Shown here: piece by piece, positions 1 through 64,000 of the stretch | Layout of the letters: every line of letters begins with the position of its first letter | Numbering within the stretch: the first letter of the stretch is position 1 | NCBI GenBank assembly: GCA_019058425.1 | Contig: JAHPYZ010000011.1 | Location: forward strand, 5,032-69,031 | DNA length: 64,000 nucleotides | Reading direction: 5' to 3' | Source of the DNA: Promethearchaeota archaeon | GTDB taxonomy: Archaea; Asgardarchaeota; Lokiarchaeia; Sigyniarchaeales; SOKP01 | The notes under the pieces: model-generated | What the model saw: the letters and a program-made list of their open reading frames with translations, nothing else | Database searches by the model: none | What the model was told of the DNA's origin: nothing | Made by a program: the position numbers and the translations under genes

Positions 1-197
1 CTTTAGTATTAGCTCTTAATTCTTCATCAATTTCCATTTTTTATCACATTTTGATGTATATTTCGCTAAAATTATTGAAAAATAAGAATTTTATATATTA
101 CTTTTATAATCCTATAGTATAAAATCTTATCTTAAAAAAAACTGTTAAACTAAAAGTAGAAAAAAAATTAAGAAAAATATTTTTTAGATTATATTTT

Positions 198-1460
198 TTA
201 TCTCTCTTCTTGTATTTCTTCGAGAGTTTTACCTCTTGTTTCATAAGGTTTCAATATTAATGTAAATAGAGGTATTATCAACAATAATCCTGGTATTATC
301 CAGAATATTGTCCAATTATCCAATGCTAACAATGCTGCAGCTATTAAAGGACCAAATACATATGAGATTCTTGTACCTAACGAAGCTATACCCATTCCAG
401 TAGTTCTAATCTCTGTCCGAAAGACTTCAGTAAAATATACCATAATCCAAGTAAATAATACAGTCATAGAGAAGTATGCCAACCATAAGGTTACAGGATG
501 CCCTGTAACTCCCAATAAGATAAATCCCAGAACTGAACCAACAGTACTAAAAACAAGAGTCACCTTTCTTGAAACCCTTTCCATAACTATACCAGATACA
601 ATCGCACCTACTAAGAGCATAAGACCTGCTACTAAAATAATTGTATCCCATTGAGGATACCAACCAGTAGGGGAAGTCTCAAGATAATATTGTTGCGCCC
701 AAGAGTTTCCTACCTTTAAACCAATTGCCCATATACCATAAATTACAAATGCCATAAAAGCATATGTCCAATCTTTTTTATTAAAAGATTTTAATGCTTT
801 TTTCATCTTAAGCAGCTCATGGCCTCTTTCTTCTTTTGCTTCCACCCATCTCTTAGGTTCTTTCATGAAATACAGCAAAATTAATAATCCCATCATAACA
901 AAAGCGAAGATTCCATAGCTCCATCTCCAACCTAGACTCTCAGCAATATCATCTCCTATGATAGCAGCCAGCGGTATAAGACTAATTAAGGTTGCGATAC
1001 CTCCATAAAGAGCTCTCTTTTTAGCAGGAGACTCTTCACTTACAGGTATCTCCCATAGATTGCTGACTGTACCAGTTATAAGAATAGTATATAGAATAAA
1101 AAAACTCCAAATATTAGGTGTAAAGAATGGTATTAAAAGTGTTGGAACACCCATTAGAAGCAATAATACTAGAGTACCTTTTTTCCTGCCGAATGCGTCT
1201 GTAAACCACGACAAAATAAAGACTGAGAATGTTGCAATCCCAAAAATTCCTTGCCAAAAAGCAAAAAATTCATTAGAAGGAAGACTGTAATCTGTAAGAA
1301 TATATGGAATCACTTGTCCTTCCATTAAATTCAAATTATTATCAAGAAAACCAACTAAGCCCATGAATATAACAATGTACCATTGATATCTTTTTGATCT
1401 TAGTGTTTTTTCCTCGATTTCTTCATCTTTTTTTTTAATAAATGCGTCTACTTTTGACAT
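198..1460 (-). CDS. MFS transporter (sugar/aromatic acid type)
   Basis: About 12 hydrophobic segments; MFS motif A-like TDAFGRK and MERVSRK; C-terminal PYETRGKTLEEI typical of sugar-porter-like MFS. Confidence 0.9.
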   Translation of the reverse strand: MSKVDAFIKKKDEEIEEKTLRSKRYQWYIVIFMGLVGFLDNNLNLMEGQVIPYILTDYSLPSNEFFAFWQGIFGIATFSVFILSWFTDAFGRKKGTLVLLLLMGVPTLLIPFFTPNIWSFFILYTILITGTVSNLWEIPVSEESPAKKRALYGGIATLISLIPLAAIIGDDIAESLGWRWSYGIFAFVMMGLLILLYFMKEPKRWVEAKEERGHELLKMKKALKSFNKKDWTYAFMAFVIYGIWAIGLKVGNSWAQQYYLETSPTGWYPQWDTIILVAGLMLLVGAIVSGIVMERVSRKVTLVFSTVGSVLGFILLGVTGHPVTLWLAYFSMTVLFTWIMVYFTEVFRTEIRTTGMGIASLGTRISYVFGPLIAAALLALDNWTIFWIIPGLLLIIPLFTLILKPYETRGKTLEEIQEER

Positions 1461-1586
1461 GTATTTTACTAAGTTGTTTTTACTTATAAAGCTATAATTA
1501 TTTTTCTATTACTTCAAAGTAGTTATTTAGTGTGAGAAATGAAAAAAGAAAAAGAATAAAAAAGATTTTTTCAAAAAAAGCAAAAT

Positions 1587-2228
1587 TTAGATAATTAAGG
1601 GCTCACCGTCTTCTTCTAATATTTCAACCTTAATACTTGGTTCTTTTTTCTCAAGTAATTTCTTGAATTCACTTAAATCTTTTCCCCAGTTATGCATCGG
1701 GACAGCAATTTCAGGTTTAACATCTACTATAGAGTCAGTAGATTCATCAAAATCCATAGTATATGTTCCACCACATGGCATTAATGCAACTGTTATGTTT
1801 CGACTTGCTAGATCTTTCATTTCAGGAATTCTTTCAGTGTCCCCTGCATGGTATACACTTTTACCTTCCGCAGTTACTATTATACCTGCCCATTCATTAC
1901 GTTTAGGATGATTTGGCTTTTTGATATTATAAGCTGGAACTAACTCGATTGAAAGATCCTTATAGTCAAATGAATGTCCTAATTTCAAAGGTGTACCATC
2001 AAATTTTTGCAGACTACTAGCAATACTCTCAGGACCTATAACAACCGTATCATCACTCATCAGTTTTCTTATACTACTTGAATCAAAATGATCTCCATGA
2101 GAGTGTGTTGAAACAATTATGTCTGCTTTTTCTGCTCCTTTTTTAATTTGGTAAGGGTCAAGATATATGATTCTCCCGCTAGGAGTTTTTATTTTAAATG
2201 CAGCGTGACCTAACCACGTTATTTCCAA
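1587..2228 (-). CDS. MBL-fold metallo-hydrolase (UPF0173/Lactamase_B_3-like)
   Basis: ITWLGHAAF, THSHGDH and YHAGDT motifs, PMHNW; TTG start preceded by AGGTGG SD. Confidence 0.9.
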   Translation of the reverse strand: MEITWLGHAAFKIKTPSGRIIYLDPYQIKKGAEKADIIVSTHSHGDHFDSSSIRKLMSDDTVVIGPESIASSLQKFDGTPLKLGHSFDYKDLSIELVPAYNIKKPNHPKRNEWAGIIVTAEGKSVYHAGDTERIPEMKDLASRNITVALMPCGGTYTMDFDESTDSIVDVKPEIAVPMHNWGKDLSEFKKLLEKKEPSIKVEILEEDGEPLII

Positions 2229-2346
2229 TTAATTTCCACCTCTTTGTTGATGAATATATAATTTATTATAATGATAGGATACCTTAAAATAATAATGTAT
2301 TAATAAAGATTTGAACTATGGTATACTATAAAATTTATGAGAAGAC

Positions 2347-2709
2347 CTAGTCTTCTTCTTCAAATTCCCATTCGGGATTTTCAAGAGGAATTTTTTTTGT
2401 GATCCCATAATTATCTTCTTTTGATATATCGAGATTCTCAAACCTTTCATTGAATAATCTATCTTTAAAATTTGGGATTTCGTTAATTAATTTAGGTTTT
2501 AACACAAAATTTGGAGGATGTGCATAGATTTTTTTCGGTGTTATTTCATCTATTAACTTCTTTTCAAGGTTTAGTTTCTTTTTAGAAATAAATCTATCGA
2601 CATCAAGAACATTTGTCTCCTTTGGACTAATTGCTTTTAATGGTAAACTAGATCTTATTATTCGGCAAGTGGGACAATTAACTTCATCCAAACCGTGAAT
2701 ACAAGTCAT
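2347..2709 (-). CDS. Hypothetical protein with N-terminal CxHx6CxxC putative zinc site
   Basis: ATG start; MTCIHGLDEVNCPTC; acidic C-terminus. Confidence 0.7.
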   Translation of the reverse strand: MTCIHGLDEVNCPTCRIIRSSLPLKAISPKETNVLDVDRFISKKKLNLEKKLIDEITPKKIYAHPPNFVLKPKLINEIPNFKDRLFNERFENLDISKEDNYGITKKIPLENPEWEFEEED

Positions 2710-2825
2710 TTTTCTCTTCTATAATTTTTCCAAGTTCTAAGTATTTCGAATTACTAGTATCATATATTTTTTATTATTATAATTTTTAGATACTATATTA
2801 AAACGCACTTTTTTAATGAAATAAA

Positions 2826-3605
2826 TTGTCGATAAAAGGAGTTTTTTTTGATCTTTATGGTACAATATTGGTCCCAAAAAATAACAGAAAAGCATGGGAA
2901 AAGTGGCTATTGACTTTTTACACACTCATGAGAAATAATGGTCTAAAACTTTCAAGAAGAGATTTTAGAAATTTATGTAATGGTTTTTTATCAAGAGAAG
3001 AACCCGTAGAGAAAGATAAAATCCTAACTGTTTATGAGAATAGAATTAAAGATTTTGCTATAGATTTAGGATTAGACCTTAAAATAAATGAGATAAAAAA
3101 AATTGCCAATGAAAGTGTTATTTCTTGGCATAATTATGTGGAGATCGATCCTGAAGCTATTCCATTACTAAAAAAATTAAAAAATGAGAAATGTCTTGCC
3201 TTGATAACTAATTTTGATCATCCTCCTTATATCTACTTAGTTTTATCCAAATACAAGCTCATGGAATATTTTAAATATATAACTATTTCAGGAGAAATTG
3301 GCATCAAAAAACCCGATCCAAGAATTTTCGATAAGCCTCTTGAAAAATTTGAATTAAAACCACAAGAAGTTTTATACATTGGAGATAGTAGTGAAGATAT
3401 TGAAGGTTCTCTAAAAGCTGGTATTAAGCCTATATTGATACAACGTCAAAATTTTAAGAAAAGATTGATAGGAAATGATTATTTCTCAAATAAAAAAGTA
3501 AAAGAAAAAGAATTAACCATCAATAATCTAAATTTAATACCTTTTAAAACTATTTCACGACTAGGTGAGCTATATCAAATACTCGGTTTACTATCAACTT
3601 CTTAA
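2826..3605 (+). CDS. HAD-family hydrolase
   Basis: FFDLYGT motif I, ITNFD motif II, KKPDPRIF and IGDSSEDI motifs III/IV. Confidence 0.9.
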   Translation: MSIKGVFFDLYGTILVPKNNRKAWEKWLLTFYTLMRNNGLKLSRRDFRNLCNGFLSREEPVEKDKILTVYENRIKDFAIDLGLDLKINEIKKIANESVISWHNYVEIDPEAIPLLKKLKNEKCLALITNFDHPPYIYLVLSKYKLMEYFKYITISGEIGIKKPDPRIFDKPLEKFELKPQEVLYIGDSSEDIEGSLKAGIKPILIQRQNFKKRLIGNDYFSNKKVKEKELTINNLNLIPFKTISRLGELYQILGLLSTS

Positions 3606-3742
3606 TTCAATAGAAGGTGTCTATATATCATGATGAATGATATTTTTTATAAACTTTATAAATTTAAGTCAATTTTACCTAGTATTCAAAGATAAAAATA
3701 TTTACTTTTATCCAATAAGAACAACCAAAAAGTGAAAATGTA

Positions 3743-5509
3743 ATGACAGAATGGCAAGTTAATGAAGATAAAGCATGGTTTAAGAAATGGTGGCCAGAAA
3801 GAACACCAAAAAATCATAAATTCGAAAAAATTTCATTAGGAGAGTTCTTTGAGAGACAACGAGGAAAATATCCTAATGAAAGGCTAATGTGGTTTATAGA
3901 ATCATGGATGACTTATGAAGAAACAGGACAAGCCATTGATTCTTTAGCAACCGCTCTAGATAAGTTAGGCGTGAAGAAAGGAGATGTAGTTGCATATTTA
4001 ATGCCAAATTGCTTTCAATATGTTATTTGTTTTTATGCAACTGTAAAACTAGGTGCAATTGCAACTGGTATAAATCCCACTTATAAGCCTTTAGAAGTAC
4101 TACATCAACTTAAAATGACTAATTCTAAGGTTTTAATTACCTTAGATGCATTGTATGGAGAATTCGTACGCCCAATTATTAGTAGAACAAATATTGAGAT
4201 GGTAATTTATACAAATATTGCAGATTTAGCTTCAGGGTTATCAGGAATAAAGAAGAAATTAGGGAAAATGATTGGTAAAATCCCTACAGGAAAAGTTGAT
4301 TTTCCTAGTGCAATTAATTTTATGGATCTTCTTAATACTGAACCTGATATTCCAGAAGTAGAATTTGATCCTACTGAACATACAGCTACTTTTATTATGA
4401 CTGGTGGAACAACAGGTGTACCAAAAGCAACAGTCTTGACGCATTATAATTTAGTTTCTAATGCAATCCAATGCGTATTATGGGTAGGTGGTGAGGATCC
4501 AGGCGTAGGTGATATTGGGGCAATTCCACTATATCATTCATTTGCAATGACCGCAGTTATGAATGTAGCCATAGGTTTAGGGGGATGGATGATGCTCTTT
4601 CCAAGACCTCCTCCAACTGGTGATTTTTTAAAGGAAATTACTCATATTGAAGCTCCAAAAGGCCTCTTTTATGCTGGCGCTGAAATACTATTCAAAAGAA
4701 TAGCGGATTTTCCAGATTTAAAGAAATTTCCAGAAGTAATGGGGAAATTAAGACTCTGTATTTCAGGTGCGGGACCTCTACATGCTCCTGTGCAAAAATC
4801 ATTCCAAGAAAATACTAAAGGAAGAATTGTAGAAGGATATGGGCTCTCAGAATCAAGTCCAGTAGTAAGTGCAGGAAATTTATTTGGCGAGAGCCCAATT
4901 GGAACCATTGGAATGCCATTGACGGGTACAGATTGGGGAATTTTCGATGCAGAAGAATTTGAAAAAGGACCAATAGCGAATGGGTCATCTGGGTCAAAAT
5001 ATGGTGAGGAAAATACTGGAGAGATTTGTGTATGTGGTCCCCAAGTTATGAAAGGATATTTAAACCAACCAGAAGAAACAGCAGATACGTTGAAAAAATG
5101 GGATGGTCGAACATGGCTACTAACGGGTGATATTGGATTTATGAATGAAGATGGTACGATCGCGATAAGAGATAGGAAGAAACAATTAATCAAAGTTGCA
5201 GGTCACTCAGTCTTCCCCGCGGAAGTTGAAACTATGCTTATGAGTCATGAGGCTGTTTCTGAAGCAGCTGTTGCAGGACTACCCGATCCCGCAGGTAAAG
5301 TAGGAGAAATTACGAAAGCATGGGTTGCCTTGAGACCTGAATATCAAGGTAAAATCACAGGAGAAGAATTGATAGCTTGGACTGAAAAAAACATGACTAA
5401 ATGGAAATGTCCCGCTTTGATTGATATAATTGAGGAAGTTCCTAAGAGTGTTATGGGAAAAGTCCAGAGACGTGTTCTCCAAGAAGCTGATCCTTTATTT
5501 AAAAAATAA
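3743..5509 (+). CDS. Long-chain acyl-CoA synthetase (AMP-binding)
   Basis: MTGGTTGVPKA, EGYGLSE, TGDIG, DRKKQLIK and KSVMGKV adenylation motifs. Confidence 0.93.
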   Translation: MTEWQVNEDKAWFKKWWPERTPKNHKFEKISLGEFFERQRGKYPNERLMWFIESWMTYEETGQAIDSLATALDKLGVKKGDVVAYLMPNCFQYVICFYATVKLGAIATGINPTYKPLEVLHQLKMTNSKVLITLDALYGEFVRPIISRTNIEMVIYTNIADLASGLSGIKKKLGKMIGKIPTGKVDFPSAINFMDLLNTEPDIPEVEFDPTEHTATFIMTGGTTGVPKATVLTHYNLVSNAIQCVLWVGGEDPGVGDIGAIPLYHSFAMTAVMNVAIGLGGWMMLFPRPPPTGDFLKEITHIEAPKGLFYAGAEILFKRIADFPDLKKFPEVMGKLRLCISGAGPLHAPVQKSFQENTKGRIVEGYGLSESSPVVSAGNLFGESPIGTIGMPLTGTDWGIFDAEEFEKGPIANGSSGSKYGEENTGEICVCGPQVMKGYLNQPEETADTLKKWDGRTWLLTGDIGFMNEDGTIAIRDRKKQLIKVAGHSVFPAEVETMLMSHEAVSEAAVAGLPDPAGKVGEITKAWVALRPEYQGKITGEELIAWTEKNMTKWKCPALIDIIEEVPKSVMGKVQRRVLQEADPLFKK

Positions 5510-5873
5510 TTTTATACCTATTTTTTTTTAATAGACTAATAAAAATTAAACTTGGATATCTACCTTCGAAATTCATGATTTGCCTTACAATCTTGCGTTA
5601 AATCTTTCCTAAATATATAACATCTCTTAAATCATTGCTGATCCATCCTTGTCCATCATATTCAGAGAAGCGTGGAAGATTTGTAACAAAATTGTATCTA
5701 ATTGGCTTTCTGTCACAAGTTTTTATTATATAAATAGTAAAAAGCGAATATCTCTGAAGAGTTCAACCTTCTTTTGAAAATAAAATCAAGATATTCCTAT
5801 AATTTGCGAAATTTAATAAAGTATGACCCTTTTAAACTATTATAGCAAAATCAAATAAATCCTCGTTATAAAA

Positions 5874-6437
5874 ATGTCTGAAGTTAAAGAAGATAAAGCT
5901 TTTCCCTTTATTGAGGGAGAAAATGTTTCTCTTTGTCCATTAAATATGGATCACATTAATCTCTATGCTAAATGGATGAACGATCCAAAAATACGTAAAT
6001 TTGAAAGGAATAAATTTCCCCAAACTGTTGAAGATGTGAAAAAATCTTTTGAGTCTAAAAATCAAGATGTAAAAGTAGAATTGTATTTTGAAATATGGCA
6101 CAAGAATGATAAGAAACCTATAGGATATATAGGATTTCCTCATATTCAGTGGTTTATACGAAATGCTTTCATATTTTTTCTAATTGGAGATACCAACTAT
6201 TGGGGACAAAACATTGCAACAGAAGCAGGAAAACTAGTAGTTAATTACGGTTTTAGTGAACTTAATCTACATAAAATAACAGCTCGAACAATTTCTACAA
6301 ATATGTCCTCTATAAGAGTAGCTGAGAAAATTGGATTTACACATGAAATAACTCTTAAGAAAGAAGTATACATAGATGGTAAACACGTTGATATTGTAGA
6401 GTATGCTCTTTTTAAAGAAGATTGGATGAAATCTTAA
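5874..6437 (+). CDS. GNAT N-acetyltransferase, RimJ/RimL family (copy 1 of 4)
   Basis: YWGQNIATEA acetyl-CoA motif A; NMSSIRVAEKIGF motif B. Confidence 0.9.
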   Translation: MSEVKEDKAFPFIEGENVSLCPLNMDHINLYAKWMNDPKIRKFERNKFPQTVEDVKKSFESKNQDVKVELYFEIWHKNDKKPIGYIGFPHIQWFIRNAFIFFLIGDTNYWGQNIATEAGKLVVNYGFSELNLHKITARTISTNMSSIRVAEKIGFTHEITLKKEVYIDGKHVDIVEYALFKEDWMKS

Positions 6438-6482
6438 TAATCATCAATAAACCAATTTGTTATTATATAAAAGGTAATCGAA

Positions 6483-7073
6483 ATGGCAGAAAAAGAAAAA
6501 TCTATTGATAAACATAATTCAGAAGCTTTTCCTTTTATAAGAGGCAAAATAATTGATCTATGTCCACAAAAATCTGAATATGTGAAATTATATATTAAAT
6601 GGAAAAATAACCCTAAAGTTCGTAAATATTCTCGAAATGTAGTACCCAGGACTAAAGAACAACAGAAAAAAAGATTCGAAGAAATAAGGGAAGGATTTAG
6701 AGATCATATCTCTTTAGATATATGGCATAAAAAAGATAAAAAGCTAATAGGTCAGTGTGGATTAGCATGGATTAATTGGGTCAGTGGATGGGCAAATGCG
6801 TTTCTTTTTATTGGTGAGCCTGAGTATTGGGGGAAAAATATCGCTACTGAAGCTACTGAATTACTTGTTGAATACGCTTTCAATGAATTAAATCTAAAGA
6901 AAATACAAGGTGGAGCAGCAATTGAAAATATAGGTTCATGGAGTGTTGCTGAAAAGGTTGGATTTAAATTTGAAGGAATAAGAAAACATTCAATGTATGT
7001 TGATGGAAAGTTCGTTGATGTCAAGGTACATAGTTTGCATAAGGAAGATTGGATAAAAAGTAAAAAAGACTAA
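6483..7073 (+). CDS. GNAT N-acetyltransferase, RimJ/RimL family (copy 2 of 4)
   Basis: YWGKNIATEA; NIGSWSVAEKVGFKFEG. Confidence 0.9.
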   Translation: MAEKEKSIDKHNSEAFPFIRGKIIDLCPQKSEYVKLYIKWKNNPKVRKYSRNVVPRTKEQQKKRFEEIREGFRDHISLDIWHKKDKKLIGQCGLAWINWVSGWANAFLFIGEPEYWGKNIATEATELLVEYAFNELNLKKIQGGAAIENIGSWSVAEKVGFKFEGIRKHSMYVDGKFVDVKVHSLHKEDWIKSKKD

Positions 7074-7139
7074 ACCAACTTTTTCAATATTTTACATTAT
7101 TACTAGCCAAAAATGAAAATAAAAAAAAATTGTAAAGAT

Positions 7140-7706
7140 ATGAAAGAAAACAAAGTAATTAATTCTGTTCCCTTCTTAGAAGGAAATATTGTTGACTTAT
7201 GTTCGATCAACTTAGAGCATGTAAATTTGTATAATAAGTGGGGCAATGATCCCAATGTTCGTATATACTCCAGAAACGTGATTCCTTGGAATTTAGAGGA
7301 AGTAAAAAAATGGCTCGAACAACAGAAAGAAGGTATAAAAACAAACGTTATATTCGAAATTTGGCACAGGAATGATAAGAAACCTATTGGAACCGCAGGA
7401 TTATCTGATATTAAGTGGTTTAATAGAAATGCTAATTTATATGTAGATATTGGAGAACCAGAATATTGGGGGCATAATATTGCTCCTGAAGTAAGTAAAT
7501 TGCTGATTGATTACGGGTTTGAAGAACTAAACTTACATAAAATTTATGTGGGGATTTATTCGCCTAATAAAAGATCTTTACGAGCAGCAGAAAAAATTGG
7601 CTTTAAGTACGAAGCTACACTTAGGGAACAGATCTATATTGCCGGAGAATACGTTGATGAAATAAAATTTGCTATTTTCAAGAAAGACTGGTTAAGCTCC
7701 AAATAA
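7140..7706 (+). CDS. GNAT N-acetyltransferase, RimJ/RimL family (copy 3 of 4); start 7140 or 7113
   Basis: YWGHNIAPEV; NKRSLRAAEKIGF; the ATG at 7140 aligns with the paralog N-termini. Confidence 0.88.
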   Translation: MKENKVINSVPFLEGNIVDLCSINLEHVNLYNKWGNDPNVRIYSRNVIPWNLEEVKKWLEQQKEGIKTNVIFEIWHRNDKKPIGTAGLSDIKWFNRNANLYVDIGEPEYWGHNIAPEVSKLLIDYGFEELNLHKIYVGIYSPNKRSLRAAEKIGFKYEATLREQIYIAGEYVDEIKFAIFKKDWLSSK

Positions 7707-7760
7707 TGTGTTAAATAAAGTTTTATTAAAAATATAGTTAATTAAGGTTTGATGAAATAT

Positions 7761-8336
7761 ATGGTAGAAAAAGAAGAAAAAATAGTTCCAGTTTTTATTG
7801 AGGGAAATGAGATAAGTCTTGCAGTCCAAGATTCAGATCACGTTGACTTATATGCAAAATGGATAAATAATCCAAAAGTTCGTGTATTTGCTCGATCGGA
7901 AACACCTATAAGAGTTGAAGATATTAAGAAATGGTTTGAACCTCGGAAAGGAAGAGTACCAAAATTTATAGTCTTTGATATTTGGCATAAAAAAGATAAA
8001 AAACCAATAGGTCAGTGTGGTTTATCATGGATTAATTGGGTCAATGGATGGGCAAATGCTTTTCTTTCTATTGGCGAGCCTGAGTATTGGGGGAAAAACA
8101 TCGCTACTGAAGCTACTGAAATGCTTGTTGAATATGCCTTCAATGAATTGAATCTTAATAAATTACAGGGTGGTGCTGCTGTTGAAAATATAGGTTCATG
8201 GAGTGTTGCTGAAAAAGTTGGATTTCAATTCGAAGGAATACGCAAAGATAGCATGTATGTTAACGGTAAATATCATAATGGCAAAACTTACCGTATCTTA
8301 AAAGAAGAATGGATGAAATATAAAGAAAATAAATAG
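7761..8336 (+). CDS. GNAT N-acetyltransferase, RimJ/RimL family (copy 4 of 4); start between 7749 and 7761
   Basis: YWGKNIATEA; NIGSWSVAEKVGFQFEG. Confidence 0.88.
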   Translation: MVEKEEKIVPVFIEGNEISLAVQDSDHVDLYAKWINNPKVRVFARSETPIRVEDIKKWFEPRKGRVPKFIVFDIWHKKDKKPIGQCGLSWINWVNGWANAFLSIGEPEYWGKNIATEATEMLVEYAFNELNLNKLQGGAAVENIGSWSVAEKVGFQFEGIRKDSMYVNGKYHNGKTYRILKEEWMKYKENK

Positions 8337-8616
8337 TTTTTTTCAATACTATCAGATTATCCCCTAAAAATCAAAAAATTTGATGATCTAATAATAACAG
8401 TCTTCTTTCAAAAATAGAGCAAATCTATAAATAAAATCTTGTTCCATGACAATTCCCCTCTCTCTAAGGTGAATCATTTTTACAAACTCATTAGATTTCC
8501 AGTTTTGAATCATGTCTTCAGGATAACAATTGTAAATCAAACTAAGATTCAAGATATTTAGATTATTCAATTATGAATTTCATAAACTTTTGAAATAATC
8601 AATAATTTATTTTTCT

Positions 8617-9909
8617 ATGGAGTCAACTGCTTCTAAACACACCTTTAAGAGTTATCTTTTTTTCTGGGGAGGGCAATTATTTTCATTATTAGGCTCATCT
8701 ATCGTTCGGTTTGTCATAGTCGTGTGGATAGCTTTAGAAACACTGAGTCCAATTTTTGTTTCTATTGCATTTTTCTTGGGTGCGCTTCCAATGGTTATGA
8801 TTCCTCCCATCTTGGGGGTGTTTATCGACAGATGGAATAGAAAACTTACTATTGCATTAGCAGATTCACTTCAAGCTTTCATAACTTTTATGATGATAAT
8901 ACTTTTTTTGACAGGTGTTGCTAATTATTGGCTTATAGTTTTACTTAATGTTCTTCGTGGAATATGCCAAGCTATTCATTTCCCTACTGTGAATGCTATT
9001 ATACCTATAATGATACCAAAAAAATATTTAAGCAGAATGAATGCAATCAACTACTTATTCACAGGTGTTATACAAGTAATTGGTCCCATCATAGGTGGTT
9101 TCTTATTAGCTTTCTTTAAAATTGAACAAATACTTTGGGTTGATATTTTCACTTTTCTAATTGCAATTATTCCATTAGTCCTCATTACCATTCCCTCTAT
9201 CAAGTTAAATTCAGAAAAATCTGAAAAAGTTTCCTATTCAAAAGATTTCAAACAAGGTATAAGAACCTTAAAATCTGTTAAGAGCTTTCTTATATTGATA
9301 GTATTTATTTCCGTGATTAATTTATTAAATATGCCCTTTACGGCCCTGATGTCTCTATTTGTTTTTATAAATCACGGTGGAGAAGAAATAAATTATGCTT
9401 TTATAATGGCATTTTTACAAATGGGTATTGTCATAGGCGCAATGATAGCTTTATTAAAAAAGCATTGGAAACATAAAGAATTAATCATATTATGGTCTGT
9501 GTTTATTGGAATTGGTGGGTATTTAATAACAACTTTAGCTCCGACAGGTAATTTCCTATTAATGGGTATTGGAGCCTTAATTCATGGAGCTTTAATTCCA
9601 ATAGCAAATACAATGTTTCTTACAATATTACAAACAAAGATTCCTCCAGAATCCCAAGGAAGAGTATTCTCGATTGTTATTAGCATTGCAGCGGCAGTTA
9701 CACCTCTCGGAATGATAATTTCTGGGCCATTAGCAGAATTATTTGGAATCAGATTGTTATTTATTATATTTTTGTATTTACAATTTGTAAGTATTATGGT
9801 AACTTGGTTTTTCACCAATCTAAAAAATATTATACATAATGAATCGAGAGATGAAGTTATAGAACAACAAGAGGATGTAAGTTTAAGACCTGAACAAATT
9901 GAGTTTTAA
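8617..9909 (+). CDS. MFS efflux transporter, DHA3/MefA-like
   Basis: FFWGGQLFSLLGS, GVFIDRWNRK, QGRVFS; about 12 TM segments. Confidence 0.88.
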   Translation: MESTASKHTFKSYLFFWGGQLFSLLGSSIVRFVIVVWIALETLSPIFVSIAFFLGALPMVMIPPILGVFIDRWNRKLTIALADSLQAFITFMMIILFLTGVANYWLIVLLNVLRGICQAIHFPTVNAIIPIMIPKKYLSRMNAINYLFTGVIQVIGPIIGGFLLAFFKIEQILWVDIFTFLIAIIPLVLITIPSIKLNSEKSEKVSYSKDFKQGIRTLKSVKSFLILIVFISVINLLNMPFTALMSLFVFINHGGEEINYAFIMAFLQMGIVIGAMIALLKKHWKHKELIILWSVFIGIGGYLITTLAPTGNFLLMGIGALIHGALIPIANTMFLTILQTKIPPESQGRVFSIVISIAAAVTPLGMIISGPLAELFGIRLLFIIFLYLQFVSIMVTWFFTNLKNIIHNESRDEVIEQQEDVSLRPEQIEF

Positions 9910-10013
9910 TCCTCTTTTATTGATTTAGACGGTTTGTCAATAAATTTTAATTATTGTTTTAATTCCATAAAAATATTCTAAAAGAAATTTAATAGAACAA
10001 CTTAATTCTTACG

Positions 10014-11150
10014 ATGACAAAAGGAATAATTATTTCGGGTGGATGGGGAACTCGTTTACGTCCTTTAACATGTACAATCCCTAAATCTTTGATACCAGTA
10101 GTCAATGAACCTGTTATTGAAAGACAAATCTTATTATTAAAAGCCGTGGGTATAAAAGATATTATTTTAGCTGTGAGTGTAATGTCTGATGTATTAAAAG
10201 CTTACTTTGGAGATGGAGATAAACTAGGGATAAATATCCAATATACAGATGAAAAAAGTCCATTAGGTACTGCAGGTGCTATTAAGTTAGCTGAAGATTA
10301 CATAAAAGATGAAAATTTTTTTATGTTAAATGGAGATGTTATCTTAAATTTTGATTTCAAAGAAATAATTCAAGCTCATGCAAGATATAAAGGTTTAGGA
10401 GTAATTGCAAGTAAAGTTATCTCAGATCCCTCAAGATATGGTGTTTTAATTATTGATGAAGATACAAATAAAATTACTAAATTTCTTGAAAAAACCGAGT
10501 ATGTTCCTCCAAAAGAAATGACAATTTCAATGCCAATAAACGCTGGTGTTTATCTTTTAGAACCAGAAATTCTCACATATATCGAGCCAAAAAAGAGAGT
10601 GTCAATTGAAAAAGAAGTTTTTCCTATTCTTGCCGATGAAGGAAAACTATATTATTATCCAATTCCAGGAATTTGGAAGGACATAGGCAAACCCGAAGAA
10701 TTATTAGAAGGAAATATTCAGTTAATGAACGATATTATAAATAATCAAAAAGAAAAAAAAGAAAATATTATAGAAGAAAATCTAAAAATCGAAGAAAATG
10801 TAGTAATAAATTCTCCAGTAGCTATTGGAAAAAACGTAGTTCTTAAAAAGAATTGTAAAATTGGACCCAATGTAATAATTGGAGATAATGTGCATATAGG
10901 AACTTATACCGAAATTAAAGATACATTGATTTATAATGAGGCTCATATTTCTGAAAATGTTAAATGTGAAAAGACAATAATCGCAGATAACTGCCTAATT
11001 CATGATGGAGTACAACTAATTGGGAACAATCAAAATCTTGTCATTCTTTCTTCGTATGTAGAAGTAATGGATAATGTAAAGTTAGTTGCTCCTTCTAAGG
11101 CTTCATTATCAGTATGCCATCATGATGTTGTTAGATTGGATGTATCCTAA
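10014..11150 (+). CDS. NDP-sugar pyrophosphorylase (mannose-1-phosphate guanylyltransferase-like) with left-handed beta-helix C-terminus
   Basis: GGWGTRLRPLT, PLGTAGA, NGDV, INAGVY, WKDIG; hexapeptide repeats. Confidence 0.9.
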   Translation: MTKGIIISGGWGTRLRPLTCTIPKSLIPVVNEPVIERQILLLKAVGIKDIILAVSVMSDVLKAYFGDGDKLGINIQYTDEKSPLGTAGAIKLAEDYIKDENFFMLNGDVILNFDFKEIIQAHARYKGLGVIASKVISDPSRYGVLIIDEDTNKITKFLEKTEYVPPKEMTISMPINAGVYLLEPEILTYIEPKKRVSIEKEVFPILADEGKLYYYPIPGIWKDIGKPEELLEGNIQLMNDIINNQKEKKENIIEENLKIEENVVINSPVAIGKNVVLKKNCKIGPNVIIGDNVHIGTYTEIKDTLIYNEAHISENVKCEKTIIADNCLIHDGVQLIGNNQNLVILSSYVEVMDNVKLVAPSKASLSVCHHDVVRLDVS

Positions 11151-11159
11151 TTAGATATT

Positions 11160-12533
11160 TCATATCTCTTCACGAAGTTTGATAATTTTTCTTTTTAGCT
11201 TCTTAATTCGAGAATCAGAAATATTATAAATTAGAAAACTCTCGAGAATTTTTAATGCTTTTTGATAATGCTGAATACTATTGATATAATCACCACTTTT
11301 TTCAGCGTTTTCTCCTGCTTTTAATGTAAAGTCTAACTCTATTTGTTTGACTTGTTTATCCAATTCTAACAGAATTTTTGAAATTCGATCAATTTGTGAT
11401 TTGAGTTTAAACTCTCTTGCCAAGAAAAGGGCTTTTTTATATTCTTTTTCTCCTACTTGATATGCTAAAGCTTTCTCAGCAGTTTTACCTTTCCTGATCA
11501 ATTCTTTAATAACATTAATTGCTGAATTCTCATCCATATCTTCCATTTGTTCTTTTAATTCTTCAATATCTGAGTCTGTAATAATCATCGATGATATTGG
11601 TTTGTATTTTTCAGCTTTTTCATCTTGAACTTCTTTGATTCTTTCCAGATTACTCACAGCTGCCTCTAGCTTAGTTGGTATAATAGTTTTATTCTCTACT
11701 AGCTGATATATCTGGTATAAAATAACATGTGAATCTAAGTTTACAATTTTTTTTACTCGATTTAGCAAATTATTTATAAAAAAGAAGGATTTCGAAACAA
11801 GTAATTCCTTAGCAATATTAAAAATTGCTTTTTGAATTTGATTTTGGTTGATTCCCTCCAAAATTTTAGGAGCAATTGATTGAGTTAAAATCATAGGGAA
11901 AACTAGCCTAATTTCAAATGAATCTACAATAAAATCAACCATATTTTTAAAATAAAGCATTCCAGCACTTCGAAAATTAATAAGTTCTTGACTGTAAGTG
12001 TCTTCAAATTCAGGGATGAAATGTAAGACTTGAGTTTTCATATTCTCAGAAGCTTTATTATCAAGCATCAAGCAGAGTCTAATAAACTCTCCATCTCTTA
12101 AGAGAATATTAAAATCTTGATATTGAAATTCATAAAAGTTTTGATCTCTTGTAGATTGTGAAGACTTATATGATTCTTTATGTGATTCAGAAAATCTAAT
12201 ATTTGCCTGAATGAATCCACTCAATAGATCTGCCTTTATTTCTTCTCCTGAAACAGGGTAGTTCAATAGTGTTAATCCTGATTCATTATCCATAACTATT
12301 ATATGTCTTATATTGAGAACATCCGAGAATTTTCGATAGATTATTTGTTGTTCCATCTTAATGCGACGGTCTTCTGATTCGATCTCAAAAACCTTAATCT
12401 CAGAATCCACTTCAAATCCAAGTTGTTTCAACTTATTTTTAACACACGCAAAACAATACTTTGGATATTTTACACATTTCTCCTTAATTTTTCCACAATT
12501 AAATCCCAAGTGGTCTATCTCAAAATAAACCAT
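11160..12533 (-). CDS. Asgard multidomain protein: Cys4 N-terminus, longin-like domain, wHTH-like segment, TPR/MIT-like helices
   Basis: Cx6Cx6CxxC; HIIVMDNESGLTLLNY...ADLLSGFIQA longin pattern; YINSIQHYQKAL TPR-like. Confidence 0.7.
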   Translation of the reverse strand: MVYFEIDHLGFNCGKIKEKCVKYPKYCFACVKNKLKQLGFEVDSEIKVFEIESEDRRIKMEQQIIYRKFSDVLNIRHIIVMDNESGLTLLNYPVSGEEIKADLLSGFIQANIRFSESHKESYKSSQSTRDQNFYEFQYQDFNILLRDGEFIRLCLMLDNKASENMKTQVLHFIPEFEDTYSQELINFRSAGMLYFKNMVDFIVDSFEIRLVFPMILTQSIAPKILEGINQNQIQKAIFNIAKELLVSKSFFFINNLLNRVKKIVNLDSHVILYQIYQLVENKTIIPTKLEAAVSNLERIKEVQDEKAEKYKPISSMIITDSDIEELKEQMEDMDENSAINVIKELIRKGKTAEKALAYQVGEKEYKKALFLAREFKLKSQIDRISKILLELDKQVKQIELDFTLKAGENAEKSGDYINSIQHYQKALKILESFLIYNISDSRIKKLKRKIIKLREEI

Positions 12534-12796
12534 AGAAAACTTCTATATCCATTTCTTTTAGGAATCAAAATATGATCAATATTCCTTATAACAATATTAC
12601 TTTGTACTTTTATTTGGTTTAACATAATGAAACAGGCATTTAAATTTTTAGAATAGGTATAGTTTGAAGGGAAATAATAAGAAGATAATGATTAGATTTT
12701 TAAGGTTAATATTTATCAACAAATAAAACTTTTTAGATCGTGAATTAAAGAAATAATCATAGAAACGTTTTTTAGTAAAAAATTAGAGGTTTTGTT

Positions 12797-14263
12797 TTGA
12801 AAGATTTTAAAATTGATGATGATTGGATTTTGAAACGAATTTCTAAACAGAGTAATAGTTTCAGTGAATGGATGAGTGGCTTAATTAAAGGTATAGAGAA
12901 AACACTAGAAGAAATTAATCCCGAAGCGCTTGATGAATTCAAAAAAGATGAAATGATTTTATCATTCCAAGGGTTGGACAAGGATTTAAGCGAAGCACAA
13001 AAAGAATTGGATAAGTTAGGATTTTTGGGAAAAGGTATTTCAAATTTCACAACGAAAATGTTTAGTAGGGTTAAAAAACCAATTGAGAAACATATTAAAA
13101 GATCTTTAAGAAATGTTGAGGGCTTAGATTTTGAATTAGATTTTATTACAGGTAAAAAAAAAGATTTATCTACTGCTCTTTATGATGTATCAAAAGAGAG
13201 AGGGATTGAATCTGAAGGATTACTCTATCTTATAAAAGCCCTACCAGACCTTGAGGCCTTTCTTTATAGTACCAGTGTAAGAAAATATTATCGGGATCAT
13301 ACTGAACATGCTCTTCGTGTAGCAGTTTTAGGAGATTTTCTTTTGGAACAAGATCTCGGACAAGGATCATTGGAAGGATTGATTTCTGAATTAACAGAAA
13401 TTGATAAGAAATTGCTAAAAGATAAATTCTGGTGGATTACGGGACTTATTCATGATATTGGTTATCCATTAGGAAAAATGACCACAGCAGTAAATTATTC
13501 CCTTGTGAACCAACTTTTAAAATGTTATCCCACTATTGATTTAGAATTTATTCCCTTTGAAATCAATTTAGGTTGGAAAGGTCAGCAAGAGGAATATCTT
13601 AAGATTTTGGAAGAAGACCTTTCAAAAGAAGCCCGTACATTAATAAGAAAAGGAGCTGGAATTAAAGATCAGGAATTACCCCCTCAAAAAACTCAGGTTT
13701 TCATAACTCAACCAGATGGGCATCCCGAATATCGTTATAAAGATCCAATTCAACTAGATCATGGAGTTATTTCTGCACTTTCTCTTCTTAAAGGGCTTGG
13801 ATCCCCTCAGGAAATTAAAAATAATGATGAATATAATGGATATATTCTAGTGGCTAAAGCAATAGCATTGCATAATTTTAAAGCTCAACTAAAAGATTAT
13901 GTTTTTGATGAGCAGCCTTTAGCATTTTTCTTAATGTTAATAGATGAATTACAAGAATGGGGACGACCGATACCAATTCAAATACGTGACACTTATTTTA
14001 CAACCGAATTGAAAAAAGTAACTCTATTAAACGATCTAATACTAAATTTGGATGATTTTACTTGGTTAATGCAGTTTAAAAACCAACAAGCTAAAGACTT
14101 AATGAATTTTAAATTCAAATTATTTTCAAAAGGCAAGAAGAAGGCATTTGGAAGGTTAATTAGTGGAGAAAGGTTCCCTAAAACTACGATTAATCTTCAA
14201 GATGTTGAATTTGCTGAAGAAAAGAAAGAAAAAATTGTAGCACAAGATACTATAGTAATTTGA
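12797..14263 (+). CDS. HD-superfamily metal-dependent phosphohydrolase with long helical N-terminus
   Basis: RDHTEH, LIHDIGYP, DHGVISA, IALHN and LIDELQEWGR motifs. Confidence 0.8.
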   Translation: MKDFKIDDDWILKRISKQSNSFSEWMSGLIKGIEKTLEEINPEALDEFKKDEMILSFQGLDKDLSEAQKELDKLGFLGKGISNFTTKMFSRVKKPIEKHIKRSLRNVEGLDFELDFITGKKKDLSTALYDVSKERGIESEGLLYLIKALPDLEAFLYSTSVRKYYRDHTEHALRVAVLGDFLLEQDLGQGSLEGLISELTEIDKKLLKDKFWWITGLIHDIGYPLGKMTTAVNYSLVNQLLKCYPTIDLEFIPFEINLGWKGQQEEYLKILEEDLSKEARTLIRKGAGIKDQELPPQKTQVFITQPDGHPEYRYKDPIQLDHGVISALSLLKGLGSPQEIKNNDEYNGYILVAKAIALHNFKAQLKDYVFDEQPLAFFLMLIDELQEWGRPIPIQIRDTYFTTELKKVTLLNDLILNLDDFTWLMQFKNQQAKDLMNFKFKLFSKGKKKAFGRLISGERFPKTTINLQDVEFAEEKKEKIVAQDTIVI

Positions 14264-14277
14264 GGTGATTCAAGATT

Positions 14278-14556
14278 ATGGAAGAACTAAAAGAAAATGG
14301 ATTAAAAATCTTTAATGCTCTATTTGAGCGAAAAAAAAGTGTTGAAATTGATGAAATCGAATACGACATAAAGAGATTTTCTAGTGGTGTAAGATATGTG
14401 GATCTTTTTGGATATCGTTATATCGAACAAAATCGTAATAAAAAATCGGAGTGGGGGAAAAAGGCTAGAGAAGGCCATCAAATAATGTGGATTATTAAGG
14501 GAAGACGATATATCGCACAAATTTTAGATGGACAATATAAAGATCTAAAGAAATAA
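14278..14556 (+). CDS. Small basic hypothetical protein
   Basis: GAGGTGA SD at the HD stop codon; ATG start; YIEQNRNKKSEWGKKAREGHQIMW. Confidence 0.8.
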   Translation: MEELKENGLKIFNALFERKKSVEIDEIEYDIKRFSSGVRYVDLFGYRYIEQNRNKKSEWGKKAREGHQIMWIIKGRRYIAQILDGQYKDLKK

Positions 14557-14602
14557 TCAAGAAAATTTGTTAAAAATAAAAAATAAGAAAAAAAATATTT
14601 TA

Positions 14603-14677
14603 TTAAAAATAAGGATTAAATCCAATAGCAGCTTCTATAATTATTACTTCCCTTGGGCTTAAGTTGTTTTTTTTCAA
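14603..14677 (-). CDS. Putative 24-aa micropeptide MKKNNLSPREVIIIEAAIGFNPYF (not in ORF track)
   Basis: TTG start 5 nt after AGGTGG (14683-14688, minus strand), the same SD and start codon as the 2228 gene; tandem TAA TAA stops followed by minus-strand T-tracts. Confidence 0.55.
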   Translation of the reverse strand: MKKNNLSPREVIIIEAAIGFNPYF

Positions 14678-14715
14678 TTTTTCCACCTTTTTTATGTTCG
14701 ATTTTTTTTATTTTT

Positions 14716-14800
14716 TTAAACGTTTGATTCTTAATAATAAAATAGAACATATCATATATAAATGTTTTGTTTTTTTATGATTTTTCAAACGTTCGAAAAA
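14716..14800. promoter_or_regulatory. Two palindromic operator-like sites in a divergent promoter region
   Basis: TTAAACGTTTGA at 14716-14727 and TTTTTCAAACGTTCGAAAAA at 14781-14800, the latter abutting a TATAAATA box at 14801. Confidence 0.55.
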
Positions 14801-14830
14801 TATAAATATTATAAAATATATGTATTATTT

Positions 14831-15466
14831 ATGAGTAAAGATAACATTGAAAAATCTATTCTAGATGTGTTAAAAAGTGATGTACGATTTCGTATATTCT
14901 CATTATTACACTTATATCCAGAATTGAGTTTTTCTGAAATTTCCAAAAAAATGAATAAAAGTAAATCAACTATACATCATCACCTAAAAGAGTTGATTGA
15001 TTATGACATTATTGAGCTCTCTCGTCAAGAAAAAGTAAGAGGAAACATTTTAGCTAAATACTATTCATTAAAGCCTGGATACCTTGAGAAGTTGAGTAAA
15101 ACAGATTCTGAAATTGATAAAGCTACTCCATCAACAGTGGAATTCTTTATAGCTTATCTGAATTTTAACATTAGAAATCTTGAAATTTATAAAAAATTTT
15201 TTGAAGTACTTGGAAAAAGGGAAGATGGACTTGAACAGTTGAAAGAAATGCTTAAAAAAGAAGAAAGTTTTAGTAGTATGCTCTTTCTTAGTGAGGAAAG
15301 ATATAAAAAAGTACGAGCTCTTTATTCGGATTTTACCCAAAAAATTAATGAAATTGAACGAGAAGAAAATGGGATTAATGGGGTTAAGAGAGAAAAGCCT
15401 TTTTATATATTTACTTTGGGAATGTCATTAAAACAAGTAATTGAAGGACTTAGCAAAGCTTCTTAA
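14831..15466 (+). CDS. ArsR/HTH_20-type winged-helix transcriptional regulator
   Basis: LKSDVRFRIFSLL...LSFSEISKKMNKSKSTIHHHLKEL...KYYSL; ATG 14831 follows a TATA box, so the ORF-track start at 14762 is likely too far upstream. Confidence 0.85.
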   Translation: MSKDNIEKSILDVLKSDVRFRIFSLLHLYPELSFSEISKKMNKSKSTIHHHLKELIDYDIIELSRQEKVRGNILAKYYSLKPGYLEKLSKTDSEIDKATPSTVEFFIAYLNFNIRNLEIYKKFFEVLGKREDGLEQLKEMLKKEESFSSMLFLSEERYKKVRALYSDFTQKINEIEREENGINGVKREKPFYIFTLGMSLKQVIEGLSKAS

Positions 15467-15618
15467 AGTGTATAAAAGTTAAAATCACTCTATAGAACAG
15501 TGGAATCCATCAAATTTGAAATTGGAAATTTGATCCAAAAATTGGACCCCATTTTATTTTAAATCTTTTCTATTCTTTTTTTGATTAAGTGAAAAATAAA
15601 ACAAAATTGTGATATAAT

Positions 15619-15732
15619 ATGGAAGTTAAAATAAGAATAGATACAATATATGGAACTTATGATATTAACAAGGTTAAGAGTAATCTAGATAAGAAATTTG
15701 CTCAAATAAACAAAGTACCAATAAATATATAA
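15619..15732 (+). CDS. 37-aa paralog of the 63-aa ORF with an in-frame 26-codon deletion
   Basis: MEVKIRIDTIYGTYDINKVKSNLDKKFAQINKVPINI aligns with both ends of 16025-16216. Confidence 0.45.
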   Translation: MEVKIRIDTIYGTYDINKVKSNLDKKFAQINKVPINI

Positions 15733-15766
15733 AAAATTCAAGCTTATATCTTTTCCATTTCTTAGT

Positions 15767-15792
15767 TGAGTATATTCGAAAGAATATACTCA
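15767..15792. terminator. Hairpin, 11-bp stem with GAAA loop
   Basis: TGAGTATATTC-GAAA-GAATATACTCA. Confidence 0.5.
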
Positions 15793-16024
15793 CTAGAACT
15801 TTAAATTCCCTTTAAACCTATCAAGAATTAATTCTAAATAGGATTTTTTTATAGATTCCAACCTTTCTTTTAATATCAAATAAACTTAAGAAATCAGCAT
15901 TGAACAGTGAAATCCACCAAATTTGAAAGGGGAGATTTGATCTAAAAATTGGACTCCATTTTACTTTAATTCTTTTCTTTTCTTTTTCTATTCAGTGAAA
16001 AATTAAATAGAATAGTGATATATT

Positions 16025-16216
16025 ATGGAAGCTAAAATAAGAATAAACACAAATTATTACGAATTTTTGGATTTAGTTAAAGATATATCCAAAAATTCCA
16101 AATCTATTCAAAACAGTCTAATGAAAAAAATATATGAAAATTATGATATAAACAAGGTCAAGCATAATCTAGATAGGCAAATTGCACTTCTAGATAAATT
16201 ACTGATAAATAAATAA
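16025..16216 (+). CDS. 63-aa hypothetical protein
   Basis: ATG start; frame, start and stop are conserved in the upstream duplicate. Confidence 0.6.
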   Translation: MEAKIRINTNYYEFLDLVKDISKNSKSIQNSLMKKIYENYDINKVKHNLDRQIALLDKLLINK

Positions 16217-16249
16217 AAAAATCAAGCTTAAATCTTTTCCATTTCCTAG

Positions 16250-16277
16250 GTGAGTATATTCTCTTGAATATACTCAC
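16250..16277. terminator. Hairpin, 12-bp stem, between convergent genes
   Basis: GTGAGTATATTC-TCTT-GAATATACTCAC. Confidence 0.55.
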
Positions 16278-16291
16278 TAGCACTTTAAATT

Positions 16292-16885
16292 TTATTTTAT
16301 CTTGTCAAAAATTAATTCTAGGTATGATTTTCGTATAGATTCTTCCCTTCTAATACCTAATAAACCTAAGAAATCGAATAGAATTTCTTTAGAATCTTCA
16401 AGTTTTTCCGAAGAATGTAATAAACATTCTACTTCTATAAAATGTTGATCTAATATTGGTAAATAATCAATCAAAGCTTCTATCTGATAATTTTTAAACT
16501 CAAATTCATATAAATCTCTTTCCTTTTTGACCGTAAGAACTTCTTGAAAACCTAATTCTTTCAATAAAAACTTCATTGTCTCAGTATCTTCAATCTTAAT
16601 ATCTAATTCTTTACGAGTCTTTGTCGAACTGTCTAATTTTTTACCTTTATATGTTATATAATGATTAATATTGTGTTTAATTATTTGATTATTTTTGTTA
16701 AATTCAATAGATTTTCTCACTCTTAAAGCTTCATCTGTTTCTTCAAAATTTCTTAATCCTTTTGGCATATTAAAATAAGTATCTTCATGTTGTAAAGATA
16801 TTTTATATACACCATTATTTTCCTCGAACTTTTCTCTAATAGCGGATGGATCTGAGATTCGGACTTTTATTTCTACTTCAATCAT
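16292..16885 (-). CDS. cyaB: CYTH-family protein (class IV adenylate cyclase-like/triphosphatase)
   Basis: EVEIK (ExExK), DTYFN, ALRVR, YKG, KKER, FIEVE, RKSYLEL. Confidence 0.9.
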   Translation of the reverse strand: MIEVEIKVRISDPSAIREKFEENNGVYKISLQHEDTYFNMPKGLRNFEETDEALRVRKSIEFNKNNQIIKHNINHYITYKGKKLDSSTKTRKELDIKIEDTETMKFLLKELGFQEVLTVKKERDLYEFEFKNYQIEALIDYLPILDQHFIEVECLLHSSEKLEDSKEILFDFLGLLGIRREESIRKSYLELIFDKIK

Positions 16886-17027
16886 TCTAATTTTTTCCTT
16901 ACTGATAACAATTATAATTTACTATTTTTTATTAGTATTAATGGATTGAATTCGAGTTGATCTTTTTATTTCAGCATCATTTAGCATCGTTAAAGAGCTT
17001 GCAGAAAAATATGGTTATCTTCCCTAT

Positions 17028-17933
17028 ATGATAGATAGATACATCCAATTTTTAGGAATAGATGACACTGTACAATTATTAGAAGCAAACGAAAAGCCAT
17101 TAATACCCTCAATACGTACTAATACTCTTAAAATATCTGCATCAGAATTGAAAAGAAGACTCGAAAAGAAAGGAAATGAGTTAGAACCAATTGAATGGAT
17201 TCCTTATGGATTTGAAGTTAAAAAAACATCTATAAATTTAGGATCTTCCCATGAGTTTTTACAGGGTTATTATTACTTACAAAATGTTGCTTCGATGCTT
17301 TCAGCTATCATACTCGATCCTAAACCGGATGATGTTGTACTCGATATGTGTGCTGCTCCCGGAAGTAAATCCACTCATTTAGCTCAACTTATGGGAAATA
17401 AAGGGAGGCTTGTTTTAATTGATAAAAATAGAAACCGAATACCTGCCTTAGAAGTCAATTTAAGGAGAATGGGTGTTCTAAATTCAATTATATTAAATAT
17501 GGATGCTATTAATTTATCGGATCTAAATATTAAATCTAACAAAATTCTGTTAGATGCTCCATGCACCGGAGAAGGATTAATAAGACAAGATCCTAGTAGA
17601 AAGAAAAGTAGGATGGTGAAAGAACTTGAAAAAATGTCTTCAATTCAAAGGAAGTTATTGAAAGCTGGATTAAATACATTAGATTCTAGAGGAAAACTTT
17701 TATATTGTACCTGCTCTATAGCTCCTGAAGAAAATGAGCTGGTTGTAAATGATGTATTAAATCAGGTAAAAAATTTCGAAATAGTAGAAATTCCTCGAAA
17801 TTATGGTATGAAAGGATTGACAGAAGTTTTTGGAGTTTCAATGTTAGATAGTCTAAAGTTCTCACAACGTTTATATCCTCATCTTCATGATACTATAGGC
17901 TTTTATTTCTGTCTTATAAAAAATATTAACTAA
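17028..17933 (+). CDS. RsmB/NOP2/NSUN RNA m5C methyltransferase; true N-terminus probably extends upstream
   Basis: LDMCAAPGSKS, ILLDAPCTGEG, LYCTCS, PEENE. Confidence 0.93.
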   Translation: MIDRYIQFLGIDDTVQLLEANEKPLIPSIRTNTLKISASELKRRLEKKGNELEPIEWIPYGFEVKKTSINLGSSHEFLQGYYYLQNVASMLSAIILDPKPDDVVLDMCAAPGSKSTHLAQLMGNKGRLVLIDKNRNRIPALEVNLRRMGVLNSIILNMDAINLSDLNIKSNKILLDAPCTGEGLIRQDPSRKKSRMVKELEKMSSIQRKLLKAGLNTLDSRGKLLYCTCSIAPEENELVVNDVLNQVKNFEIVEIPRNYGMKGLTEVFGVSMLDSLKFSQRLYPHLHDTIGFYFCLIKNIN

Positions 17934-18236
17934 AATTATAGTGGAATTTTGGTCTATATGAATTTATAGGGAAATTCATCTTGTATTTTATTATTTTATT
18001 ATCTTAAAAGGAATCTAATAATTTCATTGATTTTTTCACAAGAAGTAGGAATTTCTCCAGAATTACATATTTTTAGCGAAGAGTTATATCTAAATTTATT
18101 AAGAATTAATCTTTATAGAATTCTTGACATAAGTATAAAAGATACCCCTATTAGGAAATTAGGAAAAATTAAAATTCTGAAAGAATCTGAATTAAATTCA
18201 GATTTCGAAGATATAATAAAGTTGGTTATCTCTATC

Positions 18237-18977
18237 ATGAAACCTCAGATTTTATCTAGAAACATTGGATTAGAGCATCCAAGTGTAAGGAAAGTAATAG
18301 AGATAGCTGAAGAGATTATGAGCAAAAACAAGTTATTAAATGTGGAAAATCTCTATAATTTGGCAAAAAAACGATTGAATTTATCGAGAAATGGCCTTCT
18401 ATTTATAATAAAATTTTTGATTAATAAAAAGATTCTAATTGAGGGATCAAAGTTTTCTAAGGAAACTGTTCTTTTAAATGGTATTAGAAGAAATATTTAT
18501 AACTATATTAAAGTAAATCCCGGTGTACATTTCTCTTTATTAAGAAAAAAGGCATTATCTGTCGAATCTGGTAGTTCCGGGCAATTAATATGGCACTTAG
18601 AGATGTTAATAAAATTTAATTATATCAATAAAACTAGTGTAGGGAATTACACCATTTTTTTTCCTATTGAGATGGAGATTGAATTTGGAATTATAACTTT
18701 TCTATTACGAGATAGGATTAATTTAAAAATTATCGAGTTTATAGCTACACATAAATCAATCAAAAAATCAGAAATTTATAAATTAATAGACGAAAAAAGA
18801 GATCTCGTTAATTATCGTATAACCAATCTAATAAACTATGATTTGATCTATTTTGAAAATGAAAACACTAAGGAGCTCTGTATAAATCCTACCAAACAAA
18901 GTGATATTTTTGATATTATCAATATTTTTAGAAAAAAATTGAATAAAACTGAATTAAAAAAAATTAATAAAAGATAA
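18237..18977 (+). CDS. Multi-winged-helix putative transcription regulator (N-terminal wHTH plus two COG3398-like HTHs), module 1
   Basis: RRNIYNYIKVNPGVHFSLLR...SSGQLIWHLEML; full-length paralog of 60853-61536, whose N-terminus aligns to the ATG at 18237. Confidence 0.8.
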   Translation: MKPQILSRNIGLEHPSVRKVIEIAEEIMSKNKLLNVENLYNLAKKRLNLSRNGLLFIIKFLINKKILIEGSKFSKETVLLNGIRRNIYNYIKVNPGVHFSLLRKKALSVESGSSGQLIWHLEMLIKFNYINKTSVGNYTIFFPIEMEIEFGIITFLLRDRINLKIIEFIATHKSIKKSEIYKLIDEKRDLVNYRITNLINYDLIYFENENTKELCINPTKQSDIFDIINIFRKKLNKTELKKINKR

Positions 18978-18982
18978 GAAAA

Positions 18983-20299
18983 ATGGTATTAAATTGGACA
19001 CCTGAAATCATTGTAGAAATATTCACAAGTTCGATTATTTTAATAGCTACACTATTAATGTTCATTACACCGAGAACAAAGAATATTAAATCATTGTCGT
19101 TTATCAGAGTAGCTCTCTTTTTCATGGGTATGCTTTTTGCGCTAGATTTGCTAGCAAATCTTTATTTGAACCAATTTCTTTCCCGAATTTGTGGACTTAT
19201 GCTATTTCCTAGTGCAGTGTTCTTTGCAATTGGTATAAACTATACAATTAAAGAAACATTTAATTCCCCATTCTTGCTTATAGCTGTGGGTTTAGGTATT
19301 TTATACACTTACTTAGCATTTCAACCTGGGGCAGTTAGATTTGAAATTGAGGGAGATTATTTAAATTTGAATTGGATTGGCTTATACGAATTAGGGGGTT
19401 TAATTTTCATATTCTTTGTTGGGAGTGCTTCATTTTATTGGGGATTAAAAACTTGGTTAAATGCTCCATTTTTAATTAGAAGAGAAGCGTCCATTTTTTT
19501 CCTTGGTACTTTAATAAATGGCCCCTTAACTCTACTTATTTACACCTTTTATTATTGGAATCCAATTTTTATTTTGTTTGCCTACGCAACTACTGGTTTA
19601 GGAAACTTATTTGTTTGTCTTGGTATATTAATGGAGCCTAAACTCTTATATATTTTACCATTTACAGTTAATAGGATTGTTGTAAGAGATCGAAATGGTA
19701 ATGCATTATATAATTATGATTGGTCTCTTTCTAGTTTAAGGGAATCAGTTTTTACTGGATTTCTAAATGCAGTACAACTTATGAGCGATGAAGTAATAAA
19801 TATGGGAGGGTTGTTGGATATAAAATTAGAAGAAGGGATATTAACATTATATGAATCGGATTTAATCTCAGTTGGATTATTATCGTCCAAATCTTCGAAA
19901 CTATTAAGAGAATGTGTTGTGGGGTTCTCAATGGAATTCCAAATTATTTTTGAAAAGGAACTTAAGCAATCATGTGTAAATCAAGCGAAATATGAGTCTG
20001 CATATGATTTGATAGAGAAATACTTCTCCAACTTTCCTTATAAAATGATTACTAGCAAAAAACAATCTCTGATTTTATCAGGTGAATATACAAAAATACC
20101 TTTAGAGTTGGAAAGTAATTTTAAAGAGATTTTCCAAAATGAGATGGAATATAATTTCATTAAAATTGAACTTCAAAAGTCTCCTTTAAACCAAAGCTCA
20201 GAGTTTTTTTCATTATATAACGATTTAGAAAATGAAGCGCGAGAAATGGTTGAAGATAATTCAAAATCTCTGGAATATAAACTCCATGATGAACTTTAA
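18983..20299 (+). CDS. 7-TM membrane protein fused to a cytoplasmic longin-like domain
   Basis: Seven hydrophobic helices in residues ~7-217, then LYILPFTVNRIVVRDRNGNALY...VFTGFLNAVQLMSDEV longin pattern. Confidence 0.75.
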   Translation: MVLNWTPEIIVEIFTSSIILIATLLMFITPRTKNIKSLSFIRVALFFMGMLFALDLLANLYLNQFLSRICGLMLFPSAVFFAIGINYTIKETFNSPFLLIAVGLGILYTYLAFQPGAVRFEIEGDYLNLNWIGLYELGGLIFIFFVGSASFYWGLKTWLNAPFLIRREASIFFLGTLINGPLTLLIYTFYYWNPIFILFAYATTGLGNLFVCLGILMEPKLLYILPFTVNRIVVRDRNGNALYNYDWSLSSLRESVFTGFLNAVQLMSDEVINMGGLLDIKLEEGILTLYESDLISVGLLSSKSSKLLRECVVGFSMEFQIIFEKELKQSCVNQAKYESAYDLIEKYFSNFPYKMITSKKQSLILSGEYTKIPLELESNFKEIFQNEMEYNFIKIELQKSPLNQSSEFFSLYNDLENEAREMVEDNSKSLEYKLHDEL

Positions 20300-20548
20300 A
20301 GTTATAGATTGAAAAAATCAATGATTAGAATTATATATTAATACTATAGGCAATTCAAAACTAATATAAAAAATGGAAAATTGACAATTATGTAAAAGAA
20401 AAAGTTATTATATATTTATATACTAAAATAGATTACATATTATTCGTAATTTACGTTTAGTAAAGGAATCCTCTTCAATATATTGAACCCTTAAAAGAAG
20501 AAGTTTATTTATCTAAATTAAATAAATATAAAAAAAGGCGTAAGAATA

Positions 20549-21847
20549 TTGTTAAATTGGACTACTGAAGTAATTGTTGATTTCATAGTAGGAACAATTA
20601 TTTTCTTAGCCTTAATAATAACCCATTTTGAGCCTAAAATCAAAAAACTCAGATCAATCCTCTATATTAGGATAGCAATATTTTTTATGATGCTAGTTTT
20701 TTACATCGATGCTTTGAGTATTCTTTATTTAAATATCACTTTGTCACGATTCAATGCATTTAACATTGCCTTCACCTCTATTTTTCTCTTAATGGGAGTT
20801 AATTACATCTCGAGACAAACCTTCAATTCAATCTTTTTAATTATTAATTGTTGTTTAGGAACATTAATGGTTTATTTAGCTTTTCAAGCAGATTCAATTA
20901 AACTTGTAACTGAATTTGGATACTTAAATATAAAGTGGATTAGAGCTCTTGCATTAATGGATATTATTATATCTCTTAACCTAGTAGTAGTATTACTATA
21001 TTGGGGTTTTAAAACTTGGGTAAATTCGCCTTTTTTAATTAAAAAAGAGAGTTTAATATTCTTAATAGGGATACTCTTTATAGGACCAATCTATCTCATT
21101 TTCTATATACTCTACTATTTAAATATCCTATTTGTTACAATTGGGGATCTTTTAATGGGTCTGGGAACTTTAATATTTTGTTTCGTTATAGGAAGAGAGC
21201 CAAAGTTATTGTATATACTCCCTTTTACAATTCATAGAATTGTAGTAAAAGATAGAAATGGAAATCCTTTATATGATCATGATTGGTCTCAATCAAATAT
21301 AAATGAAACGATATTTACTGGATTTTTAAACGCAGTTCAACTTATGAGTGAAGATGTAATGCAAATTGGAGGTTTATTCGATATAAATTTGGAAGATGGT
21401 ATTCTTATTTTACGAGAATCTGCACAGATCACAGTCGGTCTTGTCTCATCGAAATCCTCAAAATTGTTGAAAGATTCAGTAGTTAAATTTACAGCAGATT
21501 TTGAAAAAAAATTTGAACGTGAATTAAAAAAGTCAATTAAGGATATGACTCAATATGAAGGGGCATATGAACTTATAGAAAAATACTTTTCAAATTTTCC
21601 ATATAAGACTATTAAAAGTAAAAAACAACCCATATTTCTTACAGAGAGATATACTAAAATTCCTTTAGAATTAGAGAATAAACTTCGTACAATTTTTAAT
21701 GATGAAGAAGAATATGAAGCTATTAAAGCTGAATTAATAAAATCTCCCCTTTCTTTTATTTCAGAGTTTATCAGACTCCATGATCAATTAAAAGATGAAG
21801 TAAAAGGGATTTCATCTGAAGATATTAAATATCTAAATGAGAATTAA
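20549..21847 (+). CDS. 7-TM plus longin-like protein, tandem paralog
   Basis: Collinear with 18983-20299: WGFKTW, EPKLLYILPF, IFTGFLNAVQLMSE, YTKIPLELE. Confidence 0.75.
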   Translation: MLNWTTEVIVDFIVGTIIFLALIITHFEPKIKKLRSILYIRIAIFFMMLVFYIDALSILYLNITLSRFNAFNIAFTSIFLLMGVNYISRQTFNSIFLIINCCLGTLMVYLAFQADSIKLVTEFGYLNIKWIRALALMDIIISLNLVVVLLYWGFKTWVNSPFLIKKESLIFLIGILFIGPIYLIFYILYYLNILFVTIGDLLMGLGTLIFCFVIGREPKLLYILPFTIHRIVVKDRNGNPLYDHDWSQSNINETIFTGFLNAVQLMSEDVMQIGGLFDINLEDGILILRESAQITVGLVSSKSSKLLKDSVVKFTADFEKKFERELKKSIKDMTQYEGAYELIEKYFSNFPYKTIKSKKQPIFLTERYTKIPLELENKLRTIFNDEEEYEAIKAELIKSPLSFISEFIRLHDQLKDEVKGISSEDIKYLNEN

Positions 21848-22054
21848 GAATACATTATTATAATTTTCAGTAATTTAAAAAACTTAGAAAACATAAAGTT
21901 AGTTTATCTTTAGTATACAATTTTTTAATTTATAGTTTTTGTAGAAATTTGGTCCTATTAAGTTTAAATAATCAGATAATAAAAAAATTCATAACTCAAT
22001 TTTATTAAAAAATTTTAGGGAGTATTAGTAGGCGAAATCCTCCCTTTTAAAGAA

Positions 22055-22636
22055 TTATTGCTTTTCTCTCAAGTAGATACCCTTATCACTCAAATTCAAA
22101 GCAACAATATCTTTTGGTTGGAGATGTTGTAGAATGTTAGTATCAGATTTAGATTGTGCAATAGCAAGAATTTCATCAAATTCGTTAAAAATTAATAAGA
22201 AATCCCCCTTCTCAAGATGAGAGGATGTTTTAACAATCATATTCTTTGAAATATGGTTTCCATATAAAACTGATTTTTCTCCTTTCTTATTAAGATATAA
22301 ACGATTAATATCAGAAAGATTTCCTTGTTTGTATAGAAATTCTGTACCTTCTAAGCTTAAATAAAAATATGATTTTTTGATAAATCCAAAGTATAGATTT
22401 ACTAGATAAATTTTCCCTTTAAATCCATTTAGATCTATTATTTTTTGAAAATCATTGGAAACTAAGTAAACCGTAGGGTAATTAGTTTTCTTTTTTGACT
22501 CAATTATAGAAATATATAATTGCTTTTTAGATTCTATCAAGAATTTTAAAATATTGGGAGAAAATTTAGATAAGGATTCAGAAATGATTTTATTCTCAAT
22601 TTCATTTATTTTTCTGAAAATTGAAGATCTAATCAT
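22055..22636 (-). CDS. nip7: NIP7-like ribosome biogenesis protein (PUA domain)
   Basis: YFGFIKK..FYLSLEG, GEKSVLYGNHI, C-terminal NLSDKGIYLR. Confidence 0.8.
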   Translation of the reverse strand: MIRSSIFRKINEIENKIISESLSKFSPNILKFLIESKKQLYISIIESKKKTNYPTVYLVSNDFQKIIDLNGFKGKIYLVNLYFGFIKKSYFYLSLEGTEFLYKQGNLSDINRLYLNKKGEKSVLYGNHISKNMIVKTSSHLEKGDFLLIFNEFDEILAIAQSKSDTNILQHLQPKDIVALNLSDKGIYLREKQ

Positions 22637-22797
22637 AATCTAATAAAATAGAAAGAATTAAGAAAATTTATAATTATTAATCAATGGAGATTTAAAAAAT
22701 AATACACCTTTAATTAGAGATAAAAAAAAAATAAAATTTCATGTAGAAATTTTGCTTAATAATTATACAAGACCTAATCCAATATTCATTTATTTTT

Positions 22798-23604
22798 CTA
22801 TACTAAATTAAATTCTGTTAATTGGTTCTTCAAATTTTCAGCTAATATCCCTAATTTCTGTGCTGTAGTTGAAATTTCCTCTATTGAAGATGTCTGTTGC
22901 GTTGTAGATGAACTTATTCCCTCTATAGAAGAAGATGTCCTATAGATTTTATTAATAATTTCTCCAATTTTACCGCCTGTGTTTATAACTGCATTTTTTG
23001 ATTCTTCAGCTAATTTCCTTACCTCATCAGCAACTACAGCAAATCCTCTTCCATGCTCACCCGCTCTTCCTGCTTCGATACTAGCATTTAGAGCTAATAG
23101 ATTTGTTTGTTCAGAGATATTGGTTATTAAATCCATTATGACTTGAATTTCATTTGAGGTTTTAACAACATCTCGAGAATCTAAAGCAATATCTTGAGTT
23201 GTTGAGGATATTTCTTCTGATGCGGCATTTACTTCACTAATACTCGCTGCCATTTCTGTAGCGATATTTGCGACAGATACAGAAGTTTGAGAACTAGATT
23301 TTAACAAGGTTTTAATTGTATTCTCTTGACGTAGAATAACTTTAATGATATAGTAAAATGAATAAAAAACTAATGCAACAGCAGGAGGAATCATACATAG
23401 AATAGTAATTAGGTCACTATCAAAAGGATCTAGAGCAAATATCACAAATATCATCAACACAATAATTGCTATAGTCATAATTGAAATTACTCTAAAAGCT
23501 AAAGATTCTCTGTTTAATCCATACTTTCTCTTAAAGAAAATGAATGCTAAGGCAAAGACTCCTACTACCATTAATATTTCATACTCAAGTGGTATTTGAG
23601 GCAT
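22798..23604 (-). CDS. Methyl-accepting chemotaxis-type protein with 3 TM and a short signalling domain
   Basis: [40 protein letters not shown] hairpin-tip signature. Confidence 0.92.
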
Positions 23605-24042
23605 TCTTGAAAAGCTCTAATTTGTAAATAAAAATTTCTAATGTTTTTTAAATAAACATAGAAATTACTTTTAAATATTTTTAAATAGAAAATTTACATA
23701 CTCTATAGGATCATGAAGTTATCAATAAATTGAATCATAGTAAAATAAAAATAATATACAGAATTGCCAAATTATTTTTATGATACTTTTTCCATAGTAT
23801 AAGAGATATTAAATCTAGAGAGAGTTTATTATATTCACAGGAATAAGTTTTGTGGAGAGGAAATATAAAATTTTTATATTTAATCATTTAGATAATTCAT
23901 AACAATTAAATTGAAGAACGATTATTATATTATAAGAGTAAATAAATCAAATTAACTAATAGAATAAATTTATATGTGATAAGATAGTTCTGGTAAAATT
24001 GGAATAAAAATACTAAAATTAGAAAAAAGGTAAAAAACAGAA

Positions 24043-24756
24043 ATGGGTATTAGAAAGATTGAAGATGAGATTGACCTAAAAGAAGCTATGAAAAAGAAAG
24101 CTGCCGAATTGAAAATGAAGGACATGCAAGCAAAAGCCTCAGTTGAAAAATTCACTAAAGATAAACTAAGAGACCTTGCTAAGAAACATGGTGTTTTATT
24201 AGCTTTAACTCCCGAGTTAAGAAAAGAAGTAAAAGAATTGCAGAAAAAGTATAATATTCCCTCTTCAAAAATTATTACTGACCAAATAACAGAGCATGAT
24301 GTTTTAAGAAAGTTCTCAAAAATAGATCACCAAAAATTAGGAATGTTAGCATACCAAAGAGTTTTGATGAGTAAAGAGGAAACTGGAGGAATTATCCCGT
24401 TATCAGAAGTCTATGAATTAGTTAATACAGGAATTTTAAATGGTAACATTGAAGTAAAAGATGTAGAAAAATCACTACGACTGCTGAAAAAAACAAAAGT
24501 TATTGATGATATAACCGAATTGGAATCAGGATCAATTATTATAAGATTTTTTCCCATTGAGTATACGAGTGATGAAGCCAAGGTTGTTGATTTAGCTAAA
24601 GAGAAAGGTGTTCTTACTTTAGAAGATGTTTGTACTAATTTAGAATGGTCACAAGATCGAGCTTTAAGATCTTTAGAATCACTCGAAAGAAGTGGTATTG
24701 CTAAATTTAGGGAGAACATCTTAACTGGGAAACAATGGTATTTCCCCTCATTGTGA
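24043..24756 (+). CDS. ESCRT-II Vps22/Vps36-like (EAP30 domain) protein
   Basis: MGIRKI N-terminus; TGGIIPLSEVY...DVEKSLRLL; WSQDRALRSLESL; QWYFPSL tandem wHTH; adjacent to vps25 and vps4. Confidence 0.85.
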   Translation: MGIRKIEDEIDLKEAMKKKAAELKMKDMQAKASVEKFTKDKLRDLAKKHGVLLALTPELRKEVKELQKKYNIPSSKIITDQITEHDVLRKFSKIDHQKLGMLAYQRVLMSKEETGGIIPLSEVYELVNTGILNGNIEVKDVEKSLRLLKKTKVIDDITELESGSIIIRFFPIEYTSDEAKVVDLAKEKGVLTLEDVCTNLEWSQDRALRSLESLERSGIAKFRENILTGKQWYFPSL

Positions 24757-24771
24757 GGAAAATTATTAAAC

Positions 24772-25665
24772 TTATTCTAACTTAATTTTAAACGCTAATT
24801 TTCCATCATCCAACTTTAAGATTTTAGCTTTTCGATTCTTAGCTAAAATCTTGAAAATCTCTTCCAGATCTTCAAGTGGAAGCGAGCTAAAATCTTCTTG
24901 TTTTGCTTCTCTTAATTCATAGATCATGATTGGCTCAATTTTTCCATTCTCATAAGCCCATTTCCATATTTCATCAGACCATACTTCAAGAGTTTTCCAG
25001 TATACTCTCAAACTTTCTTTCTTTTTTGAAAGCCATTTTGCTTGGTTCTGACTTATTAGTTCTTCAGAAATTTCTTTTATGTATTGCTCCCTTTTAGTAA
25101 AATTCATGAATGGTTTATGAGTTGTTAACTCTCTGGTGTAGATTATATGAAGAATAGCAAATCTAGCATAATCAAAAAGAACTTTTGCCCATTCTGTTTT
25201 CCACGAAATATAATCATTTTTGTTTTTGTTTTTATCAGGCATATCATACATGAACTTCTTTCTTTCCTCTTCGAGCCAAGGATATGCTTGCAACAAATTT
25301 TCATAAGCGGTTAGTTTCTTTTCGATTAGACCTTTTTCTCCAATAATTTCTTCTTCAAGGGTTTGTAACTCTGATTCAATTTGATCAGCATGCTTTTGAT
25401 AAACTTTAGTGTCTATCTCCCCTAGCTTGGAGGACAAAATATCTTCAAGTTTATCAAATTGTTCTTCAATAAAATCTAACTCTGTGGCTTTTATTTCATC
25501 TTCCTTAATGATATGCTTTTGTGTAGCTTCTATTTCCAATTGCTCTTTTTCTTGTTTTAATATCTTTAACCTAGCCAGTTCTTTCCTTAATTCCTCTAAC
25601 TCTTTTTCTGCTTTTTCTTTAACTTCCTTTGGAACTTCAGTTGATCTTTCTCTTTGTCTTTCCAT
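24772..25665 (-). CDS. vps25: ESCRT-II Vps25-like protein with N-terminal coiled coil
   Basis: SWKTEWAKVLFDY, VYWKTLEVWSDEIWKWA, MIYELRE; ESCRT context. Confidence 0.82.
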   Translation of the reverse strand: MERQRERSTEVPKEVKEKAEKELEELRKELARLKILKQEKEQLEIEATQKHIIKEDEIKATELDFIEEQFDKLEDILSSKLGEIDTKVYQKHADQIESELQTLEEEIIGEKGLIEKKLTAYENLLQAYPWLEEERKKFMYDMPDKNKNKNDYISWKTEWAKVLFDYARFAILHIIYTRELTTHKPFMNFTKREQYIKEISEELISQNQAKWLSKKKESLRVYWKTLEVWSDEIWKWAYENGKIEPIMIYELREAKQEDFSSLPLEDLEEIFKILAKNRKAKILKLDDGKLAFKIKLE

Positions 25666-25682
25666 ATTAATCGTTTACTTTT

Positions 25683-26894
25683 CTAAAATTCTCCGAATTC
25701 TTCCGCCCATGCATTATATTGTTTTAATAATGCTGCGTTGGTCATCGGTTTTACTTTTTTAAGTGCTTTTTTGAAATCTTTTACTGTAATATCTCTAACC
25801 TTTACTTCTTTATCGGAATCTTCTAGAAGTCCCCCCATATCTAACTCACGTACGGGCATCATTATTACTTCACGACATACATTTGCGATATCTCTTCCAG
25901 AATAACCTTCACTTCTAACTCCTAGTTCAACAAAATCCTCTTTTGTTAATGCTGAATCTACTCCCTCAGTATGGATTTTAAATATTCCGGCCCTACCTTT
26001 TAAATCTGGAAGAGGTACATGCACCCTTTTTTCAAATCTACTTAGCATGGCATTATCTATGTCCCAGGGGCGATTTGTTGCTCCTAAAACCAACAATGGT
26101 TTTCCACGACCTGATTTTAATCCTTGAATTTCGCTTAAAAGCTGAGTTTTAACTCTTCTTTCACCACCACTCTCAGAACCTTCTCCCCGTTTTGTTGCTA
26201 CAGAGTCAATTTCATCCATAAATATTAGACTTGGTGCTTTTAATCTAGCAACTTTAAATAAAGAACTAATTAGTTTTTCACTTTCACCTAACCATTTGCT
26301 TAGTAGATCTGCTGAAGAAGCACTAAAAAATGTAGCATTGCATTCGGTCGCAGCAGCTTTAGCTAATAAGGTCTTACCACATCCTGGAGGACCGAAGAGT
26401 AAGATTCCAGACCAAGGCCTTCTAGCACCTGTAAATAATTCTGGCTTTGCTATTGGCAAAACTATCGCTTCTCTCACTGCTTGTTTTACGTTTTCTAATC
26501 CTGCAATATCATCCCACCTTACATTAGGAGATTCTGTGACAATTGTACCAGATATCATATCAATGAGTTCTTGTTCTTCGGATGATACACTCGTCTCACC
26601 CTTTGATTCATCATCATCCCCTGAAACACCAGGTCTTCTAGATGGTCTCGCGCTTCTAGGTCCACCAAGTTGAGATTTTAATATTTTTGCACGTTCCACA
26701 TATTCCTCTATATTTTTTTGACATAAAGCTCTCATTTGAGGATTTTTGTTATATTTCATGAACTGTATTAGAATTTCGGCAGCTCTATTATATTTATTTA
26801 TAGCTTGATGATATTTTCCTTGACTATCTAGCAAAACAGCCTCTTTTGCTGTTGATACTGCATATTGATAAAGTTTTGAATCTACCGACGACAT
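25683..26894 (-). CDS. vps4: Vps4 AAA ATPase (MIT plus AAA)
   Basis: N-terminal MIT helices; PNVRWDDIAGLE, GPPGCGKT, FMDEID, ATNRPWDID; C-terminal WAEEFG. Confidence 0.95.
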   Translation of the reverse strand: MSSVDSKLYQYAVSTAKEAVLLDSQGKYHQAINKYNRAAEILIQFMKYNKNPQMRALCQKNIEEYVERAKILKSQLGGPRSARPSRRPGVSGDDDESKGETSVSSEEQELIDMISGTIVTESPNVRWDDIAGLENVKQAVREAIVLPIAKPELFTGARRPWSGILLFGPPGCGKTLLAKAAATECNATFFSASSADLLSKWLGESEKLISSLFKVARLKAPSLIFMDEIDSVATKRGEGSESGGERRVKTQLLSEIQGLKSGRGKPLLVLGATNRPWDIDNAMLSRFEKRVHVPLPDLKGRAGIFKIHTEGVDSALTKEDFVELGVRSEGYSGRDIANVCREVIMMPVRELDMGGLLEDSDKEVKVRDITVKDFKKALKKVKPMTNAALLKQYNAWAEEFGEF

Positions 26895-27082
26895 AATAAC
26901 TTTATAAAAACCATTTTATTATTTGTTTTTAATCTAATTTAACAATTAGTAATATTAATAATTTTATCCGCATATATCAAATTTACTCTTTAACCTAATG
27001 AGATTAATGATTGGTCTCCAAAAAATTAAATACTCATCATAGCATTTATATATTAAATAATTACTAATTAGATTTGATAAAA

Positions 27083-27721
27083 ATGGGTTTCTTAAAAGAT
27101 ATTTCTAAGTGGTTATCTGGCGGGAAGAAGGATAAGAATACTGTACGATCTGCTGCCATCAAATTAAAAGTCTTTAATAAGAGATTATTACGACAAGTAA
27201 AAAAATTGGAGATGAGTGGAAAACTAGCAAGAGATAAAGCAGTGAACCTCAGAAAGCAAGGCGACCTTGAAGGATCTAAATTCCATGCAAGGAATTATTT
27301 ACAAATTAAAAAGCAAGGTAGAGCTGTAGAAATGTTCCGTACAAATTTGGAAGGGCTTTTATTCAAACTAGAACAAGCAAATGCAGTTAAAGATGTATCT
27401 GAAATTATGACTGGTATTGCACAATCTCTTTCAACTTTAAAAACTCAGCTTTCTGTACCACAAATGACTGAGATTATGAGCCAAATCGATATTGATATGG
27501 AAGAATTTGCTGTAACTGCAGATATTGCAACAGATGGTATGGATAGTATTAGCATCGATACTGCTGTAACAGATTCAGACGTGTCTGAGGTTTTAGGCGA
27601 AATTGATGCTGAGATCCAAGTAGAAATGGGTGTAGCCTTACCAAGTGCCGCTTCTGGTGCTTCAGATGAAAAGATAGCCGAATTAGAGAAAGAATTAAAT
27701 CGTTTGAAATCAGATGAATAA
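27083..27721 (+). CDS. ESCRT-III subunit (Snf7 family, Vps2/24/46-like)
   Basis: Amphipathic MGFLKDISKWLSGG, basic helical hairpin, acidic C-half, MIM1-like DEKIAELEKELNRLK; divergent from vps4. Confidence 0.88.
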   Translation: MGFLKDISKWLSGGKKDKNTVRSAAIKLKVFNKRLLRQVKKLEMSGKLARDKAVNLRKQGDLEGSKFHARNYLQIKKQGRAVEMFRTNLEGLLFKLEQANAVKDVSEIMTGIAQSLSTLKTQLSVPQMTEIMSQIDIDMEEFAVTADIATDGMDSISIDTAVTDSDVSEVLGEIDAEIQVEMGVALPSAASGASDEKIAELEKELNRLKSDE

Positions 27722-27923
27722 ATTTTTTTTTGTAAATCACTTATTTATTATACTTTTAGTATAAGTATGGCAAGATTGGGTTCTCCTTTTAATATTTAAT
27801 CAATTTCGATTTATATTAGTAATAAAAAAAAATCACTATTTATGTTAAAAAATCATACTTTAGATTAAACTTAAAAATATAACAAATAATTATAGATCTA
27901 ACTATAAAAATAGTGTTAATAGC

Positions 27924-28475
27924 ATGGAATTAAGTTTCAAAGTTATCATAATCGGTCCCGGAGCGGTAGGGAAAACTAGTTTACTTAATAGGTTCGTACA
28001 CAATGAATTTTCCTTAAAATATAAGTTAACTATTGGCGTTGATTTCTTAACCAAAAGTTTAGAATACGAACCTGAAAAATTTGTTAAACTCCACATATGG
28101 GACATAGGAGGGCAAGAAAAATTTAAATTTCTCCATCGTAGCTTTTACGAAGGTGCATTTGGGGCTTTAATTGTCTTTGATCTCTCAAGACATCAAACTT
28201 TTTCAAGTATGAAAGAGTGGCTTTCAGAAATGCGGAGTATAGTAATTAATGATATCCCTAGCGTAATACTTGGAAATAAATCAGATCTAATACCCGAAAT
28301 TGGCCAGACAATAGATAGAAAGGAAGTAGAAGAATATGCTAAAAAGGAAGATTGTCTCTACATTGAAACATCAGCTAAAACCGGAGATAATGTTGAAAAA
28401 GCTTTTCTTGAACTTACACGTCGTATGGTAAAGAAGATAGGAAAACTGGTAACAAAAAGTAAAGAGGATTCATAA
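27924..28475 (+). CDS. Rab-like small GTPase
   Basis: GPGAVGKT, TIGVDF, WDIGGQE, GNKSD, ETSAK; no C-terminal cysteines. Confidence 0.93.
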   Translation: MELSFKVIIIGPGAVGKTSLLNRFVHNEFSLKYKLTIGVDFLTKSLEYEPEKFVKLHIWDIGGQEKFKFLHRSFYEGAFGALIVFDLSRHQTFSSMKEWLSEMRSIVINDIPSVILGNKSDLIPEIGQTIDRKEVEEYAKKEDCLYIETSAKTGDNVEKAFLELTRRMVKKIGKLVTKSKEDS

Positions 28476-28614
28476 AATCTTTCGAGTTATTACATAAACT
28501 AAATTAATACTTTAAATACCTTTAATACAAATTCTTAGCAAAAGTTATTAAAAGATTTATGTCTATTTTAAACTTATTCTACGAATCAAATAAATGCAAA
28601 TATTAGTGATAATT

Positions 28615-29631
28615 ATGTTTTTACCAGAATTAGTTACAATTGGGAGTAACACATTAGATATTATAATTGATATTGATGATATATTACGTTTTGAATTAAT
28701 GGATAAAGATATTATAAAAAAGTACACAGCGATTGAATACTCTCGTAAACTGAATGTTAAGAATGTTAGATTTGTCCCAGGAGGGTCAGGAGCTAATATA
28801 GCAGCAAATTGTTCCATGCTTGGATTAAAAAGTTCATATCTTGGTGTAATGGGAAATGATTTTTCAGCAGAAATTTGTTTAACCGACTTAAGGAAACGAG
28901 GTGTTGATCTATCTCACGTAATTCAAACTGAAAGAGATACTACAGCATTATCAATAATTTTAAGAACTCCATGGGGTAAAGATAGAAGTATTCTTGCTTA
29001 CAAAGGTGCTAATAATCTATTAAGGTCCTCAGATGTCAATGAAGAATTATTCAATAACATTAAAGCATTCGCTTGGACTTCTTTAACTACTGATGATGGG
29101 TGTAGCGCTATAGAAAAAGCGATAACGTTAACAAAAAACAAAGGTGGTCTTATTTTTGCGGCCCCAAGTATGTCAATTATTAAAAATGCTACAAAATGGG
29201 CAAAAATCTTGATTTCCAATTCCGATGTAGTATCAATGAATTTAGAAGAAGCCCAAGAATTTACGGGAGAGAGTAAAAAAACTCTTATGATAAAGAATTT
29301 CTTGGATATGGGAATTAAATTAATTTCAATAACTGATGGCCCTAATGGTTCGATTATTTCAGATGGAAAGATTATTATCAATAGTGGAGTTTATAGTGCA
29401 GGTAAGGTTGAGGATACCACTGGAGCGGGTGATGCTTTCCTAACTGGAATCTTAATCTCTCGGTTAAATAATTTCAATCTTGAAAAAACATCAAAAATGG
29501 CAACAGCAATGTCTTATTTAGAATGTTTGGAAGTAGGTGTCCGAGAAGGGTTACCCCAGAGTTTACAAGAACTTGAAGATTTTATAAATAATAATACTAT
29601 CAAGCAAGTTATATCCGAAATTGTACAATAA
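28615..29631 (+). CDS. PfkB/ribokinase-family carbohydrate kinase
   Basis: PGGSGANIA, NLEEA, DTTGAGDAF. Confidence 0.9.
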   Translation: MFLPELVTIGSNTLDIIIDIDDILRFELMDKDIIKKYTAIEYSRKLNVKNVRFVPGGSGANIAANCSMLGLKSSYLGVMGNDFSAEICLTDLRKRGVDLSHVIQTERDTTALSIILRTPWGKDRSILAYKGANNLLRSSDVNEELFNNIKAFAWTSLTTDDGCSAIEKAITLTKNKGGLIFAAPSMSIIKNATKWAKILISNSDVVSMNLEEAQEFTGESKKTLMIKNFLDMGIKLISITDGPNGSIISDGKIIINSGVYSAGKVEDTTGAGDAFLTGILISRLNNFNLEKTSKMATAMSYLECLEVGVREGLPQSLQELEDFINNNTIKQVISEIVQ

Positions 29632-29694
29632 AACAGATTTTTTAAGATTCAATAAATTTTAATTTTTTGATATATTTCTAATATTAACGTAAAT

Positions 29695-29797
29695 GCGCTC
29701 TTAGTATAGTGGTAAGTATGCCAGGTTGCCAAGAACTATGAGGAAAAGCATCGTTCGCAATTACCTGGCGACCCGGGTTCAATTCCCGGAGGGCGCA
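29695..29797 (+). tRNA. tRNA-Gly(GCC) with canonical 37/38 intron (29732-29762, 31 nt)
   Basis: Acceptor GCGCTCT/AGGGCGC; anticodon arm CCAGG-TTGCCA..A-CCTGG; T-arm CCGGG-TTCAATT-CCCGG; strict BHB (GAAC/GTTC, TTGC/GCAA, 3-nt bulges). Confidence 0.95.
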
Positions 29798-29935
29798 CTT
29801 TTTTCTCTATAAACTAAATATCTTCAATATTTTATTAAGATGTTCACATGCTAAAACTTTTTAAAATAATTATATTCACCTAATATAAAGAATAATTATT
29901 CAAAATTTATTATTTAATCTAAATAAACGTGATAA

Positions 29936-30961
29936 GTGGATAAAATGAGTATAGATATATCAGATAGTATTGAAAGTGGTAATTTGACTATTAAAGTTCT
30001 AACTACAAATACGACTCTTTCAACGTTATTAACCGATGAAAAATTTGAAGGAAAAGTAGTACAACCCCATACTAATGCAAGTAAATATTTAGGAGAGCAT
30101 GGTCTTGCTATGAGCATAGAAATAAAACAAGGAGAAGAGACAAAAAAATATCTTTTAGATGCGGGAGGTCCCAGAAACTCTATAATCTCTAACGCAGAAG
30201 CAATGAGTATAGATTTCAAGGATTATGATAAATTGATCTTAAGTCATGGGCATGTGGACCATTTTGGAGGGCTGATGAATGTACTTCCTAAACTTAAAGA
30301 GGGATGTGAGATAATTATAACTCCTAATTCATTTAATCAAAACACAATTTTAGTCCCGAAAGCAAGTCAAGAGTTTTACTCCCCAGAAGAATTAACAGAG
30401 GGATTTCGTGAATTGCAAAAACAAAATGCCTTTATCTTTAGTATAAAATTACCTTCAATGAATAGATCCTTAATTGAGAACTTAGTTTCTCAAAATAAAC
30501 TTAAAATTGTAGAGACTCAGAAACCAATTAAATTATCTAAAGGAATAACAACTAGTGGAGAAATTGAAATTTTTGATGAGACAGAACTTACTAAAGGGAT
30601 CTACTTAATGAAAAGTAGAAAAGAATTTGAAAAAAACACCTTTAGAGATGAAAATTCAATATATATTAATGTTAAGGATAAAGGACTTGTAGTGATTTCG
30701 GGATGTGGACACACCGGAATTATAAATACAATTAAACACGGACAAAAATTAACTGGAATCAACAAGGTTTATGCTGTTATCGGTGGATTTCATAAGGAGT
30801 GGGAAAAAACAGAAGATATTGAAGAATCAATTCGAATTATCGAAGAATTAAATCCAGAAATAACATGTGGAATGCATTGTACAGGATTTGAATTTAATAA
30901 AATAATGTCTCGACATCCATCTCATACCTTTGGGATAGTCGGAACAGAATTTCACCTATAA
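29936..30961 (+). CDS. MBL-fold metallo-hydrolase (COG1237-like)
   Basis: GEHGLA, LLDAG, SHGHVDHFGG, SGCGHTG, GGFH, MHCTG. Confidence 0.88.
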   Translation: MDKMSIDISDSIESGNLTIKVLTTNTTLSTLLTDEKFEGKVVQPHTNASKYLGEHGLAMSIEIKQGEETKKYLLDAGGPRNSIISNAEAMSIDFKDYDKLILSHGHVDHFGGLMNVLPKLKEGCEIIITPNSFNQNTILVPKASQEFYSPEELTEGFRELQKQNAFIFSIKLPSMNRSLIENLVSQNKLKIVETQKPIKLSKGITTSGEIEIFDETELTKGIYLMKSRKEFEKNTFRDENSIYINVKDKGLVVISGCGHTGIINTIKHGQKLTGINKVYAVIGGFHKEWEKTEDIEESIRIIEELNPEITCGMHCTGFEFNKIMSRHPSHTFGIVGTEFHL

Positions 30962-30984
30962 CTTTTTTTTTTATTAAAATCTGT

Positions 30985-31302
30985 GTGAAGAAAATGGTAA
31001 ATCAAAATTATAACATATTTATTGAGATTTTTGAAAGTGATGGTTTTTGTAATCGCCATAAAGTTGGTGAAAAATTCAAATATCCAGAAGATAATGGTAA
31101 AATTTGCCACTGGTTATTAGATAGTATGAATTCAATGATTCGCGTCCTTAATTATGGAGGTACTCTTCCATGGACATATAGTGATACTCCTTATGAAAAA
31201 AGCATTGATCTAAATGGAATAACAACTGAATTTGTACGATGTCCAGATCCAACTGCTAGAATTGTTGCTAAAATTACTAGAATTCCAAGTTCAAATGATT
31301 AA
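30985..31302 (+). CDS. Small Cys-containing protein, TIGR04076-like
   Basis: C..HKVGEKF, ICHW, RCPDP pattern. Confidence 0.7.
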   Translation: MKKMVNQNYNIFIEIFESDGFCNRHKVGEKFKYPEDNGKICHWLLDSMNSMIRVLNYGGTLPWTYSDTPYEKSIDLNGITTEFVRCPDPTARIVAKITRIPSSND

Positions 31303-32136
31303 TTAATCTGTCCAAAAATTTCTGGCTAGTCCTCGTCGTTTATTCCAGAGTTCATTTTTTCCAGAAAAGCCTATAATACCTGCTCCCTTATCTGCATCTT
31401 TAATTTGCCACATTCCGCTTACAGCTCCAGTTAAGGCACCCGAAAGTACCTCAAATCCTTGTGCTGTATATAAATCGCACTCAACTCCACGATTAATTAT
31501 AAATTTTAATTGGCGCATACCTTGTTGATTCTTCGAAGCCAAGACTTCAAGCAATTTTTCGACCTCTAAATCAAGCTGATCATTAGGAACAACACGATTC
31601 CATAAATTCCACTCAACAGCTCTTTTTGCTGAATGTAGTGCACCTATTAAATTAATTTCCTTTGCCCGACGTCTCCCTATCAAGCGTGCTAAGCGTGTAG
31701 TCCCTCCCCATCCAGGAGTAATTCCTACATCCACTTCAGGCATGCCCCATTTAGCTCTTTCCGTAGCAATAACAAAGTCACATGCCATAGTAATTTCTAA
31801 TCCACCTCCAACAGCATAACCATCAACTGCAGCTATCGTAATCTTATCTAACTCTTCTAATTGATTTGCCATGTTTTGATAATATCGGACACGACGGGTG
31901 ATATCGTTAGCATCACCCCAATTCAACATCTCATTAATATCATCTCCAACACTGAAATTACCTCCAGCTCCTTTTATTACAAGAAATTTTGTTTTTGTTG
32001 ACTTGCGGACTTCTTCAATAGCATATACAATCTCATCTGAGAGCTGCATGCTTAAAGCATTCAATACTTTTGGTCTATTTAGTGTAATCCAAACTACATT
32101 CTCTTTTTCTTTAAATATTAGTTGTTCATATTTCAT
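31303..32136 (-). CDS. Enoyl-CoA hydratase/isomerase family protein
   Basis: LNRPKVLNALS, FSVGDD, AVGGGLE, MPEVDVGITPGWGG. Confidence 0.92.
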   Translation of the reverse strand: MKYEQLIFKEKENVVWITLNRPKVLNALSMQLSDEIVYAIEEVRKSTKTKFLVIKGAGGNFSVGDDINEMLNWGDANDITRRVRYYQNMANQLEELDKITIAAVDGYAVGGGLEITMACDFVIATERAKWGMPEVDVGITPGWGGTTRLARLIGRRRAKEINLIGALHSAKRAVEWNLWNRVVPNDQLDLEVEKLLEVLASKNQQGMRQLKFIINRGVECDLYTAQGFEVLSGALTGAVSGMWQIKDADKGAGIIGFSGKNELWNKRRGLARNFWTD

Positions 32137-32430
32137 AAATTAAGTTTCAATCATATTGTTATTAAAGATTAATAATGCATTTCAAAGAAAATTTGAAAAT
32201 ACTCGAAGTAATATTTCTTAAGTATTATTGAGGAATTCTCTTAAGCTATATGAAACAGCGTGAAAGGTCTGTTTCACGAAGTTAAAGAAAAGAAAAGAAT
32301 TCTTCATCAAATTGAATTTACAGAAAGCTTAATATATAACTTTGTTTCTATGCTAGATTGATACGTAAATCCAATACGTGTCATAAACAATCAAAATTTA
32401 TGAGTGTAAAATTACGAATGTGAAGGAATA

Positions 32431-33057
32431 ATGGACTTTATAACTGAAATTGTTGAATTAAATGAAAATAATGTAAAGGAATTATTAAAGACAAGAATTC
32501 AAAATAATGAAGACCCTCTAAAAATTATGGATGATGTAAAAGAATCAATGAAAATTATAGGAGATAAATTCAGTAAAAAAGAATATTTTCTACCAGAATT
32601 GATAATGTCAGGAGAAATTCTAAAACAAATTTTTGAAGAATTGGGTCCAAAACTAAAGGAAACACAAATATCTGGAAAAAAAAAGGGGAGAGTGCTATTG
32701 GGGACCGTTTCTGGAGATATTCACGATATTGGAAAAGATGTCGTGAAATTCATGTTGGATGCAAATGGATTTGATGTGTTAGATTTGGGAGTAGATGTTC
32801 CAGCTGATAAATTCATTGAAAGTTTGAGGGAATATAAGCCCAATGTTTTAGCTTTGAGCGGTTTCCTGACACTTGCATATGATTCGATGAAAGAGATCAT
32901 TGGAAAGTTAAAAAAGTCTGGATTGAGAGATGACGTAAAAATTATGATTGGAGGCGGTACAGTGGATGAGAGAATTGTAGGATATGTCGGAGCTGATGCT
33001 TATGGACAAAGTGCTGTCGATGCTGTAAATATAGCAACTAAATGGACGGAGGTATGA
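32431..33057 (+). CDS. Corrinoid (cobalamin-binding) methyltransferase protein
   Basis: EYFLPEL cap domain; GDIHDIGK (DxHxxG), DLGVDVP, MIGGG. Confidence 0.93.
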   Translation: MDFITEIVELNENNVKELLKTRIQNNEDPLKIMDDVKESMKIIGDKFSKKEYFLPELIMSGEILKQIFEELGPKLKETQISGKKKGRVLLGTVSGDIHDIGKDVVKFMLDANGFDVLDLGVDVPADKFIESLREYKPNVLALSGFLTLAYDSMKEIIGKLKKSGLRDDVKIMIGGGTVDERIVGYVGADAYGQSAVDAVNIATKWTEV

Positions 33058-33062
33058 GTAAA

Positions 33063-34373
33063 ATGAGTAAAATTATACCAGAACAACTTATAAAAGAAAG
33101 AGTCCAGAGGGTAAGAGATGCATTAGCATTGAGAGAACCAGATCGCGTTCCTATCACACCATTTGCTGATGTTTTTTTTGCACCCCTTCAAGTGGGATTG
33201 TCCCATAAAGATACGATGTATAAAGGTAGAAAAGTGGGTAATGCAAGTCTTAAAGTATTTAGTCGGTATGATTGGGATCTTTACCCTTATATGGTTTTAT
33301 CCGGTTTGGGAAAGCTCAACGATCTTGTCGGGAATCAATGTATGAAATGGGCTGGGGCTTCTGATCCAGATTATCGTTTAGGTGATAACCAACCATATCA
33401 ATATATAGAAAAGGCATGGATGCAAGCAGATGAATATGAAGAATTAATAACTGATATGACAGGTTTTTTACTTCGTAATATCGTTCCACGTCAAAATTCA
33501 GAGTTAAAAGACTTTGAAAAATTACCTCAAGCATCAATGTTTTCCTCAATGATGTCATATTTGGGAGTTGTCATGTTTTTTGTGGATCGAAAAGTGAAGA
33601 AGATGCTTAAGAACATGAAGAAATCACTAAGAGCAATGATAGGGTTATTTCTTGGTATGAGAAAATATAATAAATCAATGAAGAAATTAGGAAATCCCGT
33701 AGCAGGGATGGGTGCTGGTATAGGAATGGCACCTTTTGACATGATATCAGATTCTTTAAGGGGAATGCGTGGAACTATGATTGATATGTATAGAAATCCA
33801 GAAGAATTAAAAAAAGCATGTGATATGTTTGCGGATTACCAGTTAAAATCTCTTGATGCAGGTGGTTTGGTTTTTGGGGGATCTGATGAAGATACAGTCT
33901 CAATGTCTTTCATGCCATTACATAGAGGTGCTGATGGATTCATGAGTAATGACCAATTCGAGGAATTTTATTGGCCAGGACTGACTAAGACTATGGAAGG
34001 AATGATTAAAAGAGATTTTATTCCAATGCCTTTCTTTGAAGGAAGGTATAGCGATCGATTAGAGTATTTAGCGGAATTTGCGAAGAAGCATAAAGGGAAA
34101 CTTGTCTACTGGTTTCATGATACAGATCTTATCAAAGCAAAAGAAATGATGGGAGATTATGTATGTATAAGAGGTAATGTTCCTGCATCTTTACTAATTG
34201 GAGGACCACCTAAAGCTGTTGAAGACTACGTTAAGGAATGTATAGAAGGATGTAAGGAAGGCGGAGGTTATCTCGTGGATGGTGGAGTTTCTGGAATCCC
34301 TAACGAAGCTCCACATGAAAATGTGAAGGCTATGACCGATGCCGTTCATAAATATGGTTGGTATCGAAAATAA
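33063..34373 (+). CDS. Uroporphyrinogen decarboxylase/MtaA-like methyltransferase family protein
   Basis: EPDRVP, FMPLH, FMSNDQFEEFYWP, CIRGNVP, GGGY, ENVKAM; SD GGAGGT overlaps the upstream stop region. Confidence 0.85.
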   Translation: MSKIIPEQLIKERVQRVRDALALREPDRVPITPFADVFFAPLQVGLSHKDTMYKGRKVGNASLKVFSRYDWDLYPYMVLSGLGKLNDLVGNQCMKWAGASDPDYRLGDNQPYQYIEKAWMQADEYEELITDMTGFLLRNIVPRQNSELKDFEKLPQASMFSSMMSYLGVVMFFVDRKVKKMLKNMKKSLRAMIGLFLGMRKYNKSMKKLGNPVAGMGAGIGMAPFDMISDSLRGMRGTMIDMYRNPEELKKACDMFADYQLKSLDAGGLVFGGSDEDTVSMSFMPLHRGADGFMSNDQFEEFYWPGLTKTMEGMIKRDFIPMPFFEGRYSDRLEYLAEFAKKHKGKLVYWFHDTDLIKAKEMMGDYVCIRGNVPASLLIGGPPKAVEDYVKECIEGCKEGGGYLVDGGVSGIPNEAPHENVKAMTDAVHKYGWYRK

Positions 34374-34478
34374 ATCAATTTTTTTTTAAAATATTTACTT
34401 TACATAATTGAAGATTAATATTCTATTGAAGATTCAAAATCTAATCAAGTTAAATATGTTAAATCATATTACTATTAC

Positions 34479-35567
34479 ATGTCTTCACATCTAGATACCC
34501 CTCAAGGCCCCTTTCCTCCCAAAGTTGAGCGAGCGTTTTTAGACATTTGTCGTAAATATCCTGAACAAGTATTAACAAGCAATGATTCTTCTATGAAAGA
34601 AGGTTTTGAGTACCTATTTAGTGTAGGTCTTAGCTTTCCTGGTGCTGGGACTAAATATTCTAAAAGAAAAATGATGAAAGATAGAATATCCGCGTTTTCC
34701 CAGGGTAAAGGGAAAATTTCTAGTCTAATATCAATGATGAAGATTTTTCCTAAAATATTTATAGGATTGAAAAGAAGTTATAGAGATTTAGAACCTTATA
34801 TTCAAGAAATTGAGAATTTATCATTTAAACGCACAAATCTTCCACCTCCTTCAACTAACCATGAGTTATGGGAAGAACTCAACCTATATACTGCTAAAAA
34901 ATGGGATATAACTAAAATTGGTTTCACTGAACTACCAAGAGAATTAATTTTTAAGGATAAACTGGTGCTTTTTCGGTATGCATTAGTCTTTATTCAAGAG
35001 ATGAATAAGGATAAGATTGATCAAGCACCCTTATCTGCTGCAGGTAGAGAAGTTATGAGGGTATATGCAACTTTGGGACAAGCCGTGAATGAAATTGCGA
35101 GATGGTTACGAAAGAAAGGGATTCGTTGTCAAAGTAATCATCCATTGGGAGGATTGGTCTGTACTCCACCACTTGCGGGAAAAGCAGGAATTGGAGGACA
35201 AGGAATGCATGGGATGCTTATAACTCCTGAATTTGGATCACGCCAAAGGATTGCACCGATTTTTATTGAAGAGAAAATATTCGACTATACCGATAACTCA
35301 GACCACATTTGGATTGAAGAATATTGTAAAACGTGTGGCTTATGCCAAAAAAATTGTCCTGCTAATGCAATTCAAGAAATAAAACGAATTACTATTAACA
35401 ATGTTCCTGGTATTGGAGCTATGCGTACTTGTATTGACCGAGAAAAGTGTTTTCCCTATTTTCTGAAGACAACAGGTTGTAGTATCTGCCTTAAAGTATG
35501 TCCTTTCTCTAAAGGTAACCAAACTTATGATAAGTTAAAAGATATAATAAACAAGAAAAAAAATTAA
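34479..35567 (+). CDS. Reductive dehalogenase/QueG-like cobalamin, 2x[4Fe-4S] protein
   Basis: AGKAGIGGQGMHGMLITPEFGSRQR; CKTCGLCQKNCP; C..YF...GCSICLKVCP. Confidence 0.82.
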   Translation: MSSHLDTPQGPFPPKVERAFLDICRKYPEQVLTSNDSSMKEGFEYLFSVGLSFPGAGTKYSKRKMMKDRISAFSQGKGKISSLISMMKIFPKIFIGLKRSYRDLEPYIQEIENLSFKRTNLPPPSTNHELWEELNLYTAKKWDITKIGFTELPRELIFKDKLVLFRYALVFIQEMNKDKIDQAPLSAAGREVMRVYATLGQAVNEIARWLRKKGIRCQSNHPLGGLVCTPPLAGKAGIGGQGMHGMLITPEFGSRQRIAPIFIEEKIFDYTDNSDHIWIEEYCKTCGLCQKNCPANAIQEIKRITINNVPGIGAMRTCIDREKCFPYFLKTTGCSICLKVCPFSKGNQTYDKLKDIINKKKN

Positions 35568-35575
35568 ACCTGATT

Positions 35576-36415
35576 TTATAAAAACCCCAGTAGATCTGTC
35601 ACTCCACTAATTTTTGGAACTGTGATTTTAAAATAATTTTGGACAATATCTATTAAAAGCGATAAATAAGGTTTTTGTATTCTTTCTCCATGTTTTTCTA
35701 AAATATGTTCAATAATTAATTTAGACGTTATTGCTTTTCCTTCTTTATTCTGTATAAGTTCAGTAATTGTTTTAGAGAATTCGTATACTTTATTTATCTC
35801 ATTTCTTAAAATGATTACTCCTGCCATTAAATCATATTCTGTTGCAAATTTGTGTACCATTTCTTTTTCAAATTCTAATTTTTTCGGTTGAATAATTTTC
35901 AATTTATCTCTTATTACTTCACGATTTTTAAAGACAATATAGTCCTTATAATCATTCTTACTAGATTTATAATGAGCTTCTGATATAATTAATAAATCAA
36001 ATTCAAACGAATTTTCCGTTATTGCTTTAAAGAAATTAAGAAGATGATTATATAAAAATTCCTGATCTGAAAGTATTATTGCTTTCTTTCCTAAAAAAAT
36101 GGTTTTAATAATATTTACCATTAACAATTCCGGAATATTCATCTTTATTAAATCGAATTTAATTGTCTCTGTTTCTGGAGTGATTTTTTCTTCTGCAGGT
36201 ATAGTTTTAGGGAGTTCAATTTTAAAATCAGCTACCAAACAATCTCTTACAGAAAAATTTTTATCCACATAAGCAATAAATGAATGTTCACATATCATTC
36301 CTGCTGCTATATTGATAGCTAAAAGACCCTTTGCAACATTTTTTGTAGCATCATCTGCAATCTCAATTTGTTCCCATTTTGAGCAAATGGGACAACGGAT
36401 TTCAATCTTAGCCAT
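35576..36415 (-). CDS. Asgard protein with N-terminal zinc ribbon and possible DENN-like/wHTH C-terminus
   Basis: CPIC...CEH metal ligands; IIKTIFLGKKAIILSD resembles the cDENN core. Confidence 0.6.
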   Translation of the reverse strand: MAKIEIRCPICSKWEQIEIADDATKNVAKGLLAINIAAGMICEHSFIAYVDKNFSVRDCLVADFKIELPKTIPAEEKITPETETIKFDLIKMNIPELLMVNIIKTIFLGKKAIILSDQEFLYNHLLNFFKAITENSFEFDLLIISEAHYKSSKNDYKDYIVFKNREVIRDKLKIIQPKKLEFEKEMVHKFATEYDLMAGVIILRNEINKVYEFSKTITELIQNKEGKAITSKLIIEHILEKHGERIQKPYLSLLIDIVQNYFKITVPKISGVTDLLGFL

Positions 36416-36560
36416 ATTTAGAAAAATGCAATATAAATAATTAATTACAATATTGAAAAACTGTTCTTATACAACCTTATTTTTATATATATATCAAATG
36501 TTGTATTGTTACTTAATAAATTTGCTCAATAACATTAGGTAATTAAAATAGAGAGTATTT

Positions 36561-37040
36561 CTAATATCTTTTAACTCGACCGTAATTTTTCTCTATTAGA
36601 TTTGCTATAAGTAGACAAAATATCGCACTTAGAATTTCTGCTATTAAAAAAGCTATAGTATTATCATAGAATACGATAGAGATAAAGAAAACAATGAAGA
36701 AAAAGAAATTAAAAAAGATGAAAATTATCAATAATGGTTTTGTTACTGGAATACTTAAAAATCTCTTAAGAGTTGAACTTTTGATTTTAGATTTAAGAAA
36801 TCTAGTCCTTAATTTTTCTCTTCTCTCAACTTGAGCATAACTTTCAAATATAATAAGCGCTGCATAGAATAATGCTACCCATATACCAATTGGAATTAAA
36901 ACTATAATGATATGATTGCCCATAGCTAATAAATATTGACCTATAAAAATAAAGAATAATTGGAAAATTCCACTCATTCCTAGCAATAACAATCCACTTC
37001 CAAAGTATTCCTTTGATGTCCAACGAATTTTTATCGGCAT
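36561..37040 (-). CDS. 4-TM membrane protein; start reassigned to ATG 37040
   Basis: Four hydrophobic segments; the ORF-track extension to 37109 runs into the tRNA. Confidence 0.75.
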   Translation of the reverse strand: MPIKIRWTSKEYFGSGLLLLGMSGIFQLFFIFIGQYLLAMGNHIIIVLIPIGIWVALFYAALIIFESYAQVERREKLRTRFLKSKIKSSTLKRFLSIPVTKPLLIIFIFFNFFFFIVFFISIVFYDNTIAFLIAEILSAIFCLLIANLIEKNYGRVKRY

Positions 37041-37067
37041 ACTAATCTTTTTATAAATATAATTTAG

Positions 37068-37170
37068 TGGGCCCGGCGCGATTTGAACGCACGACCTTCC
37101 GCACGTCAAGCGGACGTCATACCGAGTTATCCAAAACTCAGAAAATGAGTTTTCTCTAGACCACGGGCCC
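37068..37170 (-). tRNA. tRNA-Val(GAC) with non-canonical D-loop intron (~37127-37155, 29 nt, position ~15/16)
   Basis: Acceptor GGGCCCG/CGGGCCC-A; anticodon TCCGC-TTGACGT-GCGGA; T-loop TTCAAAT; removing the insert gives a 74-nt tRNA with D region GTCTAGCTCGGTATGAC. Confidence 0.9.
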
Positions 37171-37308
37171 TTTTATTCATATTTATGAATAATTAAATTA
37201 CTCGTATGTAATTTATATTATTAAAAAATAAATATTTTATTAAAAATTGTAGATTTCTGATAAATTCCCTTACTTTTAAAAATAAAATAAAAAATTAAAA
37301 ATATTTGT

Positions 37309-38544
37309 TTAAGCTTTTTTCTCTCGTAAAGCCCGAATCATGGGTAAATCATTTCCAGAAAGAATTTCTAACATGGCACCACCAGCAGTCGAGATAAATG
37401 AAACATCATCTGCTTTACCCGCCATTGAGGCCGCAGCTCCCATTTCACCACCCCCAATTATGGTAAGAGCCTTGTTTTTCTTTGTAGCATTTACCATAGT
37501 GCCTATAATCTCATTTGTGGCCTTTCTAAAAACTTCCTTTTCAAAAATCCCAGGTGGACCATTTGCGATAATTGTTTTACATTTCATGAGGATTTCATTA
37601 AATTTCTCAACTGTTTTCTCACCTATATCTCCGGTTGTTGTATTATATGTACCGGCTTCGTCTATATTAATCGTTTTTCTATTACCATTATCATCTATAA
37701 TTAAGTCTACTGGTAGAATTATCTTATCTTTATATTTCTCATATGTATCAATTATCATATCTTTATTAGCTTCTAAGTCTTTAACAATAATATTATGGTT
37801 GGGTTCTCCCATATTTTTACCTAAAGCTTCAAAGATCAAAATCGCAGTCAATCCTGAACATAGGGCATAGTCTAACTTTTCATTATCGAAATTATACTTC
37901 ATTGCTTTAAATTTATCAATAGCTTTTGCTCCACCAATTAACATTGCCATAGGTTTTTCAGGATCCTGCATTATTTTCTTCAAGGCGTCTAACTCTTTAT
38001 CAGTGATCGGTCCTGCCATCATCTTTGGCCACCCTACTATGGATGCATGAGCTCTATGGGCTGCTCCAAAAGCGTCAACAATTACATAATCCACTAACGG
38101 ATATAATGTTTTTATCATTTCAGTATTTTCTGCTTCAGAAAAATCTTTATAATTTTTCATTTCTCCTTCAAATTTTCGAACATTATCAAGAACTAAAACC
38201 TCTCCTGGTTTTAGATCTCTAATTGCTTGAACAGCCTGTTGACCAAAGATATCTTTAACAAACTTAACTGGTCGACCAAGATATTTCTCAATTTCTCTCG
38301 CATGTATATCTAAGTCTGTAAAATCGTCATTTCCAGGACGAGATTGATGAGCTAAAATAATTACAGCACTTTTTTTAAAATATTCATTCAAAGCTGGAAC
38401 AAGAGCTCGAATTCGAGGAGAATCTCTAATCTCCATTTTTTCTGTATCAATATTAGAGTTAATATCAACTCTCATTAAGATTTTTTTTCCTTTTAATTTC
38501 ACATCTTTATAAGATGTATAATCTATCTTCACTTGTCGTTTCAC
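37309..38544 (-). CDS. pgk: Phosphoglycerate kinase
   Basis: RVDIN, LAHQSRP, LDNVR, DAFGAAHRAHAS, GGAK, NGPPGIFE, ISTAGGA. Confidence 0.96.
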   Translation of the reverse strand: MKRQVKIDYTSYKDVKLKGKKILMRVDINSNIDTEKMEIRDSPRIRALVPALNEYFKKSAVIILAHQSRPGNDDFTDLDIHAREIEKYLGRPVKFVKDIFGQQAVQAIRDLKPGEVLVLDNVRKFEGEMKNYKDFSEAENTEMIKTLYPLVDYVIVDAFGAAHRAHASIVGWPKMMAGPITDKELDALKKIMQDPEKPMAMLIGGAKAIDKFKAMKYNFDNEKLDYALCSGLTAILIFEALGKNMGEPNHNIIVKDLEANKDMIIDTYEKYKDKIILPVDLIIDDNGNRKTINIDEAGTYNTTTGDIGEKTVEKFNEILMKCKTIIANGPPGIFEKEVFRKATNEIIGTMVNATKKNKALTIIGGGEMGAAASMAGKADDVSFISTAGGAMLEILSGNDLPMIRALREKKA

Positions 38545-38688
38545 TTTTAATTAGGATTTAAAATTGATATAACAGTAATTTATAATTATTTTGAGTAGTT
38601 ATTATTTTTTTTCAAAAATTAGTAAAATACAAAATTCATGGATTTTTATTGACCTCAAGAAAATAATTATTTGCAAAGGTAAAGCTAA

Positions 38689-39468
38689 ATGAGTGAGATA
38701 AAAGATATCCTTCAAAAATTAATTGATAAGAAAATTTCTTTAATTGAAGCAGAAAAATTATTGAAGGCCAATTTAATTGAAGAAATTGGAGAGATAGCAA
38801 AGTTAGATATTTTACGTAAGACGAGAACAGGAATCCCTGAAGTAATCTTTGCTCAAAATAAAGACTCGAAAATATTGATTGACATCATTACGGGATTCCT
38901 AAATAAAAACAAATTCGCGATTATCTCACGTTATAATGAGGAGCATAAGGCAAATATTCTTGAAAATTTTTCTAATAACGAGGATTTTATTATTGAATTA
39001 AACGACTTAGGGAAAATAATCGTGATTAGAGAGGTCTCATTTAGTTTTGATAAAAAAGGAGGAATGATTGGAATTATCACAGCTGGTAGTTCTGATATAC
39101 CAATTGCGATTGAGGCAAAAATCATCGCAGAGGCAATGGGATGTGAAGTTGAAACTAGTTTTGATGTTGGAATTGCTGGATTACATCGAATATTTACACC
39201 CTTGAGTGACATGATAAAAAGAGGAGTTCATGTAATTATTGTCTGTGCAGGAATGGAGGGAACATTACCAGGAGTTGTTGCCGCTCTTGTAGATATTCCG
39301 GTTATTGGTGTTCCCATTTCAAGTGGATATGGAATGGGTGAAAAGGGGAAGGGAGCACTAATCACCATGCTTCAATCTTGCTCTCCAGGATTATTAGTTG
39401 TGAATATTGACAATGGATTTGGTGCGGGGTCTTCCGCAGCTATTATAGCAAATAAAATTGCTGAATAA
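38689..39468 (+). CDS. larB: Nickel-pincer cofactor biosynthesis carboxylase LarB
   Basis: RTGIPEVIF, AGSSDIP, DVGIAGLHR, AGMEGTLP, SCSPG, VVNIDNGFGA. Confidence 0.93.
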   Translation: MSEIKDILQKLIDKKISLIEAEKLLKANLIEEIGEIAKLDILRKTRTGIPEVIFAQNKDSKILIDIITGFLNKNKFAIISRYNEEHKANILENFSNNEDFIIELNDLGKIIVIREVSFSFDKKGGMIGIITAGSSDIPIAIEAKIIAEAMGCEVETSFDVGIAGLHRIFTPLSDMIKRGVHVIIVCAGMEGTLPGVVAALVDIPVIGVPISSGYGMGEKGKGALITMLQSCSPGLLVVNIDNGFGAGSSAAIIANKIAE

Positions 39469-39631
39469 TTTTCATTCAAGATTATTTTTAGTCTAAGCTT
39501 TTCAAAATTCACTTGTATGTTAAAGAATTTCATTTCTCCTTCTAGTCTAATTACGTTTAGAAAAATAATTTATATATTTGGGTTTAAATTTCACTTAATT
39601 AATCAAATTAAATCACAAAAAATATTAAAAA

Positions 39632-40306
39632 GTGAAATTTATGACTCCAACACCAGCTTCAGCGACGGCTTTAGCTAATCTACGTTTATTAAATCCGGAA
39701 TTAGGATGGTATGTTATTCCACTACTCGCGATAGTTCTATATATTTATGGTGTAGAGCTCAAAAATGCGAGAGAAACAGGAAATTGGAGTACTATTTTTG
39801 CAGGTTTAACTGTCTTAGGTCTTGATTTAATTAATGAAATATGGAATGGACTTGTCTTTGCATTTTCTAATTATTCTGCTTTTTGGACTACTCCCGGAGC
39901 TAGTGCATATATAATTTTAATTGGATGGAATATTGAAATCGCATTTATGTTTTCTATCGCAGGAATAATATTTGCGAAGTTTTTACCAGAAGATAAAAAC
40001 AAAAAGATTCTTGGACTTCCTAATCGATGGGCAATGGCGATCGGATTTGCTCTCTTTTGTGTAATTGTAGAAATTTTTCTTAATTTGGGAAATTATTTAA
40101 TCTGGGAATATTGGTGGTGGAATTGGTATAATCCAATTCTCATCTTTCTAATAGGATACTTTCATTTCTTTGTAGGAGCATTTTATATATATGATTTACC
40201 AGATAGAAAATCTAAAGCAAAAGTCGTTGGGATAATTTATGCTATAGGAATTGTGCTATTATGCATCTTTTTACCACTAGGTATCGCAGGAATAATTAAT
40301 TTTTGA
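39632..40306 (+). CDS. Trp-rich polytopic membrane protein (about 6-7 TM); start probably ATG 39641
   Basis: Hydrophobic segments with conserved-looking NEIWN, GWNIEIAFMF and VEIFLN polar residues. Confidence 0.75.
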   Translation: MKFMTPTPASATALANLRLLNPELGWYVIPLLAIVLYIYGVELKNARETGNWSTIFAGLTVLGLDLINEIWNGLVFAFSNYSAFWTTPGASAYIILIGWNIEIAFMFSIAGIIFAKFLPEDKNKKILGLPNRWAMAIGFALFCVIVEIFLNLGNYLIWEYWWWNWYNPILIFLIGYFHFFVGAFYIYDLPDRKSKAKVVGIIYAIGIVLLCIFLPLGIAGIINF

Positions 40307-40565
40307 GATAAATAACTCCATTTTTATTTTTTTTATTCTAATGTTCTAATCCATTTACTTAAACATATATTTGATTAAATTTATGTTTTTTTCCTTTAAG
40401 TGAACGATTAGATTATTCATTTTATCATCCCTTTTTGATATCTCTAGGGCTTTAATTTAAGATAGATAACTATATATAGGTACATTAATATAATTAATAT
40501 TGAACTTATTTTTCAATTAATAATATCTTAAAAAAAAAATCTAAGAAAACGTAGTTGAGACCCAG

Positions 40566-41108
40566 ATGGTCGCATCTATTAATCATACTGAACTATTTGA
40601 GAAATCAAAGCAATTTTTTGAAAGTGGCGATATTCTTAACACTTTAGAGAATTACACGAAAGCAATGGAGCGCATTGATCGTACTCAGATTAAAAATAAA
40701 AATGAATACATTCAATTTCTGGAAGATATTTTAAACCATTGTAGAGAAAATAATTTACCCGAAGAAGAAGCACTCGTTTTGAGAACATTAGCAAGAACAT
40801 ACTCTATTTTTAAACAACATGCTGAAAGTATGAAATATCATTACCAATCATTAAAAATTCAGAAAAAGTTAGGTAAAAAATTAGAGACTGCTGAAGGATT
40901 GGTATTTCTAGCTGAAGATCTTGAAGTATCTGGAAATTTTGACAAATGCATTCAAACATTCCAAGAAGCTTCCGAAGTATATCAAGATTTGGGCAAATTA
41001 AGAAACGTAAAGGAGATTAAAAAGGAATTAACTAGATTAGAAGCTTTTTCTAAAGAAATGGTTGAAGATGAATATATTATGCATAAATTTAACGTAGATA
41101 AATATTAA
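40566..41108 (+). CDS. TPR-like helical repeat protein
   Basis: EALVLRTLARTY, SLKIQKKLG, EASEVYQDLG TPR patterns. Confidence 0.8.
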   Translation: MVASINHTELFEKSKQFFESGDILNTLENYTKAMERIDRTQIKNKNEYIQFLEDILNHCRENNLPEEEALVLRTLARTYSIFKQHAESMKYHYQSLKIQKKLGKKLETAEGLVFLAEDLEVSGNFDKCIQTFQEASEVYQDLGKLRNVKEIKKELTRLEAFSKEMVEDEYIMHKFNVDKY

Positions 41109-41178
41109 ATCATCATAACATTGAAACTTGTTTTCTACCTATTTTTTTTTCTTTTTATTTTTGTTTAAGTAAAAACAA

Positions 41179-42468
41179 TCACTCGAAATCATCGTACATT
41201 TGTTTCATTTTAGCATCAGCTATGAGTTGAATTTTTTTCACAGTCATACCAGTCTCCTCACTTATATTTCTTAGGTCTTCATATTCTGGCTTAATATTAA
41301 TTAATTCCATTCCATTCTCTGTTTCAATAAATGAGATTTTATAGTTAATTTCGTAATGTTTTCCATTAACATCAATAATTTTACTTTCGATTTTCCGGTT
41401 AATACAAACACGGCTAATAATGTTGAATCTTACACCTAATGTCCCTAATTCCTTCATTATTTTTTCAATTATCTTAAAAGTTAGTTCTGGGTAGCAAAGG
41501 ACCTTAATGATATGTCCCGGTCTGTTTTTTTTTGTAATACTTGAAAAAATCTGAACATCTAAAACATCTTCTTCTTCTAATTTTGAGATAAAATTTCCTA
41601 GAATTTCTCCAGACACATCATCAACATCAGTTTCCAATATGCTGACTTGCTCCACATATTTTTGTAAGGGTTGAGTTATATCAGAACCATGGAATTCTTT
41701 ATCCTCACCATAGAAAATTCTTAATATATTCAGGAATTTTTCAAATTTCTTTTGCCCTGTGCTATAATTAGATTTTATAATTTTCATATTTGGAAAATAT
41801 TGAATAATTTGAGGTTCTAAATTGGCAAGTAGTGCTGCTCCAGTTGGAGTAGTTAATTCAGATTCGATAGGGCCTCCATATGTTATTAATTTTGATTTTT
41901 CTAAAATCTTTAAAGTAGCTGGGGCGGGAATGGCTAGAATACCATGTTTTGTATTAATAGTACCACCACCTAAAGGGATTTTACTACAAAAGATTTTTAA
42001 ATCTCTATTATTAAACCCATTAATCTCATCAAGCGCTAATGCTACTCCGATGACATCTATCAATGTATCAACAGAACTTAGTTCATGCAAATGAATATTC
42101 TTAGTTAATTCTCCATGTACTTCTGCTTCTGCAAGAATTAAAGATTCTAAAACTCTAGTTGCATACTCTTTCGCAGTATTAGAAATTTTTGAATTAGCCA
42201 AATAATTATATAATGATTTTTGAAGAATAGTTGCTGTTCGGTGCTCTTTGGTTTCCTTTATCTCTATATTTAATTTATTTACTTGAATTCCTGTTTTTTC
42301 TGTTTTCATTAACTTAATTTCTAATCTTGAAACCCCAGGTAAAATATTTTTTAATTCTTCCAAATCTTTTAATATCTTATTAGGTTCTGGAACTAATTCT
42401 AAAAGAGCGGCAAGAAACATATCTCCAGAAATTCCAGAATTCTGTAAATCAATATATAGTATTCTCAT
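41179..42468 (-). CDS. larC: Nickel insertase LarC
   Basis: SGISGDMFLAAL, AEAEVHG, HLHE, PAPAT, ELTTPTGAA, ETDVDD, KKNRPG, PEYED. Confidence 0.93.
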   Translation of the reverse strand: MRILYIDLQNSGISGDMFLAALLELVPEPNKILKDLEELKNILPGVSRLEIKLMKTEKTGIQVNKLNIEIKETKEHRTATILQKSLYNYLANSKISNTAKEYATRVLESLILAEAEVHGELTKNIHLHELSSVDTLIDVIGVALALDEINGFNNRDLKIFCSKIPLGGGTINTKHGILAIPAPATLKILEKSKLITYGGPIESELTTPTGAALLANLEPQIIQYFPNMKIIKSNYSTGQKKFEKFLNILRIFYGEDKEFHGSDITQPLQKYVEQVSILETDVDDVSGEILGNFISKLEEEDVLDVQIFSSITKKNRPGHIIKVLCYPELTFKIIEKIMKELGTLGVRFNIISRVCINRKIESKIIDVNGKHYEINYKISFIETENGMELINIKPEYEDLRNISEETGMTVKKIQLIADAKMKQMYDDFE

Positions 42469-42597
42469 ATTATTCTCTATTTAAAATAACTATAAAATCA
42501 TTAGTTAAAGTAATAACAATTTTATAATTATATTATCTTTTTAATAATATTAAGAATTATAAATAATAAATTATATTTTCAACGTTAGGGCAAATAT

Positions 42598-43332
42598 ATG
42601 TCAGAACTACAAACTATTAAGGCTTATCTTAACCAATTACCTGCCACTCTATTAAAATTGCTAAATATTGAACCTCCACAGGGGATAATCCCAGAACCAG
42701 TTCAACAAATTCTAGATTTATATCAAGGTATCGAACGAATTAGCATAAATTTAATCGATAATTTCGGACTTTTTGAAATTACTTATCTTAAGCCACAATT
42801 CATGATCACTAACTCTGAGGTAATGTTATTACTGAGCACTAAAAATCCCTATACTTTAGGAGTACTACACCAAATAATATTTGGTGGTTTTAATGTTGAA
42901 CCTAATGGATTTCATTTACTAAAAAATATTAATAATGCAGGGAAAACATCATGTTTTATTGGCAGGAAAAAAGACTTAGATAGATATGATGGAGGAACAA
43001 AATCCATTCCTAAAGATACAGATATGAGTACTTGGGTTGAATCTGCGAAAGCTATCAATACTCATGACCTTTCATGGATGCATTATTTAGATTTTGAGAA
43101 TCTACATAAACAACAACAACGATTAAAGCAAAGAACTCCAGAAGATTTAATTGAGAAACTTATAAATAGAACAGATAAATGGATATTGGGAAATTATAAG
43201 CAACTTAGGACAAATTCATTAATGATCATTATTGGTGATCATGGTAGGGTAAAAATGGATATGGCATATAGTGGAAAGATTGCCCAATGGAGAGAAGCAA
43301 GTGTTCCCATTGCAATCCTTATGAGAAAATAA
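42598..43332 (+). CDS. Degenerate alkaline-phosphatase-superfamily protein
   Basis: LPATLLKLL, INLIDNFG, IIIGDHG, VPIAIL; the metal-binding D...H is apparently absent. Confidence 0.6.
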   Translation: MSELQTIKAYLNQLPATLLKLLNIEPPQGIIPEPVQQILDLYQGIERISINLIDNFGLFEITYLKPQFMITNSEVMLLLSTKNPYTLGVLHQIIFGGFNVEPNGFHLLKNINNAGKTSCFIGRKKDLDRYDGGTKSIPKDTDMSTWVESAKAINTHDLSWMHYLDFENLHKQQQRLKQRTPEDLIEKLINRTDKWILGNYKQLRTNSLMIIIGDHGRVKMDMAYSGKIAQWREASVPIAILMRK

Positions 43333-43378
43333 TTTTCTTTTATTTACCTTTAGTTTTAAATTAAATCAGTTGTTTAAA

Positions 43379-43885
43379 ATGGAAGAATATAAACGTTTTA
43401 CAATTTCTCTTCCTCAAGATCAATATAACAAGTTTGAGGAATTTAGAAATAAATTAGGAATCTCAAGATCAGATGCGATTAGAAAAGCAATGCATCTCTT
43501 GATAATACAAGATGAAGCTATATCGATCATATCAGAAAACGTCGTAGGGTGTATTGCAATAATGATGACCCACGAGCATGTTGATATAAACGATGAACAT
43601 GTTCATAATCATTTAGATGATTCACACCACGATCATGACTATATTTCAAGACCCATCTATGCAAATGTTCAACAAACGGATGAAATATTAAAAAATGATA
43701 TTCAACATCATTTCCATGATATAATTATATCAACAATGCATGTTCATTTAGAATATGAGAAATGTTTGGAAATAATTGCTGTTTCTGGGCCATATAAAGA
43801 AGTGAAGAAATTAAAAGAGGCTCTTCAACGATTAAAAAGTGTATTATCATTAGGATTCTTTATTATTGATAAAGAGATAAAATAA
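43379..43885 (+). CDS. nikR: NikR-family nickel regulator (RHH plus ACT-like) with His-rich insert
   Basis: RFTISLP...SRSDAIRKA RHH; QHHFHDIIISTMHVHL...CLEII nickel ligands. Confidence 0.88.
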   Translation: MEEYKRFTISLPQDQYNKFEEFRNKLGISRSDAIRKAMHLLIIQDEAISIISENVVGCIAIMMTHEHVDINDEHVHNHLDDSHHDHDYISRPIYANVQQTDEILKNDIQHHFHDIIISTMHVHLEYEKCLEIIAVSGPYKEVKKLKEALQRLKSVLSLGFFIIDKEIK

Positions 43886-44106
43886 GAATAAAATATTCCA
43901 TTTTTAGAAGAAGTATAAGGTATAAGGCGATTTGGTTAGGAATTTTTATTCTTTATTTATATTAAGTGGGTTATGTGTGTTAATTACAACATCCTATTTA
44001 ATAAATATAAATTTCTAAAGAGTAGTAAATTAGTGATTTCTAACTTAAATAGAAATAAAATAAAAAGAATAATATTATAAAAAAAAACCAATTAATAATT
44101 TTTAAA

Positions 44107-44304
44107 TTATAAGTCTTTTTCTTGGACAGTTTTCCTATTATTTGCTTTAGCTCTTGCGATTGCTTTGTCGAGAACATCAATAATTGCATCATTAAGTGCT
44201 GGACCATCAATCAAATCCCCACTTGTGTTACATCCTTTTCCTTTGATATATTCTCGAACCTTGCTTTTTACAAAAAGAGCCTCAACAGCAGCTTTTTTAG
44301 CCAT
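44107..44304 (-). CDS. Histone-fold protein, alpha3-truncated (non-HMf type)
   Basis: LFVKSKVREYIK...NTS...LDKAIARAKANNRKTVQEKDL; GGAGG SD upstream. Confidence 0.85.
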   Translation of the reverse strand: MAKKAAVEALFVKSKVREYIKGKGCNTSGDLIDGPALNDAIIDVLDKAIARAKANNRKTVQEKDL

Positions 44305-44572
44305 TTTTTTATTCCTCCTAATGAGTTTTTAAATATGTTTTAAAAATACTTTAAATAAAATTATATTTAAAATATTATTTCTCCTACTGCTATTTAAATC
44401 TAGTTGAAAAAACATCTTAAATGATGAATAAAAACTCCCTAAATGCAATTTCTAGAAATTTAAAATTTTGTAAAAATAGAGGCAGATTTTAGAATTAATT
44501 ATAAATTTAGTAAGATATTATTTATTCCATACTGGAAACAATTGATTTGGATAGTATAATAAGGAATTTTTG

Positions 44573-44707
44573 ATGAAAGTTATTTCTCTTAATGGAAAAT
44601 GGAAATGCAAACCTGACAATAAGAATATAGGTGTGAGAAATAAATGGCACCTTTCTGAAAATTATAATATAATTAACAATCATTTATTGGATATTGAAAT
44701 CCCTTAA
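44573..44707 (+). pseudogene. 5' remnant of a glycoside hydrolase family 2 gene (44 aa)
   Basis: MKVISLNGKWKCKPDNKNIG...W...DIEIP* matches the GH2 N-terminal SLNGxW...D...G...W...VP pattern; AAGGA SD. Confidence 0.65.
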
Positions 44708-44714
44708 TAAAAAA

Positions 44715-45734
44715 TTGAAAAACATAATTCACTCAAAAGCACCTGTCCGAATTTGCGATATTGGAGGTTGGACTGATACTTGGTTTTATCCAAAGGGTGC
44801 TATTTTTAGTATTAGTATCGATTTGTGTAGTCATATTAGGATCATCCCAAACTTTTCAAAAATAATTAATATTTTTTCAGAGAATCTTAAATTGCGTACA
44901 GAGATCCGAGATTTTTATAAAATAAGATATAATGGCACACTTGATTTATTAAAAGCAGCAGTAAAAAGAATGAATATCAAAGAAGGTATTGATATCTATG
45001 TTAAAGCAGAAGCCCCTCCGGGTTGTGGAACAGGAACAAGTGCTAGTGTGGCCGTAGCATTAATAGCGGCATTAACTCATTTCTTACAGGAAGACTTAAA
45101 ACCAGGAGAAATTGCAGAATTAGCTCATAACCTTGAGATTGAAGAATTAAGATTAGAAAGTGGAGTTCAAGACCAGTATGCTGCGGCTTATGGAGGAATT
45201 AATTTTATGGAGATTGATTATCCTTCTGTGAAGATAATTCCGATGAATGTGAAAAAAAAAAGATTAGAAGAACTTGAAAATCAATTGATTTTAGTATATT
45301 TAGGTTCAAGAAGTTCAAATAAAATGCATAAAGCGGTAATAGAAAATTATAGAAAAGGTGATAAATCTACATTAAAATCATTAGAAATCATGAAAAATTG
45401 TGTTTATGAAATGAGAGAAGTAATTAATTCTGAGAATCTTGAATTAATCGGAAAGGTTATGAATAAGAATTGGGAAGCTCAAAAGAAGTTACATCCACTC
45501 ATGGTTAATCCAATTATTAATGAAGTAGAAAAAATCGCTAAAAATAATGGTGCTATTGGTATTAAATTGAATGGTGCGGGAGGGGGTGGTTCAGCTACAA
45601 TCTTATCGGCAATAGGATCTGAAAACAAACTAAAAGCTAAAATAAAAGAAGAAGGGTTTCAAGAGCTACCAGTAAAATTTAATTTTGATGGTGTTCAAAC
45701 CTGGAAATCTAATTTGATTGATAATAAGATTTGA
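44715..45734 (+). CDS. GHMP sugar-phosphate kinase (HddA-like)
   Basis: APVRICDIGGWTD, PPGCGTGTSAS, GVQDQYAAAYGG, KLNGAGGGG. Confidence 0.9.
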   Translation: MKNIIHSKAPVRICDIGGWTDTWFYPKGAIFSISIDLCSHIRIIPNFSKIINIFSENLKLRTEIRDFYKIRYNGTLDLLKAAVKRMNIKEGIDIYVKAEAPPGCGTGTSASVAVALIAALTHFLQEDLKPGEIAELAHNLEIEELRLESGVQDQYAAAYGGINFMEIDYPSVKIIPMNVKKKRLEELENQLILVYLGSRSSNKMHKAVIENYRKGDKSTLKSLEIMKNCVYEMREVINSENLELIGKVMNKNWEAQKKLHPLMVNPIINEVEKIAKNNGAIGIKLNGAGGGGSATILSAIGSENKLKAKIKEEGFQELPVKFNFDGVQTWKSNLIDNKI

Positions 45735-45791
45735 AATTTGTATAACACTGAAAAGTCAGTGCTTTTTATAGTTATTTTTTAAAAGTAAATC

Positions 45792-46592
45792 ATGGGAATA
45801 CAAGATCGACTACCCTTGTCTTCAATAATTAAGAGATCTTTTGATAATATTAACATTCACAATATCTTTATCTTTAATAGATCTGGTGTTTGTTTTTATG
45901 GCAAAAATTTTACTGATTATTTTAAAGTTGAAAAAAATCTTGTCTCTCCTTTCATCACAGCCTTGATGTCTTTCTCTAAAGAAATGATTGGAAAAAAATT
46001 CAAGACATTAGAAATGGGTGATGTAAAATTTGTAATTTTTGAAATGGGCTCAATGAATTATAATATTCTATGTGATACAATAGAAAATGAAAAATTTTTG
46101 GAGGAAACTATTTCAAAAATTAATAAACGCCTTTCGAAATATATGATTAAGAATAAAATTAATATAGATGACCAAATCGTATTCGATAGTAAATTAATTG
46201 AAGTTATTGAAGAAATTATTGATGATGTATTTAGTAATGAGTTTAACTTAAAGAATGAAAAACAGATTATCGAATATGTAAAAGAAACGATATCATTTGA
46301 TGGAATAGATGGTAATATTCTTTTAACTGATAGAGGAAAAGTGATATATTCATCCTACAATACATTAAATTTAAAAAACTTCTTAAAAGAGGTCGAATTT
46401 CGTGTTAAAATTCATAATAATTCAATCTTAAAGCTTTTTTATACCTTAAAAGATAATAGATTTATATTTTCAGAATATGTTAATAATAAATATTTTGTAA
46501 TATTGGTTTTTAATTCACATGTTAAATTTGGGATGGCTGAACATTATTTAGCTCGAATTGTAAAATCTATCAAAAATATTCTTTCAGATTAA
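45792..46592 (+). CDS. Longin-like plus roadblock-like two-domain protein
   Basis: IHNIFIFNRSGVCFY...LVSPFITALMSFSKEM longin; IDGNILLTDRGKVIYSS roadblock-like. Confidence 0.7.
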   Translation: MGIQDRLPLSSIIKRSFDNINIHNIFIFNRSGVCFYGKNFTDYFKVEKNLVSPFITALMSFSKEMIGKKFKTLEMGDVKFVIFEMGSMNYNILCDTIENEKFLEETISKINKRLSKYMIKNKINIDDQIVFDSKLIEVIEEIIDDVFSNEFNLKNEKQIIEYVKETISFDGIDGNILLTDRGKVIYSSYNTLNLKNFLKEVEFRVKIHNNSILKLFYTLKDNRFIFSEYVNNKYFVILVFNSHVKFGMAEHYLARIVKSIKNILSD

Positions 46593-46741
46593 ATTGATAT
46601 TTGAATCGTCTAATTATTTAAGTATCAGTATCTTTATCACAATTTAAAAATCTTAGAATAAGATTCAAATTTATGATTTATAAAAACTAAATTAAAAAAT
46701 CTCCAAATATAATCATAAAGTAAAATTGAATGTGAAATACC

Positions 46742-47245
46742 ATGTCAAAAACAGAAGAAGGTTTAAAGGAAGCATTTGCTGGTGAATCACAAGCAAATCG
46801 TAAATATTTAGCTTTTGCTCAAAAGGCAGACCAGGAAGGTTTTTCTCAAATAGCAAAAATTTTTAGAGCTGCTGCAGCAGCAGAAACAGTTCATGCCCAT
46901 AATCATCTTAAAGTACTTGGTGGGGTTAAATCAACGAAAGAGAATATACAAGCTGCAATAGAAGGAGAACATCATGAGTTTACTTCAATGTATCCCGAGT
47001 TTCTTGAAGTTGCTAAAAAAGAAGGTAATAAAGATGCTGAAAGAACATTTAACTATGCTAATGAAGTAGAAAAAGTTCACCACAAGTTATATTCTACTGC
47101 TCTTGAAGCAATTGAGAGTGGTAAAGATTTAGAGAAAAAAGACGTATATATTTGTCCTGTCTGTGGATATACTCATGAAGGAGATCCACCAGATAATTGT
47201 CCAGTTTGTGGTGCAGCAAAAAAAGCTTTTAAACAAATTACCTAA
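46742..47245 (+). CDS. rbr: Rubrerythrin
   Basis: AFAGESQANRKY, ETVHA, EKVH, CPVCG...CPVCG. Confidence 0.95.
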   Translation: MSKTEEGLKEAFAGESQANRKYLAFAQKADQEGFSQIAKIFRAAAAAETVHAHNHLKVLGGVKSTKENIQAAIEGEHHEFTSMYPEFLEVAKKEGNKDAERTFNYANEVEKVHHKLYSTALEAIESGKDLEKKDVYICPVCGYTHEGDPPDNCPVCGAAKKAFKQIT

Positions 47246-47278
47246 TTTATTTTATTTTTTATTTTGAGTTTTATTATT

Positions 47279-48868
47279 TTACATTTTCCAAGGACTATAG
47301 CATTCTTTGACTTTTAAAAGGTAATCATTAAGGGAGAAGTTCAAATCCTTTTCTGCTTTCTGTAAACCAACAGGAGTGGCTCCATTATTATAATAATTTA
47401 AAAGTAAATCTGAAACTTGTTGATTTCCTAATGAGATCAATGCTTGAAGTCTAGCGTTTTTAATAATTGATTTAAAATTTTTAAATCTTAACGTTATTGA
47501 GTTTATACTCTTAAGTTCCTGCTCCAATCTCTGGTATTTCCTTCTCAATTTAGTTAAATTTTCATCTAAATAGAAGGTTATCTCTTTTTCATATGGAGTA
47601 TTAATTTTTGGAATAAAGGGATTAATATTTACCCTTAAGGAATTCTTAGTAAAACCTAATTGATCTATTGATTTCAATAGGCTAATAATTTCTTCAATAT
47701 CATCTTCTCTTTCGTTAGGTAATCCAATTAAAAAATAAAATTTAATATTTTTAATTTGAGAATCTTTAATTTGTGTTACGATTGATATTATTTTTTCATT
47801 CGATATTTTCTTTCCAAGAGCATATCTTAGTTTTTCTGAACCCGCTTCTGGGGCAATAGTAATTGTTTTAATTTCGGCTTTTTCGAATAATTGAATTATA
47901 CCTTGCGTTAAATGCTCCACTCGAATTGAAGGAACTGTTAATCTTTTTCCATTATCAATTATATACTCACATATTTGTTTGAATTTAGGATGGGATGATA
48001 CACAAGAACCTATAAGACTGATTGTATCATAATTGGAATATTGGATACTTTTTTGAATAAAATTAATTATATTTTCATAACTCCTATTTCGAAATGGATA
48101 ATTATGAAAGGAGGATATGCAAAATTTACATTGAAATGGACATCCTCGATTCAATTCTAAAAAGAAATTACTTTCAAATATAGATTTTTTACTGGGAATT
48201 TTAGAGATTAATTGAAATATGGGTGTTGGAGAATCATCAAGATTTTTGAGAACTACTCTTTTTACATCATTTTCAAGTATTGGAATAAATAATCCTTCGA
48301 CATTTTTTGCTCTCTCTAAAAATTCTTCAAAACTTATTTTTTGTTTGTTGTAAGTTTGAAATAAGTCAAAGAAAAGAGGTAAATTTTGTTCCGAATCACC
48401 AATAAATAGGATATCAAAGAATTTACTCAACGGAATTGGATTTGAGGTGACTGCTGGACCACCCGCAATTAACAACGGAAATTTTGAATCATCTTTTTGA
48501 GTCTTTTTTTGACGTTCTTGAATAGTTAGGGGAATTTCTGCTTTGTCTAATATCCATAAAATATTCTTAAAATCATTTTCAAAATGCAAGGAAAATCCTA
48601 GAATATCAAACTCGTCTGGTAATACTTTATTTTCGAGGGATCGTAATTCATTTTTTGAAGAATAATCTTTTGAAGCGGGAAATTTTAAAGATAAATTGTC
48701 GGGAATGAAAATTCTTTCGCATGCAATATTATCAAATGAGTTAATTAAGAAGTAGAGAAGTCTAATAGAATATGAAGACATACCAAGTGAGAATCTATTT
48801 GGGTACACTAATCCAAAAGAAAACTCAATTTTCCGCCAATCTTTAACAATAACGTTCTCTGTATACAT
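47279..48868 (-). CDS. B12-binding-like radical SAM protein (TIGR03960-like)
   Basis: LVYPN..LGMS, IAGGP, RGCPFQCKFC, TIAPEAG, YFLIGLP. Confidence 0.85.
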   Translation of the reverse strand: MYTENVIVKDWRKIEFSFGLVYPNRFSLGMSSYSIRLLYFLINSFDNIACERIFIPDNLSLKFPASKDYSSKNELRSLENKVLPDEFDILGFSLHFENDFKNILWILDKAEIPLTIQERQKKTQKDDSKFPLLIAGGPAVTSNPIPLSKFFDILFIGDSEQNLPLFFDLFQTYNKQKISFEEFLERAKNVEGLFIPILENDVKRVVLKNLDDSPTPIFQLISKIPSKKSIFESNFFLELNRGCPFQCKFCISSFHNYPFRNRSYENIINFIQKSIQYSNYDTISLIGSCVSSHPKFKQICEYIIDNGKRLTVPSIRVEHLTQGIIQLFEKAEIKTITIAPEAGSEKLRYALGKKISNEKIISIVTQIKDSQIKNIKFYFLIGLPNEREDDIEEIISLLKSIDQLGFTKNSLRVNINPFIPKINTPYEKEITFYLDENLTKLRRKYQRLEQELKSINSITLRFKNFKSIIKNARLQALISLGNQQVSDLLLNYYNNGATPVGLQKAEKDLNFSLNDYLLKVKECYSPWKM

Positions 48869-48905
48869 TTATAAGAATTTTGAAAATAAATTTTATAAAA
48901 ATCAT

Positions 48906-49706
48906 TTAATCATAAGTAATAGACTCTTGTTCTGCTTTAATTTTCTCAATCTCTTCCACAATAAGTGGTAAAATTATTCCAGTTTTATGATTGATAACTA
49001 TTTCAGCTCGCTCATCTAAATCAGTTGGCTCATCATTAATTATTATTAATTTTCCTCCTTCCCTTAAAGAATATAGAGGTAAATCACAAATAGGTGCAAC
49101 AGTGAGGGAAGATCCAGCAATTAACATAACGTCTGATTTCTTTGCCAAATCAATTGCCATATATTTTTCAAAGTTAGGTAGTTGCTCTCCAAATAAGACT
49201 ACTGACGGTTTTAATGGAGCACCACAATAATTACATGCTGGACTTTTTTCCTTTTTAACTTTACGTAATACTTGTTCTTTATTATAACTCGCACGACATC
49301 CCAGACAAGAGAATCTATTGATATTACCATGGACTTCATATACGATAATAGATCCTGCTTTTTGGTGTAATTCATCTATATTTTGTGTTATTATTGCTTT
49401 AATAATATTCATTTTTTCAAGTGAGGCAATTGCATAATGACCTGGATTGGGTTCGGCACTAAATAAGGTAGGTGCAATATCTTCAGCCATTTTCCAAAAT
49501 TTTGATGGATCTCTTAAGAATGATTGTATACTTCCATATATTTCAGGTTTATATTTTTCCCATATACCACTTTCTCCTCTAAAATCGGGAATTCCTGATT
49601 CGGTTGAGATTCCCGCTCCAGTTAATACTACTGCATTTTTTGATTTTAATAGTAATTCCGAAGCTTTTCGAATACTTTCTATTTCTTTTGGTTTCAATGT
49701 TTTCAT
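48906..49706 (-). CDS. cobB: Sirtuin NAD-dependent deacylase
   Basis: TGAGISTESGIPDFR, TQNID, HG, CxxC...CxxC, GSSL. Confidence 0.95.
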   Translation of the reverse strand: MKTLKPKEIESIRKASELLLKSKNAVVLTGAGISTESGIPDFRGESGIWEKYKPEIYGSIQSFLRDPSKFWKMAEDIAPTLFSAEPNPGHYAIASLEKMNIIKAIITQNIDELHQKAGSIIVYEVHGNINRFSCLGCRASYNKEQVLRKVKKEKSPACNYCGAPLKPSVVLFGEQLPNFEKYMAIDLAKKSDVMLIAGSSLTVAPICDLPLYSLREGGKLIIINDEPTDLDERAEIVINHKTGIILPLIVEEIEKIKAEQESITYD

Positions 49707-49879
49707 TTTTATTGTGAATGAAAATGTTTAAGTTGTTAATGCATGTAATTTTAATAAAATTTATACTTATAGATTAAATTAATACGTACTAGTGTATATT
49801 TCTAACATAAAATATAAAAAAATTAATATATTCAATAATTCTATAATCCATAATAGCTAATTTCTCAAAGTTTTTCTAC

Positions 49880-50770
49880 ATGATCTCTTCTTTCAGCATT
49901 ATTTTAGAGAATGATGTTTTATATTGTTCAGATGAAAATAAATACAAAGCTTTTGAAATAGTATTATTTGTAGAGAAGCTCATGAATATATTTAGATGGC
50001 GTTTAAAAAATATCTGCTTAAAAAGTAGGAAAAAGAAAAGAGAACGTATTATTGTTGAGCATATTATTACAAATGCCGGTCAGAACTTATTTTTTTGCTG
50101 TGTCGGTCATTTTAGTGTTGGATCAAAAGAATCTTTTAAAATGCTAAAAGAATTTCGTGATCAAGTCAAAAGTCAATATAAAGACCTATCCCGATTAAAA
50201 TTTGCTTCAGGAGAACCAACATTTAAGCAAGTTATTAATCTTATAACAGAGTATTTAAAAGATAAATATTTGGATCCTTTAGAAGAAGAAATTATTTATG
50301 ATAAAGTTAATAATAATAACGGCAGAAATGAAATTTTATATGCAGGTATTTCTGCTCAAGGGTTGCCCATTATTTCTCAATTATATGACAATAACCTTTT
50401 AAGTAACCTAGAAAGAGAAAAAACATTTGAAAATATAGAATTATTTAGTTCAGATCTTTCAGCAAAATTAGCTACTATTTCTATGAACACCCAAATCCGT
50501 GCTAAAACAAAAATTAAAGAGATCCATTTAGATGATATTATAAATCCTGAAAATCATAATGGCAAAAAAGTTATATTATTTGGAAATATCAATGGTTATT
50601 CTATAGATTTCATAGCCACGGGTAATTTTTATAAAATAAAGTCAGTATTTAAACAACTCAAGGCGAAAATGGCATTGGATTCTGCCTTCAAAAATGAATT
50701 TTCCGGGGACTTGAGGCCATTCAAACATTTATCTTATTATCTTGATGAAGTTGTAAAAGAATTCGATTAA
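49880..50770 (+). CDS. Asgard protein with longin-like N-terminal and roadblock/profilin-like C-terminal domains
   Basis: ISSFSIILENDVLYCS...FKMLKEFRDQV; LYAGISAQGLPIISQLY...LSAKLATISM. Confidence 0.55.
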   Translation: MISSFSIILENDVLYCSDENKYKAFEIVLFVEKLMNIFRWRLKNICLKSRKKKRERIIVEHIITNAGQNLFFCCVGHFSVGSKESFKMLKEFRDQVKSQYKDLSRLKFASGEPTFKQVINLITEYLKDKYLDPLEEEIIYDKVNNNNGRNEILYAGISAQGLPIISQLYDNNLLSNLEREKTFENIELFSSDLSAKLATISMNTQIRAKTKIKEIHLDDIINPENHNGKKVILFGNINGYSIDFIATGNFYKIKSVFKQLKAKMALDSAFKNEFSGDLRPFKHLSYYLDEVVKEFD

Positions 50771-50800
50771 ATTCCCTCATTAAAAGAAGAGAGGATTTTT

Positions 50801-52558
50801 TCATAGAACTGCTACTTGTTCTTGAAGTTTTACAGATTCATTTTTCTTAAATTTTCGCAATAATTTAGAGAATTTTAGTGGCTTACTTGTATAATTAAGT
50901 TCTGCCAATGCTAGTTCTTGGTATGCAATGAATAATTTATTAGAAAATTCTTCCCAATCTCGACAAATTGCCAATGTTTCATCATCATTTCTGAGAAGAC
51001 TATCATATGACATTATTCTGTTAAATTCTGATGAATATTCTTCAATAACATCTGAGTTTGCTCCGTCTAGTAAATCTCTACAAAATTCATAAGCAGGGTA
51101 CCAGTTTTTAACTCGTGAAAAATCTCGATGAATTTGCATTAGTAGTACATTTCTTGGACCTTCCCATAATTCCATAATCATTGAATCTCTATGAAAACGC
51201 GGAGATGAAAGAAAATCTTCCATGATCCCATGCCCTCCATAAAATGAAATGGCTCTTCTTATCATTTTTGGTGCTTCATCCGCTACAACAATTTTTTGAA
51301 GCATTATCAATTCGCGTAATCTAAATCGACGTTTACGTTCTTCTAGATCTTCAATTTTTTCTAATTCTCTTATTCCACTAATAAGTTTTTCTTGAAAATG
51401 AATGTATTCAGCATAAACCTTAAAACAACCCACTGCAGATCGTTTTGCAAAATGATCTAACTCGTTAATTTGATTTATCATCATAGGAAATGAAGATATT
51501 GGTACATCAAAAGCAGTTCTAAATTGAGAATATAATATTGCTTCTCTTGCTACTCGTATCGCTCCTGATGCCATTCCAAAAGCAACATGAAGTCTTGATA
51601 ACGAAAGAACAATCCCAACAATATCAGCAAGACCCATTTCAAGCGGACCTATAGGGTATGCTACAGTACCATTATATGTAATTTCTGCTGTGGGTAATTC
51701 AGCGGTTCCTAATTTCTGCTTAAGTCTATCAATTGTATAAGAATTTCTTATTTCTTTTTCTTTATTCCCAGGTAACCAAGCAGGAACAGCAAACGCAGCC
51801 ACTCTCGTGGATGATTGAGTGCCTTTAGGTTTTGCAGTTACTATTTGATGATCTGATTGTATTGCTGAGCAGAAAAACTTCTGACCATATAGACGCCACA
51901 CATTTGAATAACCATCAGGACCTTCCTCTTCTTCATATACGGCTTCAACTAAATTTGCAGGAACATCGCTTCCGCCCTGAATTTCACTCACAAATTGGGA
52001 ACCTAATTTATATTCACCATTTATGCCATCTCTAATAGAAATAAGGATATTTTTTGCTTCGGGGCTTAAGCTATTCTCATACTTTTGCATAAGTTCAAAT
52101 GCTCCATGGGTACACGCTACAGGACACATTACACCCGCTTCTCCGTTCTCGTACAATAAAAACATTTTAATGAAACGGCTCCATGCCGAATTTCTCGCGG
52201 GATCAAAAAGTCCAAGGCTAAAAACTTCACGCTCTAGGATCTCAGTCTCTAAACATCGCTCTATACGATCTATTCGATGATTATGAGCATCATAATGTTT
52301 TACTTTAGTAACTTTTATTCTATTTTCAAGTTCATTCGCTTTATCAGCAAGATTTCGAAATCGAAATGAAACATAATCAGAAAGAGCTCGAAGATCTCTA
52401 TCAAGTTTCTCAAACTCCTCTGGAGGGGTATATTTCTTTACAAGAGCTTGAAGAAACTCATCATCTTTATAATAATTGAAATGATTTCTTACAAAAAGAA
52501 AATCATCAAACGAGTAAGGATTGGTCCTATTTCCTTCTAGTTTAGAAATTAATATCAC
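50801..52558 (-). CDS. Acyl-CoA dehydrogenase (AidB-like clade)
   Basis: CPVACT, SEIQGGSD, GQKFFCS, RLKQKLGT, SRL, RTAF, GGHG, LWEG. Confidence 0.88.
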   Translation of the reverse strand: MILISKLEGNRTNPYSFDDFLFVRNHFNYYKDDEFLQALVKKYTPPEEFEKLDRDLRALSDYVSFRFRNLADKANELENRIKVTKVKHYDAHNHRIDRIERCLETEILEREVFSLGLFDPARNSAWSRFIKMFLLYENGEAGVMCPVACTHGAFELMQKYENSLSPEAKNILISIRDGINGEYKLGSQFVSEIQGGSDVPANLVEAVYEEEEGPDGYSNVWRLYGQKFFCSAIQSDHQIVTAKPKGTQSSTRVAAFAVPAWLPGNKEKEIRNSYTIDRLKQKLGTAELPTAEITYNGTVAYPIGPLEMGLADIVGIVLSLSRLHVAFGMASGAIRVAREAILYSQFRTAFDVPISSFPMMINQINELDHFAKRSAVGCFKVYAEYIHFQEKLISGIRELEKIEDLEERKRRFRLRELIMLQKIVVADEAPKMIRRAISFYGGHGIMEDFLSSPRFHRDSMIMELWEGPRNVLLMQIHRDFSRVKNWYPAYEFCRDLLDGANSDVIEEYSSEFNRIMSYDSLLRNDDETLAICRDWEEFSNKLFIAYQELALAELNYTSKPLKFSKLLRKFKKNESVKLQEQVAVL

Positions 52559-52693
52559 ATCCTTTTATTAATTCAGTAAATGATTAAAAGAATCTTAGAA
52601 GATAAATCGTATATAATTTATTAAATTTTTAGAAATGCAATATTCTTAATTGATGAAGTAATATACTTCAAATCGATTATTTTTAATTTTGGT

Positions 52694-53509
52694 TTATTCA
52701 GCACTCGTTTCTTCCGATTCTTCATCAGTACTTTCTGTTTCAGATGTTTTTTCATCAGGTTTTCTTTCTTTCTGAGGTTTACTGGAGGATTGAGCAAGTT
52801 TTTTTACATTAATTCTTTCAGATCTTTTTATTTCTGACTTTCTAGATCTTTTTACCTCTACTTCCACAATATCAAATTGATCGTCGGGAACTTCCTTGTC
52901 TTCCCCGCCTTCGGGAATGGAGATTAATTTACTCTTGATAATCACAGAATTAGACAATGGATATATCGTTTTTGCTACTCTTTGAATTTGATTCTGAAAT
53001 TCACCAAATACAACACCAGCTATAAATTTCTCATGGTTTAGACTTTTAGCAAATTCTCTCAATATCTCTCTCATTATTTTTCGAATTAATATCTGTTGAC
53101 TACTTCTAGCTCTTTTTATAGTAGTACATAAGATTGTAAGCCGAAAAATATAGTTATCTTTGGTTGTTAAATTGATAATCGTTTGTATTTTAGTGCTTCC
53201 TCTTCCGATAAGGGATCTGACAAAATCGTTTGTGTAACTATGACCTTGGAATACTGTATTGCATTTTCTCGCTTCATCATTTATATCTTTGATTTGAAAC
53301 TTTAATTTTAAACTAATATCAGAATATTTTCCAGTAAAATCATATAATAACGCCTCAACAGTTCTTCCCATCAAATTATCTTCCATTCCAATAATTTCCC
53401 CTATTGGTTTGAAATTGAAACTCTTACTCGCTATGGTAGTGTACCAATTTTTATCTTTAAAACTGACTTTTTTTACTTTTGGTTTTTTCTTCCTTGCTCT
53501 TGAGCTCAC
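52694..53509 (-). CDS. rps3ae: 30S ribosomal protein S3Ae (eS1) with C-terminal extension
   Basis: KNWYT, GRTVEALLYD, DFVRSLI, IRKIM, KTIYPL. Confidence 0.93.
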   Translation of the reverse strand: MSSRARKKKPKVKKVSFKDKNWYTTIASKSFNFKPIGEIIGMEDNLMGRTVEALLYDFTGKYSDISLKLKFQIKDINDEARKCNTVFQGHSYTNDFVRSLIGRGSTKIQTIINLTTKDNYIFRLTILCTTIKRARSSQQILIRKIMREILREFAKSLNHEKFIAGVVFGEFQNQIQRVAKTIYPLSNSVIIKSKLISIPEGGEDKEVPDDQFDIVEVEVKRSRKSEIKRSERINVKKLAQSSSKPQKERKPDEKTSETESTDEESEETSAE

Positions 53510-53523
53510 TTTACATCATCTCT

Positions 53524-53982
53524 TTATCTTGCTACTAAAGTTCTAATTTTCTCAACATCGTATTTGAAATCAGGTGCTAAAAGTTTCTTCTTTTTATAAT
53601 ATTTAATCAACCGATATATCTTACTCTCAGTTCGATTTAGACCTTTACGAGCTTCGAGATCTTTATGATTTGTTTCAAGATGCTTTCTTACGTTCAAAGC
53701 TTTCCTAACTAAATTAGCGAGTTCTTCCGGTAATGTCGTTTCAATATCGTTTTCTTCCAGAATCTGACTAACTTTTTTACCAGTTACGACTTTAACTAAC
53801 GGTACGCCTCTAGAGTCTCTCATTATAGTACCAATCATTGATTTTGAGTGGCCTCTTCTTGCGAGTTTTACTACTTCGCTTTCAACTTCCTCAGGCGACA
53901 GTTCTATCCATACTGGTTTTTCCAATCTAGCAGGTCTAGTTGACCCACTACTTCCTTTTTTTCTGCTGTGCATCCGAGCCAT
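53524..53982 (-). CDS. rps15: 30S ribosomal protein S15 (uS15/S13e)
   Basis: MARMHSRKKGSSGS, IGTIMRD, LPEEL, ESKIYRLIKYYK. Confidence 0.97.
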   Translation of the reverse strand: MARMHSRKKGSSGSTRPARLEKPVWIELSPEEVESEVVKLARRGHSKSMIGTIMRDSRGVPLVKVVTGKKVSQILEENDIETTLPEELANLVRKALNVRKHLETNHKDLEARKGLNRTESKIYRLIKYYKKKKLLAPDFKYDVEKIRTLVAR

Positions 53983-54164
53983 TATTTATTTACTTCTCCT
54001 ATATTTTATAGATTACCACTGAGATGTTAAATATTAAGATATAAAATAATTAAAGAAGTATACAAAATAAAATTTTGGAATTTTGAAGCTATAAAACAGA
54101 TTTTCTTTAAATAATTCCATGTTCAATAGGTTTTGATTATTAATCATTTAAAACTATAATATTT

Positions 54165-54749
54165 ATGAAGCAAGAAGAAAATATGATTTATTTTGTTACA
54201 GGAAATATAAATAAATTTAATGAAATTTCTGTTATTTTTTCAAAAGCAAATATGAAATATTGTTTACAACAAAAAGATATTAAAACAATAGAAATCCAGG
54301 CAGATACTATAAAAGAAGTCGCTTTATTTAAATTAAATAGTATAAAAGGGCAAATTAATGGTTCATATTTCATAGAAGATGCAGGATTTTTTATTGATAT
54401 TCCTCTTAATGGGTTTCCAGGTGTTTATTCTTCCTATGTCATGAAAACAATAGGGAACAAAGGATTATTGAGCTTAATAGATGATTTTGAGAATACAAAA
54501 GCTCATTTTAGCACAGTAATCGCCCTTCATTATAAACCTCTTGATAAAAACTTTTATTTTGAAGGATGTGTTCATGGGAAAATCTCAAAAACAATAAGAG
54601 GAACTGGGGGTTTTGGATTTGATCCAATTTTTTTACCTGATATATTACCAGATAGAACATTCGCAGAGATAACTACAGAAGAAAAAAATAGGATATCTCA
54701 TAGGGGTAAAGCTTGGAATAAGTTTATTAATTTTATGAAAAAAACATAA
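54165..54749 (+). CDS. rdgB: Non-canonical purine NTP pyrophosphatase (Ham1/RdgB)
   Basis: FVTGNINK, EDAG, GFPGVYS, GFGFDPIF, KNRISHR. Confidence 0.95.
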   Translation: MKQEENMIYFVTGNINKFNEISVIFSKANMKYCLQQKDIKTIEIQADTIKEVALFKLNSIKGQINGSYFIEDAGFFIDIPLNGFPGVYSSYVMKTIGNKGLLSLIDDFENTKAHFSTVIALHYKPLDKNFYFEGCVHGKISKTIRGTGGFGFDPIFLPDILPDRTFAEITTEEKNRISHRGKAWNKFINFMKKT

Positions 54750-54789
54750 ATACATTATTTCTTTTAATTTCGAAATATAGAGGAATAAA

Positions 54790-55773
54790 ATGAGTAAAAT
54801 AATAAAATGGGGAATTTTAGGTTGTGGAAGGATAGCACATAAGTTTGCTGAAGGTTTAAGAGTACTTCCTGGTGCAAAATTGGAAGCTGTTGCTTCTAAA
54901 ACAGAAAGAAAAGCAGAAGATCTTGGTAAAACGTTTGGTGTGAAAAAAATATATAATAATTATGAGGGATTAGTTAATAATCACGCTGTAGATGTTATAT
55001 ATATTGCGACTACTCATAATTTCCATTATCAAAATGCATTATTCTGTCTAACTCATGGCAAACATGTTCTCTGTGAAAAACCTATAACACTAAATGCTGA
55101 TCAAGCTGAAGACTTAATTAAGACAGCTCGTAACAACAATTTGTTTTTAATGGAAGCAATGTGGACAAGATTTTTACCCTGTATTATAAAATTAAATGAA
55201 CTTATAGAACAGGATATAATTGGAGAAATTAAACATATCACAGCTGATTTTGGAATAAATCGTGAGTTTGATCCAAAAATAAGAGCATTTAATCCTGAAC
55301 TTGGAGGTGGAGCATTACTTGATCTAGGGATTTATCCAATTAATTTTGCAAGAATGGTTTATAAACAATCACCTTGCAAAATAAAAAGTAGCGCGGATAT
55401 TGGAATAACTAAAGTCGATGAAAAATCTTGTTATTTATTTGAATATGAAAATGGACAAACTGCTATGCTCTCTTCTTCGTATAGATTACTCATGACACAT
55501 GAAGCATTTATCTTTGGAACAAAAGGATATCTAAAAATTCCTGATTTTTACCATCCAACAAAAATTGTCTTAAAATTAGAAGCAAAACCGAAGAAAATCT
55601 TTAGATTCCCATTTAAGTCTACTGGTTATAATTATGAAGCATTAGAAGTAATGAAATGTTTAATCTCTAATCAAATTGAAAGTAAAATCATGCCATTAAA
55701 TGAGACTTTAGAGATAATGAAAACTATGGACATAATACGTTCTCAGTGGAATCTTAAATATCCTGGAGAATAA
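54790..55773 (+). CDS. Gfo/Idh/MocA oxidoreductase
   Basis: WGILGCGRIA, HVLCEKP, MEAMWTRF, GGGALLDLGIY. Confidence 0.92.
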   Translation: MSKIIKWGILGCGRIAHKFAEGLRVLPGAKLEAVASKTERKAEDLGKTFGVKKIYNNYEGLVNNHAVDVIYIATTHNFHYQNALFCLTHGKHVLCEKPITLNADQAEDLIKTARNNNLFLMEAMWTRFLPCIIKLNELIEQDIIGEIKHITADFGINREFDPKIRAFNPELGGGALLDLGIYPINFARMVYKQSPCKIKSSADIGITKVDEKSCYLFEYENGQTAMLSSSYRLLMTHEAFIFGTKGYLKIPDFYHPTKIVLKLEAKPKKIFRFPFKSTGYNYEALEVMKCLISNQIESKIMPLNETLEIMKTMDIIRSQWNLKYPGE

Positions 55774-55798
55774 TTAATTAAATTAAGAGGATATTCAA

Positions 55799-56188
55799 TT
55801 GAAAATTGAACATATTGCGATTTGGGTTAGGGATTTGGAAAAAATGAAAAATTTTTATAAAGAATATTTTGATGCGAAATCAAATAAAATTTATTATAAT
55901 ATAAATAAAAAGTTCTCATCGTGTTTTTTAACATTTGATAATACAACTAGATTGGAACTAATGCAGAGACCATTAATTCCAGAGTCTCTAAATAATCCTT
56001 ACAAGCAGTATATAGGTTTAATTCATATGGCGATTTCCGTTGGATCTGAGGAACGAGTGATTTCTCTAACTAATCGTTTAGTAGACGATGGCTATGAAGT
56101 ATTAGATAGACCAAGATATACGGGGGATGGTTACTTTGAAAGTAAAGTATTTGATCCAGAAAAAAACCAAATTGAAATTACTGTTTGA
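55799..56188 (+). CDS. VOC/glyoxalase family protein
   Basis: IEHIAIWVRDLE, RLELM, HMAISVG, TGDGYFES, DPEKNQIE. Confidence 0.9.
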   Translation: MKIEHIAIWVRDLEKMKNFYKEYFDAKSNKIYYNINKKFSSCFLTFDNTTRLELMQRPLIPESLNNPYKQYIGLIHMAISVGSEERVISLTNRLVDDGYEVLDRPRYTGDGYFESKVFDPEKNQIEITV

Positions 56189-57296
56189 AAAGATAATATA
56201 TATTTTCTTTAGTCTCCTTATCAAATAAGTGGATTTTTTTATCATTAAATGTTAGATATAATTCATTTCCAATTTTTAAGTTCTCAATTTTTCTCGTAAC
56301 ACAAATTATCAATTTTCCATCCAAAACCAAATGAATTTCAAATTCTCTTCCCATTGGTTCTATAATATCAATTGTTGCTTTTACTGAATTATTCAATTGT
56401 TCTGTTGAAATTAAAACGTCTTCGGGTCGAATACCTAATATCAATTCCTTCAAGTTCTTGTCATTGAGTTTTAGAAGATTATTTGGCAATAAATAGTCCA
56501 TGAAACCTAAATTTAGATACATTTTTCCATTCTCCTTTTTTAGATCACCTTCCAACATATTCATTGGAGGACTACCAATAAATCTAGCAACAAATATGTT
56601 TTTTGGAAAATCATAAATTTTATTCGGCGTGTCTACTTGTTCTAACTTCCCTTCATTTAATATTGCGATAGTATTTCCCATAGACATTGCTTCAATTTGG
56701 TCATGAGTCACATAGATAGTTGTGATACCTAACTTCTTGTGTAATCTTTTTAGTTCAGCTCTAGCAAAAACTCTTAATTTTGCATCAAGATTCGAAAGAG
56801 GTTCATCCATTAAGAATACATTAGGTTCTCTAACGATTGCTCTTGCTAATGCAACTCTTTGTCGTTGACCTCCACTAAGCTGTTTTGGTTTTCTCTCCAA
56901 AAGTTCTTCAATTTCAAGACTTTTAGCAGTTTCAATAACTTTTTTTTTAATTTCTTCTTTACTTTTATTTTGAACTTGTAATGGAAATGCAATATTCTTA
57001 AAAACAGTCATATGGGGATAGATAGCATAGTCTTGAAAGACCATTGCGATATTTCTCTCTTGGGGTCTTTTACAGTATTTCTTATCAGCAGAAGTAACGA
57101 GCTTATCGCCAAACCATATTTCACCTTCCTCAGGCTTAATTAATCCTGCGATACTAAAAAGTGTTGTCGACTTTCCACACCCAGAAGGACCAAGTAATAT
57201 AAAAAGTTCACCATCTTTTATATCAAGATCAATTTTATTTAGGGCATAAACATCCCCATATTTTTTTACTAAATTTCTTATTTTCACATTAGTCAT
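56178..57296 (-). CDS. Sugar ABC transporter ATPase (MalK-like)
   Basis: GPSGCGKS, LSGGQRQR, DEPLSNLD, YVTHDQ; TOBE C-terminus. Confidence 0.95.
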   Translation of the reverse strand: MTNVKIRNLVKKYGDVYALNKIDLDIKDGELFILLGPSGCGKSTTLFSIAGLIKPEEGEIWFGDKLVTSADKKYCKRPQERNIAMVFQDYAIYPHMTVFKNIAFPLQVQNKSKEEIKKKVIETAKSLEIEELLERKPKQLSGGQRQRVALARAIVREPNVFLMDEPLSNLDAKLRVFARAELKRLHKKLGITTIYVTHDQIEAMSMGNTIAILNEGKLEQVDTPNKIYDFPKNIFVARFIGSPPMNMLEGDLKKENGKMYLNLGFMDYLLPNNLLKLNDKNLKELILGIRPEDVLISTEQLNNSVKATIDIIEPMGREFEIHLVLDGKLIICVTRKIENLKIGNELYLTFNDKKIHLFDKETKENIYYLFKQ

Positions 57297-57308
57297 AATA
57301 TAATACCT

Positions 57309-58226
57309 CTAACCTTTTATGGCTCCCGCCATTAATCCTTGCATTAAGTATTTTCCAAGCAAAATAAAAATCAGCAAAATAGGTATAGAATACAAGAACG
57401 AACCAGCCATTGTATTATTCCATGCAGTTTCAGTACTTCCAGCCATATTGGAGAGAGCAAATGATGCTGGCTCAAAATTTGTCCCTGTTAGTATCAAAGC
57501 AAAGAGATAATCATTCCATATACTGGTAAACTGAAAAACGGCAGCAACTATAAAAGGTAAAGGAGATAATGGTATAATAAGACGTCTATATATTGTCATT
57601 ACTCCCGCGCCATCAGTCTTTGCTGCATCTATTAAACTTTCTGGAATTGATTCGTAATAACTTCTAAAGAGAAGTGTTGTCATAGGAATTCCGTATATAG
57701 TATGTACTAATATCATGGCCCATACTGTATCATATATCCCTAAATTTCTTATAGTAATAAAAAGAGGAATTATTATTGATTGATACGGAAGAAAAATTCC
57801 TATAGTAAGAAGAAGAAATAAGATATTAGAACCCTTAAATTTTAATTTAGTTAATACGAAACCACATATAGAACCTAATAAACAAGATAATAAGGTTGCT
57901 GCAGTAGTAAATAAAACTGAATTAAATAAAGATTGATGTAATTCTTGCCAAGCAACATAAAAAGGATCTAATGTTGGATTTGTGGGTGGAGCAAGAGGAG
58001 AGGTTATTGATAAATCTGCTTGAGTCTTAATTGCAGACATAATGCCCGACCAAAGTGGTAATAATGATATAATTACAGCAACTATTAAAATAGCATAGAG
58101 TATTACACGTTTTATTATTTTCTTTACTTTTGTTAAAATTACTCCTTGCGTACTGTAAATGCTTACATATTTAATATCATCAGTAAAATCTATATTTTCT
58201 AAGTGGTGTTCTTCTTGTGAATTCAT
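57309..58226 (-). CDS. Carbohydrate ABC permease
   Basis: IPESLIDAAKTDGA EAA loop; WNDYL. Confidence 0.92.
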   Translation of the reverse strand: MNSQEEHHLENIDFTDDIKYVSIYSTQGVILTKVKKIIKRVILYAILIVAVIISLLPLWSGIMSAIKTQADLSITSPLAPPTNPTLDPFYVAWQELHQSLFNSVLFTTAATLLSCLLGSICGFVLTKLKFKGSNILFLLLTIGIFLPYQSIIIPLFITIRNLGIYDTVWAMILVHTIYGIPMTTLLFRSYYESIPESLIDAAKTDGAGVMTIYRRLIIPLSPLPFIVAAVFQFTSIWNDYLFALILTGTNFEPASFALSNMAGSTETAWNNTMAGSFLYSIPILLIFILLGKYLMQGLMAGAIKG

Positions 58227-58229
58227 TTC

Positions 58230-59189
58230 TTACTTCCTCTTCCTGTATGTTATATAAAGATAAGGAACAACAATTAACATAACTATTAATAGTAGTGTCG
58301 TAGCAATTGCAGCACTATATGCAAACTGATTAGATCTAAAAGCTACTCTATATATCATAATTGGTAAAATTGTAGTTGCCCAACCAGGTCCTCCTTCATC
58401 AGTCAATATCCAAATAAAATCAAATGCTTTTAACGCAAATATCATAAGAATGACAAAAGCTGTAAAAGTTGATGTCTTAATTTGTGGGATAATAACACGT
58501 GAATAAAGCTTAAAGCCAGACGCACCATCTATTTGAGCGGCCATAACATGGGATTGCGGGACAGATCTTATTGCTGCTAGAAAAATCAACATTACATAAC
58601 CAGAAAATTGCCATACTAAAGCTAAAGAGACACTAAAAATTGCTATATTTGGATCACTTACCCACGCTTGTTGTAAAAATCCAAGGCCAAAAAGATCTAA
58701 TATAGTATTAATAACTCCTTCCTCAATAAACATCCATTGCCATAAATAGCCAGTAACTATGAATGAAAGCGCATAAGGGAATAAATAAATAGTTCTAAAT
58801 ACACTTTCCTTCCTGACCTTTTGATCTAAAAGTATTGCTAGAAAAAGGCCAATAATAATACTAGACGGTATAAATACAATCATAAAAACAATGTTATTTC
58901 TTAAAGCGATCCAAAATATTGGATCATTAACCATCCTGAAATAATTTTCAAATCCTATAAAACCAGAAGTTTGGATTAATCCCTCCCAATCAGTAAATGA
59001 GACTATAATATTCCAAACAATAAAATAATATATAAAGTATGCCACAAGGGCACAACAAATAATGAAAATGAACCGAATAATTAATTTATCTCTTGCAAAT
59101 ATATCCTTTATTTTTACTTTGGAAGATTTACTTTTTTTTCCTACCTTAAAATCTTGATTTATTTCTAAATCTTTATGTACTTGTTCCAA
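58230..59189 (-). CDS. Carbohydrate ABC permease
   Basis: IGFENYF, AAQIDGA EAA loop, LKAFD. Confidence 0.92.
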   Translation of the reverse strand: MEQVHKDLEINQDFKVGKKSKSSKVKIKDIFARDKLIIRFIFIICCALVAYFIYYFIVWNIIVSFTDWEGLIQTSGFIGFENYFRMVNDPIFWIALRNNIVFMIVFIPSSIIIGLFLAILLDQKVRKESVFRTIYLFPYALSFIVTGYLWQWMFIEEGVINTILDLFGLGFLQQAWVSDPNIAIFSVSLALVWQFSGYVMLIFLAAIRSVPQSHVMAAQIDGASGFKLYSRVIIPQIKTSTFTAFVILMIFALKAFDFIWILTDEGGPGWATTILPIMIYRVAFRSNQFAYSAAIATTLLLIVMLIVVPYLYITYRKRK

Positions 59190-59281
59190 TTTAACACCTA
59201 AATATTTTTTAAGTAAAATTTAATCATAAGAGATACTATAAAAAAAAAAAAATGATTTTTAAAATTTATTTTAATCTATAA

Positions 59282-60640
59282 TTAATCCAAACTCCATACT
59301 CTCGTAAAATCACTGGCGTGTGTAACACCTAGGGCAGCTATAGCTGTAGCGGTTCCAGCAGCAGTAGCTGAACCTGCAGTTAATGCACCAATTAATGGAA
59401 TAAAATCTGAATTAAAAGCTTCTGGTGCGCCACTACCATGAACTACACTTGGAAACATGTATGAAGTAGCAGACGCGTCAATTGCATTAAAGTCTGCTAT
59501 AGCAGATTTTTGATATGCCCCATATTTAGATATGTTTGCATCAACTCGAGCGGATATAGATCCTTTAAGAGGATTAAAGGCATCTTGACCTGCATTTGAA
59601 GCAACTACTCCTAACCATCTATCAACATTAGAGGGATGAGGTATATTTTTTGGTTTTTCAAAACAATCTACTACAAGACCATACATATTTCCTGTTCCAG
59701 GAACTCCGATAGTTGTATACTCAACACCGTGATCCCATCCTGCTTGGAAAAATTCTCCATTTGCCCAATCACCCATAATTGAAAACGCTGCAGTGGGTGT
59801 AGCGGCAGTTAATTTAGCTATTGCACTATCCCAAGATAATGCTGCCCAATCAGTATTAATATAATTTGTGAGGTTTTCATAAATTTCACAAGCAGTGAGT
59901 AAATCAGCATAATGAGTTGCTGTACCACTATCAATATCTCCATTTACCCAAGCTTCATAGGCATCAATACCTACACTAGCAAGAATTTGTTCAAAAGCAT
60001 GAGCAGCAGTCCATTGTTCACCCATTGCAACTGGTTTTGTAATAGTATAGTTTGGATTGGCTATTATAGCTTCACATGCAGCCCAAAAAGCTGGCCATGA
60101 GGTAAGAGTTGCTGGATCTATTCCAGTATCATTAAGTATTTCATAATTACACCACAAAACATTACTTCTATGAATGTTTACAGGGACAGAGTAGTAATGA
60201 CCATCAGGCCCTTTACTTATATCTTCTATAACATCAGGAACTGCATCCTGTAGCGCTGTTGTCCAGATATGGTCGATATTATTTAATAAATTGGCTTCAT
60301 AAAATATTGTCCACTCATAACCATTATGAATTTGGAAGGTATCTGGAGGTTGTCCTGCAAGCATCAATGTTTTAATCTTTACTCTCATTTCAAAACCTCC
60401 GCCACCCGCAATTTGGACTTCTTGGACAGTAGTATCTGGATATAGTGATTCAAATTCGTCTACTAGTGCTCCAATCGCCGCTGCTTCCCCTCCTGATGTC
60501 CACCAGTGGTATATTTCGAGTGCGTCAAATTCTCCTTCTGGAGTAGGGGCTAGGACAACATATGTTACTCCTGCAGCGATTGCTGCAGTAGAAATTACCG
60601 CAATTAAAACAAAAATAATTGTTTGTTTTTTAGGTTCCAT
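59282..60640 (-). CDS. Sugar ABC substrate-binding protein (glucose/mannose-binding type) with N-terminal membrane anchor
   Basis: HWWTSGGEAAA, PPDTFQ, PVNIHRSN, IMGDWA, FNPLKGSI, PSVVHG. Confidence 0.9.
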   Translation of the reverse strand: MEPKKQTIIFVLIAVISTAAIAAGVTYVVLAPTPEGEFDALEIYHWWTSGGEAAAIGALVDEFESLYPDTTVQEVQIAGGGGFEMRVKIKTLMLAGQPPDTFQIHNGYEWTIFYEANLLNNIDHIWTTALQDAVPDVIEDISKGPDGHYYSVPVNIHRSNVLWCNYEILNDTGIDPATLTSWPAFWAACEAIIANPNYTITKPVAMGEQWTAAHAFEQILASVGIDAYEAWVNGDIDSGTATHYADLLTACEIYENLTNYINTDWAALSWDSAIAKLTAATPTAAFSIMGDWANGEFFQAGWDHGVEYTTIGVPGTGNMYGLVVDCFEKPKNIPHPSNVDRWLGVVASNAGQDAFNPLKGSISARVDANISKYGAYQKSAIADFNAIDASATSYMFPSVVHGSGAPEAFNSDFIPLIGALTAGSATAAGTATAIAALGVTHASDFTRVWSLD

Positions 60641-60852
60641 TTTTTTTCTTATCCGTTTTTCTTATCTATTTTATTTATAACTAATTTTTTTGTTAGATAT
60701 TTTAAAATATTTATAGCGTTATTAAAGGATATAAGGACTAACTTTTTCCATAAATTTTTAAAATATTAGTAGATATATTCAAAATTAGGAAAACTTCTCA
60801 ATTTTAATTACTATTACAATTTAAGATTAACAATTGGACATTATTTTTAAAA

Positions 60853-61536
60853 ATGAAATTTAAAAATGTTGTTGGACCGTTATCATTGGAAAATCCTAAT
60901 GTTCAAAAAATAATTGAAATTGCGAAAGAATTAATTAAAAAAAATAAGGTTTTGAAAGTAAAAAAACTCTATAATATAGCAATTAGATCTTTAGATATTT
61001 CTTCAGGAGACATACTGGATATTATCCAATTTTTAAACAATAATAAAATACTTATTGATGGTTCAAAACATACAAGAGATACGGTATTATTGAATCTATA
61101 TAGGAAAAAGATCTATAATGTGATAGAGAGTTTTAATGGTGCTACATTCTCTTTTTTAAGAGAGATGGTTTTTACAAATAATTCTGGAAGTGCAGGACAA
61201 CTAATTTGGCATTTAAAGATGCTATTAAAGTTCAAACATATAAAAAAACTTAAAGTTGGAAATTATTCTTTATTTCTTCCCTTAGATCTAGAAGATGATT
61301 TTGGAAAATTGTGTTTTTTTATGAAAGATAATCTTAATAGAAACATTATTAGACTATTTATAAATAATGATACGATTAAAAAGCCAAATGTATATAAGAA
61401 AATTAACTTTAAAAGAGAAAATGTTAATTACCGATTAAAAATATTGATGGAACATCAGATTTTAGTCTATAAAGATGAATCCACAAAGGAGATTTGTATT
61501 TCAAAAAGGATGAAAGAATTTCTTTTAAAAAATTAA
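60853..61536 (+). CDS. Multi-winged-helix putative transcription regulator, module 2
   Basis: Paralog of 18237-18977: KILIDGSK..RDTVLLN, GSAGQLIWHLKML, VGNYSLFLP, VNYRL. Confidence 0.82.
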   Translation: MKFKNVVGPLSLENPNVQKIIEIAKELIKKNKVLKVKKLYNIAIRSLDISSGDILDIIQFLNNNKILIDGSKHTRDTVLLNLYRKKIYNVIESFNGATFSFLREMVFTNNSGSAGQLIWHLKMLLKFKHIKKLKVGNYSLFLPLDLEDDFGKLCFFMKDNLNRNIIRLFINNDTIKKPNVYKKINFKRENVNYRLKILMEHQILVYKDESTKEICISKRMKEFLLKN

Positions 61537-61595
61537 AAAAAAAAAAATTTGATAAAGTAAAATAAATTAGAAAAAATATAGAGAAGGGGATAGAT

Positions 61596-62906
61596 ATGAA
61601 CTTATATATTATTTTGGAGCTTGTTTCTTTAATTTCTATAACAATAATCTTTCTGATAATTACAATCGCAATACAAGTATCTAAAGTTATGAAAAGATTT
61701 CCACTGTTATTTTATTTAAGGTTAACATCATGGTTTTTAGTCCTATATTTTATAACCAATATTATCTCTATTGTTTTAGAAAATGGAGCTTTTGCTCGTA
61801 TTCATATTATGCTTGTATTTCCATTTACATTCTTTTTTATTCTATTTTTTAATAATATGTTAAAAGAATCATATTATACTTTTGGTTTTATTGTATCTTG
61901 TTGTTTAGGTTTCTTACTTATTTTTTTGGGAACTCAGCCTAACGCTGTCAAGCGTATAACAGAACTAGGAGTTGAAATTTATGTACCTAATGGACTCTTT
62001 AATATTGTAGATAATATATTTTATCTATTATTTATTTCGTATTTTCTCTTTTGGGGGATTAAAACATGGACTATTAGTCCGTTTTATTTAAAAAAGAAAT
62101 CTTTATTATGTTTTATAGGAACAATAATATTTGCTGGAGGTTCAATATTTCATTTACTTTATTATTTTAATCCAATTTTTAATATTTTCATGCATCTATT
62201 AAATTTGATCAGTATATTACTTATAACAATAGTGATCATGAAGGAATTTAAGGTTCTCTACGTTTTACCTTATACAGTTTATAGAATCTCAGTAAGAGAC
62301 AATAATGGTAATCCTCTCTATGATCATGATTGGACAGATATGAATATAACCGAAACTGTTTTTTCAGGTTTCCTAAATGCTATTGAAATTATGAGTGAAG
62401 AAGTAATGCATGTGGGGGGTATACTCGATATAAATCTAAATGAAGGTATTCTTCTAGTGACCAGATGCGAACATATAACTGTAGGTTTACTTGCATCTAA
62501 GGCGTCCAAATTACTAAGAGATTGTGTAAATAATTTTACAATTGATTTTCAAAATAAATTTATAAGGCTTCTCAAAAAATCTTGTATAGATATGAAAGAA
62601 TACCGTTCTGCCTACGAGTTTATAAATAAATACTTTTCAATCATTCCATATAACAATATTAAAAATAAAAATCAGCTTATGACATTATCATATGAATATC
62701 ACGAATTACCAAAACAGCTTGAAGATAATTTTAAAAATATTTTTGGAGATAAGGATGAATATAAAAATGTTTTAAATGAATTAATTAAAACTCCCTGTTC
62801 AAAACCTTCGGAGTTTTTTGATCTCTATGACGAATTACAATTTGAAATCAATGAATTGGAATTAAAAAAATCAAAAGAACAAGAAGAAAAGAAATATTTA
62901 GAATAA
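61596..62906 (+). CDS. 7-TM plus longin-like protein, module 2
   Basis: Paralog of 18983 and 20549: WGIKTW, LYVLPYTVYRISVRDNNGNPLYDHDW, VFSGFLNA. Confidence 0.75.
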   Translation: MNLYIILELVSLISITIIFLIITIAIQVSKVMKRFPLLFYLRLTSWFLVLYFITNIISIVLENGAFARIHIMLVFPFTFFFILFFNNMLKESYYTFGFIVSCCLGFLLIFLGTQPNAVKRITELGVEIYVPNGLFNIVDNIFYLLFISYFLFWGIKTWTISPFYLKKKSLLCFIGTIIFAGGSIFHLLYYFNPIFNIFMHLLNLISILLITIVIMKEFKVLYVLPYTVYRISVRDNNGNPLYDHDWTDMNITETVFSGFLNAIEIMSEEVMHVGGILDINLNEGILLVTRCEHITVGLLASKASKLLRDCVNNFTIDFQNKFIRLLKKSCIDMKEYRSAYEFINKYFSIIPYNNIKNKNQLMTLSYEYHELPKQLEDNFKNIFGDKDEYKNVLNELIKTPCSKPSEFFDLYDELQFEINELELKKSKEQEEKKYLE

Positions 62907-63008
62907 TTGAAAAAAGACTTTTATAAAGTAATCATCTTTTTACTTTTTTTATATCAATCATTTATTAAATCATTTGAAATCCCAAAAAATTCTAAAAAGA
63001 CATATAGA

Positions 63009-64000
63009 TTAAAATGTCTGCCTGAAAATATCCATAATAGACTTTTTATAGAAATACTTAATCAAAATTATGTAGGTTCCTAAAGCTGCAATAGAAATTG
63101 ATAATATAAACACACGGAGTAAAGTGTCCCAAGGCAGTGTAAAAATGACAGGCATTTCTGTCATAAGCGCCATGGTACTTTCTAATAAATAAGCAGTAAA
63201 AGTACCGATAACTGTTCCCATAATTCCAGCAGCAAGCAATATTGTTAGACTTTCAATTGAAAACATGTTTCTTACATTTCTAGCTTTCATACCCATGGAT
63301 CGAAGTATCCCAATTTCAAATTTTCTCTCTAACATAATTGCGTACATACTACTTACTAAACCAAAAATACTTATCATTATCGTAAACATTAAGATTAATT
63401 CCATAAGAAAACTCTGTCTTTCTGTCATTCCTTCCATAAAATTAATTTTAGATATTGCATCGTCAATAATAATATTTTTTTCTTGATACATCATGCGAAT
63501 ATCATCTTTAGTTTCTTCAATATTTTCCTCAGATTCATCAATCAAGTTGATAAATACTTTATCTACAATCATATTATTCTCTCCAGGATTATCAGTTTTC
63601 ATTAAACGCATGTAATTATCTAATGAGACCATCACACCTCCTCCACTTGCAGACATTTCATTAGTTCGAAAATTAAAAAATCCTGGAATTCCTCCAGAAA
63701 TTCCTGCAACCCTAAATAGTGTTACATTACCGGGATGGTCTTCTATATCAGGATCATAGAAGGTTATACGTATATGTTCTCCTACATCCCGGATGCCTAG
63801 TCTGCTTGCAATAGATTTCGCTATAATACAAGTATTATTATGAGTAAATAATTCATTAAAGGAATAAGATGTACTACTTCCATCACTTTTCCATATTAAT
63901 AAATTTTCATCTATTAAATCTACAAAATCTTCATTAACACCTATAAATCCTGCATCTACAACGTCAAAATCCATTAAATCTCCTGCTGTCGTTTGAAATT
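63009..64000 (-). CDS. FtsX/MacB-type ABC permease, C-terminal part (gene begins beyond the window)
   Basis: ERKFEIGILRSMG, three following TM segments; frame open to the window edge. Confidence 0.85.
   Translation of the reverse strand, partial: FQTTAGDLMDFDVVDAGFIGVNEDFVDLIDENLLIWKSDGSSTSYSFNELFTHNNTCIIAKSIASRLGIRDVGEHIRITFYDPDIEDHPGNVTLFRVAGISGGIPGFFNFRTNEMSASGGGVMVSLDNYMRLMKTDNPGENNMIVDKVFINLIDESEENIEETKDDIRMMYQEKNIIIDDAISKINFMEGMTERQSFLMELILMFTIMISIFGLVSSMYAIMLERKFEIGILRSMGMKARNVRNMFSIESLTILLAAGIMGTVIGTFTAYLLESTMALMTEMPVIFTLPWDTLLRVFILSISIAALGTYIILIKYFYKKSIMDIFRQTF

Follow-up and report, generated by a model that had tools for sequence, protein, structure and literature searches.

Asgard archaea encode many eukaryote-like longin proteins. 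A window of 64,000 nucleotides (the whole stretch of DNA that was analysed, from one contig of a Promethearchaeota archaeon genome) encodes a protein, P0001, whose longin-like domain is directly followed by a small helical unit. An earlier sequence-only reading had aligned this unit by eye with the first domain (D1) of regulators encoded in the same window, and proposed that D1 is a longin-docking domain. We were able to locate both peptides quoted there (P0001 residues 231-285, and residues 14-68 of the regulator starting at 60853), and membrane helix prediction was negative for P0001, in line with its description as a soluble protein. At stake is whether one module recruits both longin proteins and gene regulators to membrane proteins. 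The unit in question is small and testable: it is a 56-residue domain that occurs both in longin proteins and in predicted transcription regulators, and each of its two candidate partners could be produced as a fragment of peptide size. Table 1 lists the features discussed below.

Table 1. Parts of P0001 and related regulator and receptor genes, in window coordinates
Feature	Position	Strand	Evidence or remark
P0001 gene, 457-aa soluble protein	11160..12533	(-)	single ORF; no membrane helix predicted
Cys4 unit, residues 1-52, Cx6Cx6Cx2C	12378..12533	(-)	four conserved Cys
Helix 53-74	12312..12377	(-)	model
Longin domain, residues 75-212	11898..12311	(-)	structure superposition
Post-longin strand and short helix, residues 213-230	11844..11897	(-)	model; 7-TM receptor alignment ends here
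D1, residues 231-286, wingless winged-helix-like (alpha-beta-alpha-alpha-beta)	11676..11843	(-)	HHalign, model
Spacer, residues 287-334, partly low confidence	11532..11675	(-)	model, HHalign
Two three-helix MIT-like units, residues 335-457	11163..11531	(-)	superposition, Pfam, repeat analysis
D1 of regulator 18027-18977	18270..18446	(+)	D1 profile E 4.5e-26 (profile includes this regulator)
7-TM receptor, longin 225-351, then own helical tail in place of D1	18983..20299	(+)	
Second 7-TM longin receptor	20549..21847	(+)	
D1 of regulator 60853-61536, source of the regulator peptide quoted in the sequence-only reading	60892..61059	(+)	D1 profile
Third 7-TM longin receptor (gene partner of regulator 60853)	61596..62906	(+)	

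P0001 has 402 homologues at E<=0.001 (7995 candidates scored), which are mostly named, where a name is given, as hypothetical proteins of Promethearchaeota or Lokiarchaeota. When 151 genomes of the class were searched with a profile, near-full-length matches (E<=1e-80, a threshold chosen by reading the result table) came from 103 of the 126 genomes that belong to the same family and from none of the 24 outside it, where there were weaker matches only. A full-length paralogue is found on contig C105 of the same genome, tail to tail with the gene of a single-pass longin-D1 surface protein (C105:21965-26981), and a further gene of this kind lies 6 kb beyond that pair. Within 1.5 kb of 30 P0001 orthologues, a nucleotidyltransferase recurs as a neighbour (22), as does an HD-domain protein (13). 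In eight same-genus genomes, the P0001 orthologue and a regulator gene share a contig and are 3-5 kb apart (window 11160-21847 here), which is probably inherited gene order. Elsewhere in the window, four related tandem genes (5874-8336) resemble RimJ/RimL-type GNAT acetyltransferases by eye. The model of the whole protein (pLDDT 76, pTM 0.52) contains, in order, the Cys4 unit, a long helix, the longin domain, the alpha-beta-alpha-alpha-beta unit, a low-confidence spacer and a helical end.

The regulators consist of three domains, D1, D2 and D3. Using HHalign, the P0001-family segment (residues 226-292) matches D1 in a 72-row regulator alignment made without P0001 with P=96.3 and E=1.9e-9 over 56 ungapped columns (30% identity), whereas the same segment against D2 and D3 gives P=0.6 and 5.5, and no profile similarity was found between P0001 D1 and the HVO_0163-type HTH of D2/D3 (P 0.2-6.6). 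PF24266 (HVO_0163-type) is found in the 18027 regulator, whose true start is probably the ATG at 18237; several of its orthologues are about 240 aa long. A D1 profile searched against the 7231 ORFs of the genome matches 12 proteins: P0001 (1.1e-6) together with its paralogue (1.8e-4), seven regulators, one of which is frameshifted, another two longin proteins and an unrelated protein with a weak score; no ordinary ArsR/MarR protein was matched among these ORFs. Because the match is specific both against D2/D3 and within the genome, D1 is a distinct family and the by-eye alignment was right. Judged by profile comparison, the winged helix that follows the longin and D1 of the regulators belong to a single family, which has two different fusion partners. 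A soluble longin-D1 protein that has neither the Cys4 nor the MIT-like part is also encoded in the genome (C67:30407-31100, minus strand), and its frame stays open far upstream of the first ATG.

The D1 model has a three-helix core and a small sheet, as in a winged helix, and the post-longin strand may complete this sheet in the model. Weak sequence matches (E 0.2-0.5) point to the C-terminal domains of cullin, RPC6 and Teb2, which we take to be winged helices. According to the consensus lines, D1 of every class has conserved hydrophobic positions that look exposed.

The N-terminal Cx6Cx6CxxC pattern noted from the sequence is indeed present, and its cysteines (C13, C20, C27 and C30) are invariant in all 47 aligned P0001 homologues; in a wider set, four cysteines are found in 40 of 40 pattern-matching rows, and 2 rows have no pattern match. 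Pfam, solved-structure and Atlas searches with the Cys4 unit gave no family. From the cysteine pattern, the unit is likely a metal site, most simply a structural Zn site, and the spacing of the first cysteine, which varies among the homologues, fits a tolerant structural site. We also considered a basic membrane-binding finger at the N-terminus, which is unsupported (the median net charge of residues 1-45 is +2). The end of helix 53-74 corresponds to the end of the post-anchor helix in single-pass relatives (HHalign P=90, 14 columns), and D71 is almost invariant (121 rows). The longin domain of P0001 is far more similar to those of single-pass surface proteins (E 1e-33) than to those of 7-TM receptors (2e-10). 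The sequence-only reading had the Cys4 unit take the place of the 7-TM input; since the longin is closer to the single-pass proteins, the Cys4 unit instead occupies the slot of a single membrane helix plus ectodomain.

An invariant Cys4 unit in one chain with a winged-helix-like unit common to predicted regulators could suggest that P0001 is a one-component transcription factor, with an N-terminal Zn or Fe-S sensor that controls a DNA-binding winged helix via the longin domain, and the accessible text on NPRL2/3 proposes that winged helices there bind DNA, RNA or protein (PMC3747258). We consider this very unlikely for P0001, which lacks the HVO_0163-type D2 and D3 (D1 is unrelated to both). 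The wing hairpin after helix 3 is absent from the D1 model, with a lone short strand in its place, the third helix begins with apolar residues, and the first-cysteine spacing varies as in a tolerant structural site.

Superposition confirmed the longin fold that had been noticed from the sequence (Z 10-11). The P0001 longin superposes on longins of AP mu/sigma, VAMP7, TRAPP and Lokiarchaea at Z 9-11, including AP-4 mu (Z 11.0, rmsd 2.8, 117 aligned) and the Loki longin 8yqg (Z 10.6, rmsd 3.5, 131 aligned), and its secondary structure is that of a longin, with a five-stranded sheet, a helix 1 that follows the first hairpin and a pair of helices at the C-terminal end. The genome encodes 57 longin proteins. 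Two soluble proteins in the window (45792-46592 and 49880-50770) have longin or roadblock-like halves and no Pfam match; a longin profile matches the former.

Folded with 121 sequences, residues 60-292 reached pLDDT 89.6 and pTM 0.83. The latter exceeds the ceiling of about 0.7 that we estimated, from the definition of pTM, for a longin and a D1 that move freely, so a fixed arrangement is predicted, with the two domains of P0001 packed as one rigid unit in the model. Mean-field coupling over 256 longin-D1 rows (effective number 119) placed 6 longin-to-D1 pairs among the top 34, a very noisy result. The 7-TM receptor can be aligned with P0001 (P=98) across the longin domain as far as the proline that immediately precedes D1, beyond which the two differ; this puts the split point where the sequence-only reading had it.

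The longin-D1 fusion is not special to P0001. A search with residues 60-292 against 1.84 billion representatives found 491 clusters at E<=0.001, and the large majority of the best 150 of these 491 are long and have a membrane helix that precedes the longin domain by about 40 residues. As far as these sequences tell, the fusion is the usual inner end of many single-pass surface proteins, and P0001, which is soluble, is related to the inner part of such Asgard proteins, with the Cys4 unit replacing the anchor. Eight single-pass longin surface proteins are encoded in the same genome; a broader D1 profile finds D1 in three of them (E<0.001), and D1 in the other five is seen by eye only. Most longin-D1 surface proteins among the best 150 end at D1 and have no tail of the kind described next.

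Seven D1 regulators are encoded in the same genome. Two adjoin a longin receptor, and four adjoin longin-less membrane proteins that end in a common helical tail of 55 residues. The seventh contains membrane helices itself and has neither a tail nor a longin neighbour. Pfam, solved-structure and Atlas searches found no family for D1 or for this tail. We extended the comparison to a regulator sample made up of this genome plus 113 loci (33 loci and 80 regions picked from 150 of 315 matches; 60 of the 80 have query coverage that includes D1, and 20 do not). Among the 92 D1 regulators in the sample, 45 have a tail neighbour (one gene, L026 = L031, was entered twice in both the 92 and the 45) and 29 have a longin neighbour, which is a 7-TM longin receptor for 26 of them and some other longin protein for 3; 1 has only its own longin, and 17 have neither neighbour. 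At the thresholds used, 0 of 26 D1-less regulators have a tail or longin neighbour, and 22 of the 26 have membrane helices of their own. For a few rows scored as having none or as D1-less (L071, L115 and L116), divergent longin-like membrane proteins are seen by eye as neighbours. The sampled genomes are kin, mostly of one family, so these association counts are not independent and carry no attached statistic.

The longin-docking model, in which the regulator's D1 sits on the receptor longin as it does in the fused P0001, can be read against these numbers. The rigid longin-D1 model, the end of the receptor homology just before D1, and the 26 regulators beside 7-TM longin receptors (with the 3 beside other longin proteins and the few divergent ones seen by eye) all fit it. 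So do three proteins in two other genomes in which a single chain begins with a regulator and ends with a longin. These (L031 3726-5993 and 12648-14846; L032 1264-3540) are 732-758 aa long, with a whole D1-D2-D3 regulator before a middle part that looks by eye like an adaptin appendage and a helical bundle; two of the three adjoin a tail-bearing membrane gene. As a general rule, however, the model is not supported: only 29 of the 92 sampled regulators (2 of 7 in this genome) adjoin a longin, against 45 with longin-less tail neighbours, and 5 of the 7 in this genome lack a longin neighbour. D1 of P0001 is also no closer to the regulators of the 7-TM class (P=77 for the D1 of 7-TM-module regulators, a less diverse alignment, and P=96 for that of tail-class regulators). 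The Rosetta-stone argument stands insofar as longin and D1 are fused in some proteins and split into adjacent genes in others; the inference from fusion is weakened by the promiscuity of longin domains, with 57 longin proteins in one genome, and by D1 being found more often beside tails. We therefore regard longin docking as somewhat unlikely overall; it may hold for the 7-TM subset of regulators.

D1 and the tail form a Rosetta-stone pair of their own, being fused in some proteins and split into neighbouring genes elsewhere. A tail profile built without the single-pass fused proteins matches directly after the D1 position in 17 of the 150 best representatives (9 at E<=0.01), and the fused (cis) tail and the neighbour-encoded (trans) tail are homologous at P=93 and E=3.4e-7, a score that 0 of 60 shuffles reach. 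One subfamily, which includes C2:21354 of this genome, has a membrane helix, longin, D1, tail and two MIT-like units, and P0001 is similar to the D1-tail subfamily in the longin (E 1e-33), D1 (9e-13) and the MIT-like end (2e-11). The helical tail of the 7-TM receptors, by comparison, showed no significant homology to the tail domain (P=0.3-0.4, with 12 of 60 shuffles scoring equally); the two share the same register by eye only, and bridging them via divergent longin partners was unsuccessful.

Since the tail profile was trained on the loci counted above, we ran the converse test from the tail alone. The tail alignment matches 49 of 151 genomes of the phylum, and 60 regions outside the own genus were taken from 150 of 160 tail matches (some apparent orthologous repeats were skipped). 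Out of 62 tail ORFs in other genera, 32 adjoin a D1+D2 regulator, 3 adjoin a regulator that has D2 but in which D1 is weak or was not detected, and 27 adjoin neither; no longin protein was detected beside any of the 62. BLAST clustering of the 72 tail proteins that adjoin D1 regulators, based on their non-tail parts, gives 18 clusters, of which 9 have at least 2 members (the count of 18 is possibly inflated by truncated ORFs). This suggests that D1 and tail stay paired while the sensor part changes. Over 70 D1-tail pairs, mutual information reached a top z of 7.35 as compared to a shuffled 95th percentile of 6.4, uncorrected for kinship. Complex prediction of a regulator D1 with the neighbour's tail (39-row alignments each) scored 0.02 against a mark of 0.32, a result that weighs neither way.

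Tails are also found away from regulators. Small soluble proteins of 75-96 aa have little beyond the tail domain and mostly no regulator neighbour (C70:6048-6275 in this genome, and L149, L155, L163, L170, L179, L182 and L189); these could possibly be decoys for D1. Giant surface proteins from other Asgard families (L190, L192 and L199-L203) end in one or two tail-like units, and no D1 neighbour was detected for them. In this genome, a D1-D2-D3 regulator at C96:53277-53938, downstream of a tail-bearing partner, is frameshifted right after D1.

A different account of these associations is that D1 is a shuffled self-association module, forming homodimers or heterodimers with other D1s, with the tail and longin being partners of the whole proteins and not of D1. 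The conserved, exposed-looking hydrophobic positions in D1 of all classes would suit such a module, D1 ends many proteins that have neither a tail nor regulator domains, and such domains are widely shuffled in Asgard archaea according to the accessible text of 10.1101/2020.10.19.343400. We find this quite unlikely: it leaves unexplained both the in-chain order of D1 and tail, and the absence of D1 from membrane-anchored regulators as against its presence in soluble regulators with membrane neighbours.

The spacer of P0001 sits where the membrane subfamily has its tail domain, and is shorter. Its pLDDT is below 50 at residues 300-317, and HHalign found no recognisable homology between it and the tail domain (P=4.4 and 0.45). 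A degenerate tail at residues 296-349 was considered and rejected: an ungapped profile ranks the segment in the top 0.4% of background, but the profile-profile comparison is negative, and the segment also overlaps the first MIT-like helix.

The C-terminus had been described as TPR; it consists instead of two three-helix units that look more like MIT domains. Tandem 34-residue TPR repeats are absent from P0001 (one 23-residue stretch fits consensus TPRs), and the internal repeat period is about 58 residues. There are many MIT domains among the structure matches, the best being archaeal Vps4 MIT 2w2u (rmsd 1.3 over 67 residues) at Z 12.1, which is below the Z of 13 attainable by chance for helical bundles; the tandem units match the calpain-7 tandem MIT at Z 10.5 but with an rmsd of 10.9. 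Pfam MIT matches 42 of 47 P0001-family members at E<=0.1 (best 5.5e-6) and TPR_2 matches 27 of 47, with P0001 itself below the gathering cut-offs of both MIT (16.1 vs 30 bits) and TPR_2. The C-terminal profile also picks up the N-terminus of the genome's own Vps4 (E 0.013). An ESCRT-like cluster with a Rab-like GTPase is found 12 kb from P0001 (window 24043-28475), comprising what we take to be two winged-helix ESCRT-II-like proteins, Vps4 with an N-terminal MIT, an ESCRT-III-like protein and the Rab-like GTPase. No ESCRT-like or Rab-like gene was found within 1.5 kb of P0001 orthologues.

The reading that we prefer, with a probability of about 0.5, is that P0001 is a cytoplasmic adaptor, a soluble relative of the single-pass surface family, and that its D1 serves to dock proteins and not to bind DNA. 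Because D1 travels more often with the tail than with longin, it is likely a module for docking to membrane partners. In the regulators, D1 would dock the DNA-binding D2-D3 onto the adjacent membrane protein, usually via the 55-residue tail, so that the docked regulator would stay membrane-bound and be released only by a signal; membrane helices of its own would let a regulator dispense with D1. In the longin proteins, D1 is predicted to pack on the longin and may leave another face free. Having neither a tail nor an anchor of its own, P0001 would reach tails in trans as a soluble adaptor; no gene link between P0001 and a tail was found within 1.5 kb of 30 orthologues. More tentatively, P0001 might bring to such a site its longin, as a platform on which a small GTPase or a second longin could bind, and its MIT-like bundles, which could bind ESCRT-III-type peptides.

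A wider proposal is that D1 and the tail are a plug-and-socket that wires unrelated Lokiarchaeal membrane sensors to outputs without kinases, with P0001 sharing the regulators' sockets, including the orphan tails of the giant surface proteins, and supplying them with its longin and MIT-like parts. This is unlikely on present evidence; if it is true, the same surface signal could lead to gene expression in one case and, in another, to membrane remodelling by small GTPases and ESCRT-III.

We compared P0001 with related systems. A search of the accessible literature found no description of D1, the tail or the P0001 architecture; the asCOG tables that go with 10.1101/2020.10.19.343400 and PMC10936438 may list such architectures, and the accessible text of 10.64898/2026.10.28.762692 has nothing on the P0001 family. 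Asgard longin fusions and domain shuffling have been published (10.1101/2020.10.19.343400; PMC10936438), and the multidomain proteins described in the available part of PMC10936438 combine adaptin appendage, Vps28-C, longin and HTH/TPR domains. This pool of domains is common with P0001, and the regulator-longin fusions of L031 and L032 fit it by eye; a Cys4-longin-wH-MIT protein, D1 and the tail are absent from the text of section 6 of that paper.

The order of a longin followed by a winged helix recalls NPRL2/NPRL3 (Npr2/Npr3 of GATOR1), in which, in the part of PMC3747258 that is available, an N-terminal longin precedes one or more winged-helix domains. NPRL2/NPRL3 have two or more winged-helix repeats after the longin, whereas P0001 has a single wingless unit. 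GAP longins of the NPRL2/FLCN/SMCR8 type have a GP motif before strand 2 (available text of PMC12290439), which is absent from all 121 rows of the P0001 longin alignment (0/121). As a candidate for the arginine finger that such longins have beside the GP motif, only R152 is conserved (89%). NPRL2/3 are not among the structure matches listed for P0001, which does not exclude a relationship; the superpositions cover either the longin or D1 of P0001, and none covers a longin plus a winged helix.

With the longins of AP/COPI subunits, VAMP7/Sec22, TRAPP, Mon1-Ccz1 and Loki 8yqg, P0001 shares the fold (Z 9-11 over about 115-130 residues) at 5-15% identity. P0001 differs in having its longin fused to D1, which none of these alignments extends over. 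With the MIT domains of archaeal Vps4 (2w2u), MITD1 and calpain-7 (tandem MIT), it shares the three-helix bundle. Unlike the MIT of Vps4, the MIT-like units of P0001 are C-terminal and come without an ATPase, and their binding of ESCRT-III is putative.

For the regulators, the closest parallels are systems in which a regulator is sequestered at the membrane, such as SdpI/SdpR, Mlc/PtsG and membrane anti-sigma factors. By analogy, D1 regulators are likely similar, each being soluble and having its gene next to that of the membrane protein presumed to hold it; the likeness is one of arrangement, and no sequence relationship is claimed. A difference from SdpI/SdpR-type systems is that the putative docking unit, D1, also forms part of longin surface proteins and of P0001.

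Follow-up and report, generated by a model that had tools for sequence, protein, structure and literature searches.

Gene organization of the window

The window is the whole stretch of DNA that was analysed, 64,000 nt of contig JAHPYZ010000011.1 (assembly GCA_019058425.1) from a Promethearchaeota archaeon, and all positions are counted within it. This study was concerned with two units in it, each consisting of a gene for a putative winged helix-turn-helix (wHTH) regulator (H) and one or two genes for a seven-helix membrane protein (M). The features are as follows.

18027..18236, + strand: in-frame leader of the H1 open reading frame, left over from a small upstream gene, S, that has decayed
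18237..18977, + strand: H1, regulator gene, 246 aa; best start ATG at 18237
18983..20299, + strand: M1, putative receptor gene, 438 residues in three parts
18983..19633, + strand: M1 seven-transmembrane (7TM) sensor part, residues 1-217, from hydropathy peaks
19634..20044, + strand: M1 longin-like cytoplasmic domain, residues 218-354, about 135 aa, from hhalign
20045..20299, + strand: M1 C-terminal tail, residues 355-438, where H1 is predicted to dock
20549..21847, + strand: M2, tandem paralog of M1 with no H gene of its own, from open reading frame, identity and hydropathy; 7TM part 1-215, longin-like domain 216-352, tail 353-432 (residues)
24043-26894: genes for EAP30, ESCRT-II (Vps25-like) and Vps4, 2 kb downstream of the H1/M1/M2 unit
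27924-28475: Rab-like GTPase gene, about 6 kb from the M genes
60853..61536, + strand: H2, second regulator gene, 227 aa
61596..62906, + strand: M3, putative receptor gene of the second locus, from open reading frame, identity and hydropathy; 7TM part about 1-216, longin-like domain about 217-353, tail about 354-436 (residues)

The first-pass annotation had described a wHTH gene 5 nt upstream of a 7TM gene, followed by a tandem paralog, and a second unit of the same order at 60853-62906. The open reading frames bear out both observations. H1 and M1 are separated by 5 nt, a spacing which suggests coupled translation, and M1 and M2 by 249 nt; at the second locus the same order, H then M, is found with a gap of 59 nt. 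The longest H1 reading frame begins earlier, at TTG 18027. M1 shares 50% identity with M2, and each of them shares 38-39% with M3; for H1 and H2 the value is 45%. The H2/M3 unit is flanked by genes for an ABC solute-binding protein and an FtsX-like permease.

The seven-helix part of M and its kinase-fused relatives

Transmembrane helices were counted from Kyte-Doolittle hydropathy only, a crude measure, and M1, M2 and M3 each gave seven peaks (near residues 17, 50, 79, 104, 144, 179 and 205), in agreement with the count of seven proposed earlier. Identity among the three proteins is uneven: 26-40% in the transmembrane part, 55-66% in the cytoplasmic domain and 38-48% in the tail. Thus, the described contrast of a diverged membrane half and a conserved cytoplasmic half holds, and the motifs quoted for it (for example LYILPFTxxRIxVRDxNGNPLYxxDW) occur in all three proteins, with small substitutions in M3. 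By the positive-inside rule, the WGxKTW motif would form the cytoplasmic end of the fifth helix and the loop after it.

Matches of the 7TM part to Pfam were below threshold and few, with 7TMR-DISM_7TM in 3 of 72 family members and HisKA_7TM in one (E 4.9e-4). The Atlas model of a homologue, P0105, which served as a stand-in for the M family in structure comparison, gave TM-scores of 0.43-0.45 (by query) against three clusters of HisKA_7TM (PF16927), a resemblance close enough for a name by the standard of the comparison tool. The module family matches 283 of 301 sampled Asgard genomes at E<=1e-5, although many of these matches are partial domains.

No histidine kinase, receiver or cyclase was matched at E<=1 in Pfam or NCBIfam by H1, H2, M1, M2 or M3, and the three M proteins gave no HisKA or HATPase_c match at that level. 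The claimed absence of kinase, response-regulator and cyclase motifs is therefore correct for the five proteins, but the term "kinase-free" fits M1, M2 and M3 and not all of their relatives. For example, the 7TM and longin-like module lies ahead of HisKA-HATPase_c in P0184, P0212 and L156 (Pfam). Two further reading frames, L157 and L158 (627 and 640 aa), are candidates for this arrangement from their matches to the models of both the membrane and the cytoplasmic parts, and a receiver gene directly follows L157. In paralogs L160 and L161 the 7TM part precedes PAS-HisKA (Pfam), and 7TM-only paralogs carry PAS-HisKA(-HATPase_c-REC). Because relatives of M are fused to kinases, M itself is best regarded as a sensor.

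The cytoplasmic longin-like domain

Against a profile of 122 small Asgard proteins of PF19036 (Fuz/Mon1 longin), the cytoplasmic domain gave an hhalign value of 95.1% (E 3.4e-8, 109 columns), compared with 0.1-0.5% for the controls. Some short-form relatives, which are reading frames of about 350-404 aa without the tail of about 80 aa, match the Asgard PF19036 protein profile directly, with E down to 3.9e-9. In addition, of 120 relatives listed for the seed protein, 84 have a precomputed PF19036 annotation (hand count). The window proteins gave no match to the PF19036 model of Pfam, and the matches among family members (3 of 72, best E 9.6e-4) lie under the gathering cut-off. These results support a remote homology of the cytoplasmic domain to the PF19036-type longin proteins of Asgard archaea, so that the longin claim of the first-pass annotation is supported at profile level, the fold being assigned through remote homology. 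The pattern of strands and helices, as read from the sequence, would fit a longin fold of beta-beta-alpha-beta-beta-beta-alpha-alpha order without the N-terminal helix.

Other searches with this domain were less specific. Residues 222-356 of the P0105 Atlas model matched unnamed clusters only, and PDB sequence searches returned nothing usable (best E 0.42 for the whole-family profile and 0.89 for the cytoplasmic profile). With the NPR2 model PF06218 nothing came up in the organism's own genome or in the controls, which makes that search uninformative. Roadblock scored 56% in hhalign, weaker than the 95% for longin; since the longin and roadblock families are related, a roadblock reading may still be entertained. 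A PAS identity was ruled out (hhalign 0.5%).

A longin-like domain brings a small GTPase to mind. Longin and roadblock domains act as GTPase platforms in eukaryotes and bacteria (PMC10933270), and the domain in M is remotely homologous to PF19036-type proteins. It may be proposed from this, along the lines of the first-pass annotation, that the longin domain is the output of a GPCR-like system, a GEF or GAP platform for a small GTPase, with the wHTH protein a secondary target or a regulator of its own operon only. The gene neighbourhoods lend this some colour: the window contains the Rab-like gene at 27924-28475, and 6 of 20 short-form loci have a Ras/Rab-like gene within 4 kb, which in one of them is fused to a roadblock-like N-terminus. 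However, by coordinates no GTPase gene adjoins M in any of these six loci, the 14 largest clusters of conserved neighbours at 60 long-form loci include no GTPase, and the gene in the window is about 6 kb away. Asgard genomes contain many GTPase genes (37 Rab-like proteins are predicted in Loki, PMC10933270), so that 6 of 20 within a span of 8 kb is near what chance could give, by estimate rather than by calculation. Moreover, relatives place the longin-like domain between the 7TM part and a histidine kinase, the position held by PAS in paralogs, and the conserved partner H is predicted to dock elsewhere in M, on the tail. We therefore regard a GTPase output as unlikely, and this part of the earlier interpretation did not find support.

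The regulator H and the upstream gene S

H1 appears to consist of an N-terminal winged-helix-like region and two wHTH domains. Residues 83-146 match PF24266 (HTH_HVO_0163_N) with 32.3 bits, just over the cut-off of 31, and residues 158-204 match HTH_24 weakly; residues 12-75 are read as a third, N-terminal wHTH from our own view of the sequence pattern. In the H family (34 members), Pfam matches were to PF24266 in 29, HTH_20 in 15, HTH_24 in 12 and TrmB in seven. The best PDB matches were archaeal regulators of the Lrp/AsnC type, at the third wHTH (E 0.003-0.01). H is thus a wHTH protein of the transcription factor type, and would bind DNA. As a separate matter, H was ruled out as an ESCRT-II subunit by hhalign against the families of the window's EAP30-like (0.2%) and Vps25-like (4.3%) proteins.

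An operator was sought upstream of 48 H genes, over 200 nt in each case, leaving out H reading frames longer than 265 aa or less than 220 nt from the end of the locus. No common palindrome or 8-mer rose clearly above shuffled sequences; the top gapped palindrome, a run of T, was shared by 9 loci, where shuffles gave 6 at most. The clearly enriched words came only from the coding sequence of S. S is found as a separate reading frame of 99-157 aa upstream of H in 11 related loci, with which the H1 leader aligns; at 9 loci H itself is extended at its N-terminus, and the leader aligns with these extensions too. In the window S lacks its first half, because the frame is interrupted by stop codons upstream, and the tail-like motif at the end of the leader has decayed.

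Linkage of H and M across genomes

An H homologue lies directly upstream of M on the same strand in 57 of 60 related M loci on genome contigs, with H matches of E>1e-40 ignored in naming the upstream genes. Among the three loci without H, one is a 1.5-kb contig (L064) and one consists of gene fragments (L065), which leaves L029 as the one intact M locus that lacks it. The reverse also holds. In 20 relatives there were 12 strong H matches, every one of them directly followed by an M of 427-439 aa, and the organism's own genome contains just two strong H genes (H2 matching at E 6.8e-100), both of which adjoin M. The H-M-M order of the window recurs at loci L028 and L031. These counts place the recurrence far beyond chance, although they are not independent because the genomes are related. 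The wHTH-7TM linkage that the first-pass annotation expected in other Asgard genomes is thus almost obligate, and the two-gene unit has so far appeared in Asgard archaea only.

The linkage depends on the tail. No H gene was found within 4 kb of any of the 20 short-form loci (20 genomes), whose M lacks the tail, as against 57 of 60 for the long form and 12 of 12 in reverse; H occurs only beside tail-bearing M. Subfamilies are paired as well, H1-like with M1-like at 47 loci and H2-like with M3-like at 10, with one discordant pair among the 58 in this set (M at E<1e-90 only). The distances of H and M are correlated (r 0.61-0.78), which is expected for linked genes and hence no evidence of contact.

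Predicted docking of H on the tail of M

Complex models of M1 residues 219-438 with H1 gave ipSAE values of 0.70, 0.71 and 0.76, while the best of three controls gave 0.00. This score is the model's own confidence, from alignments made for the analysis; 58 of 80 solved complexes attained the ipSAE mark, as did 2 of 110 mismatched pairs, counts that are only rough because our own alignments were used. The runs had at least 64% of contacts in common, with a partner pLDDT of at least 82. The modelled interface joins M1 355-422 with H1 21-40, 62-73, 99-126 and 137-139. All confident contacts are between the tail and the first two winged helices of H1, and none are on the longin-like domain. The longin domain had been put forward as the output to the cognate wHTH protein, but the models place H1 on the tail instead. 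By hand count, 13 of 37 conserved H positions fall in the interface, which comprises 40 of the 246 H1 residues, as do 5 of 6 conserved tail positions. PDB sequence searches returned no complex resembling H-M.

In wHTH2 the helix that would be expected to read DNA is buried in the predicted interface, so H may not bind DNA through wHTH2, or at all. Use of this "recognition" helix for protein contact in the model would also suit a winged-helix scaffold of the ESCRT-II kind, recruited to the membrane by M and tied to the nearby ESCRT genes, and the synteny of the EAP30, Vps25-like and Vps4 genes at 24043-26894 is indeed kept at 17-20 of the 60 long-form loci (neighbour clusters). We consider such a scaffold highly improbable: the Pfam matches of H are all to prokaryotic regulator families, the H2/M3 locus lies away from the ESCRT genes, and no such pair is mentioned in the searched passages of an ESCRT survey (PMC11188069).

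Association of H and M is also suggested by a natural fusion, present in a single genome or cluster only. L155, of 676 aa, joins the 7TM part, the longin-like domain and the tail to a full H (H model match at residues 452-671, E 1.3e-82) and has no separate H gene upstream; it equals P0124 over the 600 C-terminal residues compared. It remains to ask whether H and M need to be coupled physically, since a regulator gene directly 5' of its target is the commonest prokaryotic arrangement and H has wHTH domains of the transcription factor type. H could then repress or activate the operon in the usual way, with M as a regulated membrane target of unrelated function. We think this improbable for several reasons. 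First, H is found only with tail-bearing M. Secondly, the complex models score well and one relative fuses M to H. Third, the 5-nt spacing suggests coupled translation. Lastly, the kinase-fused relatives mark M as a sensor.

Proposed mechanism and significance

With moderate confidence, we propose that H and M form a membrane signalling unit in which a sensor docks and controls a transcription regulator. M would be the receptor, with a variable seven-helix sensor of the kind placed before histidine kinases in prokaryotes, a conserved longin-like transducer in the position where paralogs carry PAS, and a helical tail of about 80 residues. The tail would dock H by wrapping around its N-terminal winged-helix region and second wHTH, including the conserved GQLIWHLEML helix, and would leave the third wHTH free. 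A signal at the membrane would then alter the grip of the tail on H, so that the action of H on DNA would be set by tethering or release. In this scheme the gene pairing, the tail dependence, the fusion and the kinase-fused relatives are observed and the interface of tail and H is modelled, while the binding of H to DNA, the direction in which it is controlled and the kind of signal are inferred. Overall, the observation made in the first-pass annotation is confirmed, and its interpretation stands in part: the 7TM count, the longin-like domain and the pairing hold, and the GTPase-directed, GPCR-like output is not supported.

A broader reading is possible but tentative. A tail-like, putative docking motif is also present on the small soluble S protein in some genomes. 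M could accordingly belong to a receptor class of the Asgard archaea's own, with a longin-fold transducer behind a 7TM part and a tail docking motif that is transferable to a soluble decoy, S, which would compete for the triple-winged-helix regulator; the result would be a three-part switch without a kinase, in which the longin domain could still recruit a GTPase. If true, such recruitment would tie trafficking to membrane sensing and transcription in the closest lineage to the eukaryotes.

Few "eukaryote-like" families have expanded as much in Asgard archaea as the longin and roadblock domains. In the M family a longin-like domain appears to hold a plain prokaryotic job, swappable with PAS and feeding a kinase or a docked regulator. 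If this is true, part of the Asgard longin expansion reflects signalling and not vesicle traffic, which tempers inferences on endomembranes. The pair of tail and regulator is also small and would give Lokiarchaeia-like organisms one of their few defined regulatory circuits.

Comparison with known systems

The M proteins may be compared with three groups of known proteins. The small Asgard longin proteins of the Fuz/Mon1/HPS1 type (PF19036) share profile-level homology with the M domain, which, unlike in those proteins, is joined to a 7TM sensor and a predicted partner-docking tail. Histidine kinases with HisKA_7TM (PF16927) or 7TMR-DISM_7TM (PF07695) sensors resemble M in having a seven-helix N-terminal sensor and a cytoplasmic transducer. 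They differ in that M1-M3 have no kinase and the family's Pfam 7TM matches are sub-threshold, and in that the transducer is PAS, HAMP or GAF in the kinases and longin-like in M. Fusions of longin with two-component domains in Asgard archaea have already been published as "NPRL2-like longin" in a remark by Liu et al. (bioRxiv 10.1101/2020.10.19.343400), which the kinase-fused M relatives fit, and the exact M architecture may already figure in Fig. 5c or the supplements of that report.

The proposed manner of control has its nearest analogues elsewhere. Among systems that couple a membrane protein to a soluble regulator are the membrane anti-sigma factor with its sigma factor and Mlc, which is held by PtsG. 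In both, as proposed for H-M, a soluble DNA-binding regulator is the target of a membrane protein or shares its operon with one, a cytoplasmic segment holds that regulator, and a signal frees or captures it. The domains differ on both sides, since in H-M the membrane protein would have a 7TM part, a longin-like domain and a helical tail, and its partner would be a triple winged-helix protein. H-M also has no protease, phosphotransfer or sigma factor, unlike these systems, and the release of H is a proposal.

Gene organization

The open reading frames described in the first-pass annotation were all found in the window, which has a G+C content of 30% and belongs to a 4.6-Mb Asgard genome. H1 and H2 are wHTH regulator genes, and M1, M2 and M3 encode membrane proteins made up of a 7TM part, a longin-like domain and a C-terminal tail. 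The genes and their neighbors are as follows.

18237-18977, H1, its stop followed by a 5-nt gap before M1
18983-20299, M1, starting 5 nt past the H1 stop
20549-21847, M2, 249 nt after M1
22798-23604 (-), membrane protein of 268 aa carrying an MCP signalling domain (PF00015, E 6.4e-30), located after M2 and before the ESCRT cluster
24043-24756 (+), EAP30/Vps22-36-like protein, ESCRT cluster 2 kb downstream of M2
24772-25665 (-), ESCRT-II Vps25-like domain protein, ESCRT cluster
25683-26894 (-), Vps4 with MIT, AAA and Vps4_C domains, ESCRT cluster
27924-28475 (+), Rab/Ras-like small GTPase with P-loop, DxxGQ and NKxD motifs, located ~6 kb after M2
60853-61536, H2, first gene of a second pair, 39 kb from the first locus
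61596-62906, M3, paired with H2

M1 and M2 share 50% identity, M3 shares 38-39% with either, and H1 and H2 share 45%. Among the three M proteins, the TM part is 26-40% identical, the ~137 residues after it are 55-66% identical, and the final ~75 are 38-48% identical. No kinase, receiver or cyclase match was obtained for the five proteins in the Pfam/NCBIfam scan (E<=1). Synteny between the ESCRT cluster (24043-26894) and the H1/M1 locus is seen in 17-20 of 60 related loci. The small GTPase, called Rab-like in the first-pass annotation, does not adjoin the H/M module.

Size and distribution of the M family

With M2 as query, 8000 candidates were scored and 420 proteins matched at E<=1e-3; all matches that carried a name were Asgard "hypothetical proteins," and none had a precomputed Pfam domain. 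An exhaustive search gave 560 cluster representatives at E<=1e-3. The family has two length classes, a long form of ~430-440 aa, as in the window, and a short form of ~355 aa which has nothing beyond the conserved cytoplasmic domain. A match at E<=1e-5 was present in 283 of 301 genomes sampled across the phylum with six candidates scored per genome, many of these matches being partial. Near one short-form receptor (locus L125, 6672-8204, minus strand) lies a 510-aa protein whose sequence probably comprises a Rab-like GTPase core flanked by a roadblock-like N-terminus and an additional C-terminal domain.

Linkage of H to M

The pairing of a wHTH gene with a 7TM gene, noted in the first-pass annotation, is strongly supported. 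First, H lies directly upstream of M on the same strand in 57 of the 60 loci retrieved with the M profile; the other three comprise an intact locus, a contig of 1.5 kb and a locus made up of fragments. Secondly, in a search from H across 20 relatives, each of the 12 strong matches directly precedes an M gene of 427-439 aa, and the only two strong H genes of the host genome both adjoin M. Third, in 57 of 58 pairs the H subfamily corresponds to the M subfamily. One locus (L155) encodes a single protein of 676 aa in which a complete M is joined to a complete H, and a separate H gene is absent there; over the 600 residues compared at the C terminus, this protein and P0124 are equal. A strong H is absent from 10 of the 21 genomes searched, and the H-M unit is therefore accessory. 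No H gene was found within 4 kb of the short-form genes at 20 loci in 20 genomes. Thus, the presence of H tracks the tail rather than the 7TM-longin core.

Predicted docking of H on the tail

The pairing can be sharpened to a predicted contact between tail and regulator. A complex of M1 residues 219-438 (longin-like domain and tail) with H1 was modelled from 34-row alignments of each protein. The model gave ipSAE values of 0.70, 0.71 and 0.76, the three controls all gave 0.00, and the runs had at least 64% of contacts in common with a partner pLDDT of at least 82. Among solved complexes 58 of 80 attain the mark used for the complex score, and among mismatched pairs 2 of 110 do; these rates are rough for the self-made alignments used here. 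All confident predicted contacts on M fall in the tail (M1 355-422). Those on H1 are at 21-40, 62-73, 99-126 and 137-139, which places them in the winged-helix-like region at the N terminus and in wHTH2, whose conserved GQLIWHLEML helix takes part; the model gives wHTH3 no confident contacts. Conserved positions are enriched at the modelled interface (13/37 in H and 5/6 in the tail, by hand counts). The tail has a Phe and a Pro that do not vary. The docking model is consistent with the separately obtained finding that H depends on the tail.

In 11 loci H is preceded by a small gene, S (99-157 aa), and in 9 the S sequence forms an N-terminal extension of H itself. The copies in the window and at one of the 11 loci are as follows.

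Window, 18027-18236, decayed S remnant, in-frame with H1
Locus L006, 3821-4207, S, one of the 11 loci with S upstream of H

Seven S reading frames end in a stretch of ~40 residues that matches the segment of the M tail predicted to dock H (M model positions 382-426, E 1.3e-5 to 2.7e-3), and S may act as a soluble decoy for H.

The H regulator

H1 scores above the PF24266 cut-off (32.3 versus 31 bits). Among 34 H members, Pfam matches were to PF24266 (29), HTH_20 (15), HTH_24 (12), HTH_34 (8), TrmB (7) and HTH_5 (4), and the PDB sequence matches of the last wHTH are archaeal Lrp/AsnC-type regulators. Profile-profile alignment detected no kinship between H and the ESCRT-II proteins of the cluster 2 kb downstream. 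The host genome also has six distant H paralogs (E 1e-14 to 1e-24), three of them TM-anchored (L149, L151, L152) and three beside membrane proteins (L147, L148, L150), which suggests that membrane-coupled multi-wHTH regulators are a wider habit.

The cytoplasmic domain

No match above threshold was obtained for the M cytoplasmic domain in Pfam or in sequence searches of the PDB. In a one-by-one Pfam scan Fuz_longin_1 was the family matching most members, with 3 of 72 (best E 9.6e-4). The host genome encodes ~130-aa proteins at or near the PF19036 cut-off, and among the relatives listed for one of them 84 of 120 have a precomputed PF19036 (hand count). In profile-profile alignment the M cytoplasmic profile scored 95.1% against a profile of 122 PF19036-type proteins (E 3.4e-8, 109 of ~132 columns), 56% against same-genome roadblock proteins and 0.1-0.5% against the controls (TM part, H and PAS). 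In addition, some short-form members directly match the small-longin profile, with E down to 3.9e-9. Because these profile and small-longin matches point to PF19036-type proteins, the domain is called longin-like, a remote homology which the sequence comparisons support. As leads only, residues 222-356 of the homolog P0105 are nearest to small Asgard clusters by language-model features, one of which (score 0.83) is named Roadblock/LAMTOR2 and is 22% PF19036.

The predicted structure of the same P0105 segment also resembles a 6862-member bacterial cluster of ~760-aa "OmpA family" proteins (TM-score 0.82 by query, 131 residues), in a part with no named family. Two giant host proteins (L004 and L005, open frames of 1890 and 1929 aa) carry the M-type longin-like domain (E 3.6e-6 and 1.9e-5 to M2) after a single TM helix, just inside the membrane; their large, repetitive N-terminal part is probably extracellular.

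The membrane part and kinase-fused relatives

Each M protein has seven hydropathy peaks. The Atlas model of P0105 is similar to three clusters in which the aligned segment belongs to PF16927 HisKA_7TM (TM-score 0.43-0.45 by query), and weak Pfam sequence matches were to 7TMR-DISM_7TM (3/72) and HisKA_7TM (1/72). The 7TM and longin labels of the first-pass annotation are supported at the level of remote homology. Natural fusions are more telling than the weak 7TM matches. For example, in P0184, P0212 and L156 the M-type 7TM part and longin-like domain are followed by HisKA and HATPase_c (Pfam). Reading frames of 627 and 640 aa at L157 and L158 have both 7TM and longin-like model matches, and a receiver gene lies downstream of L157. 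At L160 and L161 the M-type 7TM part is followed by PAS-HisKA, and at L159 by HisKA-HATPase_c with no PAS match. These kinase and PAS-HisKA fusions argue that the 7TM part is a sensor module and that the longin-like domain occupies the PAS position.

Proposed mechanism and comparison with known systems

In the proposed mechanism, the variable 7TM part would sense a signal, which would be relayed by the conserved loop between TM5 and TM6 (WGxKTW...PF.IKKE motif) together with the longin-like domain, and the tail would then hold or free H. H may bind DNA through wHTH3, and either the held or the freed state may be the active one; a palindrome and word search found no shared operator upstream of 48 H genes. 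The small-GTPase or GPCR-like output suggested earlier was not supported, the GTPase of the window being ~6 kb from M2.

Asgard longin expansions and fusions of longin with two-component domains have already been published (10.1101/2020.10.19.343400; PMC10933270). In the passages of the literature covered, no 7TM-longin receptor, pairing of it with a wHTH gene or tail-docking model was found. With its docking part taken from the predicted complex, the H-M system is grouped with sensor-controlled sequestration of regulators.
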